This document shows, piece by piece, positions 1-64,000 of a DNA stretch of 64,000 nucleotides; positions within the stretch are counted from its first letter, which is position 1, and each line of letters opens with the position of its first letter. The stretch spans positions 224,001 through 288,000 of the forward strand of contig CAJWLU010000002.1 of the NCBI GenBank assembly GCA_913043225.1, in the 5' to 3' direction. The notes below the pieces were generated by a model, which was not told the origin of the DNA, searched no databases, and saw only the letters and a list, made by a program, of their open reading frames with translations. This DNA comes from an uncultured Acidobacteriota bacterium (GTDB taxonomy: Bacteria > Acidobacteriota > Vicinamibacteria > Vicinamibacterales > UBA8438). The position numbers were made by a program, and so were the translations under genes.

Positions 1-1483
1 TCGACATCATGCCGAAGTAGAAGATGAAGAAGTGGGCGGCCAGAGTCACCACGCCCAGGTTTTCCAGCACGGATCCGATCAGAGTGGCCAGCAGGAGATA
101 ACAGACGGCCGAGGGTAGGCCCATGCCTAGGATAATCGACGACACCATGATCAGCACCAGCGCGAGGAAGAGGCTCTGCTCGGCCAGCGGAAGGATCGTG
201 GCTGGCAAGCGGGTGCCGATGCCGGTCAGGGTGACGATGCCGATGATGATGCCCACTGACGCCGACGCCGCCACCAGCGAAATGACATCACGGGCCGACT
301 TGACGAAGGCCTTGAAGATAGCGCCTACCTCCAGACGGGTGCGCGGGTGGAATGCCCCCACCACCACGATGGCTAGCAGCGACATGCTTACGGCGCGGAA
401 GGGCGTGTAGCCGACGATCAATAGCGTGATCAGAGTGCCGAGCGCGGTCACGAAGACCATCCCCTCGGGACGCAGCTCCGCCAGCGACTTGGTCTGGGTC
501 GGCTCGGCGTCGTCGACCGAGGCGGTGGCGGAGACGCTTCGCGCCTGGAAGTGAGTGATCAGGAACAGCGACAGGTAGTACAGGACCCCTGGGATCAGGG
601 CGGCGCGGATGATCTGGAGATAGGTTACCCCGGGGATGATCTCCAGCATCATGTAGGCGCCGGCGCCCATCACTGGTGGCATCAGCGCGCCGCCGGAGCT
701 GGCGGCGGCCTGAATGCCTGCGGCCGTCGTCGCCTTGAAGCCGGCACTCCGCATCATCGGGATCGTAAAGGTGCCGGTGGTCGCGGTATTGGCCACCGCG
801 CTTCCCGAGAGCGATCCCATGAGCCCGCTGCTGAGCACCGCCACCTTGGCCGGGCCGCCCGGGCTTCGGCCGAAGACCGACTGCGCGAAATCGATGATGA
901 ACTTCGTAGCCCCGGTGGCGCTCAGGAATGCTCCGAAGATGACGAACAGGAACACGTACGTGAACATCACCCCCAAGGCCACGCCAAAGGTGCCCTGCGC
1001 TTGCAGGAACGTCTGTGCCACGATGCGGGGCAGCGTGTAGCCACGGTGGGGGAATAGCCAGTCGGGCATGCTGGGCCCGATATAGGCGTAGATCAGGAAG
1101 AGCCCGCACAGAATCGGGAGCGCCCAACCGAGCGATCGCCGCGCCGCCTCGATCACCAGTACGAGGCCGATGACACCCACCAGTATGTCGGTTGGCGTTT
1201 CGAATCCGGCCCGATTCCCGAGGGTCGACCCGTTCTGCCAGAACGCCTCAAAGTACGGCTCGTTCTGCATCATGACCCAGCCGCAGCAGGCAGCGGCGAG
1301 CAACGCCAGGACCACGTCGCTGGCCTTGGCTACCGGATGGTTTTTGAGCGAAGGGTGAAGCGGAACGTTGAGGAAGCAGATGACGAGCCCCAGCAGGGCG
1401 AATAGCGCTAGCTGGGGGAGCGGGGCCAGCAGCGGATAGTTCACTTGTACCAGTGTGAACACGCAAAGCCCGACCGCCAGCAC
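1..1483 (-). CDS. TRAP transporter fused 4TM/12TM permease (partial, runs off the left edge)
   Basis: Not in the ORF track. Manual translation gives ...WLFPHRGY...GTFGVALGVMFTYVFLFVIFGAFL...GGPAKVAVLSSGLMGSLSGSAVANTATTGTFTIPMM...AAASSGGALMPPVMGAGAYMM, the hallmark fused TRAP permease motifs. It lies directly downstream of a TAXI gene. Start is uncertain (GTG 1483 or CTG 1513). Confidence 0.92.
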   Translation of the reverse strand, partial: MLAVGLCVFTLVQVNYPLLAPLPQLALFALLGLVICFLNVPLHPSLKNHPVAKASDVVLALLAAACCGWVMMQNEPYFEAFWQNGSTLGNRAGFETPTDILVGVIGLVLVIEAARRSLGWALPILCGLFLIYAYIGPSMPDWLFPHRGYTLPRIVAQTFLQAQGTFGVALGVMFTYVFLFVIFGAFLSATGATKFIIDFAQSVFGRSPGGPAKVAVLSSGLMGSLSGSAVANTATTGTFTIPMMRSAGFKATTAAGIQAAASSGGALMPPVMGAGAYMMLEIIPGVTYLQIIRAALIPGVLYYLSLFLITHFQARSVSATASVDDAEPTQTKSLAELRPEGMVFVTALGTLITLLIVGYTPFRAVSMSLLAIVVVGAFHPRTRLEVGAIFKAFVKSARDVISLVAASASVGIIIGIVTLTGIGTRLPATILPLAEQSLFLALVLIMVSSIILGMGLPSAVCYLLLATLIGSVLENLGVVTLAAHFFIFYFGMMS

Positions 1484-1530
1484 ACGGGTGACGTGCTGCC
1501 GCGGAGTGACCAGGCCAGAGGGTGCCGTCT

Positions 1531-2511
1531 TTACGGCCAGATTCCGATCTCCTGATAGAAGCGGATGGAGCCGGGGTGAAACTCTGTGCCGCTGTCACGC
1601 ACCACGTTGGCGGCCACGATGGCCCGACCGGCACCGTGGCGCTCCACCACGCTGGCCGCGTTCTCGTAGAGCGTCTTCGTGACGTTGTAGACCAATTCCT
1701 CGTCGGCGTTTGACGAGGTGATTAGGTGCATCGACCCGACGTCGAGTCCCTCGAACGCCTCGTTCTGGCCGCGGTAGGTGTCGGCTGGGATCGTCGCCGG
1801 GCGGAAGAACAGATACTCGTCGATCAGTCCCTGCTTGGCGGTCTCGTCGAAGGGAATGAAGTGGATGTCCTGCGACGCCGACGCCTGGGTGATGGCCGGG
1901 TTGGGAATCGCGCCGCCCACGAACACTGCCGCCGCCGAACCGTCGGCCAGCAGGTCGACGGCCCCGGACTGGGTGGCATTGACCGGGTCGAAATCGTCGT
2001 AGGTGATGCCATGCGCGCCGAGCAGCGGACGGATGAAGTACTCGAAGCCAGCTCCTGCCACGCCGACGCCGACACGTTCACCGCGCAGATCCGCCATCGT
2101 CTCGACACCCGAGTCGGTCGGCGTGATCCAGAGCGCGACATTGGGCGCCAGCGTCATCACCGTGCGCATCGGGTAGGCCTGGTCCCAGCCCTCGGTGCCA
2201 CGCACGGCGAAGTAGGTGATGGCGGCGTTCGATAGAGCGAAATCGAGCTCGCCGCTCACTAGTCGACGGATGTTCTCCTGCGAGCCGCTGGTCGCCTCAG
2301 CGGTGGTGTTCCAGCCAAAGCCGGCGCCGAACTCGTTCATGACCTCGGCCAGCGCGCTCCCGAAGACGAAGAAGGTCCCGCCCGGGGGCGCGGTGCCCAT
2401 ACTCACGAAGACCCGCGACGGCGCGTCATCGTTACCGCCACCGTCCCCGCCGCCGCACGCGACGGCGGTCGCGGCGAGAGTGAGCGCTATACAAAACCCA
2501 AGTCGACGCAT
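1531..2511 (-). CDS. TAXI-family TRAP solute-binding lipoprotein
   Basis: Lipobox (AVAC), GTAPPGGTFF, ATSGSQENI, DLRGERVGVG, C-terminal FHPGSIRFYQE; AGGAG upstream of the ATG. Confidence 0.92.
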   Translation of the reverse strand: MRRLGFCIALTLAATAVACGGGDGGGNDDAPSRVFVSMGTAPPGGTFFVFGSALAEVMNEFGAGFGWNTTAEATSGSQENIRRLVSGELDFALSNAAITYFAVRGTEGWDQAYPMRTVMTLAPNVALWITPTDSGVETMADLRGERVGVGVAGAGFEYFIRPLLGAHGITYDDFDPVNATQSGAVDLLADGSAAAVFVGGAIPNPAITQASASQDIHFIPFDETAKQGLIDEYLFFRPATIPADTYRGQNEAFEGLDVGSMHLITSSNADEELVYNVTKTLYENAASVVERHGAGRAIVAANVVRDSGTEFHPGSIRFYQEIGIWP

Positions 2512-2664
2512 CTGCTTGCTTCTCCTGGCCCGGACCGCTCGTGGTCAGGGCGAAGTCCCTTGGATCGAACCCGTGACCGCGAGCGGTCAGAGCGGAATCG
2601 TCCAGGTCGGACCCGTAATGGTACCCCAGGGCCGACGCGGGGACCGCACGGACGGCAAAGAAAC

Positions 2665-3019
2665 CGGTCCGAAGATGGAGAGCAGGTGTCCGTCTAGATC
2701 CCGGAAGTTGGCGGCCTACTGGTCACGTTTCGTGGTGCGGCGAGAAATTCGATGCCGCGGGCCGAGAGTGTCACTTGGGCTTGGTTAACGTCGTCGACCA
2801 CGAACACGATTTCCGTGTCGTGTGCGACCGGCTCGGAGAGTTTGGCGTGCGCCGTGCTCAGCGTCAGCGTGATCCCGCCATTACCAAGAAACACGGACCC
2901 CTCGCGTTCTGAGACTGCATCGCACGATCGAGCGTTTCGACGTAGAAGTCGACCGACCGGACCAGGTCCGTCGTGCCCAGCATGACCTTCGAGACACCCT
3001 TGAGCTTGACGTTAGTCAT
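2665..3019 (-). pseudogene. VOC/glyoxalase-family gene, frameshifted
   Basis: ATG 3019 overlaps the upstream stop (GATGACTAA). Three frames join up: MTNVKLKGVSKVMLGTTDLVRSVDFYVETL / EGSVFLGNGGITLTL...EIVFVVDDVNQA...LSARGIEF / DQ*AANFRDLDGHLLSIFGP. Two frameshifts (about 2900 and 2722) plus a TAG at 2716-2718. Confidence 0.8.
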
Positions 3020-4334
3020 CGGCCGAATCCTTCACCACGAACCGCCGCGATTTCAGTTCGAATCGAGGCAGCGTACCCGCGTCGACGGCGCACACGGGCA
3101 CGGTCAGACCGAGTGCCTCCTGCACCACCTGACCGACCCTGGCGGCGACCGTCTCTGGTTCGCCCGTCGTCGGCGCAACCTCGACTTCGATCGACAGCTC
3201 GTGGAGCGGACTCGTGGCGTTCACGGTCGAGCGGAATTCGGTCACTTGGGTTACCTGTCGAACTAGCGCTTCGATCGCAACCGGATAGACGTTGACTCCT
3301 CGCACACAAACCATGTCGTCCGCGCGTGACAGCACCCCGCCCTCGATCTGGCGGAGTGTACGGCCGCATGTACAGGGCGTCGATCGAAGTCTGACGATGT
3401 CCCTGGTGCGGTAGCGAATGACGGGGCTGGCGATGCGCCCCAGGTTGGTGACGACGAGCTCCCCTGGCTCGCCCTCCGCCGCTGGCCGGTCCGAGCCGGG
3501 ATCGAGGAGCTCACAGATGAACTGCGTCTCGTTTAGGTGAAGCGCGCCCGGGTGTTCCCAGCACTCGAAGCTCACCGGGCCCACCTCGGTCAGTCCGTGG
3601 TGATCGATCACCCTGGCGCCCCAGCCTTGCTCGATCTGCCAGCGCGTGGCGTCGATGCTGCCGCCTGGTTCTCCGGCGACCACGATGGTGCGCACCGTCG
3701 AGATGGGCAGATCTAGGCCCATGGCCCGCGCCACCTCGAGAAGACGGAGCGCATAGGTGGGGGTGCAGCAGACGACCTCGGGAGCCACCGCGTCGAGGAG
3801 CTTGAGCCTGGTCTCGCTCGACATGCCTCCCGCCGGCACGACTCGGGCCCCGAGCTGAGTCGCCGCGTCGAAGGCCGACCAGAACCCGAGGAACGGTCCG
3901 AAGCCGAACGGGAACAGGATAGTGTCGCCAATCCCGATGCGGGCGGCGTGGAACACCGAACGCCAGCAGTCGGCGACCCAGCGCCAGCTCTCCGGAGTGT
4001 CGAGCCAGCGGAGCGGCGGGCCGGTGGTGGACGAAGTTTGGTGATAGCGGGTGTAGCGGGTCAGCGGTTCGGTGTGCGCGGTGCCCCAAGGAGGCGTGGC
4101 TGCCTGGTCCGATGCGAGCTCCTGCTTCGTGGTTAGGGGAAGCCGCGCCAGGTCTTCCAGGGTACGGATCTCGCTGAGATTGACCCCAGCGGACAGGAAT
4201 TTCTCCGTATAGAAGCGATTCGTGCCGTCCACTGCACCGAGTAGCTCCGTCAGTCGGACGAACTGCTGGTGCCGACGTTCGTCACTCGAGAGGCACTCCG
4301 ACGGGGGCGGTGCCCACCGCGGGTCGCCCGTCAT
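3012..4334 (-). CDS. Phenylacetate-CoA ligase (PaaK)-like aryl-CoA ligase
   Basis: LPLTTKQEL, P-loop QTSSTTG, CTPTYAL, AGEPGG, HHGLTEVG, GELVVTNL, IRYRTRD, RADDMVCVRGVNVYP, LPRFELKSRR. Confidence 0.88.
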   Translation of the reverse strand: MTGDPRWAPPPSECLSSDERRHQQFVRLTELLGAVDGTNRFYTEKFLSAGVNLSEIRTLEDLARLPLTTKQELASDQAATPPWGTAHTEPLTRYTRYHQTSSTTGPPLRWLDTPESWRWVADCWRSVFHAARIGIGDTILFPFGFGPFLGFWSAFDAATQLGARVVPAGGMSSETRLKLLDAVAPEVVCCTPTYALRLLEVARAMGLDLPISTVRTIVVAGEPGGSIDATRWQIEQGWGARVIDHHGLTEVGPVSFECWEHPGALHLNETQFICELLDPGSDRPAAEGEPGELVVTNLGRIASPVIRYRTRDIVRLRSTPCTCGRTLRQIEGGVLSRADDMVCVRGVNVYPVAIEALVRQVTQVTEFRSTVNATSPLHELSIEVEVAPTTGEPETVAARVGQVVQEALGLTVPVCAVDAGTLPRFELKSRRFVVKDSADD

Positions 4335-4765
4335 AACGACCCTGCTCCCGGTGCTTCCGTGAAGCGCTCGGCGATTTCGGCCGGGATGGGCGTGCCCCGC
4401 ATCGGCTCACCGGGCACTTTGGTGACGCAAGCGATGGTGAGGGCGCCTCTCGCCACGGTATCTCCTGCCGACTTGATCTCGGCGGTGTAGGAGAGGCTCT
4501 TCCCCGACTTCCGCGCGATCCTGAGCACAACCTCGAACTCGTCCTCAAAGCGCAGCGGTCTCAAGAACTCGAAATTCGTGGCGACCCGAGGGAATCCGAT
4601 GCGGGCCGAGGGCGGCGCGATGCTCAGACCGGCTTTCCGCCACATGGCGTGTTCGGCTTCCTCCATGTACCGAAAGAACACGCTGAAGTGGACGATGCCG
4701 GCGGTGTCGGTCTCGTAGAACTGAACGCGACGCTTGAGGCGGAACTCGCTGATCGGAGTAAACAT
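4331..4765 (-). CDS. Hotdog-fold acyl-CoA thioesterase (4HBT/YbgC family)
   Basis: RRVQFYETDTAGIVHFSVFFRYMEEAE with the catalytic Asp; EFLRPLRFEDE. Likely start ATG 4765 (ORF track extends to 4795). Stop overlaps the next start (ATGA). Confidence 0.88.
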   Translation of the reverse strand: MFTPISEFRLKRRVQFYETDTAGIVHFSVFFRYMEEAEHAMWRKAGLSIAPPSARIGFPRVATNFEFLRPLRFEDEFEVVLRIARKSGKSLSYTAEIKSAGDTVARGALTIACVTKVPGEPMRGTPIPAEIAERFTEAPGAGSL

Positions 4766-4791
4766 GGCAGGGGTTTGACCACTCCCGCCTC

Positions 4792-6045
4792 TCAACTCGC
4801 CACCGGGGCCGGACGCGGGCCGCCCTGCGCCAGGTAGCTGTTCATCGCCTCGAACAGCGGTTGCAGGTCCTTGTAGACGTTTCCGACCAGAGCATCGACA
4901 AGTTGCGGCTGCAGATCTGGGTGCTCGCTAACAAACTCGCCGAAGTTGAAGGTCCGGTCGTAGAACGCCATGACCAAGTGCCGGAAGCTGTCCAGGCCGT
5001 GCCGCACGTCCCGTGTGTAGCTCTCGAATGCGGCGGCAGACACATCACCCTGATCGAGCGCCGTATGGATGGCGTCGGCCGCAAGTTCGCCCCCTTTGAG
5101 CGCGAGAAAGACACCGGATGAAAAGACGGGATCCAGGAACGAGAAGGCGTCACCGACCAGCACGAAGCCGTCGCCGGCCGCCTGGGTGGCCCGATAGCTA
5201 AACTCTCCGGTGACCCGCATCGGTCCCAGATAGGTGCCAGGCGTGATGTGGTCCTTGATCCAGGAGCATCCATTGGCCTCGCGGCAGAAGATCTCTTCAG
5301 GGTCGCGGCTGTTGCGATAGAGATATTCGTGATCCGCGACCAGGCCGACGCTTACGGTATCGTCCGCCAACGGGATGTACCAGAACCACCCTTTGTCGGC
5401 GATGTAGGCCACCGTCGTAGCGCCTTCGTCCAGTCCGGGGTCCCGTTTGGCGCCCTTGAAGTAGGTGAAGATTGCCAGCTTCTTGAGGTCAGGGTCTCGT
5501 CGTTTCCACCCCAGGCGGCTCGCTAGTAGGGTGTCGCGTCCGGTGGCGTCGACGACCACCTTTGATGACAGCTCCTCGGTTGTGTTGCCCGACTGCGCCG
5601 TGACGCCGACGACCTGGTTGCCGTCTCGAATGATGTCTTGCACCCGAACGCCCTCGCGCACCTCAACGCCGTGCGACGCGGCGTTCTCCAGCATCATCCG
5701 GTCGAAGTCGCTGCGCAGGATCTGCCAGGTGCTCGCGCATTCGTGCTCGATTGTTTGGAAGAAGTAGAACGGCTGACTGACCTTGCCCGAGGTCGACACG
5801 AACTGGACACTGTGTTTGAGCGGGCTCCCCGAGGTCTTCAGCCAGTCGAGTACCCCGAGGCGCTCGAAGCTGAACCAGGTGTAGGGCATCAGCGATTCAC
5901 CGATGTGATGCCTGGGGAACTGTTCCCGCTCGAGCAGGAGCACCCTGCGCCCGTGCTGCGCCAGCACTGTCGCCGTGGCCGCCCCGGCCGGTCCTCCGCC
6001 AGCCACGACCGCATCCCAGGTTCCGTTCGTGCTCATGCCGCTCAC
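4792..6045 (-). CDS. Flavin-dependent halogenase-like FAD oxidoreductase
   Basis: GGGPAG FAD motif, FPRHHIGESL, conserved Lys in SPLKHS, RSDFD, VDATGR, WFWYIP (WxWxIP), GDA followed by FLDPVFSSG (Fx.Px.Sx.G). Confidence 0.82.
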   Translation of the reverse strand: MSGMSTNGTWDAVVAGGGPAGAATATVLAQHGRRVLLLEREQFPRHHIGESLMPYTWFSFERLGVLDWLKTSGSPLKHSVQFVSTSGKVSQPFYFFQTIEHECASTWQILRSDFDRMMLENAASHGVEVREGVRVQDIIRDGNQVVGVTAQSGNTTEELSSKVVVDATGRDTLLASRLGWKRRDPDLKKLAIFTYFKGAKRDPGLDEGATTVAYIADKGWFWYIPLADDTVSVGLVADHEYLYRNSRDPEEIFCREANGCSWIKDHITPGTYLGPMRVTGEFSYRATQAAGDGFVLVGDAFSFLDPVFSSGVFLALKGGELAADAIHTALDQGDVSAAAFESYTRDVRHGLDSFRHLVMAFYDRTFNFGEFVSEHPDLQPQLVDALVGNVYKDLQPLFEAMNSYLAQGGPRPAPVAS

Positions 6046-6046
6046 C

Positions 6047-6628
6047 TCACACGAGTGGCAACACCTCGACGATGTCGCCGACTTTCCGACCCCCGCTCGC
6101 CATCTCCGTGCGGCGCCCGTAGAGCGTCCGTGACTCGCGCATCCAGAACACTCCCATCATCTCCGGGTTCGGTTCAAGAGCGAGGAACGCCTTCGCATGG
6201 CTGTCGTAGTTGAATCGCCTCTCGCGGAGCAGCCGCCCGAGAGGCACCTCGTTGCGCAGAATCTGCTGGGTCAGTTTCGTGCCGAACGCGTCCAGCTTGA
6301 TCCGGATTGCGCCCATCTCTACCGGTCGCCCCGTGTACTCCTGCACCAGTAGCACCCGCCTGAAATACCACCCGCCAAGCGTGAACGTGCCGAGTGCGCG
6401 GAGCACGACCCGTCCCCCGTAGTGGTGCTCCAGCCGGCTGGTCATATCCTCTCCATGGACCAGCAACGAATGATACGGGGCCGGGATTTGCTCCGGCGTG
6501 ACGATCTTCCAAATCGGCATTTCGATACCGGCGCGACCATAGACCTTGTCCAGCGGATACAGTGTGCCGCTGACTGATGACCGTTTCTTCGGCATGGTGT
6601 GGAGCCGTCGGACCGAAGAACTCGTCAT
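6047..6628 (-). CDS. Chorismate pyruvate-lyase (UbiC)-fold protein
   Basis: Motifs colinear with E. coli UbiC as recalled: LLVHGEDMTSRLE ~ LLLEDSMTKRFE; FRRVLL ~ LREILL; VPLGRLL ~ TPLGRYL; LYGRRT ~ LWGRRS; IVEVLP ~ LTELFLP. Confidence 0.65.
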   Translation of the reverse strand: MTSSSVRRLHTMPKKRSSVSGTLYPLDKVYGRAGIEMPIWKIVTPEQIPAPYHSLLVHGEDMTSRLEHHYGGRVVLRALGTFTLGGWYFRRVLLVQEYTGRPVEMGAIRIKLDAFGTKLTQQILRNEVPLGRLLRERRFNYDSHAKAFLALEPNPEMMGVFWMRESRTLYGRRTEMASGGRKVGDIVEVLPLV

Positions 6629-6635
6629 TGCGGTC

Positions 6636-6662
6636 CTCCTGTCTCCTGTCTCCTGTCTCCTG
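6636..6662 (-). repeat. Heptamer tandem repeat (ACAGGAG) x about 4, forming stacked Shine-Dalgarno motifs
   Basis: The + strand reads ctcctgt ctcctgt ctcctgt ctcctg, filling most of the gap between the radical SAM stop and the ATG at 6628. Confidence 0.9.
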
Positions 6663-6667
6663 GCGAG

Positions 6668-7999
6668 CTAGGTGTACCTAATCTTCGTGTGCTCTGGCAG
6701 GAAGAAGCGTGGCAGCAGACTGTCGACTCGGAGCAATCCGGCTCTCGTTAGTGCGACCTGTTCGCCGTCGGCTGCTAGCAAATAGCCGTCTCTACGCAGC
6801 GACGTGAGCGGCTCGCCGAAGCGTTCGATCACGTCGACGCCGTACTTCTGTCTGAAGGAGCCTGGCTGGATCGAGCCGAGCTTGAGCTGGAGCACAAACT
6901 CCCGGATTAAACGCTCTTCGTCGGTCGGTCTGAACGCCCGGTTGAGCGGTAGCTTCCCGCCCTGGACGGCTGCGGCATAGGGTCCCCACGTGTCGAGGTT
7001 CTGCATATGCACGCCGTTGACGTGCCCAAACGACGCTACCCCGAGCGCCGCGAGATCAGCCCCACGCCACAGTTGGTCTCGATAGACGAACCTGGTCCGA
7101 TCCGGTTGCTTGACTGCGGTGTAAGCGCTCCCGACGGTGTAGCCTGCTGCTTCGAGCGCGGCGAACGCCTCATCCACCCAGCGCCGCTTGGTATCCCAGT
7201 CGGCTACCCGTTCGGCGAACTGCCCGGTGCCCTGCAGCAGGTCGCTGCTGATTGTCGTGTTGTAGGGCAGCTCCATCTGATAGATGGTCACGCTGTCCGG
7301 GCTCATGTCGATGGTGCGCGCGACGGCGTTGCGCCACCGTTCGTCGGTGTCGCCCAGCATCCCGGCGATGAGGTCGATGTTGATCTGCGGAAAGTCGAGC
7401 GACTGCGCGAACCCGTAGGCACGAAAGATTTCGGCCGACCGGTGGGCACGTCCGTTCAGTTCGAGGACCTCGTCGTCGAAGTGTTCGAGGCCCAGGCTGA
7501 GCCGGGTGATGCCCATGTCGCGAATCTGGGCCAGCTTCGGTTCGGTCAGTGTTCCCGGCTCGCACTCGAACGTGATCTCCTCGGCGCTCGTCCATGGCGT
7601 CACGGCGGTGAGCCGGTCCACCAGGCTCTGCAGTTGCTTGACGGAGAGAAACGACGGGGTGCCGCCCCCGAAGTACACGAAGTTCAACGGGCGGCCGGCG
7701 ATGGCCGGTTGAGTGGCATAGAGCTCCCATTCGCGTGCCACCACATCGAGATACTCCGCGACCTCGCTGGCGTTCTTGTCGGTGTACACCCGGTAGTAGC
7801 AGAAGTGGCACCGTTTTCGGCAGAACGGAATATGGAGATAGAGGCCGAGCGGGACCTCGGCTGGAGGCTGGTTCAGGGCCGGCCGCGCCTCGGACTCCAC
7901 TGCCTCGTGTGTCCAGAGTGAGAAAGGTGGGTAGTTGGCGACGAAGTAGCTGCCGACTTCGGTGGAATCTGCCGGGCGGGTCGGTGAGGTGTCGCTCAT
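6668..7999 (-). CDS. HemN-like radical SAM enzyme (coproporphyrinogen III oxidase family; not true HemN or HemW)
   Basis: LYLHIPFCRKRCHFC (CxxxCxxC), YFGGGTPS, FECEP, RLSLG, NIDLIAG and a HemN_C-like C-terminus. Confidence 0.9.
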   Translation of the reverse strand: MSDTSPTRPADSTEVGSYFVANYPPFSLWTHEAVESEARPALNQPPAEVPLGLYLHIPFCRKRCHFCYYRVYTDKNASEVAEYLDVVAREWELYATQPAIAGRPLNFVYFGGGTPSFLSVKQLQSLVDRLTAVTPWTSAEEITFECEPGTLTEPKLAQIRDMGITRLSLGLEHFDDEVLELNGRAHRSAEIFRAYGFAQSLDFPQINIDLIAGMLGDTDERWRNAVARTIDMSPDSVTIYQMELPYNTTISSDLLQGTGQFAERVADWDTKRRWVDEAFAALEAAGYTVGSAYTAVKQPDRTRFVYRDQLWRGADLAALGVASFGHVNGVHMQNLDTWGPYAAAVQGGKLPLNRAFRPTDEERLIREFVLQLKLGSIQPGSFRQKYGVDVIERFGEPLTSLRRDGYLLAADGEQVALTRAGLLRVDSLLPRFFLPEHTKIRYT

Positions 8000-8051
8000 G
8001 CTCGAAATATACCTGTGTGCCGACGATGGGGTCAGATCGGCCCGTCCGAGA

Positions 8052-9185
8052 CTAGCCGAAGCAATACAGCACGCCGTCGCCGGACCCGATTACCAACTTG
8101 CCCTCGGCGATCGCCGGCGACGCTACTAGCGGGGCGGCGGTATCGAACTCCCACAGTTTCTCTCCGCTCTCGAGATCTAGGACATAGAGACGTCCGTCGC
8201 TCGAGCCGGCATAGACGCGGTCGCCGCTGGCCGCTGGAGACGAGTCCACTCTGGCGCGGGTCGTGAACGTCCACTTCGCTTCGCCAGTCGCCTCGTCGAT
8301 GGCGTGGACCATCTTGTCCCGCCCACCGACGACGATGGTCCCGTCGATGGCTAGGGCCGAGGAGTAGTAAGGGAAGTGGCGACGCGGATGTTCGTATCGC
8401 CACAGCAGTTCGTGGGTTTTGAGATCGAGACCAATTACTTCGTTGTCGTAGGTGCCGAAGAAGACCTTGCCGTCGCTGATGACCGGTGACGCGATAGTAT
8501 AGGCGCCCGCCGAGACTGCCACCACCTCCTCACCATCGCTGACCCGCACGCCGTGGAAGATCTCGTCGCATCCCCCGAAGTAGGCGATACCGTCGTGCAC
8601 GGCGGGTGTGGCGTGCACGTAGTTCGCAGTCTCGTACTGCCAGGTCATCGAGCCGTCTTCTATGGCAAGCGAGTAGAGGAACCCGTCGTAGGAGCCGATC
8701 ATGACGTGGTCGCCCACGATGACCGGTGACGACTTGATTTCGCCGAGCGTCTCGTAGGTCCAGCGCGCCTCGCCGGTCTGGACGTCGATGGCGTGGAACA
8801 CCCCTCCCAGGTCGCCGATGAACACCAAGCCGTCAGCCACCGCTGGCGATGATTCACCGATGCCCATGTCGCCGGTGGAATAGGTCCACTTCTCCTCTCC
8901 CGACTCGAGGTCAAGCGCCACTACTGTGCCCGCCCAGGTGCCAAAGTAGACGGTGCCGTCGACGATGGCCGCTGACGAATCGATGGCTTCGTCAGCCTCA
9001 TACGTCCACTGCAGCGTGAGCTCGGCCGGCAGCGTGGAGCCGGAGACACCGGTGAGAGAGGTATTGCCCCGGAACTGTGGCCAGGCGTCTGGGGAAGTGG
9101 TGGTGGGCCCCTGGGCTCCCAGAGGGCTGACGAGCCCGAGCGCCCCGAGGGTAAGTGCTGCGAAGGCCGTAACTAGAACGCGCAT
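8052..9185 (-). CDS. Secreted PQQ-binding-like (BamB-like) beta-propeller protein
   Basis: Signal peptide [17 protein letters not shown]..., WPQFRG, about 8 repeats of SSPxxxDGxVY/F...ALDxxxGExxW. The start overlaps the ADH 3' end by 13 nt. Confidence 0.88.
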
Positions 9186-10363
9186 CGGTATACCTCCAAA
9201 GCGTGCGCTGCGGTGAGCGGCCGCGGATTGAACGTGCCGGTCCACTGCTGGGCGGCATCCTCGGCCAGGACTGGGAGCGCGTTTTGCTCCACCCCTTCCG
9301 GTCCGAGGCGGGCTGGCAGTCCGCCGAGCGTGGCCAGCGTGCGCAGTCGCTCAGCGAGCCGTGCGCTGGCCTGTTCACTGTTGGCGGCGTCCACGAGACG
9401 CGCATACAGTGCTCCCGCGGTCTCGCCGTTCCAGCGAACCACATGTGGAAGCAGAATACCTAACGCGACGCCGTGGGTCATCCCGTAGCGGGCGGTCAGG
9501 GGGTTGGCCAGGGCGTGGGCGGCGCCCAGCATCGACTGCTCGATGGCCCAGCCGGCGTGGAATGCCCCCAGTTGCATGGCGGCGCGGGCCTCTATGTCGT
9601 CGGGCGTTGTCAGCACTCGCTCATAGGCGCCTTCGAGCAGTCGCCAAGCCTCGCGTGCCAGCGCCTCTGAGAGCACAGTGCCTCGCGTAGTCACCGCGGT
9701 CTCGACTGCGTGGGCGATTGCGTCGAATCCTGACGTCGCAGTCACCCTGGCAGGTTGCGACAGGGTCAATGACGGATCCAGTAGTGCGACGCGGAAAGCG
9801 GCCTTAGGGTCGCCGCAGGCCATCTTGAGGTGCGTGGTCGCGTCGGCGATGACGGCGTAGCTCTGTGCCTCGCTGCCTGTTCCGGCCGTGGTTGGTACCC
9901 CGATCATCGGCAGCATTGGTCGGTTCGCCTTACCGTAGCCCCGGTAGTCGGACATCGCGCCGCCGTTGCTGAGTAGGAAGTTGATCCCCTTGGCACAGTC
10001 CATGGAACTGCCGCCACCAAGCCCCACGATCCCATCAATCCCCAGGGGGTGGGCCAGCGCGCACCCTGCCTCGACCATCGCGGTGTCGGGATTGACGTCG
10101 AACTCGTGGAACCGGTTCACCGTGAGTCCCGCATCACTGAGCAGCCGCTCGGCGACCGCCACGTGACCCGCGTCGACCAGTCCCTGGTCGGCGACCAGGA
10201 GCGGCCGCTGGAATCCCAATTCTGCCGCGACTGTACCGAGGCGCTCCATCACGCCTGCCCCGAACAGCAGTCGCGTTCGCGGTTCGAATTCGAAGGCCGT
10301 CGAGACTGGCCGTGGGCTATCGGTCAGCGCGTCTGACGCCAGGGGGTCGCTGGTAGCGGCCAT
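9173..10363 (-). CDS. Iron-containing alcohol dehydrogenase
   Basis: [21 protein letters not shown], metal ligands DAIAH, AAHALA, HGVA; C-terminal NPR. Start taken as ATG 10363, 16 nt after the TonB receptor stop. Confidence 0.92.
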
Positions 10364-10379
10364 GAGGTGGGGTGTGGGG

Positions 10380-13300
10380 TCAGAACAGCAGCTTGATTCC
10401 AAGCTGCAGTCGGCGTGCCGGCTGAGCCGAGAGAATCTGGCCGAAGGTTGGCGAACCGAGGAAGGCATCGGGCAGGTTGAAATTGGTGCGGTTGAACAGG
10501 TTGAACGCTTCGAGTCGAAGCTGCAGGTCGGTCGATTCGCTCAGGCCGACCCGCTTGAGCAACGCCAGGTTGACGTTGGCGAAGCCGGGGCCATCGAAGC
10601 CGTTGCGCGGACTGTCCCCAAAGGTGCCGAAGGCTGGAAATGCGAACGCGTCGGTGTTGAACCACCCGTCGGGGCTAGGGTTCTCTGCCGCGGCGCTGTC
10701 CACCAGATTCGGGCGGTCGTTGGCGCCAAAGCCGAGAGCCGCGCGTCCGGTGTTGCTGTTGTCGATCTCGGGGAGCAGCGCCACCGTGAAGGGGCTGCCA
10801 CTTTGCGTCGAGATCACCCCCGCCAACTGCCAGTCGCCGAAGACGCTCGCTAGCCCGCCCGTGTCCCCCTGGTTCCGTCCGTAGGGTAGCTCGTAGGCGA
10901 AGCTCACAGATAGGCGGTGGCGGACGTCGAAGTTGGACCGGCTGAACTCGGCGTCCGGATTGTTGCTGTCCTGAGGGAAGTTCGGGTCTCCGGCGCTCGA
11001 GAAGAAATCGGATCCGTCGTCCTCGGACTTGCCGAGCGTGTAGGCGGCCAGTAGGGACAGGCCACTGCGATAGCGCTGTTCACCGGTGATCTGCACTGCG
11101 TGATAGCGTGACCGGCCCCGTGACTCGAGTGACACGATATCTGCAAAGAGCGGGTTGGGACGTAGATTCAGAGGGTTCGGGCTGGCGTCAGCCTGATTGA
11201 TGTCGCGCCCGCGGAGCAGATTGTTCCCGCGCGAGCCGACGTAGGCCATCTCGATCGAGCGCCCTGGTCCGATCTCCTGCTGGACGGTCGCGTTCCAGTG
11301 TTGCAGGTACGGCGTCTCGAGGTCGCGCTGAATCGTTAGCGCCGACGGCGGCAGCGCGAATGGGAAGAAGCTCGGGAACGGATCGAATAACGTGAGCGGG
11401 AGCCCAGGTAGCGGGAAGAACAGGTTGAAGTCAAAAAACGGTGGGTTGAAGTAGAGCCCCTCACCCGGTGCCAGGGCCGCCTGATCGTAGTAGACCCCCC
11501 AGCCGCCGCGGATGATTGTCCGGCCACCGTTGAGGGCCAGCGCGGCGCCCAGCCGCGGCGCCAGGTTGTTACGGTCGGGGTCGTAGCCGGCGCGTGGGAT
11601 GCCGCCGGTGCCCACCGCGACGAGTGAGCCGGTGGCCGGGTCGTAGACATTAGCCCGGTCGTCGGCGTCCACGGCGGGCGAGGCATAGTCGTAACGGAGG
11701 CCGGCCGAGACGGTCAGGTTCGACCCGATCTGGATGTCATCCTGGACGAACAGGTTGTAGCTCGAGGTGCGCAGCTGCTGCGGGTTGTCGAGGCGTGCGC
11801 CGCCGGTTACCAGAGGCAATCCCAGCAGCAGGTCAGCGAGCGCGTTACCGGTGAACGCCATCGGGAACGATGAAAAGGTCAGGAGCCCTCTCGACTGGAC
11901 GTCCCGGAAGGCGTCTTGCTGCGTGAACTGCAGGTCGGCGCCGAATTTGAACAGGTGCGCTCCGCGGGCGTAGGTCAAAGTGTCGAGGACCTGCACCGTG
12001 CCGGTGCTACTGTCCTGCGGATTGTTGTACTCGTCCCCCAGCGGCGAGTAGCCGGTGATCGTGATGAAGCTTAGGCCGTGGTCGCGGACGTTGTCCGAGA
12101 GCTCTGGGAGGCCAAGCGCCTGATTTAGGCTGTTCCCGCTATTTTCGTGGAAGGCGGCGCTCGAGACCCGGGTGTAGCTCACGCGCAGGTCGTTGACGAC
12201 AGACGATGACATGACCCCGGTGAAGCTGCCGAGCACGTTGTGGGCCCGTTGCGGCACGTTCGTGCCGAAGCCCGGTACTTGGCTGAAACCGGGACCCGAG
12301 AACGGCTCGTAAAAGTCACGGTCGGCCACGCTGTAGCGCAGCGTGAGGTTCGACGAAGGTCCGGCCCGGTGGTCGATGCGCGCGTCGAACTGGTCGTTGC
12401 GGTCGGTCAACAACGGCGAGGACACGTAGTTGGCAAATGGCGCGTCGCGGTTCGGGAGAGGATAGAGATTGGCAATCGCTTGCCCGATCGGATTGATGAA
12501 CGGCGCTGGCAGCTGACTGCCGGGGAACGGGAACGGCGTACCGGGCACGAGCGGGGCGGGAAACAGGCTGTCCGAGAAATCGCCCTGGCGCTCGGCTAGG
12601 GTGGGGACGTTGGTCACTCGCGTGATGCTCTCCCGCAGCCGCGTCCCTTCGTAGTCGACGAAGAAGAAGGTCCGATCTTCGATCAGCTTGCCACCGAGTG
12701 AGCCGCCGAACTGGTTCCGTCGGTAGTCTGGGTCCGGCTCGCCCTGGGGAGCATAAAAATTGGAGGCGTTGAGCGAGTCGTGCCGAAAGAACTCATAGAG
12801 GGTACCGTGGAACTGATTGGAGCCAGCCTTGGTGATGACGTTGATCTGCGCGCCGGCGTGTCGGCCGTAGGCGGCGTCGTAGCTGCCGGTCACGACCCGG
12901 AATTCCTCGATCGCGTCGACTGGGGGACGGACCGCCACCGTGTTGAGCTTGGGGTCGACGTTGTAGGCGCCGTCTAGGAGGTACGCGTTCGCCCCTTCCC
13001 GGGCGCCGTTGACGTTGAGCGTGAAGGCACCCCGCACCGAGCCAGCTGAGCCCTGTGCGGCCGTCGTGGTGCCCGGGACGAGCAATGACAGGTCCAGGAA
13101 GTTCCGGCCGTCGAGCGGCAGGCTGGTCACCTGTACGTTGTCGATGACGGTGCTCAGGCCGTGCGCCGCGAACGCCACGGTTGGTTCCCCCGTGACCACA
13201 ACCTCCTCGGAGACCGCGCCGACCTCCAGCGTCAGCTGGAGCTGAAGTTGTTGACCGACCTGCAGGGTCGTCTCGCGGATCAGTCTACGATGTCCGCTGG

Positions 13301-13544
13301 CAGCCGTCTCGACCCGGTAGCGGCCCGGTGCGAGCTGGGACACCGCGAAGCGACCCTGGTCATCGGTCGTCGCGGTACGGGCCAGCGCCGTGGCTTCGTC
13401 GACGACCGTGACGTCGGCGTTTTCTACCCTCGCTCCCGTGGCGTCGGACACCGTGCCGCGGATGACAGCAAGATGGGTCTGTGCCGTTGCGCCGACGCCC
13501 CCAAAAAAGACAAGAGCGGCACCGGCAAGGGTTCGTTCGAACAA
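10380..13544 (-). CDS. TonB-dependent receptor, Oar-like, with N-terminal carboxypeptidase-regulatory-like domain
   Basis: IRGTVSDATGA, LPLDGRNFLDL, DAIEEFRV, TKAGSNQFHG, DRNNLAPRLG, RLEAFNLFN; ends RRLQLGIKLLF with a terminal Phe. Confidence 0.92.
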   Translation of the reverse strand: MFERTLAGAALVFFGGVGATAQTHLAVIRGTVSDATGARVENADVTVVDEATALARTATTDDQGRFAVSQLAPGRYRVETAASGHRRLIRETTLQVGQQLQLQLTLEVGAVSEEVVVTGEPTVAFAAHGLSTVIDNVQVTSLPLDGRNFLDLSLLVPGTTTAAQGSAGSVRGAFTLNVNGAREGANAYLLDGAYNVDPKLNTVAVRPPVDAIEEFRVVTGSYDAAYGRHAGAQINVITKAGSNQFHGTLYEFFRHDSLNASNFYAPQGEPDPDYRRNQFGGSLGGKLIEDRTFFFVDYEGTRLRESITRVTNVPTLAERQGDFSDSLFPAPLVPGTPFPFPGSQLPAPFINPIGQAIANLYPLPNRDAPFANYVSSPLLTDRNDQFDARIDHRAGPSSNLTLRYSVADRDFYEPFSGPGFSQVPGFGTNVPQRAHNVLGSFTGVMSSSVVNDLRVSYTRVSSAAFHENSGNSLNQALGLPELSDNVRDHGLSFITITGYSPLGDEYNNPQDSSTGTVQVLDTLTYARGAHLFKFGADLQFTQQDAFRDVQSRGLLTFSSFPMAFTGNALADLLLGLPLVTGGARLDNPQQLRTSSYNLFVQDDIQIGSNLTVSAGLRYDYASPAVDADDRANVYDPATGSLVAVGTGGIPRAGYDPDRNNLAPRLGAALALNGGRTIIRGGWGVYYDQAALAPGEGLYFNPPFFDFNLFFPLPGLPLTLFDPFPSFFPFALPPSALTIQRDLETPYLQHWNATVQQEIGPGRSIEMAYVGSRGNNLLRGRDINQADASPNPLNLRPNPLFADIVSLESRGRSRYHAVQITGEQRYRSGLSLLAAYTLGKSEDDGSDFFSSAGDPNFPQDSNNPDAEFSRSNFDVRHRLSVSFAYELPYGRNQGDTGGLASVFGDWQLAGVISTQSGSPFTVALLPEIDNSNTGRAALGFGANDRPNLVDSAAAENPSPDGWFNTDAFAFPAFGTFGDSPRNGFDGPGFANVNLALLKRVGLSESTDLQLRLEAFNLFNRTNFNLPDAFLGSPTFGQILSAQPARRLQLGIKLLF

Positions 13545-13669
13545 CTGGGTCTCCTAGTGTCACTGAGGGGCATCTTCGAGTTTCAATGGTAACAGTGAAT
13601 CCAGGGACAGGGCTATTATGGCGGGAGCTGGCGGTGATGGACGTTCGTGGCTGATTCCCCAGGCCCGCT

Positions 13670-14998
13670 ATGTACGAGGATTATTACCGTTTCCGTCGTC
13701 AGCCCTTCAGTCCGACCCCGGACCCAGAGTTCCTGTACAAGAGCGGCTCTCACCAGGAGGCGCTCGAGCAGCTCCTTCGCGGAGTGCGTCGCCGCGAGGG
13801 CATCCTACTGCTCAGCGGTGCCGTCGGGACTGGCAAGACGACCACAACCCGGGCGCTCTTGCAGTTTCTTGACCGTGACGTGTTCACTGCGCTGGTTCTG
13901 AATCCCTTCGTGACGGCGGATGAGCTGCTGCGGGTGCTGCTCCAGGACTTCGGTGTGGTGTCCGACGGGCGTACCCTGCAGGACGCCAGCCGACAGAGTC
14001 TGGTCGAGACCCTCAACCGATTCCTGCTCTCGCTGTCGACCGTTGGGGCGAGCGCGCTAGCCGTGGTCGACGAAGCACAGAACCTGCCGGCTGAGACTCT
14101 CGAGCAGTTGCGGGTGCTGACCACGCTGGAAACCGACCGCCAAAAGCTGTTGCAGATCCTGCTGGTCGGACAGCCGGAGCTGTTGACGGTGCTCGGCAGC
14201 TCCGAGATGCGTCCGCTGAATCAGCGAGTCGCCAGACGGTGCGAGCTCTTTCCTCTCAACCGGGACGAGGTCGAGAAGTACATCGAGTTCCGTATCCGGA
14301 TGGCGCAAGGGGCGTCGGAAACGATGTTCGTCGCACGTGCCATCGATCTCGTGTACCAGCTGAGCGAGGGCGTGCCCCGGAAGATCAACCTGATCTGCGA
14401 TCGGTCGCTCGAGGCTGGGTGCGCCGGGCTCAAGCCAACGATCGACGAGGTCATCGTGGCCAAGGCGGCCGAGGCCCTGGACCTAGCGGGAAGGGTTCCC
14501 ACTCTGGGGAGTGTGTCCCTGCCCACCGTCCGGAGCCCTGGCCGCCTCGGACCACAGACCCGCCGCATGCTGGCGGCAGCGGCGGGTGTGGTCGCCGGTG
14601 TCGGTTTCGCCGTGTTGCTCGCGGTCTACGGTCCAGAGGTCTTGAGCGGCCGCCCGGCCGTGTCGGGGCCCTCCCCCCAGCTGGCCCCCATCGAGTTGCC
14701 CCAGCCGATCGATCTGTCCACCGCGACTGACGCGGTGCTCGACGAGACGTATGTGCTGAGGACCGGCGTCTTCGAGACGACCGAGGCGGCAGAGGCGGGC
14801 GCGGAAATGCTGCGAGATCTCGGAGCGCCTGCGATTCTTGCGCCCGTGACCCTCAATGACGGCACGACGGGCCAGGCCATCTGGATTGGTCCCTACGCTT
14901 CTGAGGCGGATGCCGAGCAGCTCAGGTTGATCGTCACCGACCGGTACGGATTCGGCGACGTTCAGGTGGTTGCCGTGTTACTGCCGGACGCCCAGTAG
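13670..14998 (+). CDS. ExeA/GspA-like AAA ATPase with TM helix and C-terminal SPOR-like domain
   Basis: MYEDYYRFRRQPFSPTPDPEFLY, Walker A GAVGTGKTT, VDEAQNL, LLVGQPEL, GVPRKINLICD; TM near aa 300; IWIGPYASEADAEQL. Confidence 0.88.
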   Translation: MYEDYYRFRRQPFSPTPDPEFLYKSGSHQEALEQLLRGVRRREGILLLSGAVGTGKTTTTRALLQFLDRDVFTALVLNPFVTADELLRVLLQDFGVVSDGRTLQDASRQSLVETLNRFLLSLSTVGASALAVVDEAQNLPAETLEQLRVLTTLETDRQKLLQILLVGQPELLTVLGSSEMRPLNQRVARRCELFPLNRDEVEKYIEFRIRMAQGASETMFVARAIDLVYQLSEGVPRKINLICDRSLEAGCAGLKPTIDEVIVAKAAEALDLAGRVPTLGSVSLPTVRSPGRLGPQTRRMLAAAAGVVAGVGFAVLLAVYGPEVLSGRPAVSGPSPQLAPIELPQPIDLSTATDAVLDETYVLRTGVFETTEAAEAGAEMLRDLGAPAILAPVTLNDGTTGQAIWIGPYASEADAEQLRLIVTDRYGFGDVQVVAVLLPDAQ

Positions 14999-15030
14999 CC
15001 CGTGCCCGCACGACCGCCCATGCGACGGCG

Positions 15031-16953
15031 CTACACATCGAGCGCGTCGGCGTCCTCGGCGTGGTCCATGATGAAGCGAAAACGCGCCGAGGCATCCCGT
15101 CCCATCAGGTCGCTGATGACCCGGTCGGTGTGGATCTGATCCGCGACTCCCACCCGAAGCAGCCGACGGGTCTTCGGGTTCAGGGTGGTGTTCCAGAGGA
15201 TCTTGGGCATCATCTCGCCGAGTCCCTTGAACCGCGTCACTTCGGCCCGTGCCCGGCCTTTACTCTTGCCGAGATCGGAGAGCACCTCGTTCTTCTGTCC
15301 ATCATCCAGGGCCCAGAAGGTCTCCTTTCCTGCGTCGATCCGGTAGAGCGGAGGCTGGGCGAGGTAGACCTTGCCGTTGGTGATGAGCTTGGGTAGATAC
15401 CGATAGAGGAAGGTCAGCAGTAGCGTGGCGATGTGATTGCCATCGGCGTCGGCGTCGGCCAGGATGATGAGTCGGTCGTAGCGCAGTTTGCTCAGCTCAA
15501 AGTTCTTGCCCATACCGCAGCCCAGGGCCGTGACGAGATCCGAGAGCTCCTTGTTCTCGAGCACCTTTGTCAGCGGTGCGTTCTCGACGTTGAGCACCTT
15601 ACCTCGCAGCGGTAGGATCGCTTGATGGATGCGGTTACGCCCTTGCTTGGCTGACCCGCCAGCCGAATCCCCTTCCACGACAAACAGTTCGCTTTCCGCC
15701 GTGCCCGGCGAGGTGCAGTCGCTCAGCTTGCCGGGTAGGTTCAGCCGGTTCGAGGTGGCGCTCTTGCGAGAGACCGCCTGCTGAGCGGCGCGACTGGCCG
15801 CCCGGGCGCGGGCCGCCAGAATAATTCGCGCGACGATGCCCTCGGCCACGCTGATGTTGTGGTTCAGCCAGTGCTCGAGCGAGGGCCGAACAAGTCCGTC
15901 GACCACCCCGGCCAGCTCAGGGTTGTTGAGCCGGTCCTTGGTCTGTCCCTGGAACTGCGGGTCGGAGATGAACACGCTCACCACCCCGGTCATGCCTTCC
16001 CGAATGTCGTCGGTGGTTAACGTGACCCCCTTCGGACTCAGCCCGTGGGTGTCGATGAAGTTCCGGATGGCCTTGCCGAGGCCCGCGCGCAGCCCGTTCT
16101 CGTGGGTGCCTCCCGAGGCGGTCGGGATGCCGTTGACATAGCTCCGCAGGTGTTCGTCGGTGGACTCGGTCCATTGGAGGACGAGATCCAGCCTTGACGA
16201 GCTGGCTTCGTGTTCGCGGGTTAGCGCGAACGGGACGGGATGGACCGGCGTGGCCTCTCGGGTTTCGAGAATCTTGCCGAGAAAGTCCGACAGTCCTTCG
16301 TCGTGCTTGAATGTCTCGGTGCGTCCGGCCGCTTCGTCCTCGAACACGACGGTCACGCCGCGGTGCAGGTAGCTGGCGATCTCCAGTCGTTCGGCAATCA
16401 GGTCGGCGTCGAAAGCGGTCTTCGGAAAGATCGTGGGGTCGGGTCTGAAGAAGACGGTGGTGCCGGCGCCACGCGCCGCGCTGACCCGCTTCAGCTTGGT
16501 CGTCGGTTTGCCCTGGGCGAAGCGCTGTTCCCAACGGGCACCCTCGCGCTTCGAGGTGGCGACGAGCTCTTTCGAGAGGGCGTTCACGACGCTCGCCCCC
16601 ACCCCGTGCAGGCCGCCCGCCGTGCGATAGGTGCGATGCTCGAACTTGCCTCCTGCATGCAGGGTCGTGAAGATGACCTCCAGGGCGCTCTTGCGAGTTT
16701 TCTTGTGGGTGTCCACCGGAATGCCGCGGCCGTCGTCCGAGATCGTGACTGACGTCCCGTCGGTGTGCAGCGTCACTCCGATCCGGGTCGCATGGCCGTT
16801 CATTGCCTCGTCGACCGCGTTGTCCATTACCTCCCAGACCAGATGGTGGAGTCCGGCCGGACCCACGCCGCCGATGTACATGCCGGGGCGACGGCGGACC
16901 GGTTCCAGGCCCTCCAGAACGGTGATGTCCTTCGCTGTATAGCTCTTCTCCAT
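15031..16953 (-). CDS. parE: Type IIA topoisomerase subunit B (ParE-like)
   Basis: VRRRPGMYIG, EVMDNAVDE, DDGRGIP, GGLHGVG, EGDSAGGS, PLRGK, DADADG, RFKGLGEM; 640 aa with no long GyrB insert. Confidence 0.8.
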   Translation of the reverse strand: MEKSYTAKDITVLEGLEPVRRRPGMYIGGVGPAGLHHLVWEVMDNAVDEAMNGHATRIGVTLHTDGTSVTISDDGRGIPVDTHKKTRKSALEVIFTTLHAGGKFEHRTYRTAGGLHGVGASVVNALSKELVATSKREGARWEQRFAQGKPTTKLKRVSAARGAGTTVFFRPDPTIFPKTAFDADLIAERLEIASYLHRGVTVVFEDEAAGRTETFKHDEGLSDFLGKILETREATPVHPVPFALTREHEASSSRLDLVLQWTESTDEHLRSYVNGIPTASGGTHENGLRAGLGKAIRNFIDTHGLSPKGVTLTTDDIREGMTGVVSVFISDPQFQGQTKDRLNNPELAGVVDGLVRPSLEHWLNHNISVAEGIVARIILAARARAASRAAQQAVSRKSATSNRLNLPGKLSDCTSPGTAESELFVVEGDSAGGSAKQGRNRIHQAILPLRGKVLNVENAPLTKVLENKELSDLVTALGCGMGKNFELSKLRYDRLIILADADADGNHIATLLLTFLYRYLPKLITNGKVYLAQPPLYRIDAGKETFWALDDGQKNEVLSDLGKSKGRARAEVTRFKGLGEMMPKILWNTTLNPKTRRLLRVGVADQIHTDRVISDLMGRDASARFRFIMDHAEDADALDV

Positions 16954-17022
16954 GCCTGTTTCAGCGTTCTACGAAGGCGGGCTGGGCGGCCGCCGGAGGG
17001 GGGATCACGCTGACCGGACAGC

Positions 17023-17031
17023 AGTGTAGCA
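17023..17031 (-). promoter_or_regulatory. Putative extended -10 promoter (TGCTACACT) between the topoisomerase A and B genes
   Basis: TGnTAnnnT match about 70 nt upstream of the subunit B ATG. Confidence 0.45.
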
Positions 17032-17114
17032 TGCCGACTTTCGTCCTATATTCGTCATGTGCAGCTGTTACTCATCACGCTGCGCGGCCCGCCGGAGCGA
17101 AGCCCCCTGGACGT

Positions 17115-19511
17115 CTAGCCGTCCAGGGGGGATACGGCCACGGGGGCGGAGACGACTTTGCTGAACTGTCCCCGCTGGAGCAGTTCCCGTCCCTTCCCTC
17201 CTCGGCCGGTCACGCCATACTTTGCGGTGGAGATTGTCTGGCTGGCGCCCCGATTTGTCTCGACGGTCAGTAGGTCCCGATCACCGGTGGAGGCTATGAA
17301 CCCCAGGACTCGGTCGGTACCCCGGGGCAGCTTGACGAGGATGACCCCCTTGCCGGGGCCGGAGAGGAAGTTGATCTCAGCGGCCGGGCAGAGCATTGCT
17401 CTGGCCTGGGCGGTGGCGGTGATGATGGTTTCCTCACCGGAGGTCCAGGCCACGTCGACCACCTCGGCGCCCCCCGCCGGGCGCGCGTAGCGCCGACCGG
17501 CACGCGTGCTCGGCTCGATGAACGTCTCGAGCCCAAAGCGCAGCGCGTAGCCGTCGGTGGTGACGGCGATTGCATGACGAGCCGGCTCGTCGCCCGCCCG
17601 CCGCGGGGTGATGTTCCTGGCCACCCTGGGGTCGAGGCTGAAGGCAGCCACGATCCGCTCACGGTCCTTGAGTTTGAAGCGTCGCTGAATCGGCTCACCG
17701 TGTCCGGTGGTGGCTGGGATGTCGGCAATGCGCGCCGTGTAGGCGACGCCGAAGTTCGAGAAGAAGACACAGGTGGCTCGAGTGCTTCCGGTGAGCGCTG
17801 CCAGTAGCGAGTCGCCCTCTCGCAGACGGGTCGTGGTGACGTCCTTTACCTCCTTCTGTCGCTTCACCCACCCATCGGTGGTGACGAGTACGATGGCGTC
17901 TTCGGCGACGATGAAGTCGTCGGCGGTGTAATCAACTTCTTGCTCGGCCGGCTGGATGATCGTGCGGCGCATGTCGGTTTTGCCCTTGCCGTAGGTCTGC
18001 TGAACCTCCTTTATCTCGTCGCGCACGATGGCCCAGCGCTTCGGCTCGCTCTTGAGCAGACCGCCGATCTGGCGGGACCGTCTCCGCTTTTCTTTCAGCT
18101 CCTCCCGGATGATCAGGATCTCGAGCCGGGCCAGTCGATAGACCTTCAGCTCGAGGATGGCGTCGGTCTGTTCGGCGTCGAGAGGAAAGCGCTTCATCAG
18201 CTTCGCCGCCGCGTCCGCTTTGCCATCCGACTTTCGTACGATCCGTAGCACCTCATCGAGAGTGTCGAAGACGGTCTCGAAGCCTTCCAGGATATGGATC
18301 CGCCGGGCCAGGTCGGCCATCTCATGCTCGAGACGCCGGGTCACCACGTCGAGACGGAAGCGGAGGAAATGCCAGAGCAGCTCGTGGAGTCCCAGGCGCT
18401 CGGGACGGCCGATGTCTTCCTGTCCGGTCGGTACCAGGCAGGTGAGGTTCACCGCGAAGTTCGTTTGGAGTGGGGTGTGGCGGAACAGATACGCCATCAC
18501 CATTTGTTCGTCGGCGTCGCGCTTGAGCTCAAGCACGATGCGCACGTCGTCGGTGGACTGGTCGTTGACGTCGACCAGCGGCGGGAGCTTTCGGGCGACG
18601 ATTACCTCGGCGATCCGCTCGACGAGCTGCCCCTTGTTCGTCGCATATGGAATGCTGGTGATCTGGATCGTCTTGCCTCCGCGGGTGGTTGGTCCCTGCT
18701 CCCAGGTGGCTCGCAGCCGGATGCTGCCGCTCCCGGTCTTGTAGATCTGCTTGAGCTCGTCGGGTGTGTTCAGTACCTGGCCGCCGGTCGGGAAGTCGGG
18801 ACCCTTGACGTACCGACAGAGCCGCTCGCTGCTCAGCTCCGGGTTGTCCAGTAGTTTGAGGAGCGCAGTGCAGACCTCGCCGATGTGGTGCGGTGGGATG
18901 TTGGTGGCCATCCCCACCGCGATGCCGGTCGTTCCATTGATCAGTAGGTTGGGGAGTCGCGCCGGGAGGACGACCGGTTCTTGGCGGGTGCCGTCGTAGT
19001 TGGGCCGAAACGGCACCGTATCCTGTTCGATCTCTCCCAGTAGGTCGGCGCTCGGTGTAGCCAGCCGGCACTCCGTGTAGCGCATGGCGGCCGCCGCGTC
19101 CCCGTCGAGGGACCCGAAATTGCCATGACCGTCGACCAGCGGATAACGCAAGGCGAAGGGCTGGGCCATCCTGACAAGCGTGTCGTAGAGTGCCGTATCG
19201 CCGTGTGGGTGGTAGCTGCCCATCACGTCGCCCACAACCTTGGCCGACTTGCGCGGCTTGGCGTCGGCGCGCAAGCGCTGCTCCCACATCGTGTAGAGAA
19301 TCCGCCGCTGCACCGGCTTCAGTCCGTCCCGCACGTCTGGCAGCGCGCGTGAGGTGATGACCGACAGTGCGTAGTTGAGGTAGCGCGACTCTGCCGCGTC
19401 GATGAGCTCTACGCTCGGTTCGCGGGTCTCCGCCGCGGACTGGTCGCCGTCGGTCTCAGAGGTCGGGGAATCGAACAGCGGCGCCGTTCGGCGCCCTCGT
19501 TGTTTCGCCAT
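17115..19511 (-). CDS. parC: Type IIA topoisomerase subunit A (ParC-like)
   Basis: [25 protein letters not shown], catalytic [28 protein letters not shown]. Start ATG 19511 overlaps the Nudix stop (TAATG). Confidence 0.8.
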
Positions 19512-20206
19512 TACGGTCTCGGGGTCCATCTTGGCTCGGACAGCCCGGGTTCAGGGGAATCGGTGCCTGAGGCGTCGAGCCGCAGCAGCTGCACGAGTTC
19601 GCTGAGGACCATCGCGGTGGCGCCCCAGACCCGCTCACCGCACAGTGCGAAGAACGGCACCGTAATCGTTTCGCTCCCGCGCCACAACCACCCCGGACGA
19701 AGACTGTGCGGAGACAGCAGATCGTCGAGGGCCACCTCCAGAATATGGGCCACCTCGTGGGCGGATGCGAGTAGTGATGGGCGTTCGGAGAGCATGCCGA
19801 GCACCGGATACAGCGCGAAGTTCGAGACCGGGATGTAGAGCGGCGTCAGCCGGCCCAGTACCCGTAGCCCGTCGCCGTCAAGCCCGATCTCCTCGTATGC
19901 CTCACGGAGTGCGGCCCGCTCGATCGTCTCACCGTCGTCCACGGTGCCTCCCGGCAACGAAATCTGGCCGGCGTGGGTTCCGAGCGACCCGGCTCGTCGG
20001 GTCAGACAGACGTGTGCACGGTTGCCAATCGGGTAGAGGAGCAGTAGCGCGGCTGCGGTTCGCGACCCTTCGGGGATGACCCCTGCTTGCCAGCCAACAC
20101 GGGGACGAGGGGCCATCCGGGAATGCGCGTCGGGGCAGGGACCAGGGTCTCTGAGAGCGGAACGGAGGCGCGCTTCAATCTGATAAAGTGTCGGAGTAGT
20201 ATCCAC
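19511..20206 (-). CDS. Nudix hydrolase, CoA pyrophosphatase (NudL-like)
   Basis: CLTRRA...[10 protein letters not shown], Nudix box [17 protein letters not shown]. Confidence 0.9.
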
Positions 20207-20262
20207 GATCGGAACTTGATCCTATCGCGTCTGCCGATGGTGTCTGTATTCGGTCCAACCGT

Positions 20263-21723
20263 ATGACAGACTCCGAGCCTGTTCGACAGCCGATAGAGGA
20301 TCCCCCTACCGAGACAGACGCTCCCCAAGAACAGACGTTCGACCGTTCCATCGTCGAGGGGCCTCTGGGCCGTGCGGTTTGGCATCTCGCCTGGCCCACG
20401 ATGGTGCAGAACGTCATCGGCGGTCTGCAGGGCATCATCGACCAGGCGATGGTCGGCAACTATGTTGGCCATACCGGAAACGCCGCCATCGGCGTCAGCC
20501 TGCAGATCTTCATCCTGGTGATCGTCTTCGTGGCGTCGGTGTTTACCGGCATGGGCGTGCTGGTCGCCAGGTTTGCCGGCGCTGGCGACCCGGAGAAGGT
20601 CAACCGCGCCGTCTATCAGGCGTTCATCGTCGCGTTGTTCCTTGCCGTGGGCGTGATGGCGCCGGTCGGATACTGGGCGGCGCCGACGCTACTGACGATG
20701 ATCAACGCCGCGCCCGAGGTGCAGGTCGAGGCGCTGCCCTACATCCGGATCATGTTCGTGTTCAGCTTCGGCATGCTGATGTTTTTCATGTTCAGCGGCG
20801 CGCTCAGAGCCGCCGGTGACGCTAAGACGCCGATGCGTCTCGGCATCTTCATGACCACTTTGAACATCACGCTGAACATCATACTCATTCGGGGGCTGGG
20901 GCCGATTCCGGCGTTCGGTACCACCGGTGCGGCGATGGGCACGGCGATCGCCAGCGGGGTGACTGGCCTGGTGTTTATCTGGCTGCTGTTCTCCAGCCGT
21001 CTGGTGATCCACTTCTCCAGGACGATGTCCTATCGGCCCGACTGGAGCGTCATCCGGCAGCTGTTTAAGTTCGGTCTGCCGGCCGGGTTCCAGGGTATCG
21101 CCATGAACCTGGGAGGCGTGCTGATGCTCCGTTTCATCGGTTCGCTGACCTACAGCGCTGAGGCGCAGGCCGCTTACGCTGTTGGCTACACCGAGCTCTT
21201 TTCGCTGATCACCTGGACGTCGGTGGGGCTGATGGGGGCGACCGCCGCAGTGGCCGGGCAGAACCTCGGCGCCGGGTATCCTGAGCGGAGCCTCAGGTCG
21301 GTCCACGTGGCGTCGCTCATCGGCCTCTTGGTCGCGGTGGTGGTCGGGCTGCTCTTCCTCGCCATCCCGCGGACTTTGCTCGGCCTGTTCGGCATGGAGG
21401 AAGGTGTGGTCGTCGAGGTCGGCGTGCAACTGCTGGGCTACCTCGCGGTCTCCGGACTGTTCATCACCGTGGCCCTCGTCTATACCGGCGGTCTCCAAGG
21501 GACCGGCGACACTCGCAGCCCCCTCTACATCTCGATCGTGTCGCAAGTCATCGTCCCGCTGGGCACCTGCGCAGTCGTGCAGGCGGTCTACGGGCTCGAG
21601 GTACAGCACATCTGGACCGCCATCGTGATCGGACACATGACGCGTTGCGGTCTCAGCGTGATACGGTTCCGCCAAGGTAAGTGGCGGGAGATCAAGGTCG
21701 AGATCGGTCCCGCCTCAGCTTGA
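20263..21723 (+). CDS. MATE family efflux transporter
   Basis: About 12 TMs, LAWP, RAAGDAKTPM, GAAMGT, GQNLGAG, QGTGDTRSP. Confidence 0.92.
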   Translation: MTDSEPVRQPIEDPPTETDAPQEQTFDRSIVEGPLGRAVWHLAWPTMVQNVIGGLQGIIDQAMVGNYVGHTGNAAIGVSLQIFILVIVFVASVFTGMGVLVARFAGAGDPEKVNRAVYQAFIVALFLAVGVMAPVGYWAAPTLLTMINAAPEVQVEALPYIRIMFVFSFGMLMFFMFSGALRAAGDAKTPMRLGIFMTTLNITLNIILIRGLGPIPAFGTTGAAMGTAIASGVTGLVFIWLLFSSRLVIHFSRTMSYRPDWSVIRQLFKFGLPAGFQGIAMNLGGVLMLRFIGSLTYSAEAQAAYAVGYTELFSLITWTSVGLMGATAAVAGQNLGAGYPERSLRSVHVASLIGLLVAVVVGLLFLAIPRTLLGLFGMEEGVVVEVGVQLLGYLAVSGLFITVALVYTGGLQGTGDTRSPLYISIVSQVIVPLGTCAVVQAVYGLEVQHIWTAIVIGHMTRCGLSVIRFRQGKWREIKVEIGPASA

Positions 21724-21760
21724 CGGCAGTCGCCTGTGACCCGGGCCGTCAACGTTCGAC

Positions 21761-22903
21761 ATGGCAGACTCCCGCGACCACCTGTCCACCTTGGCGGCCC
21801 AGGCGCTGGGCTGGATCGACGAGACCACTCGAGCGGTGGTGCCGCCGATTCATCCGTCGGCCACCTACGAACGGGCTCCGGACGGCAGCTACCCCGGGGG
21901 ACGGACCTACACGCGGGATCACAACCCGACCTACGATCAGACCGAGACGCTACTGGCGCGCCTCGAGGGTGGGGAAGCTGCCCTTCTGTTCAGCTCGGGA
22001 ATGGCCGCGGCCACCACCTTCCTTGAAACTCTCGACCCGGGTGCACATGTCATTGCGCCCCGTCACATGTACTGGACGATTCGCCGGTGGCTCGAGGAGC
22101 TGGCCGAGCGCGATCGCATTGCGCTTGACCTTGTCCCCGCCGGCGATCTCGGGGTTCTTGAGCGTGCGTTGCAACCGGGTCGGACCGCAGTCGTCTGGGT
22201 AGAAACCCCGGCGAACCCGACTGGTGAGGTGACTGACATCGCCGCCACCGTACGGCTTGCTCATGCGGCCGGAGCAAGGGTGGTCGTTGATTCGACAGTG
22301 GCGACGCCCGTGCTCTGCAGGCCGTTGTCGCATGGCGCCGATCTGGTACTCCATTCAGCTACCAAGCAGTTGAACGGTCATGCCGATGTGCTGGCCGGCG
22401 TGCTCGTGACGGCCCGCCGGGATGACGGGTGGGAGCGGATCGCCCACGACCGGGGTTACCGGGGAGCGGTGCTGGGTCCGTTCGAGTGCTGGCTGCTCTT
22501 GCGTGGGATGCGCACGCTGTTTCTGCGGGTGTCGCGGTCGGCGGAGACCGCGCTGCGGATCGCCGAATGGCTCGACGCGCAGTCGACAGTTGCCGAGGTT
22601 TTCTATCCGGGCCTCGTTACCCATCCGGGCCACGAGATCGCGGCTCGGCAGATGGTGGGTGGCTTTGGGATGATGGTCTCGTTCCGACCGCATGGGGGTG
22701 CAGCCGGGGCTCGCCAGGTCGCGGGCCGGTTGCGGCTGTTCAAGAATGCCACATCGCTTGGTGGTGTTGAGAGTCTGGTCGAGCATCGGGCTCCGGTCGA
22801 GGGGCCTGGTACCCCGGTGCCCGATGACCTGCTCCGGTTGTCGGTCGGAATCGAGGCAGTTGAGGACCTGATCGCGGATCTGGTGTCCGCGTTGCGGGAA
22901 TAG
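21761..22903 (+). CDS. Cystathionine gamma-synthase / Cys-Met metabolism PLP-dependent enzyme
   Basis: PPIHPSATY, FSSGMAA, WVETPANP, DST, HSATK (PLP Lys), SLGGVESL, LRLSVGIE. Confidence 0.9.
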   Translation: MADSRDHLSTLAAQALGWIDETTRAVVPPIHPSATYERAPDGSYPGGRTYTRDHNPTYDQTETLLARLEGGEAALLFSSGMAAATTFLETLDPGAHVIAPRHMYWTIRRWLEELAERDRIALDLVPAGDLGVLERALQPGRTAVVWVETPANPTGEVTDIAATVRLAHAAGARVVVDSTVATPVLCRPLSHGADLVLHSATKQLNGHADVLAGVLVTARRDDGWERIAHDRGYRGAVLGPFECWLLLRGMRTLFLRVSRSAETALRIAEWLDAQSTVAEVFYPGLVTHPGHEIAARQMVGGFGMMVSFRPHGGAAGARQVAGRLRLFKNATSLGGVESLVEHRAPVEGPGTPVPDDLLRLSVGIEAVEDLIADLVSALRE

Positions 22904-22916
22904 GGCTCCGGCCACG

Positions 22917-22991
22917 ATGACTGGTTCCGAGCTCCAGCTCACCATCCGGGAAGCCACTGCGGCGGATGTGCCGCTGGTGCTGATTTCCTAG
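22917..22991 (+). pseudogene. N-terminal relic of a GNAT acetyltransferase
   Basis: 24-codon ORF MTGSELQLTIREATAADVPLVLIS*, 13 nt after the upstream stop. IRxATxxDxP is the typical GNAT N-terminus. Confidence 0.55.
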
Positions 22992-23332
22992 CCTGCCCTG
23001 GGTCGTCTCAGGCCCGGCGTCGCCAGCCAGATCCCGAGGGCGGTTGCGGTCGCCACGCTGCACCATCGGACTGTCAGGCGCCGACCGTCGATCCGTGACT
23101 CCCACCGTCTCAACGGCAGACCCTGGTAGGTCGGTAGACCACGACGTCTGGGATGGTTCCCGTCGTCGGCCGCGTCGGGGCGAACTGGGGTGCCGACCGT
23201 GATCAACGCGCTGCTAGCTGCCACCCGGAACTCGGGATCGTCGACCCGCACATGCATCCAGGGCGGCACTAGTCCGACGAGACTGAAGGTCACCATGCCG
23301 AGGCTGAGGATCACGTGTTGGGTGGTCGTCAT
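22988..23332 (-). CDS. Hypothetical 2-TM membrane protein
   Basis: Start overlaps the upstream stop. Hydrophobic N-terminus ending LVPPW, and ...RIDGRRLTVRW followed by a second TM. Confidence 0.6.
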   Translation of the reverse strand: MTTTQHVILSLGMVTFSLVGLVPPWMHVRVDDPEFRVAASSALITVGTPVRPDAADDGNHPRRRGLPTYQGLPLRRWESRIDGRRLTVRWCSVATATALGIWLATPGLRRPRAG

Positions 23333-26139
23333 CCCGCTTGTTCACCCACGTCCTGCGAGATCAGCCGACGAGCGTTATCACGCAGCCGCACTACCTCTTC
23401 GAAGGTGTCGGCGGTCGGTTGTTGCGGAGGGTGCACGGTCAGGGTGACCGTGCCCGGTCGAAGCAGGATGGTGTCGGCCGGGAAGATGTCGCGGGTTCCC
23501 TCAAGCGAAATCGGAACGACGGGGCGTCGGGCCGAGACCGCCGCTCGGAATGCGCCGAGGCGGAACGGGAGCAGTCCCGGCGCTCGGACGAAGGTGCCTT
23601 CGGGAAACACGAACATTGATTCGCCGGCCCTTAGCGCAGTGCTGACTTCGTCGGAGCTTTCCATCTTTTCCGTGTGGTCGCGCTTGTCGATGGTGATGTA
23701 GCCTGCCTTCGGGATGATGGTGCCGAGGATCGGATAGGTGGTCAGGCGTCCCTTCGCGGCAAAGCGGACGTCCACCGGTAAGGTGGCTAGGATGACGACC
23801 ACATCGAGGAAGCTGGCGTGGTTGGCGACGAAGATCGCCGGTTCCAGGCCGTCGAGATGGCGGAGACCACGTAACTCAAGTCGGCAGCCGGACACCGTCA
23901 CCACCCACTGGGCCGCGCGCTTGAGTCGGCGTCTGGCGGCGGCCACCGATCCACTGGCGGCTACCAGGGCCCAGACCACCGGCACGGTCACCACCAGGTG
24001 CGCCACAATGTAGCTGGTGTAGACCAGGCTGCCCGTCAGCGCCGCCACCCGTGCCACGCGCCCGGCGACCGCGCCCCAGGCCAGTCTGGCCCACTGGCGT
24101 GCCATGGAGCCCGTGCCTCCGTCGAGTTGTCCCGAAAGATACGCGTCGCGGGTCGCCGCGCGGCGGATCTTGCCGCTCGAGGTCTTGAGCACGGCACTGG
24201 GTTGCGCTAGTACCACCACGTCTGGGGGGAGGCCAAGCGCGGTGGTGACTTGGTCGAAGATTCGCTGGCGGAGCGTATCCCGTGTCCCGGTGTCGTTCGC
24301 CCGGGTCTCGGCCACGACGACCAGTTGCTCGGTGCCGGCGTCTTCGTCGACGACCCCGAACACCGCGACGCAACCCTTGCGCACCCCGTCGATGCCGGCG
24401 ACGATCGCCTCGGCCTCGTGGGGGTAGACGTTCCGGCCTGCCTTGATGATCACGTCCTTGTGACGTCCGGTGAGAAACAGCTCCCTGTTGGCTAGGTAGC
24501 CGAGGTCGCCGGAGTCAATCCAGCCGTCGTCGGTCGTGATCGCGGCGGTAGCCTCGGGGTTCCGGTAGTAGCCGGACATCATCGAAGGGCCCCGGAACTG
24601 AACCCGTCCCTCTCGCCGTTCGCCGAGCAGGGAGCCTGACGGATCGGCGATGCGGATTTCGTGCCGGGGCAGGGGAAGCCCGCAGGCGACAAATGCCAAT
24701 GCGTCGGCCGCCTCGCTAGGCTCGGCCCGGCCGTCTTGCCGGAACGTCCGGGCAATCCGGTCGACACGCGGCGGCTGGCGTTGCGGGGTGACGGCGAGAC
24801 CGACCGAACACTCGGCGAGGCCGTAGACCGGACGCATGACATCGGATCGGAGACCTGCCTCGGCGAAGCGTTTAGTGAATCGCTCCAGGGTCGCCGGGAG
24901 CACGGCCTCCGAGCCATTCAGCATGAGGCGGACCGAACTCAGGTCGACCCCGTCGATCTCCTCGTCGGTGATCTTGTTCGCGCACAGATCGAACGCGAAG
25001 TTGGGGCCGACGGCGACCGTCGCCCGGTGCGCGTGGATGGTCCAGAACCAGCGTGCCGGCCGGGCCAGGAAGGTGAGCGGCGACAGTATCGTCACCGGAA
25101 TGGCGAAGTACATGGTGCCGAGCCACGCTCCGATGAGGCCCATGTCGTGGTAGAGCGGAAGCCAGCTCACCGCGACGTCGTCCGGTTGGATCTCCAGCCC
25201 CTCTCCGATGGCCCGAACGTTAGCGAGAAGGTTCGCGTGGGTAAGGAGGACGCCCTTCGGCTGGCCGGTGCTGCCCGATGTGTACTGAATGAGGGCGGGG
25301 TCGTCACCGATCAGGCTCAACGGGGGCGCCGCAGGGAGTTCAGTACCGCCCTCTTCCAGGTCCGGGCAAAGATCCTCAAGGGTGGTGACGCCCGACAAGG
25401 TAGGGATCCGCCCGCGCAGCAGGTTGGCCAACCGCTCCACCTCGGCGAACGTGATCATTAGACGCGTGCCGGCGTTCGACAGGATGCCGACCTGGCGCTC
25501 GGCGTACTCCGCAATCCGATCGGGTCGGAACGGTGGATAGATTGGCACCGGCACCGCACCGGCCATCAGGGTTCCGAAGAACGCGGGGAAGAATGCGGCT
25601 TCGGTGCGGAGCATAAGCGTGACGGTGTCGCGCCGGCCGATGCCGCGCCGGCCGAGGGCGTGGGCGACCCGGACCGAACGACGCCACAGCTGCCCGTAGG
25701 TAATAGGCAGCTCGCTGCCGTCTTCTTCGCGCAGAAAGATGTGGGTCCGGTCTGGACGCTCCCTGGCGTGCCAACGGAGCACGTCGACGAGGGTTTCCGC
25801 GTCGTCGGGGGCAGGGGTGGCGAGATCGAGCGGGGTGACGATCTGCGGTCGACGTTCGTCGAGCGCAGGCTCCGCCGCCAGGATGGCCAGAGCCAGGTCG
25901 CGAGGCGACTCGATCGAGGCGATGGTCGCGTCGTTTAAGCGGACGCCCAGCTGCTGCTCGACCCGCGAGACCAACTCGATCCGTTCGAGCGAGCCGAGAC
26001 CCAGGTCACGCTCGAGAGTATCGTCGGGTCCGATCCCGGCGGCGGTCGAGCCGCGGCGCACCTCCCCAACAAGCTGTCCGACGAGCTGCAGTACCCGGTG
26101 CTCGAGTGCGGCGTGATCGTCGGGAGGCAGATTGGACAT
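23329..26139 (-). CDS. Fusion of acyl carrier protein, fatty acyl-AMP ligase and PlsC-type acyltransferase
   Basis: ACP DLGLGSLERIEL; adenylation domain QYTSGSTGQPKG, SWLPLYHDMGLIG, YGLAE, DSGDLG, KTSSGK; TM segment; acyltransferase NHASFLD and FPEGT. Confidence 0.9.
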   Translation of the reverse strand: MSNLPPDDHAALEHRVLQLVGQLVGEVRRGSTAAGIGPDDTLERDLGLGSLERIELVSRVEQQLGVRLNDATIASIESPRDLALAILAAEPALDERRPQIVTPLDLATPAPDDAETLVDVLRWHARERPDRTHIFLREEDGSELPITYGQLWRRSVRVAHALGRRGIGRRDTVTLMLRTEAAFFPAFFGTLMAGAVPVPIYPPFRPDRIAEYAERQVGILSNAGTRLMITFAEVERLANLLRGRIPTLSGVTTLEDLCPDLEEGGTELPAAPPLSLIGDDPALIQYTSGSTGQPKGVLLTHANLLANVRAIGEGLEIQPDDVAVSWLPLYHDMGLIGAWLGTMYFAIPVTILSPLTFLARPARWFWTIHAHRATVAVGPNFAFDLCANKITDEEIDGVDLSSVRLMLNGSEAVLPATLERFTKRFAEAGLRSDVMRPVYGLAECSVGLAVTPQRQPPRVDRIARTFRQDGRAEPSEAADALAFVACGLPLPRHEIRIADPSGSLLGERREGRVQFRGPSMMSGYYRNPEATAAITTDDGWIDSGDLGYLANRELFLTGRHKDVIIKAGRNVYPHEAEAIVAGIDGVRKGCVAVFGVVDEDAGTEQLVVVAETRANDTGTRDTLRQRIFDQVTTALGLPPDVVVLAQPSAVLKTSSGKIRRAATRDAYLSGQLDGGTGSMARQWARLAWGAVAGRVARVAALTGSLVYTSYIVAHLVVTVPVVWALVAASGSVAAARRRLKRAAQWVVTVSGCRLELRGLRHLDGLEPAIFVANHASFLDVVVILATLPVDVRFAAKGRLTTYPILGTIIPKAGYITIDKRDHTEKMESSDEVSTALRAGESMFVFPEGTFVRAPGLLPFRLGAFRAAVSARRPVVPISLEGTRDIFPADTILLRPGTVTLTVHPPQQPTADTFEEVVRLRDNARRLISQDVGEQAG

Positions 26140-26155
26140 GGAGCGGCGGGACTGG

Positions 26156-26770
26156 CTATCCCGCCGGGACTTCGACGCGACGGATTGATTCGATGATCAC
26201 GGGGTCGTTCGGGACGTCGAGCAGTGGGCCTTGGCTGCCGGTGCGTACGCGTCCGATCTCACTGATTACGTTCATGCCCTCGGTCACCCGTCCGAAGACG
26301 GCGTAGCCGATCCCGGCGTCGGTGGGATTCTTGAAGTCGAAGCTCGAATTGTCGTCCAGGTTGATGAAGAACTGCTGGCGGGCAGTGTTTCCCCCAGGCC
26401 CTCGCGCCATGGCAACCGTGCCGCGGCGGTTCTGGAGCGAACGGCTTGCCTGGTTGACGATGCTGCCACGGAGACCCTCTGACTTCGGTGCGAGCTGTTC
26501 CTCGGCTTCGACAGTGAAGCCACCACCCTGGATGATCGTGTCTCGAATTACCCGGTGGAACACCGTCCCGTCGTAGTAGCCCTCGATCACATAGGTCAGA
26601 AAGTTCACGACGGTGGCCGCGACCCGGTCGCGGTAGAGCTCGATCTCGAACGACCCCATGTTGGTCGTCACGAGAACGCGGGGATTCGGGGGCGGGTCCT
26701 GAGCCAGGACGGGAGTAACTGTGCCCAGGAGCGACAGTATCAGAGCGAGCGAGACGAGACGTGGTTGCAC
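26156..26770 (-). CDS. Exported cyclophilin-type PPIase paralog (divergent active site)
   Basis: Signal peptide; YYDGTVFHRVIRDTIIQGGG, GTVAMAR, QFFIN, GYAVFGRV. Confidence 0.9.
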   Translation of the reverse strand: MQPRLVSLALILSLLGTVTPVLAQDPPPNPRVLVTTNMGSFEIELYRDRVAATVVNFLTYVIEGYYDGTVFHRVIRDTIIQGGGFTVEAEEQLAPKSEGLRGSIVNQASRSLQNRRGTVAMARGPGGNTARQQFFINLDDNSSFDFKNPTDAGIGYAVFGRVTEGMNVISEIGRVRTGSQGPLLDVPNDPVIIESIRRVEVPAG

Positions 26771-26812
26771 CGGGTCCTTCTTTCCTGAAGCGCGGCCGAC
26801 GGCCGCCGTGGG

Positions 26813-27394
26813 TCACTGCTGGACGGTAATCGACTCGATCACCACGGGGGTGTTCGGCAAGTCTCGGAACGACCCACGCGAGCCGGTGGCCACGTTCTCG
26901 ATCTGGTCTACGACATCAAGCCCTTCGGTGACGCGGCCGAAGACGGCATACCCGTAGGTCTGCGGTGTCGAGCCTCGATTGTTCAGCGCGTTGTTGTCGA
27001 CGGTGTTGATGAAAAACTGACGAGTCGCGCTGTCGACGACGTTGGTCCGCGCCATGGCCAGGGTGCCGCGATCGTTGGTCAGGCCATTGGTTGCCTCGTT
27101 CTTGATCGGATCGCGGGAGGAGAGCTGTTCCATCTCTGCCGTGAAGGCGCCGCCCTGAATCATGAACCCCTTGATGACCCGGTGGAAGACGGTGCCGCTA
27201 TAGGCTTCTTCTTCGACGTAGGATAAGAAGTTCTCGACCGAGATCGGCGCGTTCGCTCGATCGAGCTCCGCAGTGATGGTTCCCAGGCTTGTCTCGATGA
27301 CGACCACCGGGTTCTCTTGGGCGCGTGCTTCGATGCCGCCGATGGCCGACGTCAGACCGATGGTGGTTAGGGCAAGCAGCTGTCGTAGAGACAT
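26813..27394 (-). CDS. Exported cyclophilin-type peptidyl-prolyl isomerase (PpiA-like)
   Basis: GAGGA before ATG 27394; FHRVIKGFMIQGG, GTLAMART, QFFIN, YAVFGRV. Confidence 0.92.
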   Translation of the reverse strand: MSLRQLLALTTIGLTSAIGGIEARAQENPVVVIETSLGTITAELDRANAPISVENFLSYVEEEAYSGTVFHRVIKGFMIQGGAFTAEMEQLSSRDPIKNEATNGLTNDRGTLAMARTNVVDSATRQFFINTVDNNALNNRGSTPQTYGYAVFGRVTEGLDVVDQIENVATGSRGSFRDLPNTPVVIESITVQQ

Positions 27395-27623
27395 GACGAT
27401 TTCCTCTGGCTGAACAGAAGCGGCGTCCGGAACGGCCCCGCTCATTCAAAATTTGGTATATCTGATCCAATCAGGCGTAGAACCGGCAGCACAGTAGGCG
27501 TAAAGTGCCAGGTTCTTCGGCGCTTATTTAACTACGCTCGCCAGGCACCGAGTATGCATAATTCAATGGAGAGCTGTCCAGTGGGGGTCGCGCCGTGGTG
27601 TTCCCGTCGTGTCGGAATTCAAC

Positions 27624-30611
27624 ATGAGCCTGCTTGATCGATTTCGTAGCCAGCCTGAGTGGCAGCATGACGATCCGTCAGTGCGCGCTTCGGCGGTCGA
27701 TGACCTTGGGGACGACGCGCAGGATTTGTTGACGGCGATCGCGTCTGAGGACGCCGACCCAAGGGTGCGGATGGCGGCTGTCGCGCGACTAACCGACCCC
27801 GACGCACTCGGCCGCATCCAGGCGTCGGAGCAGGACGAGCGCGTGCGCGACGAGGCGGCTGCCGTCTTGCGCGAGATCGCATTATCGGGCGCGGAGCCGG
27901 CGCGTGCGGCGCGTGCGGTCGCGGCGCTGGCAACGCCACGGGATCTGGGCGAGGTGGCCAGGATCACCGAATTGGAGGCCGTGAGTTTGGCCGCGCTGGC
28001 TCGATTGGATCGGCCGAAGGCCATCGGCGCGGTGGCCAGACGTGCCGCTCTGGCCGCCACCCGGCGGGCGGCCCTCGAACGTCTCGCCGATCACGAAGAG
28101 CTGTTGGCGGTCGCCGTTAAGAGCGAGCATCGGGATGTGGCGGTGGCGGCGTTCGAACGTGTTGTGCCAGACGAGAGCGACGATCTCACTTTGCTGCAGA
28201 GCATCGCCGTGCGCGCCCGCTCGAAGCCGGTGGCCCGCAAGGCACGGACGCGGCTGGCCGAGTTAGTAGGTCGACCCAAGGCACCGACCGCGAGCCAGCG
28301 CCAGGAGCGCCGCGAGCTGATGTGCGGACGGCTGGAAGCACTGGCGGTGGCCGACGGCGCGTCGGATGAGACGCGATTGGGCACCAAGCTCGAAGAGCTG
28401 GAGCGTGAGTGGGAGTCTCTGGCCGGGGATGTGTCCCCACCGGGAGAGGAGGATGCTACCGGGGTTACTGAACGCTGGCAGGCGGCCGTCGCGGGAGCCA
28501 AGCGCCGGCTGACCGAATTGGCTGACACTCGCATCGAAGCGCAGGGGCTTCCCCAGGCGGTGGCCGAAGCCGATGCCGCTCAGGTGGCGTTGTGCGATCG
28601 GTTGGAGGCTCGCCTCGACCAGTCCGACGAGGCTGGCGAGTCGCTGGAAGACACCCTGACGTCACTTCGGAGCGAATGGGAGGTGAGCGCTGGTGGCGAG
28701 TCGAGGTCCGGAGACAGCGATCCCAGACCGATCGACCAGCGGTTCCAGGCATTGCTCGCCCGCGCGGATGGGCAGATTCAACGCCGGCGGTCTGCAGCCG
28801 AGCGGCGCACCAGGCTGGAAGAGTTAGCCGCGGCGCTCGAAGAACTAAGTCAGGCGGATGACGTGGCCCGACTGACGCGCCAGTGGACGCGTCCGCGCGC
28901 CGAGTGGGCCGAATTGGTCGGGGCGTCCGAGCCCGAGGCCGTGGCCGATCTGGTGACTCGAGTCGAGGCGGCCGTCGCTCGCCGTGACGAACGGGTCGAG
29001 GCGATCCGTGCGCAGCAGCGCAAGCGAGAGCACGTGACGTTGGCCAAGCAGACGCGTCGCGCCGAGGAGATCGAAGAGGCGTTGACGAACGAACAGCTCG
29101 AGCTTCGCGAGGCCGAGCGGTGGCTCCGAATCACCCGTTCAGTACTCGGCAACATGGGCCGCCTACCGACCCGTGAGGATCGAGACGCACTCACCGAACG
29201 GTTCCAGGCAGTACAAGTGGCCTTGATCGGTCGAGTACGAGAGCTCCGCGGGTTCGCCGAATGGAAGCAGTGGGCCAATCTGGGTGTACAAGTAGCCTTG
29301 TGTCAGCGGATGGAGAAGCTGGCCACGCTCGAGGATGAAGCCGCCATGGCGCGCGAGTACCGGGACGTCATGACGGCCTGGCGCGATGCCGCCGATGTGC
29401 CGCGCGGCGAGGGAGACGAGATCTGGAAGCGCTTCAAGGCTGCGCATGAGGCGATCCAGCCTCGCGTCGATGCGCTTCAAGCCGCCCAGGATGCGCTTCG
29501 TGAGCAGCGGTTGTCTAAGAAGGTCTCCTTGTGCGAAGAGGCCGAGCGCCTGGCCGACTCGACCGACTGGGTCAAGACCGCTAAGAGGTTCACCGAGCTG
29601 CAGGCCGAGTGGAAGCAGGTCGGAGCAGCGACCCGCAGGCAGGAGCGCGAACTATGGAGCCGGTTCCGGGCCGCGTCGGGCCAGTTCTTCAGGCGACGGC
29701 GAGACGACCTCGCCGAGCGCCGCAAGGTGTGGGGAAAGAACGCCGAGGCCAAGGAGGCGTTCTGCGCCCAAGCTGAGGCGCTGGCCGACGAGAAGGACCT
29801 GGAGTCGGCCAAGAACACCGTCAAGCGGATGCAGGCGGAATGGAAGAATGTCGGTCCGGTGAAGCGGTCGCGCTCCGACGCGCTGTGGATCCGTTTCCGC
29901 GCGGCATGCGATGCCGTCTTCGATCGGGCCCAGGCGGAGGTCGACGCCGAGTTCGCCGACAAGATCGACGCCCGCGCAGCGGTGTGTGAGCGGCTCGAGC
30001 AGTTGGTGCCAGAGTCCGAGGGTGCCGAAGTCTCGGAGCCGCCCGAGGATCTCGCCGCGACGGTGTCGGCGACGCGATCCGAGTGGCGTCAGCTCCCGCA
30101 CGTGCCACGGCCTCATGAGCGAGGCCTGAGCACACGCTTCCAGGACGCGCTCGCTCGCGTAGTCGAGCGGTATCCGTCGGCGTTTGCCGGCACGGATCTG
30201 GATCCGGCACGTAATCGCGCCAAGCTCGAGCGCCTCTGCGGGACGGTCGAGGCGCTTCTCGAGGAGGCGTCTGCCCCATCGTCCACCGGGCAGAGTCCGG
30301 CCGAGGTTTTGGCGTCCCAGTTGCGCGAGGCCCTGGCCAGCAACACGATGGGCGCACGCATGGACACGGCCGCCAAGCAGCGCGCCGACACTGAGACCGT
30401 CCGTCAGGTGCAGTCCGAACGTCGGTCACTGGGCGTGATCCCCGGCGACGAAGGACGTCAGCTGTCGGATCGCTTCCGGAAGGCGTGCGAGCGGTTCTTC
30501 GCCAAGTTCCCGCCGCTCGACGATGCCCGCCCCGCGTCTCGGCGTGACGGACAGGCCCGTCGGCGTCGGCCCCGCCAGAAGGCGGTGTCTGGTCCCAGGG
30601 ATCGCGCCTGA
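27624..30611 (+). CDS. DUF349 domain helical repeat protein with HEAT-like N-terminus
   Basis: WQHDDPSVR / EDADPRVR HEAT-like motifs; repeated LQAEWKxVG...LWxRFRAA(C)DxFF units. Confidence 0.85.
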   Translation: MSLLDRFRSQPEWQHDDPSVRASAVDDLGDDAQDLLTAIASEDADPRVRMAAVARLTDPDALGRIQASEQDERVRDEAAAVLREIALSGAEPARAARAVAALATPRDLGEVARITELEAVSLAALARLDRPKAIGAVARRAALAATRRAALERLADHEELLAVAVKSEHRDVAVAAFERVVPDESDDLTLLQSIAVRARSKPVARKARTRLAELVGRPKAPTASQRQERRELMCGRLEALAVADGASDETRLGTKLEELEREWESLAGDVSPPGEEDATGVTERWQAAVAGAKRRLTELADTRIEAQGLPQAVAEADAAQVALCDRLEARLDQSDEAGESLEDTLTSLRSEWEVSAGGESRSGDSDPRPIDQRFQALLARADGQIQRRRSAAERRTRLEELAAALEELSQADDVARLTRQWTRPRAEWAELVGASEPEAVADLVTRVEAAVARRDERVEAIRAQQRKREHVTLAKQTRRAEEIEEALTNEQLELREAERWLRITRSVLGNMGRLPTREDRDALTERFQAVQVALIGRVRELRGFAEWKQWANLGVQVALCQRMEKLATLEDEAAMAREYRDVMTAWRDAADVPRGEGDEIWKRFKAAHEAIQPRVDALQAAQDALREQRLSKKVSLCEEAERLADSTDWVKTAKRFTELQAEWKQVGAATRRQERELWSRFRAASGQFFRRRRDDLAERRKVWGKNAEAKEAFCAQAEALADEKDLESAKNTVKRMQAEWKNVGPVKRSRSDALWIRFRAACDAVFDRAQAEVDAEFADKIDARAAVCERLEQLVPESEGAEVSEPPEDLAATVSATRSEWRQLPHVPRPHERGLSTRFQDALARVVERYPSAFAGTDLDPARNRAKLERLCGTVEALLEEASAPSSTGQSPAEVLASQLREALASNTMGARMDTAAKQRADTETVRQVQSERRSLGVIPGDEGRQLSDRFRKACERFFAKFPPLDDARPASRRDGQARRRRPRQKAVSGPRDRA

Positions 30612-30642
30612 GCTAAACCCCCCGGGCGCCGGTCGGTTATTC

Positions 30643-30761
30643 ATGCAGGATTCCCAATCTCTCGTCAGCGAGTGGTTCACCATTCGCTTTCGTGCTGCGA
30701 TCCCCGCCCACACGTCGAGCTGGTTTCGGCGCCGACCGAGTCAGGAAAGACCCTCGCGTCA
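30643..30761 (+). pseudogene. N-terminal relic of an Lhr-like DEAD/DEAH helicase
   Basis: MQDSQSLVSEWFTIRF, then a frame change to HVELVSAPTESGKTLAS (a degenerate helicase motif I, APTGSGKTLA). Confidence 0.6.
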
Positions 30762-30954
30762 TCCCGGAAGGAGCTGCTGGCGGCTCGGCGGCGCATGAAG
30801 GAGCGGAGTGAGATCCGAGGCGGCCGAGCTGCCTCGGTTGACACGTGCACAGCTTCGGTTCAGAGTGAAACGATCGGCGGCGGCTGAGCGAAAGCGTTGT
30901 GGATGCGGGGTTGACCCGTCCGGCCTGCGCTTGGTTCGAACATTGAGGTAGACG

Positions 30955-32748
30955 ATGAGTAGGCTCCGGTTCCCGGCGGCGTTGGCCTTTGCGCTTGCGA
31001 CGGCCTGTGGCGTGCCGCCACCTGAGTCGTCGTCGATTCGGGAGAATGTCGAGCGATTGGCGTCGGACGAATTCGGAGGCCGCCTGACCGGGACCGACGG
31101 GATCCGGCTGGCGGCGGATCACATCGTGACCGAGCTTCAGGCTATCGGCGCGGTGCCTCTGCCTGGCGCCGACGGATTTCGGCTGTCGTTCGACTACACC
31201 GGTAGCACTGAGGATGGCGGCACGTCGCTCGCGGTCGATGGCGTTGAGGCGACCGAGACTGGGGCCGTTCAGGCGCTTTCGTTCTCAGAGTCCGGCCAGG
31301 CGACCGGACCCCTGGTCTTCGCCGGGTACGGGTTGGTCGTGCCGGAGGTGGACGGTTTCAGCTACGACAGCTACGCCACGCTCGATGTCACCGACAAAAT
31401 CGTGGTGGTGCTGCGCTACTTTCCGGAGGATGCAGAGACCGACATCCGGGCGGCGCTCTCGAGATATGCCGGGCTGCGCTTTAAGGCGCAAGCCGCCCGC
31501 CAGCGCGGCGCTCTGGGTCTGCTCGTGGTGACTGGTCCGCGTTCTCCGAATGCCGGCGAGCTCGTGCGCATGACCGGGGACACGGCGGCCGCTGATTCCG
31601 GCATCGTCGCAGCAAGTGTCGACCAGGCCATGGGCGACACGCTGTTCGATCTGGTTCCGGGTCGAACGTTGGAAGAGGTGCAGGCCGAACTGGATTCAGG
31701 GAACCCGCATGTCGCCGGATTCGACATGGGGGCCGAGGCGACTCTTAACGTGCAAGTGGTGCGCGAGCAGCGGACTGGTTATAACGTGGTGGCCTACCTG
31801 CCAGAGACGACAGAGACGTTGACCGAGAAGCCCTATGTCATGCTCGGTGCGCACTACGACCACCTCGGTTTGGGTGAGGGCGGCAACTCCCTGGCCACGG
31901 GCGACGACGCGGGGCAGGTTCACAACGGTGCGGACGACAACGCGTCGGGGGTGGCCGCGGTGTTGTCCGCTGGTGGCGAGCTGGCCGACGAGGAGCGCGA
32001 GCGCGGCGTAATTTTGGCATTCTGGTCGGGGGAGGAACTGGGCCTGCTCGGTTCGGCCGACTTTGTCGAACGCTCCCCGGTCCCAATGACCGAGTTGTCC
32101 GCCTATATCAATTTCGACATGGTCGGGCGGATGCGAGACAACAAGCTCACCGTGCAGGCGCTTGGGAGCAGCCCGATCTGGCCGGATCTCGTCAACGACG
32201 TCAACGCCGCCTACGGGTTCGAGCTGCAGCCAGTCGATGATCCCTACCTGCCGACTGACGCGATGAGTCTCAATCTGGCCGAGGTTCCGACTTTGGCGCT
32301 CTTCACCGGAAGTCACGAGGACTATCATCGGCCGTCCGATGATGCCGACACGGTTAACTATCCCGATCTCGAGCGGGTGGCGGGCTACGGTGCCGAGGTG
32401 GCGAGGCGACTGGTCAACGACGCGTCGGCACCGCAATTTGTGCGAGTCGAGCGCGCGGCGCAGCAGGGTGGCCAGGCGGCGATGCGTATCTTCACCGGGA
32501 CCATCCCCGATTACAGCTCGGAGGTCGAGGGGCTGTTGCTGTCTGGCGTCATGGGCGGTGGACCGGCCGAGAAGGCCGGGCTCCAGGAAGGTGACATCAT
32601 CGTTGGACTGGCAGGCCAGTCGGTGGCCAACATATACGACTACATGTTTGCTCTCGACCTCCTGAAGGTTGCTGAGCCGGCGTCGGTGGTCTTCGTGCGA
32701 GACGGTGAGCAACAGGAGGCCGAGCTGGTGCCGGAGGCGCGTCAGTGA
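30955..32748 (+). CDS. M28 family metallopeptidase lipoprotein with PA and PDZ domains
   Basis: Lipobox ATAC; GAHYDHLG, GADDNASG, WSGEELG, NFDMVGR, HEDYH; PDZ GTIPDY...GPAEKAGLQEGD. Confidence 0.92.
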   Translation: MSRLRFPAALAFALATACGVPPPESSSIRENVERLASDEFGGRLTGTDGIRLAADHIVTELQAIGAVPLPGADGFRLSFDYTGSTEDGGTSLAVDGVEATETGAVQALSFSESGQATGPLVFAGYGLVVPEVDGFSYDSYATLDVTDKIVVVLRYFPEDAETDIRAALSRYAGLRFKAQAARQRGALGLLVVTGPRSPNAGELVRMTGDTAAADSGIVAASVDQAMGDTLFDLVPGRTLEEVQAELDSGNPHVAGFDMGAEATLNVQVVREQRTGYNVVAYLPETTETLTEKPYVMLGAHYDHLGLGEGGNSLATGDDAGQVHNGADDNASGVAAVLSAGGELADEERERGVILAFWSGEELGLLGSADFVERSPVPMTELSAYINFDMVGRMRDNKLTVQALGSSPIWPDLVNDVNAAYGFELQPVDDPYLPTDAMSLNLAEVPTLALFTGSHEDYHRPSDDADTVNYPDLERVAGYGAEVARRLVNDASAPQFVRVERAAQQGGQAAMRIFTGTIPDYSSEVEGLLLSGVMGGGPAEKAGLQEGDIIVGLAGQSVANIYDYMFALDLLKVAEPASVVFVRDGEQQEAELVPEARQ

Positions 32749-32888
32749 GTCGAGCGGCGGAGTCAGGTTCCTCCGAGGTGACCATTCGAGCGCTCCCGGC
32801 GTCTGACAGAGAAGCCGCCGGCATTGGCGCCGGTCCGCGGCGTTCGAGACGCGCTGGCGCCCAGTCCAAGGGAATTACGGTTTCGTTC

Positions 32889-35216
32889 GTGGTGAGTAAT
32901 CTCAGTCCTCTCAGTCCGAGTCGTCCCGGTCGAGGCTCGTCCCGGTGGCTGGCGCCGCTGCTGACGCTGGCCATGGTCACCCTGGCACCGTCGTTCGGCG
33001 CTGCCCAGGGGCTCGGCACCCTCGTGGGTATCGTCACGACGCTCAGTGGCGTCCCGGTCGAGGGCGTGACGGTCACCGTTTTCAGTGACGAGCAGACGGC
33101 CTCGGGTACGACCGACGAGGACGGTGAATACGAGGTCAGCGAGCTGCTGCCGGGGCTGGTCTCGATCGCGATCAGCGACACCGATCTGGTGCTGGTGCCA
33201 GAGCTCGAGGTGGGCGTCGTGGCCAACATCACGATCCGCAGCGACCTAGTCCTCCGCTCACTCGACGAGGTGGCGATGCGGCGGTGGGACGCCTCTCGCT
33301 TTTTCGAAGCCAGTCCAGGCCTGGCCGCTTCTCTCTTCGCCGGCGACACGCTTGAGGCAGGCGTGCTGCCGCTCTCGAACTATCTGGAACGGGTGCCTGG
33401 TGTCGCGGTGGCGCGGGAAGGTGGGATCGGACAGCCCACTGCGCTCGTGGTCCGCGGCGTCGAAGTCACAGACCGGTTTCTCGTGACGGACGGCACGCCA
33501 CTCGAGGGTACCGTGCAACGTCTGCACGGGTGGGATGGGCAGGTGACCCAGCAGCTAGAGGTTGTGCGGGGGCTGCCGTCGAGCCGACGTGACGGCGAGC
33601 TGACCGGTGTCGTCCACCGGTTGATTAGGCCGACCGGTGATCCCGCCTCGCCGCTGTTCTCGGCCTCGGTGGAAGGTGGCGACTACGGCTGGCGACAGTA
33701 TAGTGCCGGCACCAGCGGCTCCAGCCGTGTCTACGACTGGCACCTTAGTGCTCAGCATGCCGAGGCGGATAACGAGCAGCCCAACACGGACTACCGTCGC
33801 ACTGCGATGGCCGGATCGCTCGATTTCATCCGGAGCGCGATCAGGGGCCACCTTATGTTCCAGGGCGAGACCAGCGAAGTGGGGCGTTCGGGCCCCACGC
33901 TGCTCGTTCGGCCCGATCTCGATGCCCGCCAAGAACGGACGCGGTTCTCCGGGGCGGGCACGTTCCGTCTGGGCCGTGGACAGCGGAGCCTACACGAGCT
34001 CCGCCTGGTGGGCACCCAAAGCGACATCCGCTCACTAAACCCGCTCGATTCGGGCACGATCTTGCTGCAGTCGTCCGAGGAGGTGGCCCGTTTGGTTGCG
34101 GTGTCCGATCTGGCCCTGGCGGGTGGGCGCCGGAACGATCTTCGCACGGGACGGGTGAGCTACGAGTACGCGTTCGAGATCGACGAGTTCCACTACATGA
34201 CCTTTGGCGGCACCGCCGAGGGTGAAGCTGGTCGGTTTACGCGCACCGACCGGTACGATCAGACTAGGGCCAATCTGAGTCTCTATGCGGAGGACCGGGT
34301 CCAGCTGTTTCCGGATCTGCTGTTGACGGCGGGTGGGCGCTTCGTCAAGAACGGACCTTACGGCTTCGCGGCGATGCCCCGTGGGTCGCTGACCTATGAG
34401 CTGGGTTGGGGATTCCTCGCCCGGGCCGCCGGTGGCTTCGGGGTGGGCACACCCACGCTAGCCCAGTTGTTCGGCGAGACGTTCCTCTGGGAGGGGAACC
34501 CGGAGATCGACCAGGCGAAAAGCCGCGCCGCCGATGCCGGAATCTTCGGTTCGCTGTGGGGAAACCGGGTGCAGGTAGAGGCCAGCGCGTATTGGCACGA
34601 GTACGAGGACCTCATCGTACTGGGGGAGTTCGACGTGCCCCGGCTCGATACCTTGCCGGACTATCGAGCCCTGACCCTGGCCGAGCGGCTTCAGCTTCAG
34701 AGTGACGTCTGGACCGGTGTGAGGCAACCGCTGGTGGTGGCGGCGGTCGATCCAAGGGTAACGTTCGTTAACTTGCCCAGGAGCCGTGCCATCGGGGCCG
34801 AGGCCTCGTTCACGGCGATGCCGGTAACGCAGGTGACATTGCAGGGGGCCTACACCTTCAGCGACACCGAAGTGCGTCGCGGCACCCGTTTACTCCGACC
34901 GGGAGACCGGCTACCTGGCATGCCTGAGCACCAGGGATCATTCACGGCCGATGTGCAGGTGGCCCGAGTGTCGGTTGGCGGCACTTTCCGCTACGTCGGG
35001 AAGCGGACAGCTCCGTTCGACTACGTCAGCCAGGTACTGGGCCTGGGGACGCTGTCGTCCTACACCCGGTACGACATGTGGGCGCGCATCGGGCTGACGG
35101 ATGGATTGTGGTTCTCGATGGTGGGAGAGAACCTCACCGACGAGCAGTACCAGGAGGTGCCAGGGTACCCGGCCCTGGGGCGGATGCTTCGGGCAGGCGT
35201 GCAGGTGTCCTTCTGA
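32889..35216 (+). CDS. TonB-dependent receptor (divergent BtuB-like)
   Basis: Signal peptide, carboxypeptidase-regulatory-like N-terminus, plug-like LERVPGV...VRG...DG...LEVVRG, barrel ending ENLTDEQYQEVPGYPALGR...GVQVSF. Start uncertain (ORF open from 32745). Confidence 0.8.
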   Translation: MVSNLSPLSPSRPGRGSSRWLAPLLTLAMVTLAPSFGAAQGLGTLVGIVTTLSGVPVEGVTVTVFSDEQTASGTTDEDGEYEVSELLPGLVSIAISDTDLVLVPELEVGVVANITIRSDLVLRSLDEVAMRRWDASRFFEASPGLAASLFAGDTLEAGVLPLSNYLERVPGVAVAREGGIGQPTALVVRGVEVTDRFLVTDGTPLEGTVQRLHGWDGQVTQQLEVVRGLPSSRRDGELTGVVHRLIRPTGDPASPLFSASVEGGDYGWRQYSAGTSGSSRVYDWHLSAQHAEADNEQPNTDYRRTAMAGSLDFIRSAIRGHLMFQGETSEVGRSGPTLLVRPDLDARQERTRFSGAGTFRLGRGQRSLHELRLVGTQSDIRSLNPLDSGTILLQSSEEVARLVAVSDLALAGGRRNDLRTGRVSYEYAFEIDEFHYMTFGGTAEGEAGRFTRTDRYDQTRANLSLYAEDRVQLFPDLLLTAGGRFVKNGPYGFAAMPRGSLTYELGWGFLARAAGGFGVGTPTLAQLFGETFLWEGNPEIDQAKSRAADAGIFGSLWGNRVQVEASAYWHEYEDLIVLGEFDVPRLDTLPDYRALTLAERLQLQSDVWTGVRQPLVVAAVDPRVTFVNLPRSRAIGAEASFTAMPVTQVTLQGAYTFSDTEVRRGTRLLRPGDRLPGMPEHQGSFTADVQVARVSVGGTFRYVGKRTAPFDYVSQVLGLGTLSSYTRYDMWARIGLTDGLWFSMVGENLTDEQYQEVPGYPALGRMLRAGVQVSF

Positions 35217-35244
35217 GTACGCTCTGCGTGGAGTGAAAGGACTA

Positions 35245-35760
35245 ATGATGTTCCGGAGAATCGCTCTTCCAGCCCTGCTGGCCATGGCCGTGAGCGCGGC
35301 TGGATGCGACGAAGGATTGCCGCTCGAATCGACCCCGCTGCTGGCGGTGCAGATGTCGGTCGCCCCGGATCCTGGGATGGCAGTACCGTCGTCCGGTGTC
35401 ACGTTCGAGCAAGACGGTCAAACCATAGAGTTTCCCTGGATGACCACCCTGTCGCTGATTATCCGGACCGACGCGTCGCAGTCGGGCGCTACCATCAGAA
35501 ACATCGGCGCCAGTGTGCAGGAGGCAATCGAAGGGATCGCTGTCACCCCGGTGTTCGGTGATCCGGCACCGCGGTTCCGGTACACCCCGCGCGCCACTAC
35601 CAACCGGGTGGAGCCTGGTGGCGAGGCGATTATCGAGTTCGATGTCTGGTACTGGCTGCCGGGTGGCGGAGCCGAAGCGCTCGTCGCGCTCAACGCCACG
35701 TTGTCGGCCGATGAGGGCTCCGGTGTCACCGATGCGGTGCAGGTGAGCGTACTACCCTAG
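35245..35760 (+). CDS. Hypothetical beta-rich lipoprotein (paralog 1)
   Basis: AAGGA before the ATG; lipobox AAGC; similar to the next gene. Confidence 0.75.
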   Translation: MMFRRIALPALLAMAVSAAGCDEGLPLESTPLLAVQMSVAPDPGMAVPSSGVTFEQDGQTIEFPWMTTLSLIIRTDASQSGATIRNIGASVQEAIEGIAVTPVFGDPAPRFRYTPRATTNRVEPGGEAIIEFDVWYWLPGGGAEALVALNATLSADEGSGVTDAVQVSVLP

Positions 35761-35789
35761 CCGTTTCAGATTTTTGGGAGAGACGAGAG

Positions 35790-36305
35790 ATGGTCAGGAA
35801 AGTGTGGACGGTGGTGGCTCTGGCCTCCACGCTCGCGCTGTCGGGTTGCGGCAGCAACAATCTCTTCGACCCGACGAGGATGCTGAGTGTGTTCGTCGAG
35901 CTGTCGGTCGAGCCAGACGTCGTCAATGCCACCTCCGCGACCGGCGAGACATTCACGATCGGCGATGAGACGGTCGAGTTCGCCTGGAAGACGTCATTCC
36001 GAGTGATCTCTAGTCTGTCCGACGAACAGCCACAGGCCACGATCTCCGCCTTGGCCCTACTGGTGCAGCAGGCCACGGGCGGCATCATCATTTCGCCGGT
36101 GCCCGGGCAGGCAGAGAGCTTCCGGTTCGACACGAGAACCGACGGCAATATCATCACGCCAGGCAGTTCTAAGGTTACCGAGTTCGACGTTTGGTATACC
36201 TTGCCGAACCAGGGGCGCGAGGCGGTGATCACCGTCACGGTCAGCTACATCAACGATTCAGGGCTCACCCGTACCGAGAACATCACGGTCAGGGTCGCTC
36301 CATAG
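35790..36305 (+). CDS. Hypothetical beta-rich lipoprotein (paralog 2)
   Basis: Lipobox LSGC; shares EFxWxT, FR(F/Y), PG, EFDVWYxLPxxGxEA and terminal VxVxP with paralog 1. Confidence 0.8.
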   Translation: MVRKVWTVVALASTLALSGCGSNNLFDPTRMLSVFVELSVEPDVVNATSATGETFTIGDETVEFAWKTSFRVISSLSDEQPQATISALALLVQQATGGIIISPVPGQAESFRFDTRTDGNIITPGSSKVTEFDVWYTLPNQGREAVITVTVSYINDSGLTRTENITVRVAP

Positions 36306-36516
36306 GTTTCCTGGCGATCCGTCCGTCTGGCGGCGTTGCTTCGTCGGTTACAGAAGGTCCTGCGTTGCGGGAACGCGAAGCAATCCTGGGGCTAGGTGCA
36401 GGACCCGCCAGCTATTCCTTGGTTGCCCGCTCCTCCCCCTTGCCGGAGGGGCTAACACCCGCGCCTTTCTGGTGCCCGTGGCCGAACGCCTTGCCAGGCA
36501 GCTCGGTGTGGGGAAC
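36306..36516 (+). other. Structured intergenic element (REP/MITE-like or ncRNA)
   Basis: Nested complementary segments spanning the entire convergent intergenic gap (details in findings). Confidence 0.55.
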
Positions 36517-37593
36517 TTAGTTCTGCGGATAAGTTTTGGAATGGCCGTTCCGGCTGTTCGTGATGGTGAAGGAGCCATCGCGCCTAGCGCTGATCTTGAT
36601 CCAGGCGCTCGGTCCGGTGTGTACGGCATCCTCATCGTCGGCTGACGCGAAGTCCTGCAAGTTCGCAATGAATTGCTCCGGAGCATTCAGCGATCCGGCC
36701 GGGATCGAGTAGTGGTTTTGCCAGAGATCCTCGATCGTGGGGGCTCGACCCAGGCTCGCAAAGGTATGAAGAGCGCCTCCCTTGCGGGGGCCGTTGTTCA
36801 TCACTGCAGCCCGGGGCGCAAGGGCGCGTACCAGTGCCTCAGCGCCGGACGTGTCCGACCCGTGGTGCGACACTAGATATAGATCGACCCTGCCGATCTT
36901 GTTGTTCGGGCACATCAGCGGGTACTCCTTGTTCCAGGTAAGGTCGCCCATGATGACAGTGCGGAACGCGCCGAATCCAAGATGGGCGCTGAGGGAACGC
37001 TGGTCCTCGGCATCGCCATAGCGGCTGGTTATCTCTGAGCCATGGAAGTCGAAGTCGTCGCAGAAGTAGTTCGGCGCGCCGGCGCCAGGTAGCGGCGTGT
37101 CCAGTACCTCGCCATGCGAAGAAAGCATCGTTACCTGGATGTCACCCAGTGGGATGGTGTCGCCTGGCGCGACCACTCGATGGTCAGCTGATTCGCGCAG
37201 ATCTACATAGCGATCGAACGCCGCGAGCTGGCGCTCGCCCTCGTCGACGGTCTCCCCATGATCGAGAAAGGTACGAACGGGCAGACGCGCAATGAGCTGG
37301 TGGGCGCCACCCATGTGGTCGGTGTGGAAGTGGGTGACCACGAGATAGTCGATTTCGTCAATTCCAGCGTCCGCGGCAACGGCCGCAATACGATCCGCAT
37401 CACGGCCGTCGAACCCGGGCCAGCCGGCGTCCACTAGCATCGACTCACCGGAGGGTGCAACGAACAAGGTCGCCTCGCCACCTTCGACGTCGATGACGTA
37501 GATGTCGAGCGTCTCCTCGTCGGCTGGTTCTTGCGCCGCGAGTGTCCCGGACACCGGGAGCAGCCCAAGCATCACCGCAGTTAGCCACCGCAT
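36517..37593 (-). CDS. Exported MBL-fold metallo-hydrolase (ComEC/Rec2-like)
   Basis: IDVEGGEATL, LVDAG, THFHTDH, GDL, SHHGS; signal peptide. Confidence 0.88.
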   Translation of the reverse strand: MRWLTAVMLGLLPVSGTLAAQEPADEETLDIYVIDVEGGEATLFVAPSGESMLVDAGWPGFDGRDADRIAAVAADAGIDEIDYLVVTHFHTDHMGGAHQLIARLPVRTFLDHGETVDEGERQLAAFDRYVDLRESADHRVVAPGDTIPLGDIQVTMLSSHGEVLDTPLPGAGAPNYFCDDFDFHGSEITSRYGDAEDQRSLSAHLGFGAFRTVIMGDLTWNKEYPLMCPNNKIGRVDLYLVSHHGSDTSGAEALVRALAPRAAVMNNGPRKGGALHTFASLGRAPTIEDLWQNHYSIPAGSLNAPEQFIANLQDFASADDEDAVHTGPSAWIKISARRDGSFTITNSRNGHSKTYPQN

Positions 37594-37613
37594 ACAGCCC
37601 CCCAGTGCGCGAG

Positions 37614-37647
37614 AAAAAAGGCGGCGATCGCCGAAGCAACCACCGCC
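37614..37647 (-). terminator. Rho-independent terminator
   Basis: Minus strand GGCGGTGGTTGC-TTCG-GCGATCGCCGCC-TTTTTT: 12-bp stem, C(UUCG)G tetraloop and U6 tail, downstream of the propeller pair. Confidence 0.88.
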
Positions 37648-37680
37648 CCCAAAGGCCCAGCCCAGCGCCTGAATCGCGCG

Positions 37681-39147
37681 CTAGTCGTCCAGCGGCTCGC
37701 CCTGGGCGCCGTCCTGAATGGCCCAGAGACGGTTCCGGGTCAGGATGTACATCACGCCGTCTCGTACCACCGGAGTGCTGTAGACAGACGCGCCCATGTT
37801 GAGCTCGGCCAGTTCTTCCATTTCGCGGCCGGCCCGGAGCACCACGATGTCTCCGTCCTCGTCGCCGAGGAAGACCTTGCCATCCACCACGAAGGGCGAG
37901 CCCCAGACGGCGGCAAAGGCGTCGTAGGTCCAGAACTCCTCCCCGGTGTCCGGATCCAGCGCGTGTAGGAAACCGGAGAGGCTGGAGATGTAGAGGACGC
38001 CGTCGGCGATCGCGGCGGTCGACATCGTGCGGTAGAAGTCCTCACCGTCCCGGCTCCACACCTTATGCGTGTCGGTGACGTCCCCGGTCCCGGTCGCGTC
38101 GATAGCGTAGAAATGTCCGGGCGCTTCCCCGTGTTCCGGGTCCTGTCCCATGCCGATGTACACCCGGTCGTTGTAGATGACCGGTGTGGAGAGGATGTTG
38201 TTGCGGGTGCCGCGGCCGCCCAGAATCCACTCCGAGTCCTTGGGGTTGCCGTCGAACTGCCAGATCTCCTCACCGGTAGCGGCATCCAGTGAATAGACGA
38301 TGCCGTCGCCTCCCGCCACGATGACCTGCTCGCGTCCGGCGATTTCGGCGTAGGCTGGATTGGTCCAGCTGCCGTGCAGCACGCCTTCGCCCACGTCCAC
38401 GTTCTCCCAGATCAGTTCACCCGTGTTCTTGTCGAGCGCGATGATGTGGGGTGAGAACGGCGACGGAATGTTGACGTGTCCTTCGTCAACGCCGTTACTC
38501 GTGACTGTGTAGAGCACGTCCCCGACGATGAGCGGAGAGCCGGTCGCTAGGTTGTGGGGGAAGACATCGAGCTCGCCGATCATGTCGTAGGACCAGAGGA
38601 TGTCTCCGTCGGTCGGGCCGGTGCCCGTCTCGTCCATGAACGGTCCGTCGTTCCCGTTTGCCAGCCCTTCCACGTCGAGGCAGACCACGTGGGCCTGATT
38701 CGACACGTACCAGACCCGATCGCCCTCGATGAAGGCGGTCGAGCAAACGCCCTGCAGCGGCCAGTCGTTCACTCGGCCGGCCGACAGCTTGTCGTGCACC
38801 ATCTGCCAGATGAAGTCGCCCGACGCAGCATCGAAGGCCATGAGCACACCCATGTCACCTTCGTAGGCCGGGTCTCTCACTCCTTCGTTGTTGGTCCCGA
38901 CATAGACCTTTCCGTTAGCGACTGTCGGGCCGCCGTAGGCCTGTGATCCTACCGGCTGGCTCCAGAGAATGTTCGCTCCGGTGCGCGGATCCCAGGTCTC
39001 GGGCACCCCGGTCTCGTCCGAGACCATGTTTCGGGACGGGGTGTTCCCGAACATCCCGACCTCGTCCTGGGCCGCGATGGGTGCGGCTGCTGCCACTACC
39101 GCGAGGATGCCGGCCGCCACTGTTTGTACTGCACGCAATCGAGTCAT
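37681..39147 (-). CDS. Secreted PQQ-binding-like beta-propeller protein
   Basis: Signal peptide; repeats ALDKNTGELIW, SLDAATGEEIW, ALDPDTGEEFW; start overlaps the upstream stop. Confidence 0.85.
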   Translation of the reverse strand: MTRLRAVQTVAAGILAVVAAAAPIAAQDEVGMFGNTPSRNMVSDETGVPETWDPRTGANILWSQPVGSQAYGGPTVANGKVYVGTNNEGVRDPAYEGDMGVLMAFDAASGDFIWQMVHDKLSAGRVNDWPLQGVCSTAFIEGDRVWYVSNQAHVVCLDVEGLANGNDGPFMDETGTGPTDGDILWSYDMIGELDVFPHNLATGSPLIVGDVLYTVTSNGVDEGHVNIPSPFSPHIIALDKNTGELIWENVDVGEGVLHGSWTNPAYAEIAGREQVIVAGGDGIVYSLDAATGEEIWQFDGNPKDSEWILGGRGTRNNILSTPVIYNDRVYIGMGQDPEHGEAPGHFYAIDATGTGDVTDTHKVWSRDGEDFYRTMSTAAIADGVLYISSLSGFLHALDPDTGEEFWTYDAFAAVWGSPFVVDGKVFLGDEDGDIVVLRAGREMEELAELNMGASVYSTPVVRDGVMYILTRNRLWAIQDGAQGEPLDD

Positions 39148-41366
39148 TGGTTCTCCACCACGCTGACGTTGTCGAAGTAGATGTCGATCGGCGAGTAGCC
39201 GATGATACCGGGGCTTCCGGTGTGGTTGGGTACTGGGTCTTCGGCGGTCAGCGTCCAGTCCGAGGGCTCTGAGGCGTCCCGTGGCCAGACCTTGGCCTGC
39301 ACGATGGCTTGGTCGCCTTCGATGTCCACCCGGAGCTTAAGGGTGTACCAAGTGTTCGGTTCCCAAGGGAAGTCGACCTCTTCCTGGATTCTGAGCTCCG
39401 CCGCCCACGACTGGATCATGAGTTTCTGGCGATTACCCTGCAGGTCCATCGTGTAGCCGCTATTGATCAGGCCGATGTCCGGTCGCCGGCGACCCCGCTG
39501 AGTGGCGAACACGTCGGCCTGCACGGTGTAGCCCGACATGCTGGCGGGGCCCATGTAGGTGGCGTGCCGGTGAATGCCGGTGCGGGACGCGCCCTTGCGG
39601 AACACCAGGTTGCCATCGACCTCTTCGACCGCGAGGCTCCCTCCGCCGCCGATCCACTGGGGCGGCCGGCCATTCTCGAAGTTCTCGGACCAGGGGAGTG
39701 GCGCGTAGACCCGCACCTGACCGACGGCGCTCAGTCCGCCCACGGTAGCGGTGACGGTGCCCGCCTGGTTGCTTGCCCGAGCGTCAGTCGACAGTACCCC
39801 GTTGGCCGAGATCGAGCTGCCAGCCAGGTCTTCGAGCGACCAGCTGGCCTCCTGCAGTCCGATGAAGCGCCCGCCCGCGTCGTAGGCCCGTACCTCGAAC
39901 TCGATGCTGTCGCCTCCCGAGGCGATCACTTCGGCCGGTACGACCTGAAGTATGGAAGGCGTGCTCGTGGCGGCAATCTCATCGTCCAGGTCTGGGGCCG
40001 CGCCCGCCCTTGCCGTGAACGGGGTGTCCGGAGCCCCGATCGCGTAGATGCCGGCCTCCGACGTCACGTAGAGTCGTCCGTAGCCGACTGCGAACGAGCC
40101 GTAGACCTCGGCGTAGCGTTCTTCGTCTCGCATCTGCAACTCGTCGTGATCGAGCTCGGTGGCTCCGCTGGGGCCAGGCTGCAAGATGCGCACGTTCCCG
40201 TTGGTTTCGGTGACGAAGAGCTTGCCGTCGGCCCACACCGGCGACGCCTTACCGACGTTGCCGACGCTGGTTTCCCACTGCACGGCGCCGGTGGCCGCGT
40301 CGAGTGAGAACAGGTTGGCCGAGTTGTCGATTACGTAGAGCGAGCCGTCATGCAGCAACGGCGACGAGAACCCGACTGCCATCTCCTCAACCCGCCACTT
40401 CTCGTGTGTCGCGGTCACGTCCCCGGCGCCGGTAGCGTCAATCGCCACCACCCGTCCCATGATGCCGGAGTCGATGTTCTCCTCGCTGTGCGCGACGTAA
40501 ACCGTGTCGTCGACTAGGACGGGCGAGACGTTGATCCCGCGCTTACTGAGGTGGAATTCCCAGACCTTCTCGCCTGTCCGCGCCTTCAGCGCGTAGATCC
40601 GGCCGTCGGCGTTCCCGTCGATCCAGAGCCGCTGACCGTTCACGACGCCGACGATGCCGACTGACTGCGTGTTCATGTCGGCCACGTTGCCGCCAGGCGT
40701 CGAGTGCCACCGGATCTCGCCGGTGAGCTTGTCGAACCCGAAGTAACGGTGACGGGGTGGGCCGCCCAGGTTGCCCCAGGCGCCGCCGATGATGCTGAGC
40801 AGCAGCTGGTCTTCATCGATCAACGGCGTAGTAGTTCGGCCGCCGTAGCCGGAGGCCCGCCCAATTTCCTCGGCCAGCCGCCAGCTCCACACGGTGCTGC
40901 CATCGCGATCGAATACGTTCAGGTAGCCGTCGATATTCATCGCGTAGAGGTAGCCGGTGTCGGGGTCGCCCGTGACACTGCCCCAGCCAACCCGGTTGAA
41001 CGGCACCGTGGTGTTCAGGATGTTGAACTGGTGCTGCCACAGCTTCTCGCCGGTCTCGGCGTTCCAGCAGGCCACAACCTCCTGCTCGTCCACGCCGTCG
41101 CCGGTCCGGCCGTTGGCGCACACCCGGCCGTCGAACACCGCCGGGGTCGAGCGTCCGACCCACTCGTCCTCCCAGACGAGGTTTTCCCCGTCCTGGGACC
41201 AGCTTGACGGAAGTCCGGTCTGGTCCGACACGCCGGTCTGGCTCCGTCCCCGCCAACTCGGCCAGTCTTGGGCGACGGCCGGGAGCGAAAGCCCGAGTAG
41301 CGCCATCAGCAGCGCCGCGGCAACCCGCGTCGTGACGCCGTATGCAGCCCTGGTCATCCGATGCAT
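39144..41366 (-). CDS. Secreted PQQ-binding-like beta-propeller with C-terminal Ig-like and lectin-like beta domains
   Basis: DWPSWRG and propeller repeats, then LQVVPAEV (Ig-like) and WYTLKLRV...KVW...YFDNVSV (jelly-roll-like). Confidence 0.82.
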   Translation of the reverse strand: MHRMTRAAYGVTTRVAAALLMALLGLSLPAVAQDWPSWRGRSQTGVSDQTGLPSSWSQDGENLVWEDEWVGRSTPAVFDGRVCANGRTGDGVDEQEVVACWNAETGEKLWQHQFNILNTTVPFNRVGWGSVTGDPDTGYLYAMNIDGYLNVFDRDGSTVWSWRLAEEIGRASGYGGRTTTPLIDEDQLLLSIIGGAWGNLGGPPRHRYFGFDKLTGEIRWHSTPGGNVADMNTQSVGIVGVVNGQRLWIDGNADGRIYALKARTGEKVWEFHLSKRGINVSPVLVDDTVYVAHSEENIDSGIMGRVVAIDATGAGDVTATHEKWRVEEMAVGFSSPLLHDGSLYVIDNSANLFSLDAATGAVQWETSVGNVGKASPVWADGKLFVTETNGNVRILQPGPSGATELDHDELQMRDEERYAEVYGSFAVGYGRLYVTSEAGIYAIGAPDTPFTARAGAAPDLDDEIAATSTPSILQVVPAEVIASGGDSIEFEVRAYDAGGRFIGLQEASWSLEDLAGSSISANGVLSTDARASNQAGTVTATVGGLSAVGQVRVYAPLPWSENFENGRPPQWIGGGGSLAVEEVDGNLVFRKGASRTGIHRHATYMGPASMSGYTVQADVFATQRGRRRPDIGLINSGYTMDLQGNRQKLMIQSWAAELRIQEEVDFPWEPNTWYTLKLRVDIEGDQAIVQAKVWPRDASEPSDWTLTAEDPVPNHTGSPGIIGYSPIDIYFDNVSVVENQ

Positions 41367-41441
41367 CCTCGCTGAAATGGAAACCGGCGTGGGTGACAGG
41401 TCGCCACGAACACCCCGGGAAGCAACCGTAGCCGACCGCTA

Positions 41442-41450
41442 ATTGTATCA
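41442..41450 (-). promoter_or_regulatory. Putative extended -10 promoter (TGATACAAT) for the propeller pair, overlapping the HupE stop codon
   Basis: TGnTACAAT about 75 nt upstream of ATG 41366. Confidence 0.55.
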
Positions 41451-42581
41451 GGCGCTCAGCCGGTCGATTGCCCAGAACAGCCCGACGAAGGCGATGCCGG
41501 CCGAGAAGGGCATCACCAGTCGGGTTCGATACCAGTCACGTTCTCGACACCAGCCGAGCAGTAACCAGGCGGCCGCGATGACGCCCAGCTGTCCCAATTC
41601 GATGCCGAGGTTGAACGTGGCCAGTCCGAGTGTCCGATGTCCCGGCGGGAGACCCAGCTCGGTCAGGACGCCGGCGAACCCGAGGCCATGAAGCAGGCCG
41701 AAGCCGAAGACAACGACCGGCCGCCAGGGGTGGAGCCGGTCGGTCAGCAGGTTCTCCACCGCCACGTAGGTGATGGAGAGCGCGATCAGCGGCTCGACGA
41801 CCGACGCCGGAAGCGACACGACCTCAAGAACGGCGAGCGTCAGCGTCACCGCGTGCGCTACGGTGAACGCGGTGATCTGCCAGACCAGCGGCCGCAATCC
41901 GGTACCCAGCAGAAACAGGCCGATGACGAAGAGCACGTGGTCTAGTCCGCGCGGCAGGATGTGCAAGAAGCCGAGACGTAGATAGCGGCCGGCCACCGTT
42001 GACGACGGTTCGGGGGGCAGGTCGCCGAGCAGGGTGAACGGTTCGCTGCGATCGCCTCGCTCCAGCAGCGACTGTCGGCTGAGGTTCCGGGTCTCGTCCA
42101 GGATCGTCAGGTTGACCTCGGCAAAGGCGCGAGAGGCGAAGAACTCGAGTTCTTCAGCCCCGGCCGGTATCTCGCCCGTGAGCCGCGCGGTCAGACCGAG
42201 GAGGGTGGGGATTGCTGCCTCGGTCGCCGCTGGGGTGCCGTAGTCGGGAAAGCTGACCTCGAAGGGCGCCGGTTCGCCATCGAAGCGCAGGCGGACGCGC
42301 CGTTCGAACAGGCGCCGGAGGCGCTCCAGACGTTCGTCGAACTCGGCGGGGGTCAGGGCGGTGAGCGTGGCGACCAGCGTGGCGTCGTCGGCGTCTTGCG
42401 GGGCGGCGAGCGCCAGGGCGTCGAGATCGGTCGTCAGATCTGCCTGGAAGGTCCCGTCCGGGCGGAGCAGCACCGCAGTGTCGGTGAACCGGAGCGGATG
42501 CGTCAGTGCGGTGGACGGCCACCAACTCCATCCCAGCGCGATACAGACGAACCAGAGTGCCACGCGGCGGGGTTGAAGCAT
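41448..42581 (-). CDS. HupE/UreJ-family membrane protein with N-terminal periplasmic domain
   Basis: ALTHP after the signal peptide; GFLHILPRGLDHVLF, TAFTVAHAVTL, VEPLIALSI, FGLLHGLGFA, FNLGIELGQ. Confidence 0.9.
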   Translation of the reverse strand: MLQPRRVALWFVCIALGWSWWPSTALTHPLRFTDTAVLLRPDGTFQADLTTDLDALALAAPQDADDATLVATLTALTPAEFDERLERLRRLFERRVRLRFDGEPAPFEVSFPDYGTPAATEAAIPTLLGLTARLTGEIPAGAEELEFFASRAFAEVNLTILDETRNLSRQSLLERGDRSEPFTLLGDLPPEPSSTVAGRYLRLGFLHILPRGLDHVLFVIGLFLLGTGLRPLVWQITAFTVAHAVTLTLAVLEVVSLPASVVEPLIALSITYVAVENLLTDRLHPWRPVVVFGFGLLHGLGFAGVLTELGLPPGHRTLGLATFNLGIELGQLGVIAAAWLLLGWCRERDWYRTRLVMPFSAGIAFVGLFWAIDRLSA

Positions 42582-42587
42582 CTGTCT

Positions 42588-42616
42588 ATGCTACGACAGC
42601 TGCTCCGGGGTACCCT
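42588..42616. promoter_or_regulatory. Back-to-back -10 hexamers (TAGCAT on minus, TACCCT on plus), each 6 nt before an ATG
   Basis: 41-nt divergent gap with no Shine-Dalgarno on either side. Confidence 0.5.
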
Positions 42617-42622
42617 CGCCCC

Positions 42623-43516
42623 ATGGACGGTGAGACGCAGGCGCTCATTTGGCTAGCGGCCGCCAAGTGGTTGACCGATCTCGGGCTGCTGTGGATGGTC
42701 GGCGTGCTCGCATTTCGCACGATCAGCCGGCTTGTTGGGAGCGTTCCGCTCGGATCGGTCCCGCGCCAAGCCGCTGCGGCGCTCGCGCTGCTCGTGGTCG
42801 GATGCGCGGCCCGTCTTTGGGCGCAGACCTACGCCACGTTCGGGCTCGACGAGCCGGTCACGGGGGAGTTGATACGCCTGGTAGCCGAGGAGACGCGCTG
42901 GGGTGGCCGCTGGGTGCTGCAAGCTGCCTCACTGACTGTCGCCGTCGCCCTGGCTGGGCTGTTGCCGGTAGCGCCTCGGTGGGGCTGGCCGGCGTTTGGG
43001 GTCGCGACCCTGGCCATGATCGGGACCGCCCCGTTGACCGGGCATGCGATGGCAGGGGAGTCGGTGTGGTGGCCCATGCTCCTCCAGGGCCTGCATTTAC
43101 TGGGCGCGGGCGCCTGGTTGGGGACGTTGGGGGTGCTACTGGCGAGCGGACTCGCGTCATGCCGCGGTGACGCCGTCCGGGTGTCGTCCCTCGTCGATCG
43201 GTTCTCACCCTTGGCTCTCGGCTCGGCCACGACGGTCGCCGTGACCGGAGGCTTGACGGCGCTGCTCTATGTTGGCGGACTGGGGCAGTTCTGGACGAGC
43301 ACCTACGGGAGGGTGCTGTTGCTGAAGACGGTGCTTTTCCTGACGACGGCCATGGTGGGCGCGTACAACTGGCGGCGGGTGCGACCCCGGCTAGGGGCTC
43401 CGGGAGGGGTTGCGGCGCTGCGTCGCGCGGGCACGGTCGAGCTGACGATTGCGTCGGTGCTGCTGGCGGTCACCGCCTGGCTGGTACATCTGCCGATGCC
43501 GGGCGGCGGGCACTGA
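42623..43516 (+). CDS. CopD-family copper resistance/uptake membrane protein
   Basis: About 8 TMs; ETRWG, LTGHA, LHLLGAGAWLG, RFS, STYGRVLLLK, GAYN, VEL. Confidence 0.85.
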   Translation: MDGETQALIWLAAAKWLTDLGLLWMVGVLAFRTISRLVGSVPLGSVPRQAAAALALLVVGCAARLWAQTYATFGLDEPVTGELIRLVAEETRWGGRWVLQAASLTVAVALAGLLPVAPRWGWPAFGVATLAMIGTAPLTGHAMAGESVWWPMLLQGLHLLGAGAWLGTLGVLLASGLASCRGDAVRVSSLVDRFSPLALGSATTVAVTGGLTALLYVGGLGQFWTSTYGRVLLLKTVLFLTTAMVGAYNWRRVRPRLGAPGGVAALRRAGTVELTIASVLLAVTAWLVHLPMPGGGH

Positions 43517-43526
43517 CCCGCGTCGC

Positions 43527-43946
43527 CTACCGGCTCGGTTGGCGCAGCTTGATCCGGTAGGGACGGCCTCGGCGGAGGAAGTTGATTATGGTGTCCGACT
43601 CGGAACCGATCAGACTCACGCGGGCGGCGGTGTCGACGTTATCTCCGACATCCACGCCACCGACGCGATAGATCACGTCGCCCGCTCGGAAACCGGCGGT
43701 GCCGGCCAGACTGTTCTCCGCCACCTCGGTCACCAGCACCCCTTCTCGCAGCTGGAGGTTATCCGGCTCCATGCGCGTCAGCAGCGTGTCGGTGGGCGCC
43801 GCGTCGCAGACCGTCAGTCCGAGCTCGAGCGCCCGCGGTTCGCCGCCGGGATGGCAGACGTAGAGTTCGGACGGCTGGGCCGAGGCGGCTCCCGTCAGCC
43901 CGAGGATCAGTGCTGCCGCCGGGATGTAGACCGTCGAGCACCTCAT
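43527..43946 (-). CDS. Small exported PDZ-domain protein
   Basis: Signal peptide; GVLVTEVAENSLAGTAGFRAGDVIYRVGG, FLRRG. Confidence 0.75.
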   Translation of the reverse strand: MRCSTVYIPAAALILGLTGAASAQPSELYVCHPGGEPRALELGLTVCDAAPTDTLLTRMEPDNLQLREGVLVTEVAENSLAGTAGFRAGDVIYRVGGVDVGDNVDTAARVSLIGSESDTIINFLRRGRPYRIKLRQPSR

Positions 43947-43953
43947 TGGAGAC

Positions 43954-44000
43954 AGTATACGGCCTTCGCGACGCTCGCGAAGAGTCGGATCCGGTAACCT
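43954..44000. promoter_or_regulatory. Back-to-back -10 hexamers (TATACT on minus at 43954-43959, TAACCT on plus at 43995-44000), each 7 nt before an ATG
   Basis: 61-nt divergent gap with no clear Shine-Dalgarno. Confidence 0.5.
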
Positions 44001-44007
44001 GTCGTGG

Positions 44008-45114
44008 ATGGCGTTTTTGTTTCGCGGTCGGTCTCTTGCGGTGTACTTCCCCCTGCTCCTGGCCTTCGGGTGGACCCCCCTCACGACCTCTGCCGCTCAG
44101 ACGGACGAGGGGACGGCGGCGCGATTCGCGCAGCTCGCCCTCGATTGCGTGCATCGGGAATACCCAAACAAGATCGCGCATGTCTTGAACGACGACGGCG
44201 ATGCACTGCCGCCCCGCCTGCTCACCCCAGCCTTCTACGGCTGCTTCGACTGGCACTCATCGGTGCATGGGCATTGGCTGCTGGCTCGACTGAGCCGGCT
44301 GTATCCCGAGGCGGAATTCGCTGCGCCGGCGCGGGCGGCGCTGGCCGAGAGTTTGACCGTCTCCAAAATCGTGGCCGAGGCGCGCTACTTCCAGGCACCC
44401 GGCCGGGCCGGGTTCGAGCGACCATATGGGCTGGCCTGGCTTCTGCAGCTGGCGGCCGAGCTTCGTGAGTGGGTTGACCCCGAGGCGCGGGCGTGGCTCA
44501 CGGCGCTCAGCCCGCTCGAGGAGCGCGCCGCGATCCAGCTCAAGTCCTGGCTACCCAAGCTGAGTCACCCGATTCGGGTGGGCGAGCATTCCCAGACCGC
44601 GTTCGCCTTCGGGCTCATTGTGGATTGGGCCCGGGTGACCGGTGACGACGAGATGCTCGACTTGCTAGGGGAGCGGGTCACCGAGTACTACGCCGAGGAC
44701 GTGAACTGTCCGCTGGCCTACGAGCCGTCTGGACAGGATTTCCTGTCGCCCTGTCTGGCCGAAGCCGACCTGATGCGGCGCATGCTCCCCCCCGAGCGCT
44801 TCCGGGTCTTCTTGCGGGCGCTGTTGCCCACCATTCCCACGACCGCGCACACCTGGCTCGAGCCGGCCGTCGTGACCGACGCGACTGACGGAAAGCTCGC
44901 CCATCTGGATGGGTTGAACCTGAGCCGCGCCTGGATGCTGGACGGCATAGTGAACGCACTTCCGGACGACGATCCCAGACGCCCCGCGTTGCTGGCCGCG
45001 GCGGCGGCGCATCGGGAAGCGGGGTTGGCGTCGGTCACCGGCGAGCACTACGAAGGGGGCCACTGGCTCGGTACCTTCGCGACCTACCTGGTAACCGGGC
45101 GTGGTCTTCAGTAG
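44008..45114 (+). CDS. DUF2891 domain protein
   Basis: REYPNK, PAFYGCFDWHSSVHGHW, FERPYGLAW, EPSGQDFLSP, HLDGLNLSRAW, YEGGHWL. Confidence 0.88.
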   Translation: MAFLFRGRSLAVYFPLLLAFGWTPLTTSAAQTDEGTAARFAQLALDCVHREYPNKIAHVLNDDGDALPPRLLTPAFYGCFDWHSSVHGHWLLARLSRLYPEAEFAAPARAALAESLTVSKIVAEARYFQAPGRAGFERPYGLAWLLQLAAELREWVDPEARAWLTALSPLEERAAIQLKSWLPKLSHPIRVGEHSQTAFAFGLIVDWARVTGDDEMLDLLGERVTEYYAEDVNCPLAYEPSGQDFLSPCLAEADLMRRMLPPERFRVFLRALLPTIPTTAHTWLEPAVVTDATDGKLAHLDGLNLSRAWMLDGIVNALPDDDPRRPALLAAAAAHREAGLASVTGEHYEGGHWLGTFATYLVTGRGLQ

Positions 45115-45173
45115 GCTCAGGAAATCGCGGTATGCTCCGAGGTCGCGACACCGTACATCGATAGGAGATATTT

Positions 45174-47135
<1,962 letters not shown>

Positions 47136-47144
47136 CCTCGACCG

Positions 47145-48074
47145 CTACGCTTCGTCCGTCTGCTCGCCATCATTTTTGGCGGGCAGGCGGACTTCCTGTC
47201 CCAGCTGCCGTTCGTAGAGCTTCACCATCGCGCTCTTTGGCTCGTCGCCAAGTCCTTCAGCGATGGCGCGTTCATAGATCCCGATCATCGTCTCGACTAG
47301 CGGCAACTCGGCGCCGAGTTCCCGCGTCACGTCCTGGATATTGACGATGTCCTTGTGGGCCGCCTGGAGCGAAAAGTCGCCGTGGAACTCGCGGCGCAGG
47401 ATACGCGGTACGAAGAAGTCGCTGGCGAAGCTCCGGGCGCTGCCCGAGGTCACGACGTCCGCTACCGCCGTCGGCGCTAGCCCAGCTTTCAACGCCAGCG
47501 GCAGCACCTCGCACAGGGCCGCGATGTTAACGTCGTAGATGATGTTGTTGACCGCTTTCATCAGCTGCCCGCTGCCGACCGGGCCGCAATGCACGATGAA
47601 CTGGCCAAGGATGTCCAGATAGGGCTGGGCTTCGGTGAATGCCGTGTTGGTGCCGCCGAACATGATTGTGAGCGATCCGTCTTCGGCGCGGTGTGGCTTT
47701 CCCGATATCGGGCAGTCGCTGTAGCGGATACCGGCCGCCTCGCAGCGTTCCGCCAGTCGCACGGCGGAGCCACGGTTCATGGTGGTGGTATCCACCACCG
47801 CGAGCGTCCCGGAGTCTCTGGAGGACACCCCGTTCTCGCCAAACAGCACCACCTCGGCTTCAATCTCGGAAGGGACGCACAGGAACAGGATGTCGACCCG
47901 TTCGGCGAGGGCCTTCGGGGTCTCGGCCCTAGGCACGCCGACCTCGGCGAGTCGTTCGACCGGTTCCGCCTGCACGTCGAAGACCGTCAGCGGGACGTTC
48001 GCTGCGATCAGGTTGCTGGCCATGGCGAAGCCCATCCGTCCCAGTCCGATGAAGCCGGCGTTCGCGTTCTGCAT
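47145..48074 (-). CDS. Beta-hydroxyacid dehydrogenase (3-hydroxyisobutyrate / tartronate semialdehyde reductase family)
   Basis: GFIGLGRMG, DCPISG, GSGQLMKAVNN, KD. Confidence 0.88.
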   Translation of the reverse strand: MQNANAGFIGLGRMGFAMASNLIAANVPLTVFDVQAEPVERLAEVGVPRAETPKALAERVDILFLCVPSEIEAEVVLFGENGVSSRDSGTLAVVDTTTMNRGSAVRLAERCEAAGIRYSDCPISGKPHRAEDGSLTIMFGGTNTAFTEAQPYLDILGQFIVHCGPVGSGQLMKAVNNIIYDVNIAALCEVLPLALKAGLAPTAVADVVTSGSARSFASDFFVPRILRREFHGDFSLQAAHKDIVNIQDVTRELGAELPLVETMIGIYERAIAEGLGDEPKSAMVKLYERQLGQEVRLPAKNDGEQTDEA

Positions 48075-48099
48075 GATCTCCTCGGGATGGCCGCCGTCG

Positions 48100-48381
48100 C
48101 TATCGCGTCCAGTCGAAGCCGATCGACCAGGACAGCTCGTCGGTGGGTTTCGCGTCGTCGAGCGGGAAGAGCATGGCCGTCGAAAGTAGCCAGGTGCCCG
48201 CCGTGTGGTGCTTCACCCCGACCGAGCCGAGGCGTAAGTTGAGGTCGCCCGCTTGGCGGTGCAGTTGCTGGACGCTGCCGTCGTTGGCGATCTGCGCTTG
48301 AGCCGGCCCCAGCCGCAGTCGGCCAATGTTGGTGATGGTGCGGGCGGTGAAGTCAGGTCGACGGCTTAGCATGTTTGTCAT
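48100..48381 (-). pseudogene. Possible C-terminal relic of an outer-membrane beta-barrel protein
   Basis: Amphipathic strands LNLRLGSVGVK...WLLSTAMLFPL...SWSIGFDWTR, no signal peptide, only 93 aa. Confidence 0.35.
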
Positions 48382-48419
48382 GGGTTCGTCCCCCGTCGGA
48401 GTGGTGGCGCGGGCGGCAG

Positions 48420-48425
48420 TATAAT
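48420..48425 (+). promoter_or_regulatory. -10 box TATAAT upstream of the alpha/beta hydrolase gene
   Basis: Perfect consensus about 35 nt upstream of the start, with GAGGA in between. Confidence 0.55.
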
Positions 48426-48459
48426 CCCGACTTACGCCTTAGGCATTGCGAGGAACAGT

Positions 48460-50124
48460 TTGATGACATCGATGTCCCGCTTTCTTGTCGCGACGTTAAC
48501 GCTGACTCTGCTGCTTGCTCCGAACATGGGTTCCGCCGATGTGCTGTCGGTGGACGTCGCCGAGCGGGTGCGGGTCGAGGATGCCGGATTCGGCGAGACC
48601 GGTGCCTACGAGCAGATCGTTGGCACGATCACGTTCGGCATCGACCCGGACGATCCGCGGAATGCGGTCATCGTGAATTTGGATCGCGCGCCGCGTAACG
48701 CCCAAGGGCTTGTCGAAGCCACCGGTGACCTGCTGATCCTGGCTCCGGCCGATCCGGCACGGGGCAACGGCATCGCGCTGGTCGATATCGCTAACCGCGG
48801 GCGGTTGACCGCGCTTGGCTTCAACCGCGGTGGCAGCGGCCCGTATGGCGACGGGTTTCTCATGCGGGAGGGCTACACGGTGGTCTGGGTCGGGTGGGAG
48901 TTCGACGTACCGGGGGATCGACCCATAAAGTTGGTGGTGCCAGAGGTGGATGGTCACCCGGTGGGCGGGCTCGGTTTCGCGACCGTGCGCGACACGGCCT
49001 CCTGGATCAAGTACGACGCCGAGTCTGTGGTCAGCGCCGAACACCTGCTATCGTTCGGCTCATCGCAGAGTGGCCGCTATCTGCGCACGTTCCTCTATCT
49101 CGGGTTTAACACCGATACCGAGGGACGTCCGGTCTTCGACGGCATGATTCCGCACATCGCTGGAGCGTCGCGTCTGGATCTGAACCAGCCGGGGGCGACA
49201 CCGATTTCGCTCGGGATGTTTGACGCCACCTCGTTTCCCTTCGCCGATGCCGCCATGCAGGATCCGCTGACCGGGGCTACCGACGGCACCCTCGGGAACG
49301 ACCGGAGCCGGGGTAACCAGCCGCGTATCTTCTACACCAACACCGGCGTCGAGTACTGGGGCGGTGGCCGGGTGGCGACGCTGGTGCATTCGACTCCCGA
49401 CGGAACCCGGGACATCGAGTTGCAGGATAACGTGAGGTTCTACTTCTTCGCCGGCACCCAGCACGGGCCTGGAGCGTTTCCCCCCTCGCAGGCACGGAGC
49501 AGCCAGGAGATGGGGAACCCCACGGACTACTGGTGGAACATGCGCGCTCTTCTGGCCTCGCTGCGGTCTTGGGTGGTCGATGGTGTTGCCCCTCCGCCCA
49601 GCAGTCACCCCAGGTTCGCTGACGGCAATCTCGTCGCACCCCGAGATGTGACGTTTCCCGCCATTCCGAACGTGCGTTCACCGGCCGATCGTACAGGTGG
49701 AGAGCGGGTCGCGAATCCCTGGCTCGAGGATGGAGTCGAAGCGGGCGCCGAGCTGCCGATGCTGATTCCGCAGGTCGATGAGGACGGCAACGAGGTCGCG
49801 GGCATCATGCACCCCGAGGTCAAGGTGCCACTGGCCACCTATACTGGGTGGAACTTCACCAATCCGGACGCGGGTGACCCGAACACGCTGGTGTCGCTGG
49901 CCGGGTCCTATATCCCGTTCCCGGCGACTCAGGCCGAGCGTGACCGGACAGGAGACCCGCGTCGCTCGATTGAGGAACGCTACGACTCGCGGGCCGACTA
50001 CCTCCGTCGAATCGAGGCGGCCGGCCGGCGCCTGATAGAGCAGCGTTACCTGCTCGAGCCGGACCTGGTGCCGATCCTGGAGCGTGCCGGTGCGCACTGG
50101 GATCTGCTGACGAGGGGAAACTAG
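48460..50124 (+). CDS. Exported alpha/beta hydrolase-domain protein (Abhydrolase_10-like)
   Basis: NRG, GYTVVWVGW, nucleophile GSSQSG, EYW, GTQH, QVDEDGN, DPRRSIEERY. Confidence 0.82.
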   Translation: MMTSMSRFLVATLTLTLLLAPNMGSADVLSVDVAERVRVEDAGFGETGAYEQIVGTITFGIDPDDPRNAVIVNLDRAPRNAQGLVEATGDLLILAPADPARGNGIALVDIANRGRLTALGFNRGGSGPYGDGFLMREGYTVVWVGWEFDVPGDRPIKLVVPEVDGHPVGGLGFATVRDTASWIKYDAESVVSAEHLLSFGSSQSGRYLRTFLYLGFNTDTEGRPVFDGMIPHIAGASRLDLNQPGATPISLGMFDATSFPFADAAMQDPLTGATDGTLGNDRSRGNQPRIFYTNTGVEYWGGGRVATLVHSTPDGTRDIELQDNVRFYFFAGTQHGPGAFPPSQARSSQEMGNPTDYWWNMRALLASLRSWVVDGVAPPPSSHPRFADGNLVAPRDVTFPAIPNVRSPADRTGGERVANPWLEDGVEAGAELPMLIPQVDEDGNEVAGIMHPEVKVPLATYTGWNFTNPDAGDPNTLVSLAGSYIPFPATQAERDRTGDPRRSIEERYDSRADYLRRIEAAGRRLIEQRYLLEPDLVPILERAGAHWDLLTRGN

Positions 50125-50202
50125 TTCCCTACGACTCACCCTTCTTCTTGCTGCTCTTGGAGGAGCCAGACTTCTACCGACGCGGGTCACGACGCGTAGC
50201 GA

Positions 50203-51876
50203 CTACTCGGCGGTCAGACCGGTGAGGCCACCAACCATTTCCCGTCGTTCGCCGTCGCCCGCCCACAGGATTTGCTCGGCTTGGTGCAGCAGCGCTCGCA
50301 GTCCAGTGCGGCGCAGGGCCGACACCGCCACACCCTCGTGGTCTCGCAGCAGCCGGTCCACCTCATCCTTCTCTAGCTTGTCGATCTGGTTGAACACCAG
50401 CAACTCTTGGGCGCTGATGCCGATTTCCTGCAGTACTCCGCGCACCGCCTCGATCCGCCGCTCGCGGTCTGGCGCTGACGCATCGACCACGTGAAGCAAT
50501 AGCGACGCGTCGCTCAACTCTTCGAGTGTGGCGCGAAAGGCGGTCACCAGGTCGGTCGGTAGGTCTCGGATGAAGCCGACCGTATCGGTGATGATTACCT
50601 CTCGCTCTCGCGGAAATCGAAGCCGCCTCGACACCGGATCGAGGGTCGCGAACATCTGGTCGGCCACGTGGACGTGCGTCCGGGTCAGCGCGCGGATCAG
50701 CGTACTCTTTCCGGCGTTGGTGTAGCCAACGATTGAGAGCACGGGTACGTCGCGTCGCCCGCGCCGCTGGCGGCGGTTTTGCCGCTGACTGCCGAGTTTC
50801 TTGAGCTCCCGTTCGAGCCGCGTGACCCGATCGCGAGTTCGCCGCCGGTCGACTTCCAGCTTGGTTTCTCCAGGGCCCCGGCCGCCGATACCTCCGGCGA
50901 GGCGGGAGAGCGAGATGTCGGCCCGTTGCGTCAGTCGAGGGAGCAGGTACTTCAGCTGTGCAAGCTCTACCTGCAGCTTGCCGTCCCTGGTCGTGGCGTG
51001 CTGGGCGAAGATGTCCAGGATAAGCTGGGTCCGATCGATGACCCTGAGCTCCATCCGCTCGGCCAAGTTGCGAGCCTGCGTGGGGGTCATGTCCTGGTCC
51101 ACGATGACCAGGTTGATGCCGCTCTGAAACGCCCGGATGACCAGGTCGTTCAGCTTGCCTGACCCAACGACCGTCTTTGGGTCGACTCGGGGCCGATGCT
51201 GGGTGACCACGTCGACAATCTCGACGCCGGCTGACCGAGCCAGTTCGCGTAGCTCTTCGACATGAATCTCGAGGGCGGTGGGATTGCGCCCCGCGGTGAC
51301 CGATACCAGGATGGCCTTCTCCCGTCCACCGATCTCACGGGCCCCGGTCGCGCGTGCGAGTGCCTCCTCCCGCTCCCGGATCCAGAGCTCGAAATCGATG
51401 TCGAGCTGGGACGGTGGACGAGGGTCAAGGAGTTCGACCCCGTCGCCGGTCTCGGTGACCGGCGTCAGGGCAGCCGTATGGGCCAGGGTGGGGAGGCCGT
51501 CCTCACCGACGCCGATGGTGACCATGGCGTCGAGCCGGAGCAGGAGGAGGTCTGAACGGTCGTCTTGGCTGAGTCCTTCGTCCGCTAGGTGGGTGTGCAG
51601 ACAGCGGAGTCCACGTAGTCGGCCGCGGCCCGCCCGGAGCCGGCCCCAGTCGGGCAGCTTGATCGACTGGGCATCGCCAACCATCACGTGCTGGACGTCG
51701 CCCCGACGTCCGACCAGCACGCCTACCTGACGGTGGACCTCGCGACTAATCTCGGTGAGCTGTCGGGCGAGCTCTTGGGTCAGCAGCTGGTCGGCTGGAA
51801 TCCGGCGGCGGAACAACCGTTCCAGTTGACGAATCTGATTGGCCTTGAGCCCGGCCGTGTTACCGAAGACTTGCAC
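50203..51876 (-). CDS. hflX: Ribosome-associated GTPase HflX, long N-terminal form
   Basis: IDRTQLILDIFAQHA, LQVELAQL, GGIGGRGPGE, GYTNAGKST, FATLD, DTVGFI, NQID. Confidence 0.93.
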   Translation of the reverse strand: MQVFGNTAGLKANQIRQLERLFRRRIPADQLLTQELARQLTEISREVHRQVGVLVGRRGDVQHVMVGDAQSIKLPDWGRLRAGRGRLRGLRCLHTHLADEGLSQDDRSDLLLLRLDAMVTIGVGEDGLPTLAHTAALTPVTETGDGVELLDPRPPSQLDIDFELWIREREEALARATGAREIGGREKAILVSVTAGRNPTALEIHVEELRELARSAGVEIVDVVTQHRPRVDPKTVVGSGKLNDLVIRAFQSGINLVIVDQDMTPTQARNLAERMELRVIDRTQLILDIFAQHATTRDGKLQVELAQLKYLLPRLTQRADISLSRLAGGIGGRGPGETKLEVDRRRTRDRVTRLERELKKLGSQRQNRRQRRGRRDVPVLSIVGYTNAGKSTLIRALTRTHVHVADQMFATLDPVSRRLRFPREREVIITDTVGFIRDLPTDLVTAFRATLEELSDASLLLHVVDASAPDRERRIEAVRGVLQEIGISAQELLVFNQIDKLEKDEVDRLLRDHEGVAVSALRRTGLRALLHQAEQILWAGDGERREMVGGLTGLTAE

Positions 51877-51924
51877 GCGGCCTCTGCTAGTTCACGTTCT
51901 CGCTGGCGAAAGCGCAGCATTGGC

Positions 51925-53283
51925 CTACTGCCACCGTGCCCTCAGGCTTTCTCGGTCGACGGCCTCACCGTTGAGGTATACCGAGTCGATGTCTCGCGTG
52001 TTACCGATGCTGTAAATCGGGTTGGCGTTGAGCACGATGAAGTCGGCCCGATTCCCGGGTGCGAGCAGCCCGGTGTTGGTGCCGAGCACCGCGGCTGGGG
52101 CGCTGGTCGCGATCTCGATGGCCTTGGCTGGCGAGATGCCGGCCTCAACGATCAACTCGAGCTCGTAGTGCTCCATGTATCCCTGGATGTGGTCTTGGAT
52201 ACCGGTGTCAGCGCCAAGCACCAGCGTGACTCCGGCGTCGGACAGCTTCTTGAGGCTCCTAAGCATCATGTCGAACGATTCGGCGCCGCGGGCGGCCGTC
52301 TCCTCGTCCCGGTTCTCGTAGGACTGGCGGATGCGGTCGATCGCATCGGCGGAGGTCGACTCGGACAGCATCGGCAGATCGACCCACGCGGGCGGCGCGG
52401 CATTGCGTGCCCGCTCCGACACGGCCAGGTTCGGCATGACGAAGACATCGTTCTCGACGATGGCGGCGACTAGTTCGTCATCCATCTCGACGTCCCGGGC
52501 GAGATGGGCGAAGCCGTCGATGTTAGCTTCTACCAGTTCCATGGCGTCCTTGGCATAAAAGATGTGGGCAATCACGCGGAGGTCGTTTGCGTGTGCCTCC
52601 TCGATGATCGGACGGTAGAGGTCGGGGCCGAGTTTCTCTACCGAGCCGCCCCGGTCGTCGACCCAGATCTTAAGGAAGTCGGCATCGGTGGCCGCGATCG
52701 CGCGAACCGCCTCCCGCGCTTCCTCCTCGGTGGATGCGCCCAGTGCAGTCGGTCGCATGGTCGCGGCTCCCGGTCCGGCGTCCGGTCGGGCGATGCCGCG
52801 GAAGGCGGTGTGGAGCCGGGCGCCGCCCTGAGTGCCCGCTTCCTGGTCCGCCTTGATCTCGAAAGCCAGTTCACCCGGGTCGGTGCCCAACGACACGATC
52901 ACGCCGACGCCATGGTAGGCGTAGCGGTCGAGTTGGTCGGTGATGATTTCCCGCGTGTAGTTCGCGCTGTCGAAGCTCAGGTCGTCGACGAACCCGACGT
53001 GTCCGTGTAGGTCCACCATGGTCGGCATCACCGTCTTGCCGGCCAGGTCCACCACTGTTGCGCCCTCGGGAATGGCAACGTTTGCCGCCAGGCCGACGTC
53101 GGTGATGACGCCGTTGTCCACGACGATGACGCCGCCGCCGAGAGGCGGACCGCCGTTGCCGGTGATCACGGTGGCACCCTCGTAAGCCACGGCACTGATA
53201 GCGGGGCCGTCCGATCCACCGCCTCCGCAGGCCGCGGAGATGACGAGCAGGCCGATGAGAACCGAGGTTGGTCGCTTGGTCAT
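51925..53283 (-). CDS. Amidohydrolase-family lipoprotein
   Basis: Lipobox SAAC; DLHGH, FLKIW, IAH, FAH, GAD, GNRADF. Confidence 0.88.
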   Translation of the reverse strand: MTKRPTSVLIGLLVISAACGGGGSDGPAISAVAYEGATVITGNGGPPLGGGVIVVDNGVITDVGLAANVAIPEGATVVDLAGKTVMPTMVDLHGHVGFVDDLSFDSANYTREIITDQLDRYAYHGVGVIVSLGTDPGELAFEIKADQEAGTQGGARLHTAFRGIARPDAGPGAATMRPTALGASTEEEAREAVRAIAATDADFLKIWVDDRGGSVEKLGPDLYRPIIEEAHANDLRVIAHIFYAKDAMELVEANIDGFAHLARDVEMDDELVAAIVENDVFVMPNLAVSERARNAAPPAWVDLPMLSESTSADAIDRIRQSYENRDEETAARGAESFDMMLRSLKKLSDAGVTLVLGADTGIQDHIQGYMEHYELELIVEAGISPAKAIEIATSAPAAVLGTNTGLLAPGNRADFIVLNANPIYSIGNTRDIDSVYLNGEAVDRESLRARWQ

Positions 53284-53291
53284 GTTTCTCG

Positions 53292-53459
53292 ATTATAGCC
53301 GCGTGGTTCCCTCGGTGCCGGTCGCGCCGGTAGCGGGTCTGAGAACGCAGTCAGCCACCTTGCGGGCATTCGGTGATGCCGTTCGGAGACCAAATGCCTG
53401 CGCTCTGCCGGCGACTGCGCCAGGGCCTACGGTCCAAGGGGCAGGGAGTGACGTAGGAT
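53292..53459. promoter_or_regulatory. Divergent -10 hexamers: TATAAT (minus, 53292-53297, 8 nt before ATG) and TAGGAT (plus, 53454-53459, 6 nt before GTG)
   Basis: Read directly from the sequence; spacing is typical of leaderless starts. Confidence 0.5.
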
Positions 53460-53465
53460 CCCATA

Positions 53466-55061
53466 GTGACTTACGACTACATCGTGATCGGGGGTGGTAC
53501 GGCCGGGTGCGTGCTGGCCAACCGTCTCTCGGCCGACGCCGACGTCTCGGTGCTACTTCTAGAGGCCGGGGGCAAGGACGACTACTTCTGGATCGATATC
53601 CCGGTCGGCTATCTCTACACCATCGGGAATCCTCGCACTGACTGGTGCTACAAGATCGAACCGGATCCCGGGCTCAACGGCCGGACCATCCTGTATGCGC
53701 GCGGCAAGGTGCTCGGAGGGTGTTCGTCGATCAACGCCATGATCTACATGCGTGGTCAGCGAAGCGACTATGACCACTGGGCTTCTCTCGGGAACCGCGG
53801 CTGGGGCTGGGACGACGTGCTGCCGGTGTTCAAGAAGTCGGAAGACTACGTGCATGGCGCGGACGAGTTCCACGGGGTCGGCGGCGAGATGCGGGTGGAA
53901 GAGAAGCGGGTGAGCTGGGAAATTCTGGATGCCTGGCGCGATGCGGCCGAGGAGTGCGGTATCCCCAAGATCGACGAATTCAACCGGGGCGACAACTTTG
54001 GTAACGCCTATTTCCAGATGAATCAGCGGGGTGGACGCCGCTGGAGCGGTACCAAAGCCTACCTGCGTCCGATCGCCGACCGTGCGAATCTCACGGTTCG
54101 CACCAATGCTCACGTCGAGCGGTTGCTGGTGGACTCTGCCGGCGGCCAACGGCGCGCGACCGGCGTGCGGCTGGTCGGTGGCGACGAGATCCGGGCCGGG
54201 CGCGAAGTCATCTTGGCCGCTGGCGCCGTCGGCTCACCGCAGATCATGCAGCTGTCGGGCATCGGGGACGGGGCGACGCTCCAGGGCTACGGTATCGACG
54301 TGGTCAATGACCTGCCCGGTGTCGGCGAGAACCTGCACGATCATCTGCAGATCCGCACCATCTTCAAGGTCAAGAACACGGTCACTCTGAATCAGCGCAT
54401 GTCACTGTGGGGTCAGGCGATGATGGGGTTGGAGTACTTTCTGTTTAAGACCGGTCCGCTGACCATGCCGCCGTCGCAGCTCGGAGCGTTCGCCAAGAGC
54501 GATCCCGGGCGCGAATTTGCCGACATGGAATGGCACGTCCAGCCGCTCTCGCTCGACAAGTTCGGCGACCCGCTCCACAAGTTCAACGCCATTACCCCAT
54601 CAGTGTGCAACCTGCAGCCGACCAGCCGCGGGCACATCCGGATCAAGAGCTTGGATCCGGGTGACGCGCCCGCGATCACGCTGAACTATCTGTCTACCGA
54701 TGAGGATCTGGACATCGCCGTGAAGGGGCTCCGGTTTACCCGGAGGATCATGGCGGCCAACGCCTTAGCCCGGTTTGAGCCGACCGAGCACCTCCCCGGG
54801 CCCCAGGTCGAGAGTGACGACGATCTGAGGAAAGCCGCGTCCGAGCTGGGGACGACCATTTTCCACCCGGTGGGCACCTGCAAGATGGGAAGCGACCCGA
54901 TGGCCGTGGTTGACGCCCGTCTCTCGGTGCACGGGATGGACGGGTTGCGGGTGGTTGATGCGTCGGTCATGCCACGGATTACGTCCGGGAACACCAACGC
55001 GCCGACGGTGATGATTGCCGAGAAGGGTGCCGAGTTCATCCGAGAGGACGCCGGCCGGTAG
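53466..55061 (+). CDS. GMC family oxidoreductase (choline dehydrogenase-like)
   Basis: [46 protein letters not shown]. Confidence 0.92.
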
Positions 55062-55084
55062 GCCGGGACTTCGGCCCCGCCCAC

Positions 55085-56839
55085 TCAATAGCCTCGCGCG
55101 GTGCCCGAGCCTCGCCGGTCGGCGTAGCCCGCGTAGTACCCCTCTGGCGTTTTCAGGATGCCGGCAGCCATCCCAATGCTTCGACGCTCCCTAAGCTCGT
55201 AGCCCAGCCGTTCGAGCTCTTTCTTCGTCTCCGCTGACAGCGCAAATGGCTCGTGGTCGATACGGTCGGGTAACCACTGGTGGTGGATGCGTGGTGCGTC
55301 AATCGCTTGCTGGAGATCCATCCCCCACAGGGTGATATTGAGGTAGATCTGCAACACGGTGTTGATGATGGTCGGACCGCCCGGGCTACCCATCGTCATG
55401 TAGAAGTCGCCGAACTCCCGCACGATAGTCGGGGTCATCGACGAGAGCGGACGCTTACGCGGCTTGATCGAGTTCGCCTCGGCTCCCAGCATCCCGTATT
55501 GATTCGGGATGCCTGGCCGGGCCGAGAAATTGTCCATCTCGTTGTTCCAGACGAATCCAGCCCCTATCGCTACTGCGCCCAGGCCGTAGCCGCTATTGAG
55601 CGTGGTGGTGATCGCCGCCACGTTGCCCCAGCGGTCGGCCACGGTGAAGTGCGTGGTCTCTTCTGACTCTGCGGGGCCGTGTGACACCCCTTCGCTCCGG
55701 CCGGCCATGCCGTCCTGAGGGAGGAGCCGCCGACGCTGCTCCATGTACTCGCGTGAGAGCAGCCGGTCGACCGGTACGTCGAAGAAATCTGGGTCGCCCA
55801 GCCAGAAGTTCCGGTCGGCGAACGCCAGTCGCTGCGCCTCGGTCACCATCGAGACGGCTTCCGCCGAGTGATACCCGATCCGCTGTAGCACTGGCATGTT
55901 CAGTAGCGCCAGGGTCTGGGCGATGGTCATGCCGCCCGAGCTTGGCACCGGATGCGTGATGAGCTCGTAGCGGTCGTGGTGAAACACCAACGGTTCCCGC
56001 CATTTGGCCTCGTAGGCAGCCAGATCGTTGTGGCTGATCAGTCCCCCGTTGGCCTCCATGTCTGCGACGATCAGATCGGCCACTACCCCAGCGTAGAAGC
56101 CGTCACGGCCGTGATCCGCGATCGCTTGCAGCGTCGTGGCCAACTCTGACTGGGTCAACCGGTTGCCCATCTCGGGACTGTCGCCGTCGAGCCCGAACGT
56201 CTTGATCGATGATGGGAAGCGCCGGAGTCGTTGACTGCGCTTCAGGCTTCGGGCCAGTGAGTAGGAGATCGGGAAGCCGTCTCTAGCCAGCTCGATAGCT
56301 GGCGCAAGTATCTGTTGCCGGTCGAGTGTCCCGTACCTTTCCACCAGCTTCAGCATCCCGTCGACGCTTCCCGGGACGCCAACCCCCTGGTGGGTGTTGG
56401 TGCTGAGCTCAGGCTTCATCTTCCCGTGCGCGTCCACAAACATGTCGGTGGTAGCCGCCGACGGTGCCTCTTCGCGGAAGTCGAGCGCGAAGGTGTCTCC
56501 GTCGGCCAGGAGTCCCACCATGAATCCACCCCCACCGATATTGCCGGCGGTGGGATAGGTGACAGCCAGGGCGAACTGCACCGCGGCGGCGGCGTCGAAG
56601 GCGTTGCCTCCAGCCTTCAGGATGGCCAGGCCGACATCGGTGGCCAGTGGCTCGGGTGACGCCACCATGCCGTTGGCCGCGACGTTCGGTCGGGTGTCCA
56701 CGGCGACGCCGGCCGCCAGGAGCAGACCTACGACGGCCAGCACAGATCGGACGAGCCAAGTGGTGCGGGGTGAGCGAAATGAAGCGGGGTTGGACGACAT
56801 CAGGGCCTCCGGGTCGTCTGGTACGGTCGGTTGGGCCAT
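55085..56839 (-). CDS. ggt: Gamma-glutamyltransferase
   Basis: GGNAFDAA, GNIGGGGF, DFRE, nucleophile EETTHF, NNEMDNF, PLSSMTP, GSPGG. The start may be ATG 56800. Confidence 0.92.
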   Translation of the reverse strand: MAQPTVPDDPEALMSSNPASFRSPRTTWLVRSVLAVVGLLLAAGVAVDTRPNVAANGMVASPEPLATDVGLAILKAGGNAFDAAAAVQFALAVTYPTAGNIGGGGFMVGLLADGDTFALDFREEAPSAATTDMFVDAHGKMKPELSTNTHQGVGVPGSVDGMLKLVERYGTLDRQQILAPAIELARDGFPISYSLARSLKRSQRLRRFPSSIKTFGLDGDSPEMGNRLTQSELATTLQAIADHGRDGFYAGVVADLIVADMEANGGLISHNDLAAYEAKWREPLVFHHDRYELITHPVPSSGGMTIAQTLALLNMPVLQRIGYHSAEAVSMVTEAQRLAFADRNFWLGDPDFFDVPVDRLLSREYMEQRRRLLPQDGMAGRSEGVSHGPAESEETTHFTVADRWGNVAAITTTLNSGYGLGAVAIGAGFVWNNEMDNFSARPGIPNQYGMLGAEANSIKPRKRPLSSMTPTIVREFGDFYMTMGSPGGPTIINTVLQIYLNITLWGMDLQQAIDAPRIHHQWLPDRIDHEPFALSAETKKELERLGYELRERRSIGMAAGILKTPEGYYAGYADRRGSGTARGY

Positions 56840-56970
56840 CTTACCCTTAACGGGTGCGCCCGGTCCGAGGCGGCTGCTGCTGTGCGGCAGCAGCTATGGT
56901 CGCTCCTATCTCCGGGCGGTTGCGCCGGTGTTCGACCGGCCGGCCAGGATCTCGCGGGAACCGGTGAGGC

Positions 56971-57759
56971 TTACTCCCCAGGCAGAGCTGATCGAGCGCT
57001 GGAAGGACGGGAGTGCGGTCGGTGAGGCTCTTCGTCGGGTCGAGGCGTTTCTGGCGGCGCACTGACCGATGATCCGGACCACGCGGCGAGCGCGAACGTG
57101 ACCGTGGTCCGAGCGTCGTTGTCCTCCTCGGCCGCCACTCGCTCGACGAGCGGAGTTTCGACGTCGTCAACAACGTCCAGGCAGAGTCGCATCTCGTCGA
57201 CGAGAGCGGGGTCTGCCTTCTTGAAACACAGAGGGCAAGGGGGGAAGTCATCGCCGGAGCGGTGGAGTGGTGGCCCGTGGGTCCGGCAGGCGAGCGGCCG
57301 CCATTCGTAGATCAGGCAGGTGCCAGAGTTTGGGCAGAGCGCCGGACAGGGCACGTCGGCGAACGCCTTGTAGTGATGGCGTTCCTCCTCTTCCGAGCGG
57401 AGCTGCCCGACTTGCTCCGGGGCGAAGGTGGAGGTCTGAGCCGCTGCAGTGGCCAGAGCTCGTTCGACGATGCCCTGCGCTGTGTCGGCGGCGGTGCTCG
57501 CCAGTGCGTCCAGACCCCGCCGCAGTCGCCAGGCGTCGAGCGGCGTTATCGAGAACGGCCCGAAGCAGCAGGGTGAGCAGCCGGAACCGCAGACGACGTG
57601 GTCGCCGGCCTTTGCCGTCGCCTCGGCGCTGGCCGCATCGACCAGCGCGACTAGGCACCGGTCGTCCGCGACGAGGAAGGATGCGTCTGGCGGCTCAGGC
57701 GCCGAACTTGGCTTTGGCCTCTCGCCGTCTGGCGTGGAGGATCGGCTCGGTGTAGCCAT
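56971..57759 (-). CDS. YkgJ-family cysteine-cluster (CxxxCxxCC) protein
   Basis: [33 protein letters not shown]. Both ends are uncertain: the start lies inside glcB and the C-terminal tail looks like read-through. Confidence 0.75.
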
Positions 57760-59863
57760 TGGGTTGCTCACGGCCCTTGAAGACTAGATCGCAGGCGGCC
57801 TGGAATGCGATGCTGTCGTCGAAGTTGGGTGCCATCGGGCGGTAGAGCGGGTCGGGGGCGTTTTGCCCGTCCACGACCGCGGCCATCCGCTGCATTGTCT
57901 CTCGCACCTGGGCTTCGCTGCAGATGCCGTGATGCAGCCAGTTACATATGTGCTGGCTCGAGATGCGGAGGGTCGCCCGGTCTTCCATTAACCCGATGTT
58001 GTTGATGTCGGGTACCTTCGAGCAGCCCACGCCTTGGTCGACCCAACGGACCACATAACCGAGGATGCCCTGCGCGTTGTTGTCGAGCTCCTGCTGGATC
58101 TCCTCGGGCGACCAGTTCGGCTGCTCCTCGCGGGGAATGGTCAGGATGGCGTCGAGATCGGCAAGGTTGCGATTGCCGAGTTCGCCCTGCCGCGCGTTCA
58201 CGTTCACCTGGTGGTAGTGGGTGGCGTGCAGGGTCGCGGCGGTCGGCGAGGGGACCCAGGCAGTGTTGGCGCCAGCCTCCGGATGGCCCACCTTAGCCTC
58301 GAGCATCTTGGCCATCAGATCCGGCATGGCCCACATGCCTTTGCCGATCTGGGCGTGACCCGGTAGCCCGCACTGTAGGCCCACGTCCACGTTCCAGTCT
58401 TCGTAGGTGGTCATCCAGGGCGCCGACTTCATCTCTGCCTTGCGGATCATCGGGCCAGACTCCATGGCCGTGTGCATTTCGTCGCCGGTGCGATCGAGGA
58501 ATCCGGTGTTAATGAAGAACACCCGATCTTTGGCGGCCCGGATGCACTCCGTGAGGTTCACGGTAGTCCGGCGCTCTTCATCCATGATCCCGATCTTGAT
58601 CGTGTGGCGCTTCAGGTTCAGGAGATCCTCCACCTGTCCGAGCGTCTGGTCCGTGAAGGCGACCTCCTCGGGACCGTGCATCTTTGGCTTGACGATGTAA
58701 ACGGACCCGGCCCGGCTGTTCTTGCCCTGTTTCAGGTCGTGTATGGCGATCATCGACGAGATCATCGCGTCGAGGATTCCCTCCGGCGCCTCATTGCCGT
58801 CCTTGTCGAGTACGGCCGGGTTGGTCATGAGGTGTCCGACGTTGCGGATCAGCATCAGACTGCGTCCCTGCAGACTAATGGCTGACCCGTCAGGAGCCGT
58901 GTAGCTTCGGTCGGGGTTCAGCGCGCGGTTGACTGGCTTGCCGGCCTTTTCGAACTGATCGGTCAGGTCTCCCTTGATCAGCCCGAGCCAGTTCCGATAA
59001 GCGACCACCTTGTCCGCGGCGTCCACCGTCGACACCGAGTCCTCAAGGTCCATGATGGTGGTCATCGCGGCTTCGAGAACGATGTCCTTGACGCCGGCCG
59101 CGTCGTCGCACCCCACCGGATGATTCCGGTCGATTGCGATCTCGATGTGCAGACCGTTGTTGCGGAGCAAGATGGCCGAAGGTGAGGCCGCGTCGCCGCT
59201 GTAGCCAGCGAACTGCGCTGCGTTGGCAAGGCCGGTCGTCGACCCGTCTGCCAGCGAGACCACGAGTGCGCCGCCACTCACCGCATAGCCGGTGGCATCG
59301 ACATGGCTTCCCTGCGTGAGCGGTGTCGTGTCGTTGAGGAACTTCCGGGCGAACGCGATGACCTTGGTGCCTCGCACCCGGTTGTAGTCGGTGCCGCGCT
59401 CCGCGCCGTCATCTTCCGGGATTACGTCGGTGCCATACAGGGCATCGTAGAAGCTGCCCCATCTGGCGTTGGCGGCGTTCAAGGCATAGCGGGCGTTGGT
59501 GACCGGCACCACGAGCTGTGGGCCGGCGACGGTTGAGATCTCATCGTCGACGTTCGCTGTGTCGACCGTGAAGTCGTCGCCTTCGGGGGCCAGGTAGCCG
59601 ATTTCCTGGAGCATCGCCTTGTATTCCGGCAGGTCGATCGGCTGGTTCCTGTTCTCCTGGTACCAGGCATCGATCTGGACCTGCAGCTCGTCTCGGGCGG
59701 CCAGCAGCTCTTGGTTCCGTGGCCCCAGGCCATGCACCAGCGAGTCGAGGCCGCCCCAGAAGGCTTCCGGCGAGATGTCGGTGCCGGGCAGTGCCTCGTT
59801 GTTGATGAAGTCGTAGAGCTCCTGGTCGACCTGGAGCGATCCGGCCGTGATGCGGTCCGTCAT
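57695..59863 (-). CDS. glcB: Malate synthase G
   Basis: [70 protein letters not shown]; about 722 aa from ATG 59863. Confidence 0.95.
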
Positions 59864-60096
59864 CGGTGTCTTCCCCTGTGGACGATCAGCTTCGCCGATC
59901 GTGAAGGCGACCGGCGTGACCGGCCGCAACTGTGTCTTGTCAGCGGTGGATCATATCGCGCCTCGGACCTGACCGCCGACGTGACGGGTGAAGAGCGGAA
60001 CATTGCGGTCCGGAACAGTCCGCCCCGATATGGAAGACGCGGGTTCGTAGTCGGGGGGGGGTGACGTTCGCTAGCGCGTCGGTCCAGGGGGGAGGC

Positions 60097-61464
60097 TTAT
60101 CGGAAACAGCGAGCAGGGTAGTCCATCTGCAAATAGCCAGGGGCGCCTGCAGGGAAGGGAGAGGTGGCCCCGCGTTCGCGCAGGACTGGCGCGAGTTCCG
60201 GGTACTGCCGACCGAGGTTACCGTAGAAGATCCCCTGGGCGATGGTGAGCGGGGTCCAGCCGCACTCGTTGACGTGGTTGAGCTCGGCGCCCTCGTCCAG
60301 CAGAAACTCGGTGAGTTCCTTGGCGTCGCGGAGCACGGCTCCGTGAACGGCCGTGTCGCCATGCGCGTCGATGGTTGTCACGACGTCGCCGAGGTCCATC
60401 ATCAGCTTGACCGCTTCGAGTGCTTCCTCCTTGCTGCCCGCGCTCTCGTTCGGCCACACCCCGACCCCGGCCGCGACCAGGAGCGCCGTCGTGCCGTCCT
60501 CGTTGGTCAGAAATGGGTCGGCGCCTAGCGCGAGCAACAGCCGCATCATCTCGAGGTCGACGACCTTGGCGGCGAGCAGGAAGGGCGTGGCGCCGATCCG
60601 ATTCAGGTAGTTGCGGTATCCGTCGCGCGGCTCCTTCGTCTGCCGAGCGTTGACGTCAGCCCCGTGCTCGACCAGCGCCCGGACCAGTTCCAGATCGGTT
60701 ACCCACCCGCTCTGTCTCGGCGACGGGTTGTGCTGGTTCTTGTTGGTGTTTGGTCGTTTGGTCCAGACCACCTGGTGCAGGGCTGTCCAGCCTTGTTCCG
60801 CGGCATTGGGATTTGCCCCACGGTCAAGGAGGTGTGTGGCCAGGTCGTAGTGGGCGTTGATGATGGCTACTACCAGGGCACCCGTTCCGTCCGGCAAGGT
60901 CTGGTGGATGTTGGCACCGGCATCGAGCAGTGCGTCGACGGTTTCGATGTGTCCCAGCCGGGTCGCGAACATCAGCGGGTTGAAGCCGGCGTCCGACCGC
61001 TCGTCCACGTCGGCACCCGCCGCCACCAGGGGCCCAACGACGTCAGCGTGGCGTTCGGCGGCCGCCCACATGAGTGCCGTCTGTCCCCGCAAGTCCTCCC
61101 GCGCGGCCGGGTCGGCGCCATGCGTCAGCAGCGACTCGACGCTGGCGACGACGCCAGTTCTGGCGGCAACCATCAAAGGCGTCTCGCCGGCCGGCGACGC
61201 CAGATTTGGGTTGGCGCCGGCATCGAGCAGCCGCGCCACGATCGCCGCATGTCCGCCGTGGATGGCCAGGGTCAGCGGCGTGACGCCCCGCGATGTGAGC
61301 AGGTTCGGGTCGGTGCCCTGGCCCAGGGCATGTTCGACCGCGGCGAGGTTTCCCTCGTGAGCCGCGTGGTGTAGGGCCGAGTCGCCGTCACCGTCCGATT
61401 GCGCGTGCGCGAGCAGTGGAAGAGCCAGCAGGGACAGGATGGCAACGATGGCAGACCGTCCCAT
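60097..61464 (-). CDS. Exported ankyrin repeat protein
   Basis: Signal peptide from ATG 61464; many GxTPL/TAL...LLxxGAxxN repeats. Confidence 0.9.
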   Translation of the reverse strand: MGRSAIVAILSLLALPLLAHAQSDGDGDSALHHAAHEGNLAAVEHALGQGTDPNLLTSRGVTPLTLAIHGGHAAIVARLLDAGANPNLASPAGETPLMVAARTGVVASVESLLTHGADPAAREDLRGQTALMWAAAERHADVVGPLVAAGADVDERSDAGFNPLMFATRLGHIETVDALLDAGANIHQTLPDGTGALVVAIINAHYDLATHLLDRGANPNAAEQGWTALHQVVWTKRPNTNKNQHNPSPRQSGWVTDLELVRALVEHGADVNARQTKEPRDGYRNYLNRIGATPFLLAAKVVDLEMMRLLLALGADPFLTNEDGTTALLVAAGVGVWPNESAGSKEEALEAVKLMMDLGDVVTTIDAHGDTAVHGAVLRDAKELTEFLLDEGAELNHVNECGWTPLTIAQGIFYGNLGRQYPELAPVLRERGATSPFPAGAPGYLQMDYPARCFR

Positions 61465-61557
61465 TTCGCTAACCCCCAAAGCGCCGGTCTCTTGACGGCA
61501 AGACCAGCGACCTGACAGGCCTCGTGCCCCGTGCTCCTCTGGCCACAATGCCTCGCA

Positions 61558-62910
61558 TTAGAGATCTGCCAGCGGTGTCAGTGCCTGGAGCCGCCCGGTG
61601 CTGTCTCCCAGCCCGCCGTCGATCCGGACCCCAGCCTTGTCGAGCTGGCTGACAAGCAGATTCGTCATCGGCGTGTCTCGTAGGTACTGTAGGTGTCGTC
61701 CGCCCTTGAGCTGGCCGGCCGAGCCTCCCGCCAGCAGTAGCGGCAGGTCGAAGTGCGAGTGCTTGTTGCTGTCGCTCAGCGACGCGCCGTACAGCAGCAA
61801 CGAGTGGTCGAGCAGGGAGCCGTCCCCATCCGACGTGCTCGCTAGCTCGTCCAGGAAATTCGCGAACAGCGAAACGTGGAATGTGTTGATCTTCGCCAGT
61901 TGGGCCAGTTTCAGCGGGTCGTCCCGATGGTGTGATAGCCCGTGGTGCGAGTCGGGAATGCCCAGTTCTGGATAGGCGCGTCCGTTGAGTTCACGCCCTA
62001 GCATGAAGGTGAACACGCGAGTCAAGTCCACCTGGTAGGCCAGCGACAGCATGTCGAACATCAGCTTGACATGTTCCTGGTATGACTCGGGGATGCCCAC
62101 CGGTTTCTCGATGGTTGGGAGCTCCGTCTCGTTCTGCTCTGAGAGCTGGATCCGGCGTTCCACCGAGCGCACCGCATCGAGATACTGTGACAGCCGCGCC
62201 TGATCCTGAGAGCCGACCTCGCGCTGAAGGCGGGCTAGGTCAGTTGAGATTGCGTCGAGGATGCTACGGTCCCTGCGCGACTCGGCGTGTCGATGGGCGG
62301 CGGAGCCACCCTCGCCGAATAAGCGCTCGAAGACGACTCGTGGATTGTTCTCCATCGGCAATGGCGTCGTCGGGTCCTGCCACGCAATGGTGTTCATGTA
62401 GATACAGCTGTAGCCGTTGTCACAGCTCCCGACCAGGAAGTCCTGTTCGATCGCGAGTTCCAGCGAGCGGAGGGGTGTCGTCTGACCGAGCTGGTCGGCG
62501 GCGAACTGGTCGGCCGTTTTCCCGGCCCGCACGTCAGCGCCCTCCGTTTCTTTCGGGTGCACGCCGTTAAGCCAGGTCGCCGTGGCCCGGGTGTGCTCGC
62601 CGTTGCCGTCCCCTAGGGCTTCAGCCTGTCCTTGGGCGAGTCCGCTGACGACCACCGTGCGGTCGCGGTGTGTGGCGAGCGGGTTCAAGATTGACGACAG
62701 CTCGAGTGTGCCCGCGTGCTCCGGTGTCCAGGCGTGCATCGCCATGCCGTTCGGCGCATAAACCCACCCGAGCCGACGCACTGGCGCGGCCGCGCGGCCG
62801 GAGAGGCCGGACAGTGCCGGTACCATCGCGTCGAGCATCGGCAGGGCGAGGGTGGCGCCCACGCCGCGGAGCATAGTGCGGCGCGAGAGGGTTTTCTTCG
62901 AGACGATCAT
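61558..62910 (-). CDS. DUF1552 (HXXSHH) domain protein with Tat-like signal
   Basis: SRRTMLRG, PNG, CDNGYSC, NPRVVFERLF, SHHGLSHH, GSLLDHS. Confidence 0.9.
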   Translation of the reverse strand: MIVSKKTLSRRTMLRGVGATLALPMLDAMVPALSGLSGRAAAPVRRLGWVYAPNGMAMHAWTPEHAGTLELSSILNPLATHRDRTVVVSGLAQGQAEALGDGNGEHTRATATWLNGVHPKETEGADVRAGKTADQFAADQLGQTTPLRSLELAIEQDFLVGSCDNGYSCIYMNTIAWQDPTTPLPMENNPRVVFERLFGEGGSAAHRHAESRRDRSILDAISTDLARLQREVGSQDQARLSQYLDAVRSVERRIQLSEQNETELPTIEKPVGIPESYQEHVKLMFDMLSLAYQVDLTRVFTFMLGRELNGRAYPELGIPDSHHGLSHHRDDPLKLAQLAKINTFHVSLFANFLDELASTSDGDGSLLDHSLLLYGASLSDSNKHSHFDLPLLLAGGSAGQLKGGRHLQYLRDTPMTNLLVSQLDKAGVRIDGGLGDSTGRLQALTPLADL

Positions 62911-64000
62911 GACGCCGTTCTCCTCATGTTGAACGGTGGACTCTTGACGATGCCCAGGACGATGTCCGTGAACCGATAGTTAGCGTCCGACGCGTCCCGG
63001 ACGATCCCGCGCACGGTCGGCGCGTCGTGGTACTCAAGACCGCGGCCTAGGGCGAAGATCATGAGCTTCTCCGTTAGGGTACTCACGAAACGTTCAGGAT
63101 TCGAGACCAACGCGTCTCGGAGGCCCTCGGCCCCCTCGAACTCGGTGCCGTCGGGCAGTGCTCCCGAGGCGTCGATCGGCGCGTTCGCCTCCGATCGGGC
63201 GCGAAAGCGGCCCACCGCGTCGAATTCTTCCAGCGCGAATCCGGGCGGGTCCATCATCCGGTGGCAGCTCGCGCAGACGGGGTTCGCCCGGTGCCGCTCC
63301 ATCGCCTCACGCATCGAGAGGGCTGCGCCGCCCGCGGCCGCGCTCTCGAGATCCGGGACGTTCGGCGGCGGGGCCGCCGGGGGAGTGCCGAGCAGATTCT
63401 CGAGTACCCACTTCCCTCGTAGCACCGGTGACGTCCGGTTCGGATAGGAGGTGATCGCCAGCACGCTCGCGTGGCCCAGCAGCCCCCGCCGTGCTGGAGG
63501 TAGCTCTTCGAGCGACACGCGGCGGAAGTGACTGCCGTAAATGTGCGGGATGTCATAGTGGCGGGCCAGCCGCTCGTTGACGAACGTGTAGTCGGCGGTC
63601 AGCAACTCAAGCACACTCCGGTCCTCGCGGAAGACGCTGTCGAGGAACATCTCCGTTTCCCGTTGCATTGCCCGGCGGAGCGCTTCACCGACATCCGGAA
63701 AGAGATCTTCGTCGGGATAGACCGCCGGGACATTACGCAGGTAGAGCCATTGGCTCGAGAAGTTCGTCACTAGCGACCGGGCGCGCGGGTCGGCGAGCAT
63801 ACGGTGGGTCTGCCGCTCGAGCTCGTCCGGATCACTGAGGCGTCCCTGGGCGGCTACTTCGAGGAGTTCGTCGTCTGGCAGGCTCGACCACAGGAAGAAT
63901 GACAGGCGAGACGCTAGCTCCAGATCGCTGATCGTGTAGTTGGTCCCGGGCGGAAGGCCGTCCGGATCGCGCTCGGCCCTGAGCACAAACTCCGGGCTGG
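62907..64000 (-). CDS. DUF1592/DUF1588/DUF1585 (PSD) domain protein, partial
   Basis: ELASRLSFFLWSSLPD, TFVNERLARHY, TSPVLRGKWV, heme-type CASCH, FALGRG; the 5' end lies outside the window. Confidence 0.9.
   Translation of the reverse strand, partial: SPEFVLRAERDPDGLPPGTNYTISDLELASRLSFFLWSSLPDDELLEVAAQGRLSDPDELERQTHRMLADPRARSLVTNFSSQWLYLRNVPAVYPDEDLFPDVGEALRRAMQRETEMFLDSVFREDRSVLELLTADYTFVNERLARHYDIPHIYGSHFRRVSLEELPPARRGLLGHASVLAITSYPNRTSPVLRGKWVLENLLGTPPAAPPPNVPDLESAAAGGAALSMREAMERHRANPVCASCHRMMDPPGFALEEFDAVGRFRARSEANAPIDASGALPDGTEFEGAEGLRDALVSNPERFVSTLTEKLMIFALGRGLEYHDAPTVRGIVRDASDANYRFTDIVLGIVKSPPFNMRRTAS

Follow-up and report, generated by a model that had tools for sequence, protein, structure and literature searches.

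A conserved six-gene module of Acidobacteriota pairs a chorismate-lyase-type protein with a flavin halogenase-type enzyme, a HemN-like radical SAM enzyme and an exported propeller

Six genes, encoding an exported propeller, a HemN-like radical SAM enzyme, a chorismate-lyase-type protein, a flavin halogenase-type enzyme, a thioesterase and a CoA ligase, are a conserved unit. All six are intact and adjacent, and distant lineages conserve them together. We propose, with a probability of about 0.5, that the module converts chorismate to 4-hydroxybenzoate (4-HB), which would be halogenated and modified by the radical SAM enzyme, probably as a CoA thioester, and then released.

The locus was analysed within a 64-kb window, the whole stretch of DNA studied, which comes from a marine acidobacterium. 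The open reading frame listing contains nine frames here, all on the minus strand, at the positions given by the original prediction. The intervals that it reported between them (16, -13, about 50, 39, 1, about 26, -4, and -8 nt) were reproduced once likely starts were applied to the alcohol dehydrogenase (ATG near 10363), propeller (MRVLV near 9185) and thioesterase (ATG near 4765) genes. Its family assignments for the nine genes were borne out by Pfam and NCBIfam and, for the lyase, by the predicted fold. It had also claimed that the locus encodes no ACP, PKS, or prenyltransferase. Correspondingly, no carrier-protein, PKS, or prenyltransferase domain was found in the 13 proteins encoded between 1 and 19.5 kb. 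Similarly, the domain scan detected no PP-binding or P450 domain within or flanking the module, and the intergenic gaps in the module are too short for a carrier-protein gene. None of the 45 window ORFs scanned gave a Flavin_Reduct match; note that host flavin reductases often serve halogenases. In RNA libraries of close relatives, contigs cover all of the genes and span the lyase/radical SAM, radical SAM/propeller, propeller/alcohol dehydrogenase, and alcohol dehydrogenase/receptor junctions, with DNA in the libraries being a possible source.

Synteny of the cytoplasmic enzymes, an expectation of the original prediction, is evident in this family of the Vicinamibacterales, in distant acidobacteria, and in metagenomes. 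The propeller, radical SAM, halogenase, thioesterase, and ligase genes are each found in 19 of 20 family loci. In the exception (G011) they sit at a second site. Loci from three other acidobacterial families keep all five enzymes, the radical SAM and lyase genes being accompanied by those for thioesterase, ligase, and halogenase in a changed order, amid unrelated housekeeping genes and with no propeller alongside. Among 80 soil and peat metagenome loci, the gene order is propeller, radical SAM, lyase, halogenase. Here, the radical SAM gene lies upstream in 43 of 44 cases, the propeller is present in 30 of 30, and the halogenase gene is within 1 kb in 40 of 46. Linkage is much looser for the thioesterase (9/20) and ligase (5/20), and a GT4 glycosyltransferase gene separates those for halogenase and thioesterase in 19 metagenome loci. 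Together, these features point to a glycosylated product, and variable later steps, in the metagenome clade.

The chorismate-pyruvate-lyase-type protein (6047-6628) is diverged. Its sequence matched nothing in Pfam, NCBIfam, or PDB, and was assigned no family even at E-values up to 10. The PF04345 and PF01947 models match nothing in the source genome, and an hhalign comparison with UbiC was insignificant (probability 0.5). Conversely, Foldseek matched the AF2 model (pLDDT 89) to the DUF98 protein AF1396 (2nwi, E 7e-7, TM 0.79), to E. coli UbiC (1g81/1fw9, TM 0.53-0.62), and to UTRA domains. The original 'UbiC-fold' call hence stands, as a UbiC/UTRA alpha-beta fold in the predicted structure. 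The residues listed as contacting 4-HB in E. coli UbiC are Met34, Arg76, Leu114, and Glu155 (PMC7879144). These align with M62, R90, L130, and E188 of the module protein; in alignments of 12 and 36 sequences, L130 is at least 90% conserved and the other three are invariant. Judged by these residues, the protein looks catalytically competent. While it has the fold and the four 4-HB contacts in common with UbiC and DUF98/Rv2949c, it is only 22% identical to UbiC, matches no Pfam model and is not linked to a prenyltransferase. Ubiquinone synthesis is not known from Acidobacteria.

No other member of the module is as conserved or as widely distributed as the radical SAM enzyme (6668-7999; Radical_SAM and HemN_C domains), which retains 55-80% identity between clades. 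We rejected assignment as ChuW, HemN, or HemW, because the curated NCBIfam cut-offs were all missed (175/400, 165/325, and 143/205, respectively). A genuine HemW (279 bits) is encoded elsewhere in the source genome. The closest structures include HemN (1olt, 3.6e-30) and NocN (9p2u, 1.7e-23). Residues C60, C64, and C67 (CxxxCxxC) are invariant, as is GGGTP (G111-P115). These motifs and HemN_C are common to HemN, HemW, ChuW, and class C radical SAM methyltransferases of the NocN/NosN type. However, the module enzyme is partnered by the lyase and halogenase, rather than heme genes. We consider it class-C-like, with methyl transfer a putative activity.

Note that the radical SAM enzyme is also the tightest partner of the lyase; the genes are adjacent in 43 of 44 loci and occasionally fused. 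Fused radical SAM-lyase proteins are P0192/P0276, P0306, P0307, and P0310, and a lyase-halogenase fusion is P0309. Those with a single member may be gene-calling or sequencing artefacts. Across 41 relatives, 24 have both lyase and radical SAM genes, four have only the radical SAM gene, none has the lyase alone, and 13 have neither. In five genomes where the lyase gene is unlinked, a radical SAM orthologue (51-61% identity) is always present elsewhere. In G018, the radical SAM gene is followed directly by that for the halogenase, with no detectable lyase. Since four of the 41 relatives have the radical SAM enzyme and no detectable lyase, chorismate is perhaps not the sole source of substrate.

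Flavin-dependent halogenases are defined by GxGxxG and WxWxIP motifs and a conserved lysine. All are present in the halogenase-type enzyme (4792-6045; Trp_halogenase, 117 bits), as GGGPAG, GWFWYIP, and K77. The lysine, and an FxxPxxSxG motif, are found in 28 of 28 orthologues; GWFWYIP occurs in 27, the remaining one having GWFWFIP. The best PDB matches are CndH (3e1t, 1e-61) and Bmp2 (5bul, 6e-59), and the top ten also include Mpy16, PltA, ChlB4, CmlS, and RadH (range 1e-61 to 3e-37). The best NCBIfam model, CmlS (195 bits), falls below its cut-off. Hence, this flavoenzyme most closely resembles the short, carrier-dependent 'variant B' halogenases (Bmp2/CndH/PltA-like), and halogenation is its predicted activity.

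The two remaining cytoplasmic enzymes are assigned at the family level. The hotdog-fold thioesterase (4331-4795; 4HBT_2 49 bits, 4HBT 45 bits) is of the 4HBT/YbgC type. It matches aq_1494 (1.6e-12), YbgC, and a 4-hydroxybenzoyl-CoA thioesterase (5wh9, 3.8e-8), and its D29 lines up with the 'DTD' aspartate of YbgC, which we take to be catalytic. The aryl/acyl-CoA ligase (3012-4334; AMP-binding and AMP-binding_C_2 domains) has the fold and domains of the PaaK family and matches PaaK itself (2y27, 2.9e-55). It misses the cut-offs of the NCBIfam PaaK equivalogs (234/700 and 220/646), and is matched by the FlxY and BagE models below cut-off.

These enzymes could act in sequence. The lyase would convert chorismate to 4-HB, and the PaaK-like ligase would form the aryl-CoA, so substituting for the missing carrier protein. 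The halogenase would modify the thioester at a position ortho to the hydroxyl, while the radical SAM enzyme would add a C1 unit, or perform another radical step, on the ring. Finally, the thioesterase would free the acid, and the exported propeller might bind, use, or process the product outside the cytoplasm. The ligase, halogenase, and radical SAM steps may come in any order.

The genes flanking the module bear on whether the aromatic acid is made or imported. The original prediction treated all nine genes as one functional operon; this was not supported. The TonB-dependent receptor (10380-13544; CarboxypepD_reg N-domain, OMP_b-brl_4 760 bits) is a lineage-specific neighbour outside the core, found in two of 20 family loci (L023 and L024) and none of 20 long metagenome loci. 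The iron-containing alcohol dehydrogenase (9173-10468, likely start about 10363; Fe-ADH 150 bits, plus ADH_Fe_C) is a family-level accessory, present in 18 of 20 family loci, none of 19 distant acidobacterial loci, and none of 20 long metagenome loci. The glyoxalase/VOC-type gene (2694-3019), correctly described as a relic, is an intact ORF of about 120 amino acids in 12 of 20 family loci. Here, it is a pseudogene of two overlapping frames, broken by at least two frameshifts, with a displaced C-terminus (DLDGHLLSIFGP). Downstream, a TAXI-type TRAP transporter (2-2511, also on the minus strand), left out of the original operon, accompanies the cluster in 18 of 20 family loci, with no match in the 80 metagenome or 19 distant acidobacterial loci. 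It comprises a binding protein (1531-2511; NMT1_3, 206 bits) and a fused DctM permease (2-1483; DctM, 245 bits) that runs off the window. The receptor, alcohol dehydrogenase, and transporter are lineage or family additions, and might take up or reduce the compound made by the module.

These importers raise the possibility that the locus serves uptake and conversion of an external aromatic acid, in catabolism, detoxification, or salvage. TonB and TAXI-TRAP components would import the acid, with a periplasmic role for the propeller, and the ligase would activate it for conversion by the flavoenzyme, radical SAM enzyme, thioesterase, and alcohol dehydrogenase. Both PaaK-type ligases and 4HBT thioesterases are well known from the degradation of aromatic acids and 4-chlorobenzoate. 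Furthermore, TonB-dependent transporters are described in the related Halo_AMP clusters (10.64898/2026.08.03.742642). However, the receptor is limited to two of 20 family loci, and neither importer was detected in the 19 distant acidobacterial or the 80 metagenome loci. In addition, a lyase with the product-binding residues of UbiC would make an aromatic acid inside the cell, and the flavoenzyme is nearest to biosynthetic halogenases. We consider uptake and conversion unlikely.

The PQQ-like propeller (8052-9185; Beta-prop_ACSF4 279 bits, PQQ_2 148 bits) invites a different explanation. Its maximal ORF extends to 9245 but MRVLV is the likely start, which gives a Sec-type signal peptide, read by eye, with no lipobox cysteine. 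The AF2 model (pLDDT 85.8) has eight blades and the best natural folds matching it are BamB and YxaL (TM 0.77-0.85). Assignment as BamB was rejected; there is no signal-peptide cysteine and the TIGR03300 score is 150, compared to a cut-off of 285. An invariant FGGCD..H motif (C206, D207, and H211) is also not expected of BamB. As the original prediction held, the exported protein belongs with the enzymes. Its gene adjoins that for the radical SAM enzyme in 19 of 20 family and 30 of 30 metagenome loci, and the match is of the best reciprocal type: clade-b propellers are 38-45% identical to this gene product, and 30% or less to others from the source genome.

Such co-conservation, with the lyase and halogenase as well as the radical SAM enzyme, and the invariant motif, might reflect propeller maturation. 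Thus, the flavoprotein and radical SAM enzyme would modify a propeller residue before export, generating a protein-derived cofactor or cross-link. There is precedent: QhpG and QhpD mature quinohemoprotein amine dehydrogenase, while LodB and GoxB mature LodA and GoxA. The module flavoenzyme is matched by the NCBIfam models for QhpG (162 bits), LodB, and GoxB, all below cut-off, and the fold of QhpG is described as halogenase-like, nearest CmlS (PMC7876137). However, the flavoenzyme is far nearer to CndH than to the QhpG structure (7ctq, 3.6e-6), and keeps the lysine and WxWxIP. Furthermore, the presence of a lyase, CoA ligase, and thioesterase suggests chemistry on a small molecule, the three acidobacterial loci have five enzymes with no propeller alongside, and the radical SAM enzyme is HemN-like rather than SPASM-type. 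Maturation of the propeller is thus quite improbable.

A link between small molecule and propeller can also be imagined. Speculatively, and with low probability, a halogen-activated hydroxybenzoate could be a ligand or covalent prosthetic group of the propeller, attached for example where the invariant Cys206 displaces the halogen. If so, Acidobacteriota and relatives would have a quinoprotein-like periplasmic enzyme without PQQ synthesis. No pqqC or pqqE match exceeded the cut-off in the 96%-complete source genome, though pqqC was unmatched in control genomes too.

The distribution of the module speaks to its physiological role. It is present in 22 of 24 family genomes which, together with the radical SAM conservation across clades, resembles core physiology more than a typical natural product. 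Conversely, a search with the radical SAM enzyme found the module to be missing from 12 of 16 other families of the same order, and G014 (97% complete) lacks lyase, radical SAM orthologue, halogenase, and ligase alike. Hence, the module is not essential. Core metabolism might instead draw on 4-HB for a small redox cofactor or a quinone-type head group, by ubiquinone-like tailoring without prenylation; the flavoenzyme would then hydroxylate or halogenate the ring, and the radical SAM enzyme would C-methylate it. This idea fits the wide family presence and echoes the comparable enzyme combination of ubiquinone and menaquinone ring tailoring (lyase, FAD-monooxygenase-superfamily enzyme, and methylating radical SAM enzyme; MenK/MqnK), but is a long shot given the dispensability of the module, the conserved halogenase motifs, and a scan that found no prenyltransferase or decarboxylase within or flanking it.

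Genes for flavin halogenases typically belong to natural-product synthesis, are strain-specific and have a scattered distribution. The halogenase here belongs to a module kept by nearly the whole family, and common to distant soil and marine lineages, where it is always accompanied by the HemN-like radical SAM enzyme and usually by the exported propeller. If the proposed conversion of chorismate to a halogenated, radical SAM-modified hydroxybenzoate is right, the halogenase would act on a CoA-bound rather than a carrier-bound substrate, and class-C-like radical SAM enzymes would gain a fresh class of substrate. The product would be a halogenated aromatic metabolite, widespread among abundant uncultured bacteria, and might act as a signal, toxin, metal ligand, or cofactor.

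Parts of the module recur in known systems. CmlK and CmlS, for chloramphenicol, and Ab5, Ab6, Ab8, and Ab10, for ambigol, similarly pair an acyl- or aryl-activating ligase with a flavin halogenase for thioester-bound substrates. CmlS has an extra C-terminal domain, ambigol derives from 4-HB made by a chorismate lyase and bound to a carrier protein, and neither system is known to have the radical SAM enzyme or propeller. Halophenol pathways of the bmp/ambigol type use a carrier protein and P450 coupling enzyme, both missing in the module. As predicted for the module, the bmp system of marine Pseudoalteromonas makes a phenolic acid with a chorismate lyase and halogenates it with a flavoenzyme. 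As described in part by 10.1101/723874 and 10.64898/2026.08.03.742642, its gene set includes Bmp6 (chorismate lyase), Bmp5 (brominase/decarboxylase), Bmp2 (pyrrole brominase), a carrier protein, and a P450. There, 4-HB is halogenated by Bmp5, from another flavoenzyme family, while Bmp2 acts on carrier-bound pyrrole; a radical SAM enzyme, PaaK-like ligase, hotdog thioesterase, and propeller are not among the components described.

The baaA/baaB genes of Planctomycetales strain 10988, from a related bacterial group, are closer in layout: a UbiC-like lyase gene adjoins that for a flavin halogenase, in a stand-alone, non-modular route to a halogenated 4-HB derivative (10.1101/723874). This pathway, to 3,5-dibromo-p-anisic acid, is a genetically unproven proposal. 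Compared by description, BaaB is about 44% similar to Bmp5, unlike the Bmp2/CndH type of the module, and the passages on baaA/baaB mention no radical SAM enzyme, ligase, thioesterase, or propeller (10.1101/723874).

The original prediction called the gene set undescribed. No characterised pathway matches, in that all NCBIfam cut-offs were missed and no counterpart was found in the literature. However, the word needs qualifying, since a 2026 preprint catalogues similar orphan clusters from sponge microbiomes as the Halo_AMP pseudoclass, with Trp_halogenase and AMP-binding genes close together (10.64898/2026.08.03.742642). The Trp_halogenase (4792-6045) and AMP-binding (3012-4334) genes place our locus under the antiSMASH rule for this class. 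As described there, Halo_AMP clusters contain PaaK/BagE-like ligases, Bmp2-like halogenases, and uncharacterised radical SAM enzymes, frequently PQQ-like domains, and also thioesterases and TonB transporters; 16% are from Acidobacteriota, none matches MIBiG, and 20 architectures are distinguished (10.64898/2026.08.03.742642). Note that Halo_AMP is a computational, heterogeneous class, compared here by its text description, in which 'chorismate' is not mentioned, and that the featured family, CC A, has P450s missing in the module (10.64898/2026.08.03.742642). We conclude that the module is real, widely conserved and without a characterised counterpart, while the theme of chorismate lyase combined with halogenase is itself already known.

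All nine genes of the original prediction were located between 13544 and 2694 of the minus strand, in a 3.85-Mb genome (G000) that is 96% complete. The stretch is also present in DNA runs labelled as marine or seawater metagenomes. Pfam and NCBIfam bore out the family calls for eight of the nine genes: a TonB-dependent receptor (10380-13544), an iron alcohol dehydrogenase (Fe-ADH, 9173-10468), a PQQ-like propeller (8052-9185), a Radical_SAM/HemN_C protein (rSAM, 6668-7999), a 417-residue Trp_halogenase-family flavoprotein (4792-6045), a 4HBT thioesterase (4331-4795), a PaaK-like ligase (3012-4334) and a glyoxalase/VOC remnant (2694-3019). The ninth, a UbiC-type lyase of 193 residues (6047-6628), was assigned by predicted fold. 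At 12 of 20 related loci the VOC gene is a single intact reading frame; in the window it carries at least two frameshifts. No protein among the six from propeller to ligase reached an NCBIfam equivalog cut-off. In a scan of 1400-15100, promoter and terminator sites were no more numerous than in shuffled sequence and, hence, the scan does not set the operon ends.

Four RNA-library runs, from three studies, contain contigs 95-99% identical to the window, and these cover, in part, all genes from ligase to receptor. Individual contigs span the lyase/rSAM (6542-6830), rSAM/propeller (7823-8088) and propeller/Fe-ADH (8845-9208) junctions, and two span Fe-ADH/receptor (10215-10532 and 10167-10461). 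These lend weak support to expression and read-through; note that contigs are not single transcripts and that DNA carry-over is possible. We infer nothing from missing cover at 2633-3043 and 11675-12496, do not rank genes by read depth and do not take small word shares in RNA runs as evidence of habitat.

Several other genes in the window were recorded. An AAA_22 ATPase ending in a SPOR domain (13670-14998, plus strand) diverges from the TonB receptor; it lies beside the receptor in related loci L023 and L024, and occurs without it in L027 and L142. A tandem pair of PQQ_2-type propeller genes (488 and 740 residues) and a second TonB-dependent receptor occupy 37681-41366 (minus) and 32745-35216 (plus). 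At 61558-63986 (minus), a DUF1552 gene adjoins a PSD4/PSCyt3/PSD2 (DUF1592/1588/1585) gene, a pair that we take to be typical of Planctomycetota, Verrucomicrobiota and Acidobacteriota.

The lyase had no match in Pfam, NCBIfam or a PDB profile search, and its hhalign comparison with UbiC was insignificant. Useful information came only from the predicted fold and a MAFFT alignment. The model (pLDDT 89) has a UbiC/UTRA fold, with the DUF98 protein AF1396 (TM 0.79) and then E. coli chorismate lyase as best matches. In the alignment, M62, R90, L130 and E188 correspond to Met34, Arg76, Leu114 and Glu155 of E. coli UbiC, the four residues that hydrogen-bond 4-hydroxybenzoate (PMC7879144). M62, R90 and E188 are invariant across 36 diverged family members. 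Searches of G000 with PF04345 and PF01947 found no other protein.

The rSAM enzyme has invariant CxxxCxxC and GGGTP motifs and is 55-80% identical over all clades. Related solved structures are those of HemN and of NocN, a class C methyltransferase. Its scores with the NCBIfam models of HemN, HemW and ChuW stay under cut-off; the real HemW of G000 passes. Heme degradation, with a ChuW-like enzyme and the TonB receptor, was rejected on two grounds, the lack of conservation of the receptor and the ChuW score under cut-off.

The closest solved relatives of the halogenase are CndH (1e-61), Bmp2, Mpy16 and PltA, which we take to be halogenases of carrier-bound substrates. The protein is without a large C-terminal substrate domain. 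Lysine K77 is present in 28 of 28 orthologues, as is the WxWxIP motif (counting one GWFWFIP). The ligase matches PaaK (2.9e-55) and, more weakly, FlxY and BagE models; the thioesterase is YbgC/4HBT-like and its motif aspartate aligns. The sole carrier domain seen in the window is in a 936-residue PP-binding, AMP-binding and acyltransferase fusion, Aas-like (23329-26139, minus), about 10 kb from the module with gyrA and gyrB in between.

The propeller has a Sec-type signal, no lipobox (as read by eye) and eight blades. Fold searches returned only BamB, YxaL, designed propellers and tetrathionate hydrolase, none of which is a functional lead. BamB itself was rejected as an identity, given the missing lipobox and a score under cut-off. 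An FGGCD..H motif (C206, D207 and H211) and about 80 further positions are invariant among propellers that are 38-43% identical overall. This pattern hints at a defined site, which would be unexpected in a BamB-like scaffold. PQQ_2-type propellers are numerous in G000, with matches on contigs C1, C6, C18, C22 and C42, and a full-length PQQ-dependent dehydrogenase (PF01011, 593 bits) lies at G000:C20:46593-48557 (L225:14594-16558). No pqqE scored over cut-off in G000. There was no pqqC match either; control genomes likewise gave none, so this search does not establish absence.

A lyase-like protein occurs in 24 of 41 related genomes. Leaving G000 aside, it is found in 22 of the 24 genomes that represent this family, and in 1 of 16 other families of the order. 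Lyase and rSAM co-occur in 24 of the 41 relatives; four have the rSAM only, 13 have neither and none has the lyase only. For 20 of the 23 lyase matches outside G000, the surrounding 20 kb was compared with 15 window proteins; the matches in G001 and G009, on short contigs, and in G030, at a contig edge, were left out. Each of the genes for propeller, rSAM, halogenase, thioesterase and ligase occurs in 19 of the 20 loci, in identical order. Fe-ADH is found in 18, with one locus cut short where its contig ends. The TAXI-TRAP binding protein (1531-2511 in the window) is also in 18 and the TonB receptor in two. In some loci the propeller/rSAM and rSAM/lyase junctions are interrupted by inserts of 1-6 kb (L016, L019 and L013). 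The exception, G011, keeps propeller-rSAM-halogenase-thioesterase-ligase-VOC without the lyase, which is at a separate site adjoining a GT4 glycosyltransferase. The lyase has also gone from the cluster in G018. Two irregularities of the rSAM gene were seen. In L022 (G015:C161) it occurs twice in tandem (10371-11699 and 11995-13323), with equal score and identity to the window rSAM, reflecting either duplication or an assembly artefact. In G027, where the lyase has no match, the orthologue (G027:C10:868447-869749) aligns as two overlapping pieces, residues 9-192 and 183-443, and is probably frameshifted.

Family-level synteny alone is little proof, because the adjoining gyrB and gyrA are also syntenic. 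Hence, more distant lineages were examined. Across the phylum, a lyase homologue is present in 25 of 301 genomes, of which 20 lie beyond the family, and 19 such places were compared. Three, from three families, have an rSAM-lyase pair with thioesterase, ligase and halogenase, in differing gene orders and among unrelated housekeeping genes. One locus each has lyase-halogenase-thioesterase-ligase, lyase-ligase-halogenase and ligase-lyase; at the other 13 the lyase is alone. In all five lyase-alone genomes checked, a full-length rSAM orthologue (51-61% identity) is encoded elsewhere.

A metagenome scan, using a six-sequence alignment of diverged lyases as query, yielded 80 loci, with lyases that share 33-42% identity with the window lyase. 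Counting only loci with enough flank, 43 of 44 have an rSAM gene no more than 1 kb upstream and 30 of 30 have a propeller upstream; a halogenase is downstream in 40 of 46 within 1 kb and 43 of 46 within 7 kb. Thioesterase (9/20) and ligase (5/20) were also found. The propellers of this clade match the window propeller best among those of G000 (38-45%, versus at most 30% for all others) and are therefore its counterparts rather than chance neighbours. In 19 loci a GT4 glycosyltransferase gene lies 3' of the halogenase. The closest G000 match to this glycosyltransferase (38-40% identity) is on another contig (G000:C20:38795-41660; L225:6796-9661), directly 3' of a different, 462-residue PQQ_2 propeller gene. 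Eight loci have a 188-residue protein without a Pfam family between thioesterase and ligase (L176:11944-12510, L185:11860-12423), with a 40-42% identical homologue elsewhere in G000 (G000:C1:15728-16165). One locus has a DUF1559/N-methyl gene, of a type typical of planctomycetes. Fused proteins were also seen, of rSAM and lyase (P0192/P0276, P0306, P0307 and P0310) and, in one case, of lyase and halogenase (P0309). Most are single-member clusters, which could be artefacts and carry little weight. In the lyase tree, which has long branches, 16 of 36 inner branches are open and we therefore draw no order of events.

The predicted synteny of the cytoplasmic enzymes thus extends beyond the window to family, distant acidobacterial and metagenome loci. 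The nine-gene unit held for propeller, rSAM, lyase, halogenase, thioesterase and ligase. It did not for Fe-ADH and the TonB receptor, each in 0 of 20 metagenome loci with enough flank, or for the frameshifted VOC gene. Taken together, the loci define a module of propeller, rSAM, lyase and halogenase that often includes thioesterase and ligase as well. Fe-ADH and TAXI-TRAP have joined it at the level of this family, and the TonB receptor has come to lie beside it recently.

From the six genes we infer a pathway, with a probability of about one half. The lyase would cleave chorismate to 4-hydroxybenzoate. This would become a CoA thioester, in place of the missing carrier protein, and the variant-B-type halogenase would halogenate the activated acid. 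The HemN-like enzyme would contribute radical chemistry, most plausibly the transfer of a C1 unit to the ring; from its tight pairing with the lyase, it may well act early, on the lyase product. The hotdog thioesterase would free the product. In the metagenome clade, the GT4 gene suggests glycosylation. Fe-ADH and TAXI-TRAP in the family, and the receptor in the window, may contribute reduction and re-uptake. A rival reading, in which an aromatic acid is taken up from outside and converted, we consider improbable. In the chorismate-derived pathway, contact between the product and the co-conserved, exported propeller presumably takes place outside the cytoplasm; that the enzymes instead serve to mature this propeller, in QhpG/LodB fashion, seems to us very doubtful. 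A core-metabolic cofactor head group is as doubtful a product; a 2.5-Mb relative, 97% complete (G014), is without lyase, rSAM orthologue, halogenase and ligase, all four together.

The operon had been predicted to be undescribed. In full-text literature searches, we found no characterised pathway with this gene combination, nor 'HemN-like' and 'chorismate lyase' together. We conclude that the module is real, widely conserved, uncharacterised and directly testable. The closest characterised logic is that of bmp and the proposed baaA/baaB locus, which likewise combine chorismate lyase and flavin halogenase (bioRxiv 10.1101/723874). However, their 4-hydroxybenzoate halogenase is Bmp5-like, unlike that of the window, and they are described without the rSAM, ligase, thioesterase and propeller of the module. 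'Undescribed' needs tempering in one respect, since a 2026 preprint defines an orphan 'Halo_AMP' pseudoclass from sponge microbiomes (bioRxiv 10.64898/2026.08.03.742642). Its text never mentions chorismate and features a family, CC A, with P450s. We do not accept CC A as the same cluster, because those P450s are in its core. Nonetheless, the pseudoclass as outlined there fits the window, with a PaaK/BagE-like ligase, a Bmp2-like halogenase, unclustered rSAMs, thioesterases, frequent PQQ-like domains and TonB transporters.

Follow-up and report, generated by a model that had tools for sequence, protein, structure and literature searches.

The gene for a radical SAM protein, P0001, lies on the minus strand of the window, i.e. 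the whole stretch of 64,000 nucleotides that was analyzed. It is part of a tightly packed run of minus-strand genes, which encode an iron-containing alcohol dehydrogenase (Fe-ADH), a beta-propeller, the radical SAM protein, a chorismate-lyase-fold protein, a flavoenzyme, a thioesterase and a PaaK-like ligase. The intergenic gaps from the propeller through to the ligase are 52, 39, 1, -4 and -4 bp. The genes, and the motifs within P0001, are as follows.

9173..10468 (-), iron-containing alcohol dehydrogenase (Fe-ADH); longest ORF, the true start is possibly further in
8052..9185 (-), PQQ-like beta-propeller whose N-terminus resembles a signal peptide; the ORF reaches 9245, and the ATG at 9185 was taken
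6668..7999 (-), radical SAM gene P0001; single open frame of 443 aa for a HemN-fold, predicted two-SAM protein of its own uncharacterized clade
7925..7948 (-), N-terminal motif YFVANYPP of P0001, aa 18-25, at the position of RYTSYP in HemN
7793..7822 (-), [4Fe-4S] motif CRKRCHFCYY of P0001, aa 60-69, without the fourth Cys of HemN
7067..7087 (-), VYRDQLW of P0001, aa 305-311, at the aligned site of RNFQGY in HemN and HNxxYW in HemW
6047..6628 (-), chorismate-lyase/DUF98/UTRA-fold protein, from structure model matches
4792..6045 (-), flavin-dependent halogenase-like enzyme of the CndH/Bmp2/PltA type
4331..4795 (-), 4HBT-type hotdog thioesterase (Pfam)
3012..4334 (-), PaaK-like aryl-CoA ligase, below the PaaK, FlxY and BagE cut-offs
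1531..2511 (-), TRAP solute-binding protein of the TAXI family, located 500 bp downstream and possibly of the same unit; found in 20/81 loci

The operon propeller matches the Pfam family Beta-prop_ACSF4 with 278.6 bits (cut-off 133). In the beta-alanine-activating enzyme ACSF4 this beta-propeller is joined to an adenylation enzyme. The chorismate-lyase-fold protein has zero Pfam or NCBIfam matches; its structure model best matches DUF98 (2NWI, TM 0.66), while UbiC (1G81, TM 0.53) and UTRA domains, which are non-enzymatic and ligand-binding, match about equally. The flavoenzyme is nearest to CndH (E 9.9e-62), Bmp2 and PltA. The motifs WxWxIP and FxxPxxSxG, present in all 101 aligned locus copies, and a Lys aligned to CndH are marks of flavin-dependent halogenases. 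The operon enzyme has these motifs and is called halogenase-like; both halogenation and hydroxylation are possible reactions.

Among the 80 nearest loci, some of them on short contigs, the flavoenzyme and the thioesterase were each found in 70, the propeller in 41, the ligase in 39, the lyase-fold gene in 19 and the alcohol dehydrogenase in 17. Neighborhood clustering had placed the lyase-fold family in 58 of 81 loci; since this count was inflated by off-frame ORFs, the tblastn value of 19/80 is used. Five marine RNA runs contain 0.05-0.12 of the sequence words, and four of them gave low-depth contig pieces; these lie over the genes and equally over the gap preceding the TAXI gene, and are therefore no evidence of expression or habitat.

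The region upstream of the operon (window 10380-19529) encodes a TonB-dependent receptor, an ExeA-like ATPase and what reads as a type II topoisomerase B/A pair; this pair is found again in 16-19 of 81 loci, which are all closely related. At 23329-26139 (minus strand) the window encodes a protein of 936 aa, which reads as a fusion of acyl carrier, acyl-AMP ligase and acyltransferase.

Relationship of P0001 to HemN, HemW and other HemN-like proteins

Pfam gave P0001 a Radical_SAM match and a HemN_C score of 23.5 bits, slightly below the cut-off of 24. Its AlphaFold model (pLDDT 93.8) matches HemN (1OLT) over the full length with a TM of 0.80, and the next listed match has a TM of 0.38. The model and the fold search find in P0001 the HemN fold with C-terminal domain that class C radical SAM methyltransferases have. 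Its solved relatives by sequence are HemN and NocN.

The motifs in question had been pointed out in an earlier note on this DNA. YFVANYPP is present in the translation in place of RYTSYPTA; it aligns onto RYTSYP of E. coli HemN, and the corresponding signature is kept in 42/42 core members of the P0001 clade. RNFQGY is absent as claimed, and its place is taken by VYRDQLW (N309-F310-Q311 of E. coli HemN correspond to V305-Y306-R307); an alignment to E. coli HemW puts the same segment at the HNxxYW site. The description of the cluster motif stood in part. CRKRCHFCYY is present and the HemN pattern is absent, but the exact FCGC which the note had ascribed to HemN matched only the E. coli protein among five HemN references. 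What marks HemN in general is the fourth Cys in CxxxCxxCxC, found in 5/5 HemN references and in none of the 42 core members or the 240 listed homologues.

Six signatures of the P0001 clade occur in 41-42 of the 42 core members, in 230-240 of the 240 listed homologues and in zero reference proteins. These values measure conservation and are no independent test, since the signatures were derived from the same members; the motifs of P0001 are nevertheless not due to chance, because all six are conserved across core members and listed homologues.

A search of NCBIfam matched P0001 to 19 families and missed every curated cut-off. The scores were 165.3 bits for hemN (TIGR00538, cut-off 324.95), 142.9 bits for HemW (TIGR00539, cut-off 205.4), 175 bits for HutW (cut-off 400), 153 for STM4012 (380) and 148 for HemZ (321). 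GPRYTSYPTA and RNFQGY are given as motifs required for CgdH activity in passages of PMC10320005. Both are present in 5/5 HemN references and in none of the 42 core members or 240 listed homologues, and the same holds for HNxxYW, which all four HemW references have. The six signature motifs of the menaquinone methyltransferase MenK/MqnK (Wilkens 2021, from the table in PMC10320005) were also examined. This enzyme was ruled out on motifs: P0001 has 0/6 signatures, the five specific MKMT motifs being missing, and among the 42 core members the generic motif 1 occurs in 29, motif 3 in 3 and the other four in none.

In a careful tree of 34 proteins, 11 core members form one clade (support 100/99) within a 16-member family (95/99), which stands apart from HemN (100/100), HemW (97/98), STM4012, HutW and HemZ. 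The same grouping came out of a quick tree of 98 rows, in which the P0001 clade comprises 43 rows with a support of 97. The deep branches are weak, NosN, TbtI, YtkT, C10P, Jaw5 and MenK were left out, and class C is represented by NocN (in the alignment) and one annotated HutW only. Clustering with bona fide HemN or HemW, on which the earlier note had staked its claim of a distinct clade, was the outcome in neither the 34-protein nor the 98-row tree. With the cut-offs missed, the motifs absent, a separate and well-supported group in both trees and a true HemW elsewhere in the genome, P0001 is a HemN-like protein of its own clade and neither HemN nor HemW.

A third HemN-like protein is encoded in the same genome (G000:C3:181153-182607; L082:922-2376, minus strand). 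It has a stretched Cys-x7-Cys-x2-Cys motif, passes no NCBIfam cut-off and sits on a long branch in the tree; its gene is tail to tail with one that reads as a citrate-lyase beta subunit.

The host genome is 96% complete. Its separate HemW scores 279.8 bits, above the cut-off of 205.4, and has the motif HNLKYW. The genome search gave no match to HemF and no HemN or AhbD above cut-off, while HemY, ferrochelatase and a ChdC-like protein were above their cut-offs. The ChdC-like match spans model positions 92-188 only, with no NCBIfam match at 1e-14, and its identity is not firm. Together the three proteins suggest that heme may be made by the coproporphyrin route, i.e. without HemN. Near the family members a gene with HemN/HemW motifs was found in one of 118 loci (L239). 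The second copy of the radical SAM gene that this locus has (L239:3299-8873), together with its flavoenzyme, is situated immediately upstream of a true hemN and a hemY-like gene.

The residues around the second SAM (SAM-II) were compared with the structure of NocN, for which PMC13266988 lists Arg171 as a contact of SAM-I and, as contacts of SAM-II, Tyr34, Tyr96, Arg153, Asp196 and Ser225. In the alignment the five contacts map to Y54, Y109, R166, D209 and T238 of P0001, and Arg171 maps to R184. Each of these six residues, as well as E145, is kept in 42/42 core members; Ser225 is replaced by Thr in the clade and the other four SAM-II contacts are identical. The earlier view of a two-SAM enzyme thus agrees with a second-SAM site that is intact by alignment, and the P0001 clade is predicted to keep both SAM sites. 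Since most of the SAM-II contacts are common to HemN-like proteins including HemW and HemN, they indicate a two-SAM site and are no proof of C1 transfer. Position 109 is Tyr as in NocN and His in 5/5 HemN references; position 172 is Glu in 42/42 core members and Gln in 12/13 references; NocN Arg230 corresponds to Glu in P0001. Clade-specific positions are E172, N182, Q241-x-E243, Y293, R307, W311, K373 and D426.

Distribution of the clade and its gene partners

The homologue search from P0001 gave at least 8,000 candidates. A search from a relative, P0125, gave at least 7,949 clusters (90% identity) at E <= 1e-100 among 8,000 candidates, with Verrucomicrobia labels. The expectation that automated tools would misannotate such proteins as heme enzymes was borne out: of the 120 matches listed, 12 have a name, and each of these is annotated as coproporphyrinogen oxidase or 'oxidase family protein'. 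The best 80 genome loci are nearly all from Acidobacteriota, mostly Vicinamibacterales, and one radical SAM fusion homologue is labeled Planctomycetota.

Among 24 longer homologues, 13 are fused to Fe-ADH and seven to an acyl-CoA ligase. The seven ligase fusions are proteins of a sister subclade and their ligase is FadD-like. In P0123 the radical SAM protein is fused to a chorismate-lyase-fold domain; this is a single sequence and possibly an artefact. A metagenome scan for ligase-radical SAM fusions, with patterns from the ligase half, gave one fusion (L165, 3.2 kb, without the partners) in the best 8 of 80 loci, which were checked. Second copies of the radical SAM gene in L238 and L239 likewise adjoin a flavoenzyme. 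The sister-subclade second copies at L241:8270-10508 and L243:904-3022 are preceded by a gene that reads as a fatty-acid hydroxylase. Transposon data from P. limnophila and V. spinosum, in the sections of PMC10632474 and PMC12283558 available, list VSP_RS17650 as 'hemN, non-essential'; this entry is not tied there to the P0001 clade.

Co-occurrence was counted in 301 Acidobacteriota genomes with author-set thresholds; related genomes are not independent, and kin inflate the counts. Members of the P0001 family (E <= 1e-60) were found in 72 genomes, while 229 have none. The flavoenzyme is present in 67 of the 72 carriers, which ties the radical SAM enzyme to the halogenase-like gene of the operon; five genomes have the radical SAM enzyme only. 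Three have the flavoenzyme only; two of these are weak matches (one in G024) and one genome is 72% complete. An EhpF-like adenylase occurs in 68 carriers (4 enzyme only, 11 EhpF only) and the beta-propeller in 69 (3 enzyme only, 15 propeller only); the same propeller was found in 76/79 EhpF-positive genomes. The PaaK-like ligase was matched in 28 carriers and in five non-carriers, with 44 carriers lacking a match, and the chorismate-lyase-fold gene in 25 carriers and no non-carriers, with 47 carriers lacking a match. These two genes behave as an optional supply arm. A split between genomes that make the compound (chorismate lyase) and genomes that import it (symporter) was rejected: G230, G176, G282, G136 and G186 have both.

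In the 11 genomes that have EhpF and lack the radical SAM enzyme, a flavoenzyme match was found in none and the propeller in all. The radical SAM enzyme therefore behaves, together with the flavoenzyme, as a single addition to a broader base module, with the look of a tailoring unit. Eight of the EhpF-only loci were fetched: six have genes for the EhpF-like adenylase, an aldehyde-dehydrogenase-like (ALDH-like) protein, a GT4 glycosyltransferase, ABC and FtsX, one is without FtsX in the stretch and one has only the first two. L141-L147 show a minimal operon of EhpF-like, ALDH-like, GT4, ABC and FtsX genes without radical SAM or halogenase genes, which reads as a simpler parent-compound system. 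Three genomes of one family (G076, G190 and G240, with loci L244, L123 and L151; 93-98% complete) have the radical SAM enzyme and no flavoenzyme match; they keep the EhpF-like gene and the propeller, and the radical SAM gene is alone in its locus.

In distant Acidobacteriota the radical SAM gene lies within a single cluster of about 13 genes, which adds two propellers, the EhpF-like adenylase, the aldehyde-dehydrogenase-like protein, a TonB receptor, a sodium symporter, GT4 and an ABC/FtsX-like exporter. The cluster adenylase matches EhpF over its whole length (E 2.1e-48) and adjoins the aldehyde-dehydrogenase-like gene. Pieces of this cluster are scattered in the window genome at C2 207-214 kb, on C20 and at 37681-41366 of the window, where two detached propellers lie:

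37681..39147 (-), beta-propeller with 61% identity to the L128 cluster propeller
39144..41366 (-), long beta-propeller with 47% identity to the L128 cluster propeller

Close orthologues of the TonB receptor or the symporter of the larger cluster were not found in the window genome. What the earlier note could not see is that the window operon forms part of a bigger system whose pieces are dispersed.

The window genome (G000, 3.85 Mb) contains about 40 distinct PQQ-like beta-propeller stretches. A PqqC search of the genome gave no match, while the controls likewise gave no signal. The TonB receptor and the sodium symporter, which are added in many clusters, resemble cofactor salvage loci. The radical SAM enzyme might tailor an exported and as yet undescribed small-molecule cofactor or ligand for the expanded secreted PQQ-like propellers of Acidobacteriota, Verrucomicrobiota and Planctomycetota, a proposal that we regard as rather doubtful. 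An aryl compound, reduced and glycosylated, would here come from the base module of EhpF-like adenylase, ALDH-like protein, GT4, ABC/FtsX-like exporter and propeller; its C-methylated, halogenated form would be the work of the radical SAM enzyme with the halogenase.

Proposed function and alternatives

The earlier suggestion of chemistry at an aromatic carbon is close to the reading that we prefer and to which we give an even chance. P0001 would be a class C-type enzyme that places a SAM-derived methylene or methyl group on an sp2 carbon; its substrate would be a small acid, held as the CoA thioester and probably aromatic, and it would act alongside the halogenase-like enzyme, before reduction, glycosylation and export. 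[quoted passage not shown] Addition of a methylene radical to an sp2 carbon is the class C paradigm and is described as common among non-CPO HemN-like enzymes in passages of PMC10114718. By analogy with NosN/NocN and MenK, SAM-I would be cleaved to a 5'-deoxyadenosyl radical, which would remove a hydrogen atom from SAM-II's methyl. The resulting methylene radical would attack an unactivated ring carbon and SAH would depart, leaving a C-methyl or methylene-bridged product.

In the window genome the pathway may begin with hydroxybenzoate from the chorismate-lyase-fold protein, which the PaaK-like ligase would activate as the CoA thioester. The ring would be tailored by the radical SAM enzyme and the flavoenzyme, and the thioesterase would free the tailored acid. 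The EhpF-like adenylase, the aldehyde-dehydrogenase-like protein and Fe-ADH would convert the acid to an alcohol, to which GT4 would add a sugar, and the ABC/FtsX-like exporter would carry the product outward to the secreted beta-propellers. Because only 25 of the 72 carriers have the lyase-fold gene and 28 the PaaK-like ligase, 4-hydroxybenzoate is a reasonable guess as substrate for the window genome only.

Four other activities were weighed against this C1 transfer. P0001 might use the SAM-II methylene radical in the manner of HemN, i.e. for a hydrogen abstraction that oxidatively decarboxylates or desaturates the side chain of a non-porphyrin acid without transfer of carbon. HemN is its best match both in structure (1OLT) and in the profile comparison (280 bits versus 195 bits for NocN), albeit NocN is missing from the fold-search list, so that the fold ranking is no comparison of the two. 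The aromatic residue at the HemN F310 position is kept (Y306, 42/42), and the sister subclade has Gln at the Q311 position in 15/17. Against these points, Y109 is as in NocN and unlike the His of HemN, and the partners activate and reduce a carboxylate instead of removing it; we consider this chemistry unlikely. A tetrapyrrole role, either as an atypical coproporphyrinogen dehydrogenase or as a CgdH2-like heme-binding chaperone that serves, for example, a P450 or other heme protein, seems very improbable to us. The motifs needed for CgdH activity are missing, HemY, ferrochelatase and the ChdC-like protein point to the coproporphyrin route, the genome has its true HemW elsewhere, HemN/HemW-motif genes are near family members at the one locus only, and most genomes of the phylum do without a member. 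This role would account for a genome in which HemF was not matched, HemN and AhbD stayed below cut-off and the ChdC-like match is partial, and for the L239 second copy and flavoenzyme immediately before a true hemN and hemY-like gene. C. jejuni CgdH2 also binds heme though it has no HNxxYW (passages of PMC10320005), and the core of a sponge gene cluster discussed below contains a P450 according to the portion of the preprint used.

Class C-type chemistry might also take place on an acyl-chain alkene, where an enoyl-CoA or lipid would be methylated or undergo a Jaw5-like cyclopropanation; this would yield a modified lipid or glycolipid in place of an aromatic compound. It would suit the GT4 and the FtsX-like exporter of the cluster as well as the seven FadD-like ligase fusions and the two second copies (L241 and L243) that follow a gene reading as a fatty-acid hydroxylase, but those fusions and neighbors belong to the sister subclade, outside the query clade. 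The partners of the query are PaaK-like, EhpF-like, chorismate-lyase-fold and CndH-like proteins, and neighborhood clustering found no recurrent acyl carrier or ketosynthase family, so that we judge lipid chemistry to be quite unlikely. Ring coupling, bridging or expansion toward a larger scaffold has precedents in the NosN-type methylene bridging and the C10P-type adducts known in HemN-like enzymes, and the EhpF relative belongs to a phenazine cluster. It has no direct sequence sign, no conserved C10Q-type SAM-dependent methyltransferase is among the recurring neighbors, and its probability is in our view slight.

Significance and comparison with known systems

Errors in many 'HemN' annotations have been published before; according to passages of PMC10114718, most proteins so annotated are not CPOs. 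The present analysis adds a clade that is very large, clearly delimited and equipped with diagnostic motifs; it occurs in about a quarter of the Acidobacteriota genomes sampled, as well as in Verrucomicrobiota and Planctomycetota. This large, misannotated and uncharacterized HemN-like clade in a conserved orphan pathway is real. Its diagnostic motifs permit re-annotation, by which heme-pathway reconstructions can be corrected for these abundant soil and marine groups, and through the fixed partners, substrate and product become open to direct test. Should the proposed C1 transfer prove right, class C chemistry would gain a new activity, one that acts on a simple aryl thioester and could serve as a catalyst for late-stage C-H methylation, and the clade would mark a widespread unknown, possibly halogenated, metabolite.

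No characterization of the P0001 clade was found in the searched literature, which had subscription journals outside its scope. The passages of one paper retrieved for HemN-like radical SAM proteins and Planctomycetes do not describe it, a paper on HemW (PMC13495026) makes no mention of Acidobacteriota, Verrucomicrobiota or Planctomycetota, and the search found none that joins EhpF with Planctomycetes, or Vicinamibacterales with radical SAM and halogenase.

With E. coli HemN/CgdH (1OLT) P0001 shares the full-length fold, CxxxCxxC, the equivalents of Y56, E145, R184 and D209 and about 24% identity. It differs in the lack of RYTSYPTA, RNFQGY and the fourth Cys, in the exchanges H109 to Y and Q172 to E, in its separate clade and in its location outside heme loci. 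The heme chaperone HemW has the fold and SAM motifs in common with P0001, which lacks HNxxYW, and the host encodes its own HemW. The class C enzymes NosN/NocN (9P2U), MenK/MqnK, TbtI, YtkT/C10P, Jaw5 and ChuW/HutW share with P0001 the HemN fold, the five NocN SAM-II contacts and a small-molecule operon. Unlike these, P0001 is below the HutW cut-off and without the five specific MKMT motifs, does not keep NocN Arg230, and has a locus without peptide, quinone or heme-uptake context.

The cluster adenylase is like EhpF of the Pantoea phenazine cluster (3HGU/3L2K), although no phenazine genes were recognized among the recurring neighbors. A chorismate-lyase-like gene that adjoins a flavin halogenase is also found in baaA-baaB and the bmp clusters. 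For baaA-baaB of Planctomycetales 10988 a halogenated 4-hydroxybenzoate was proposed, without mutant support (bioRxiv 10.1101/723874); in contrast to the P0001 cluster, the passages of this source mention no radical SAM protein and no reduction or export module.

A further resemblance is to connected component A (CC A) of Halo_AMP from sponge Acidobacteriota, whose core is described in parts of a preprint (bioRxiv 10.64898/2026.08.03.742642) as an adenylation enzyme, a flavin halogenase, a radical SAM protein and a P450. YtkN of the yatakemycin cluster is given there as a common best match for the ligases of such clusters. The CC A radical SAMs group with no characterized enzyme, and the same parts give no HemN-family assignment or function for them. 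P450s belong to CC A and none was recognized in the window operon, in a comparison made by description and not by sequence. Both systems share an adenylation enzyme, a flavin halogenase or halogenase-like enzyme and a radical SAM protein as their core, PQQ-like domains are frequent in CC A, and its radical SAMs may be of the same family as the P0001 clade.
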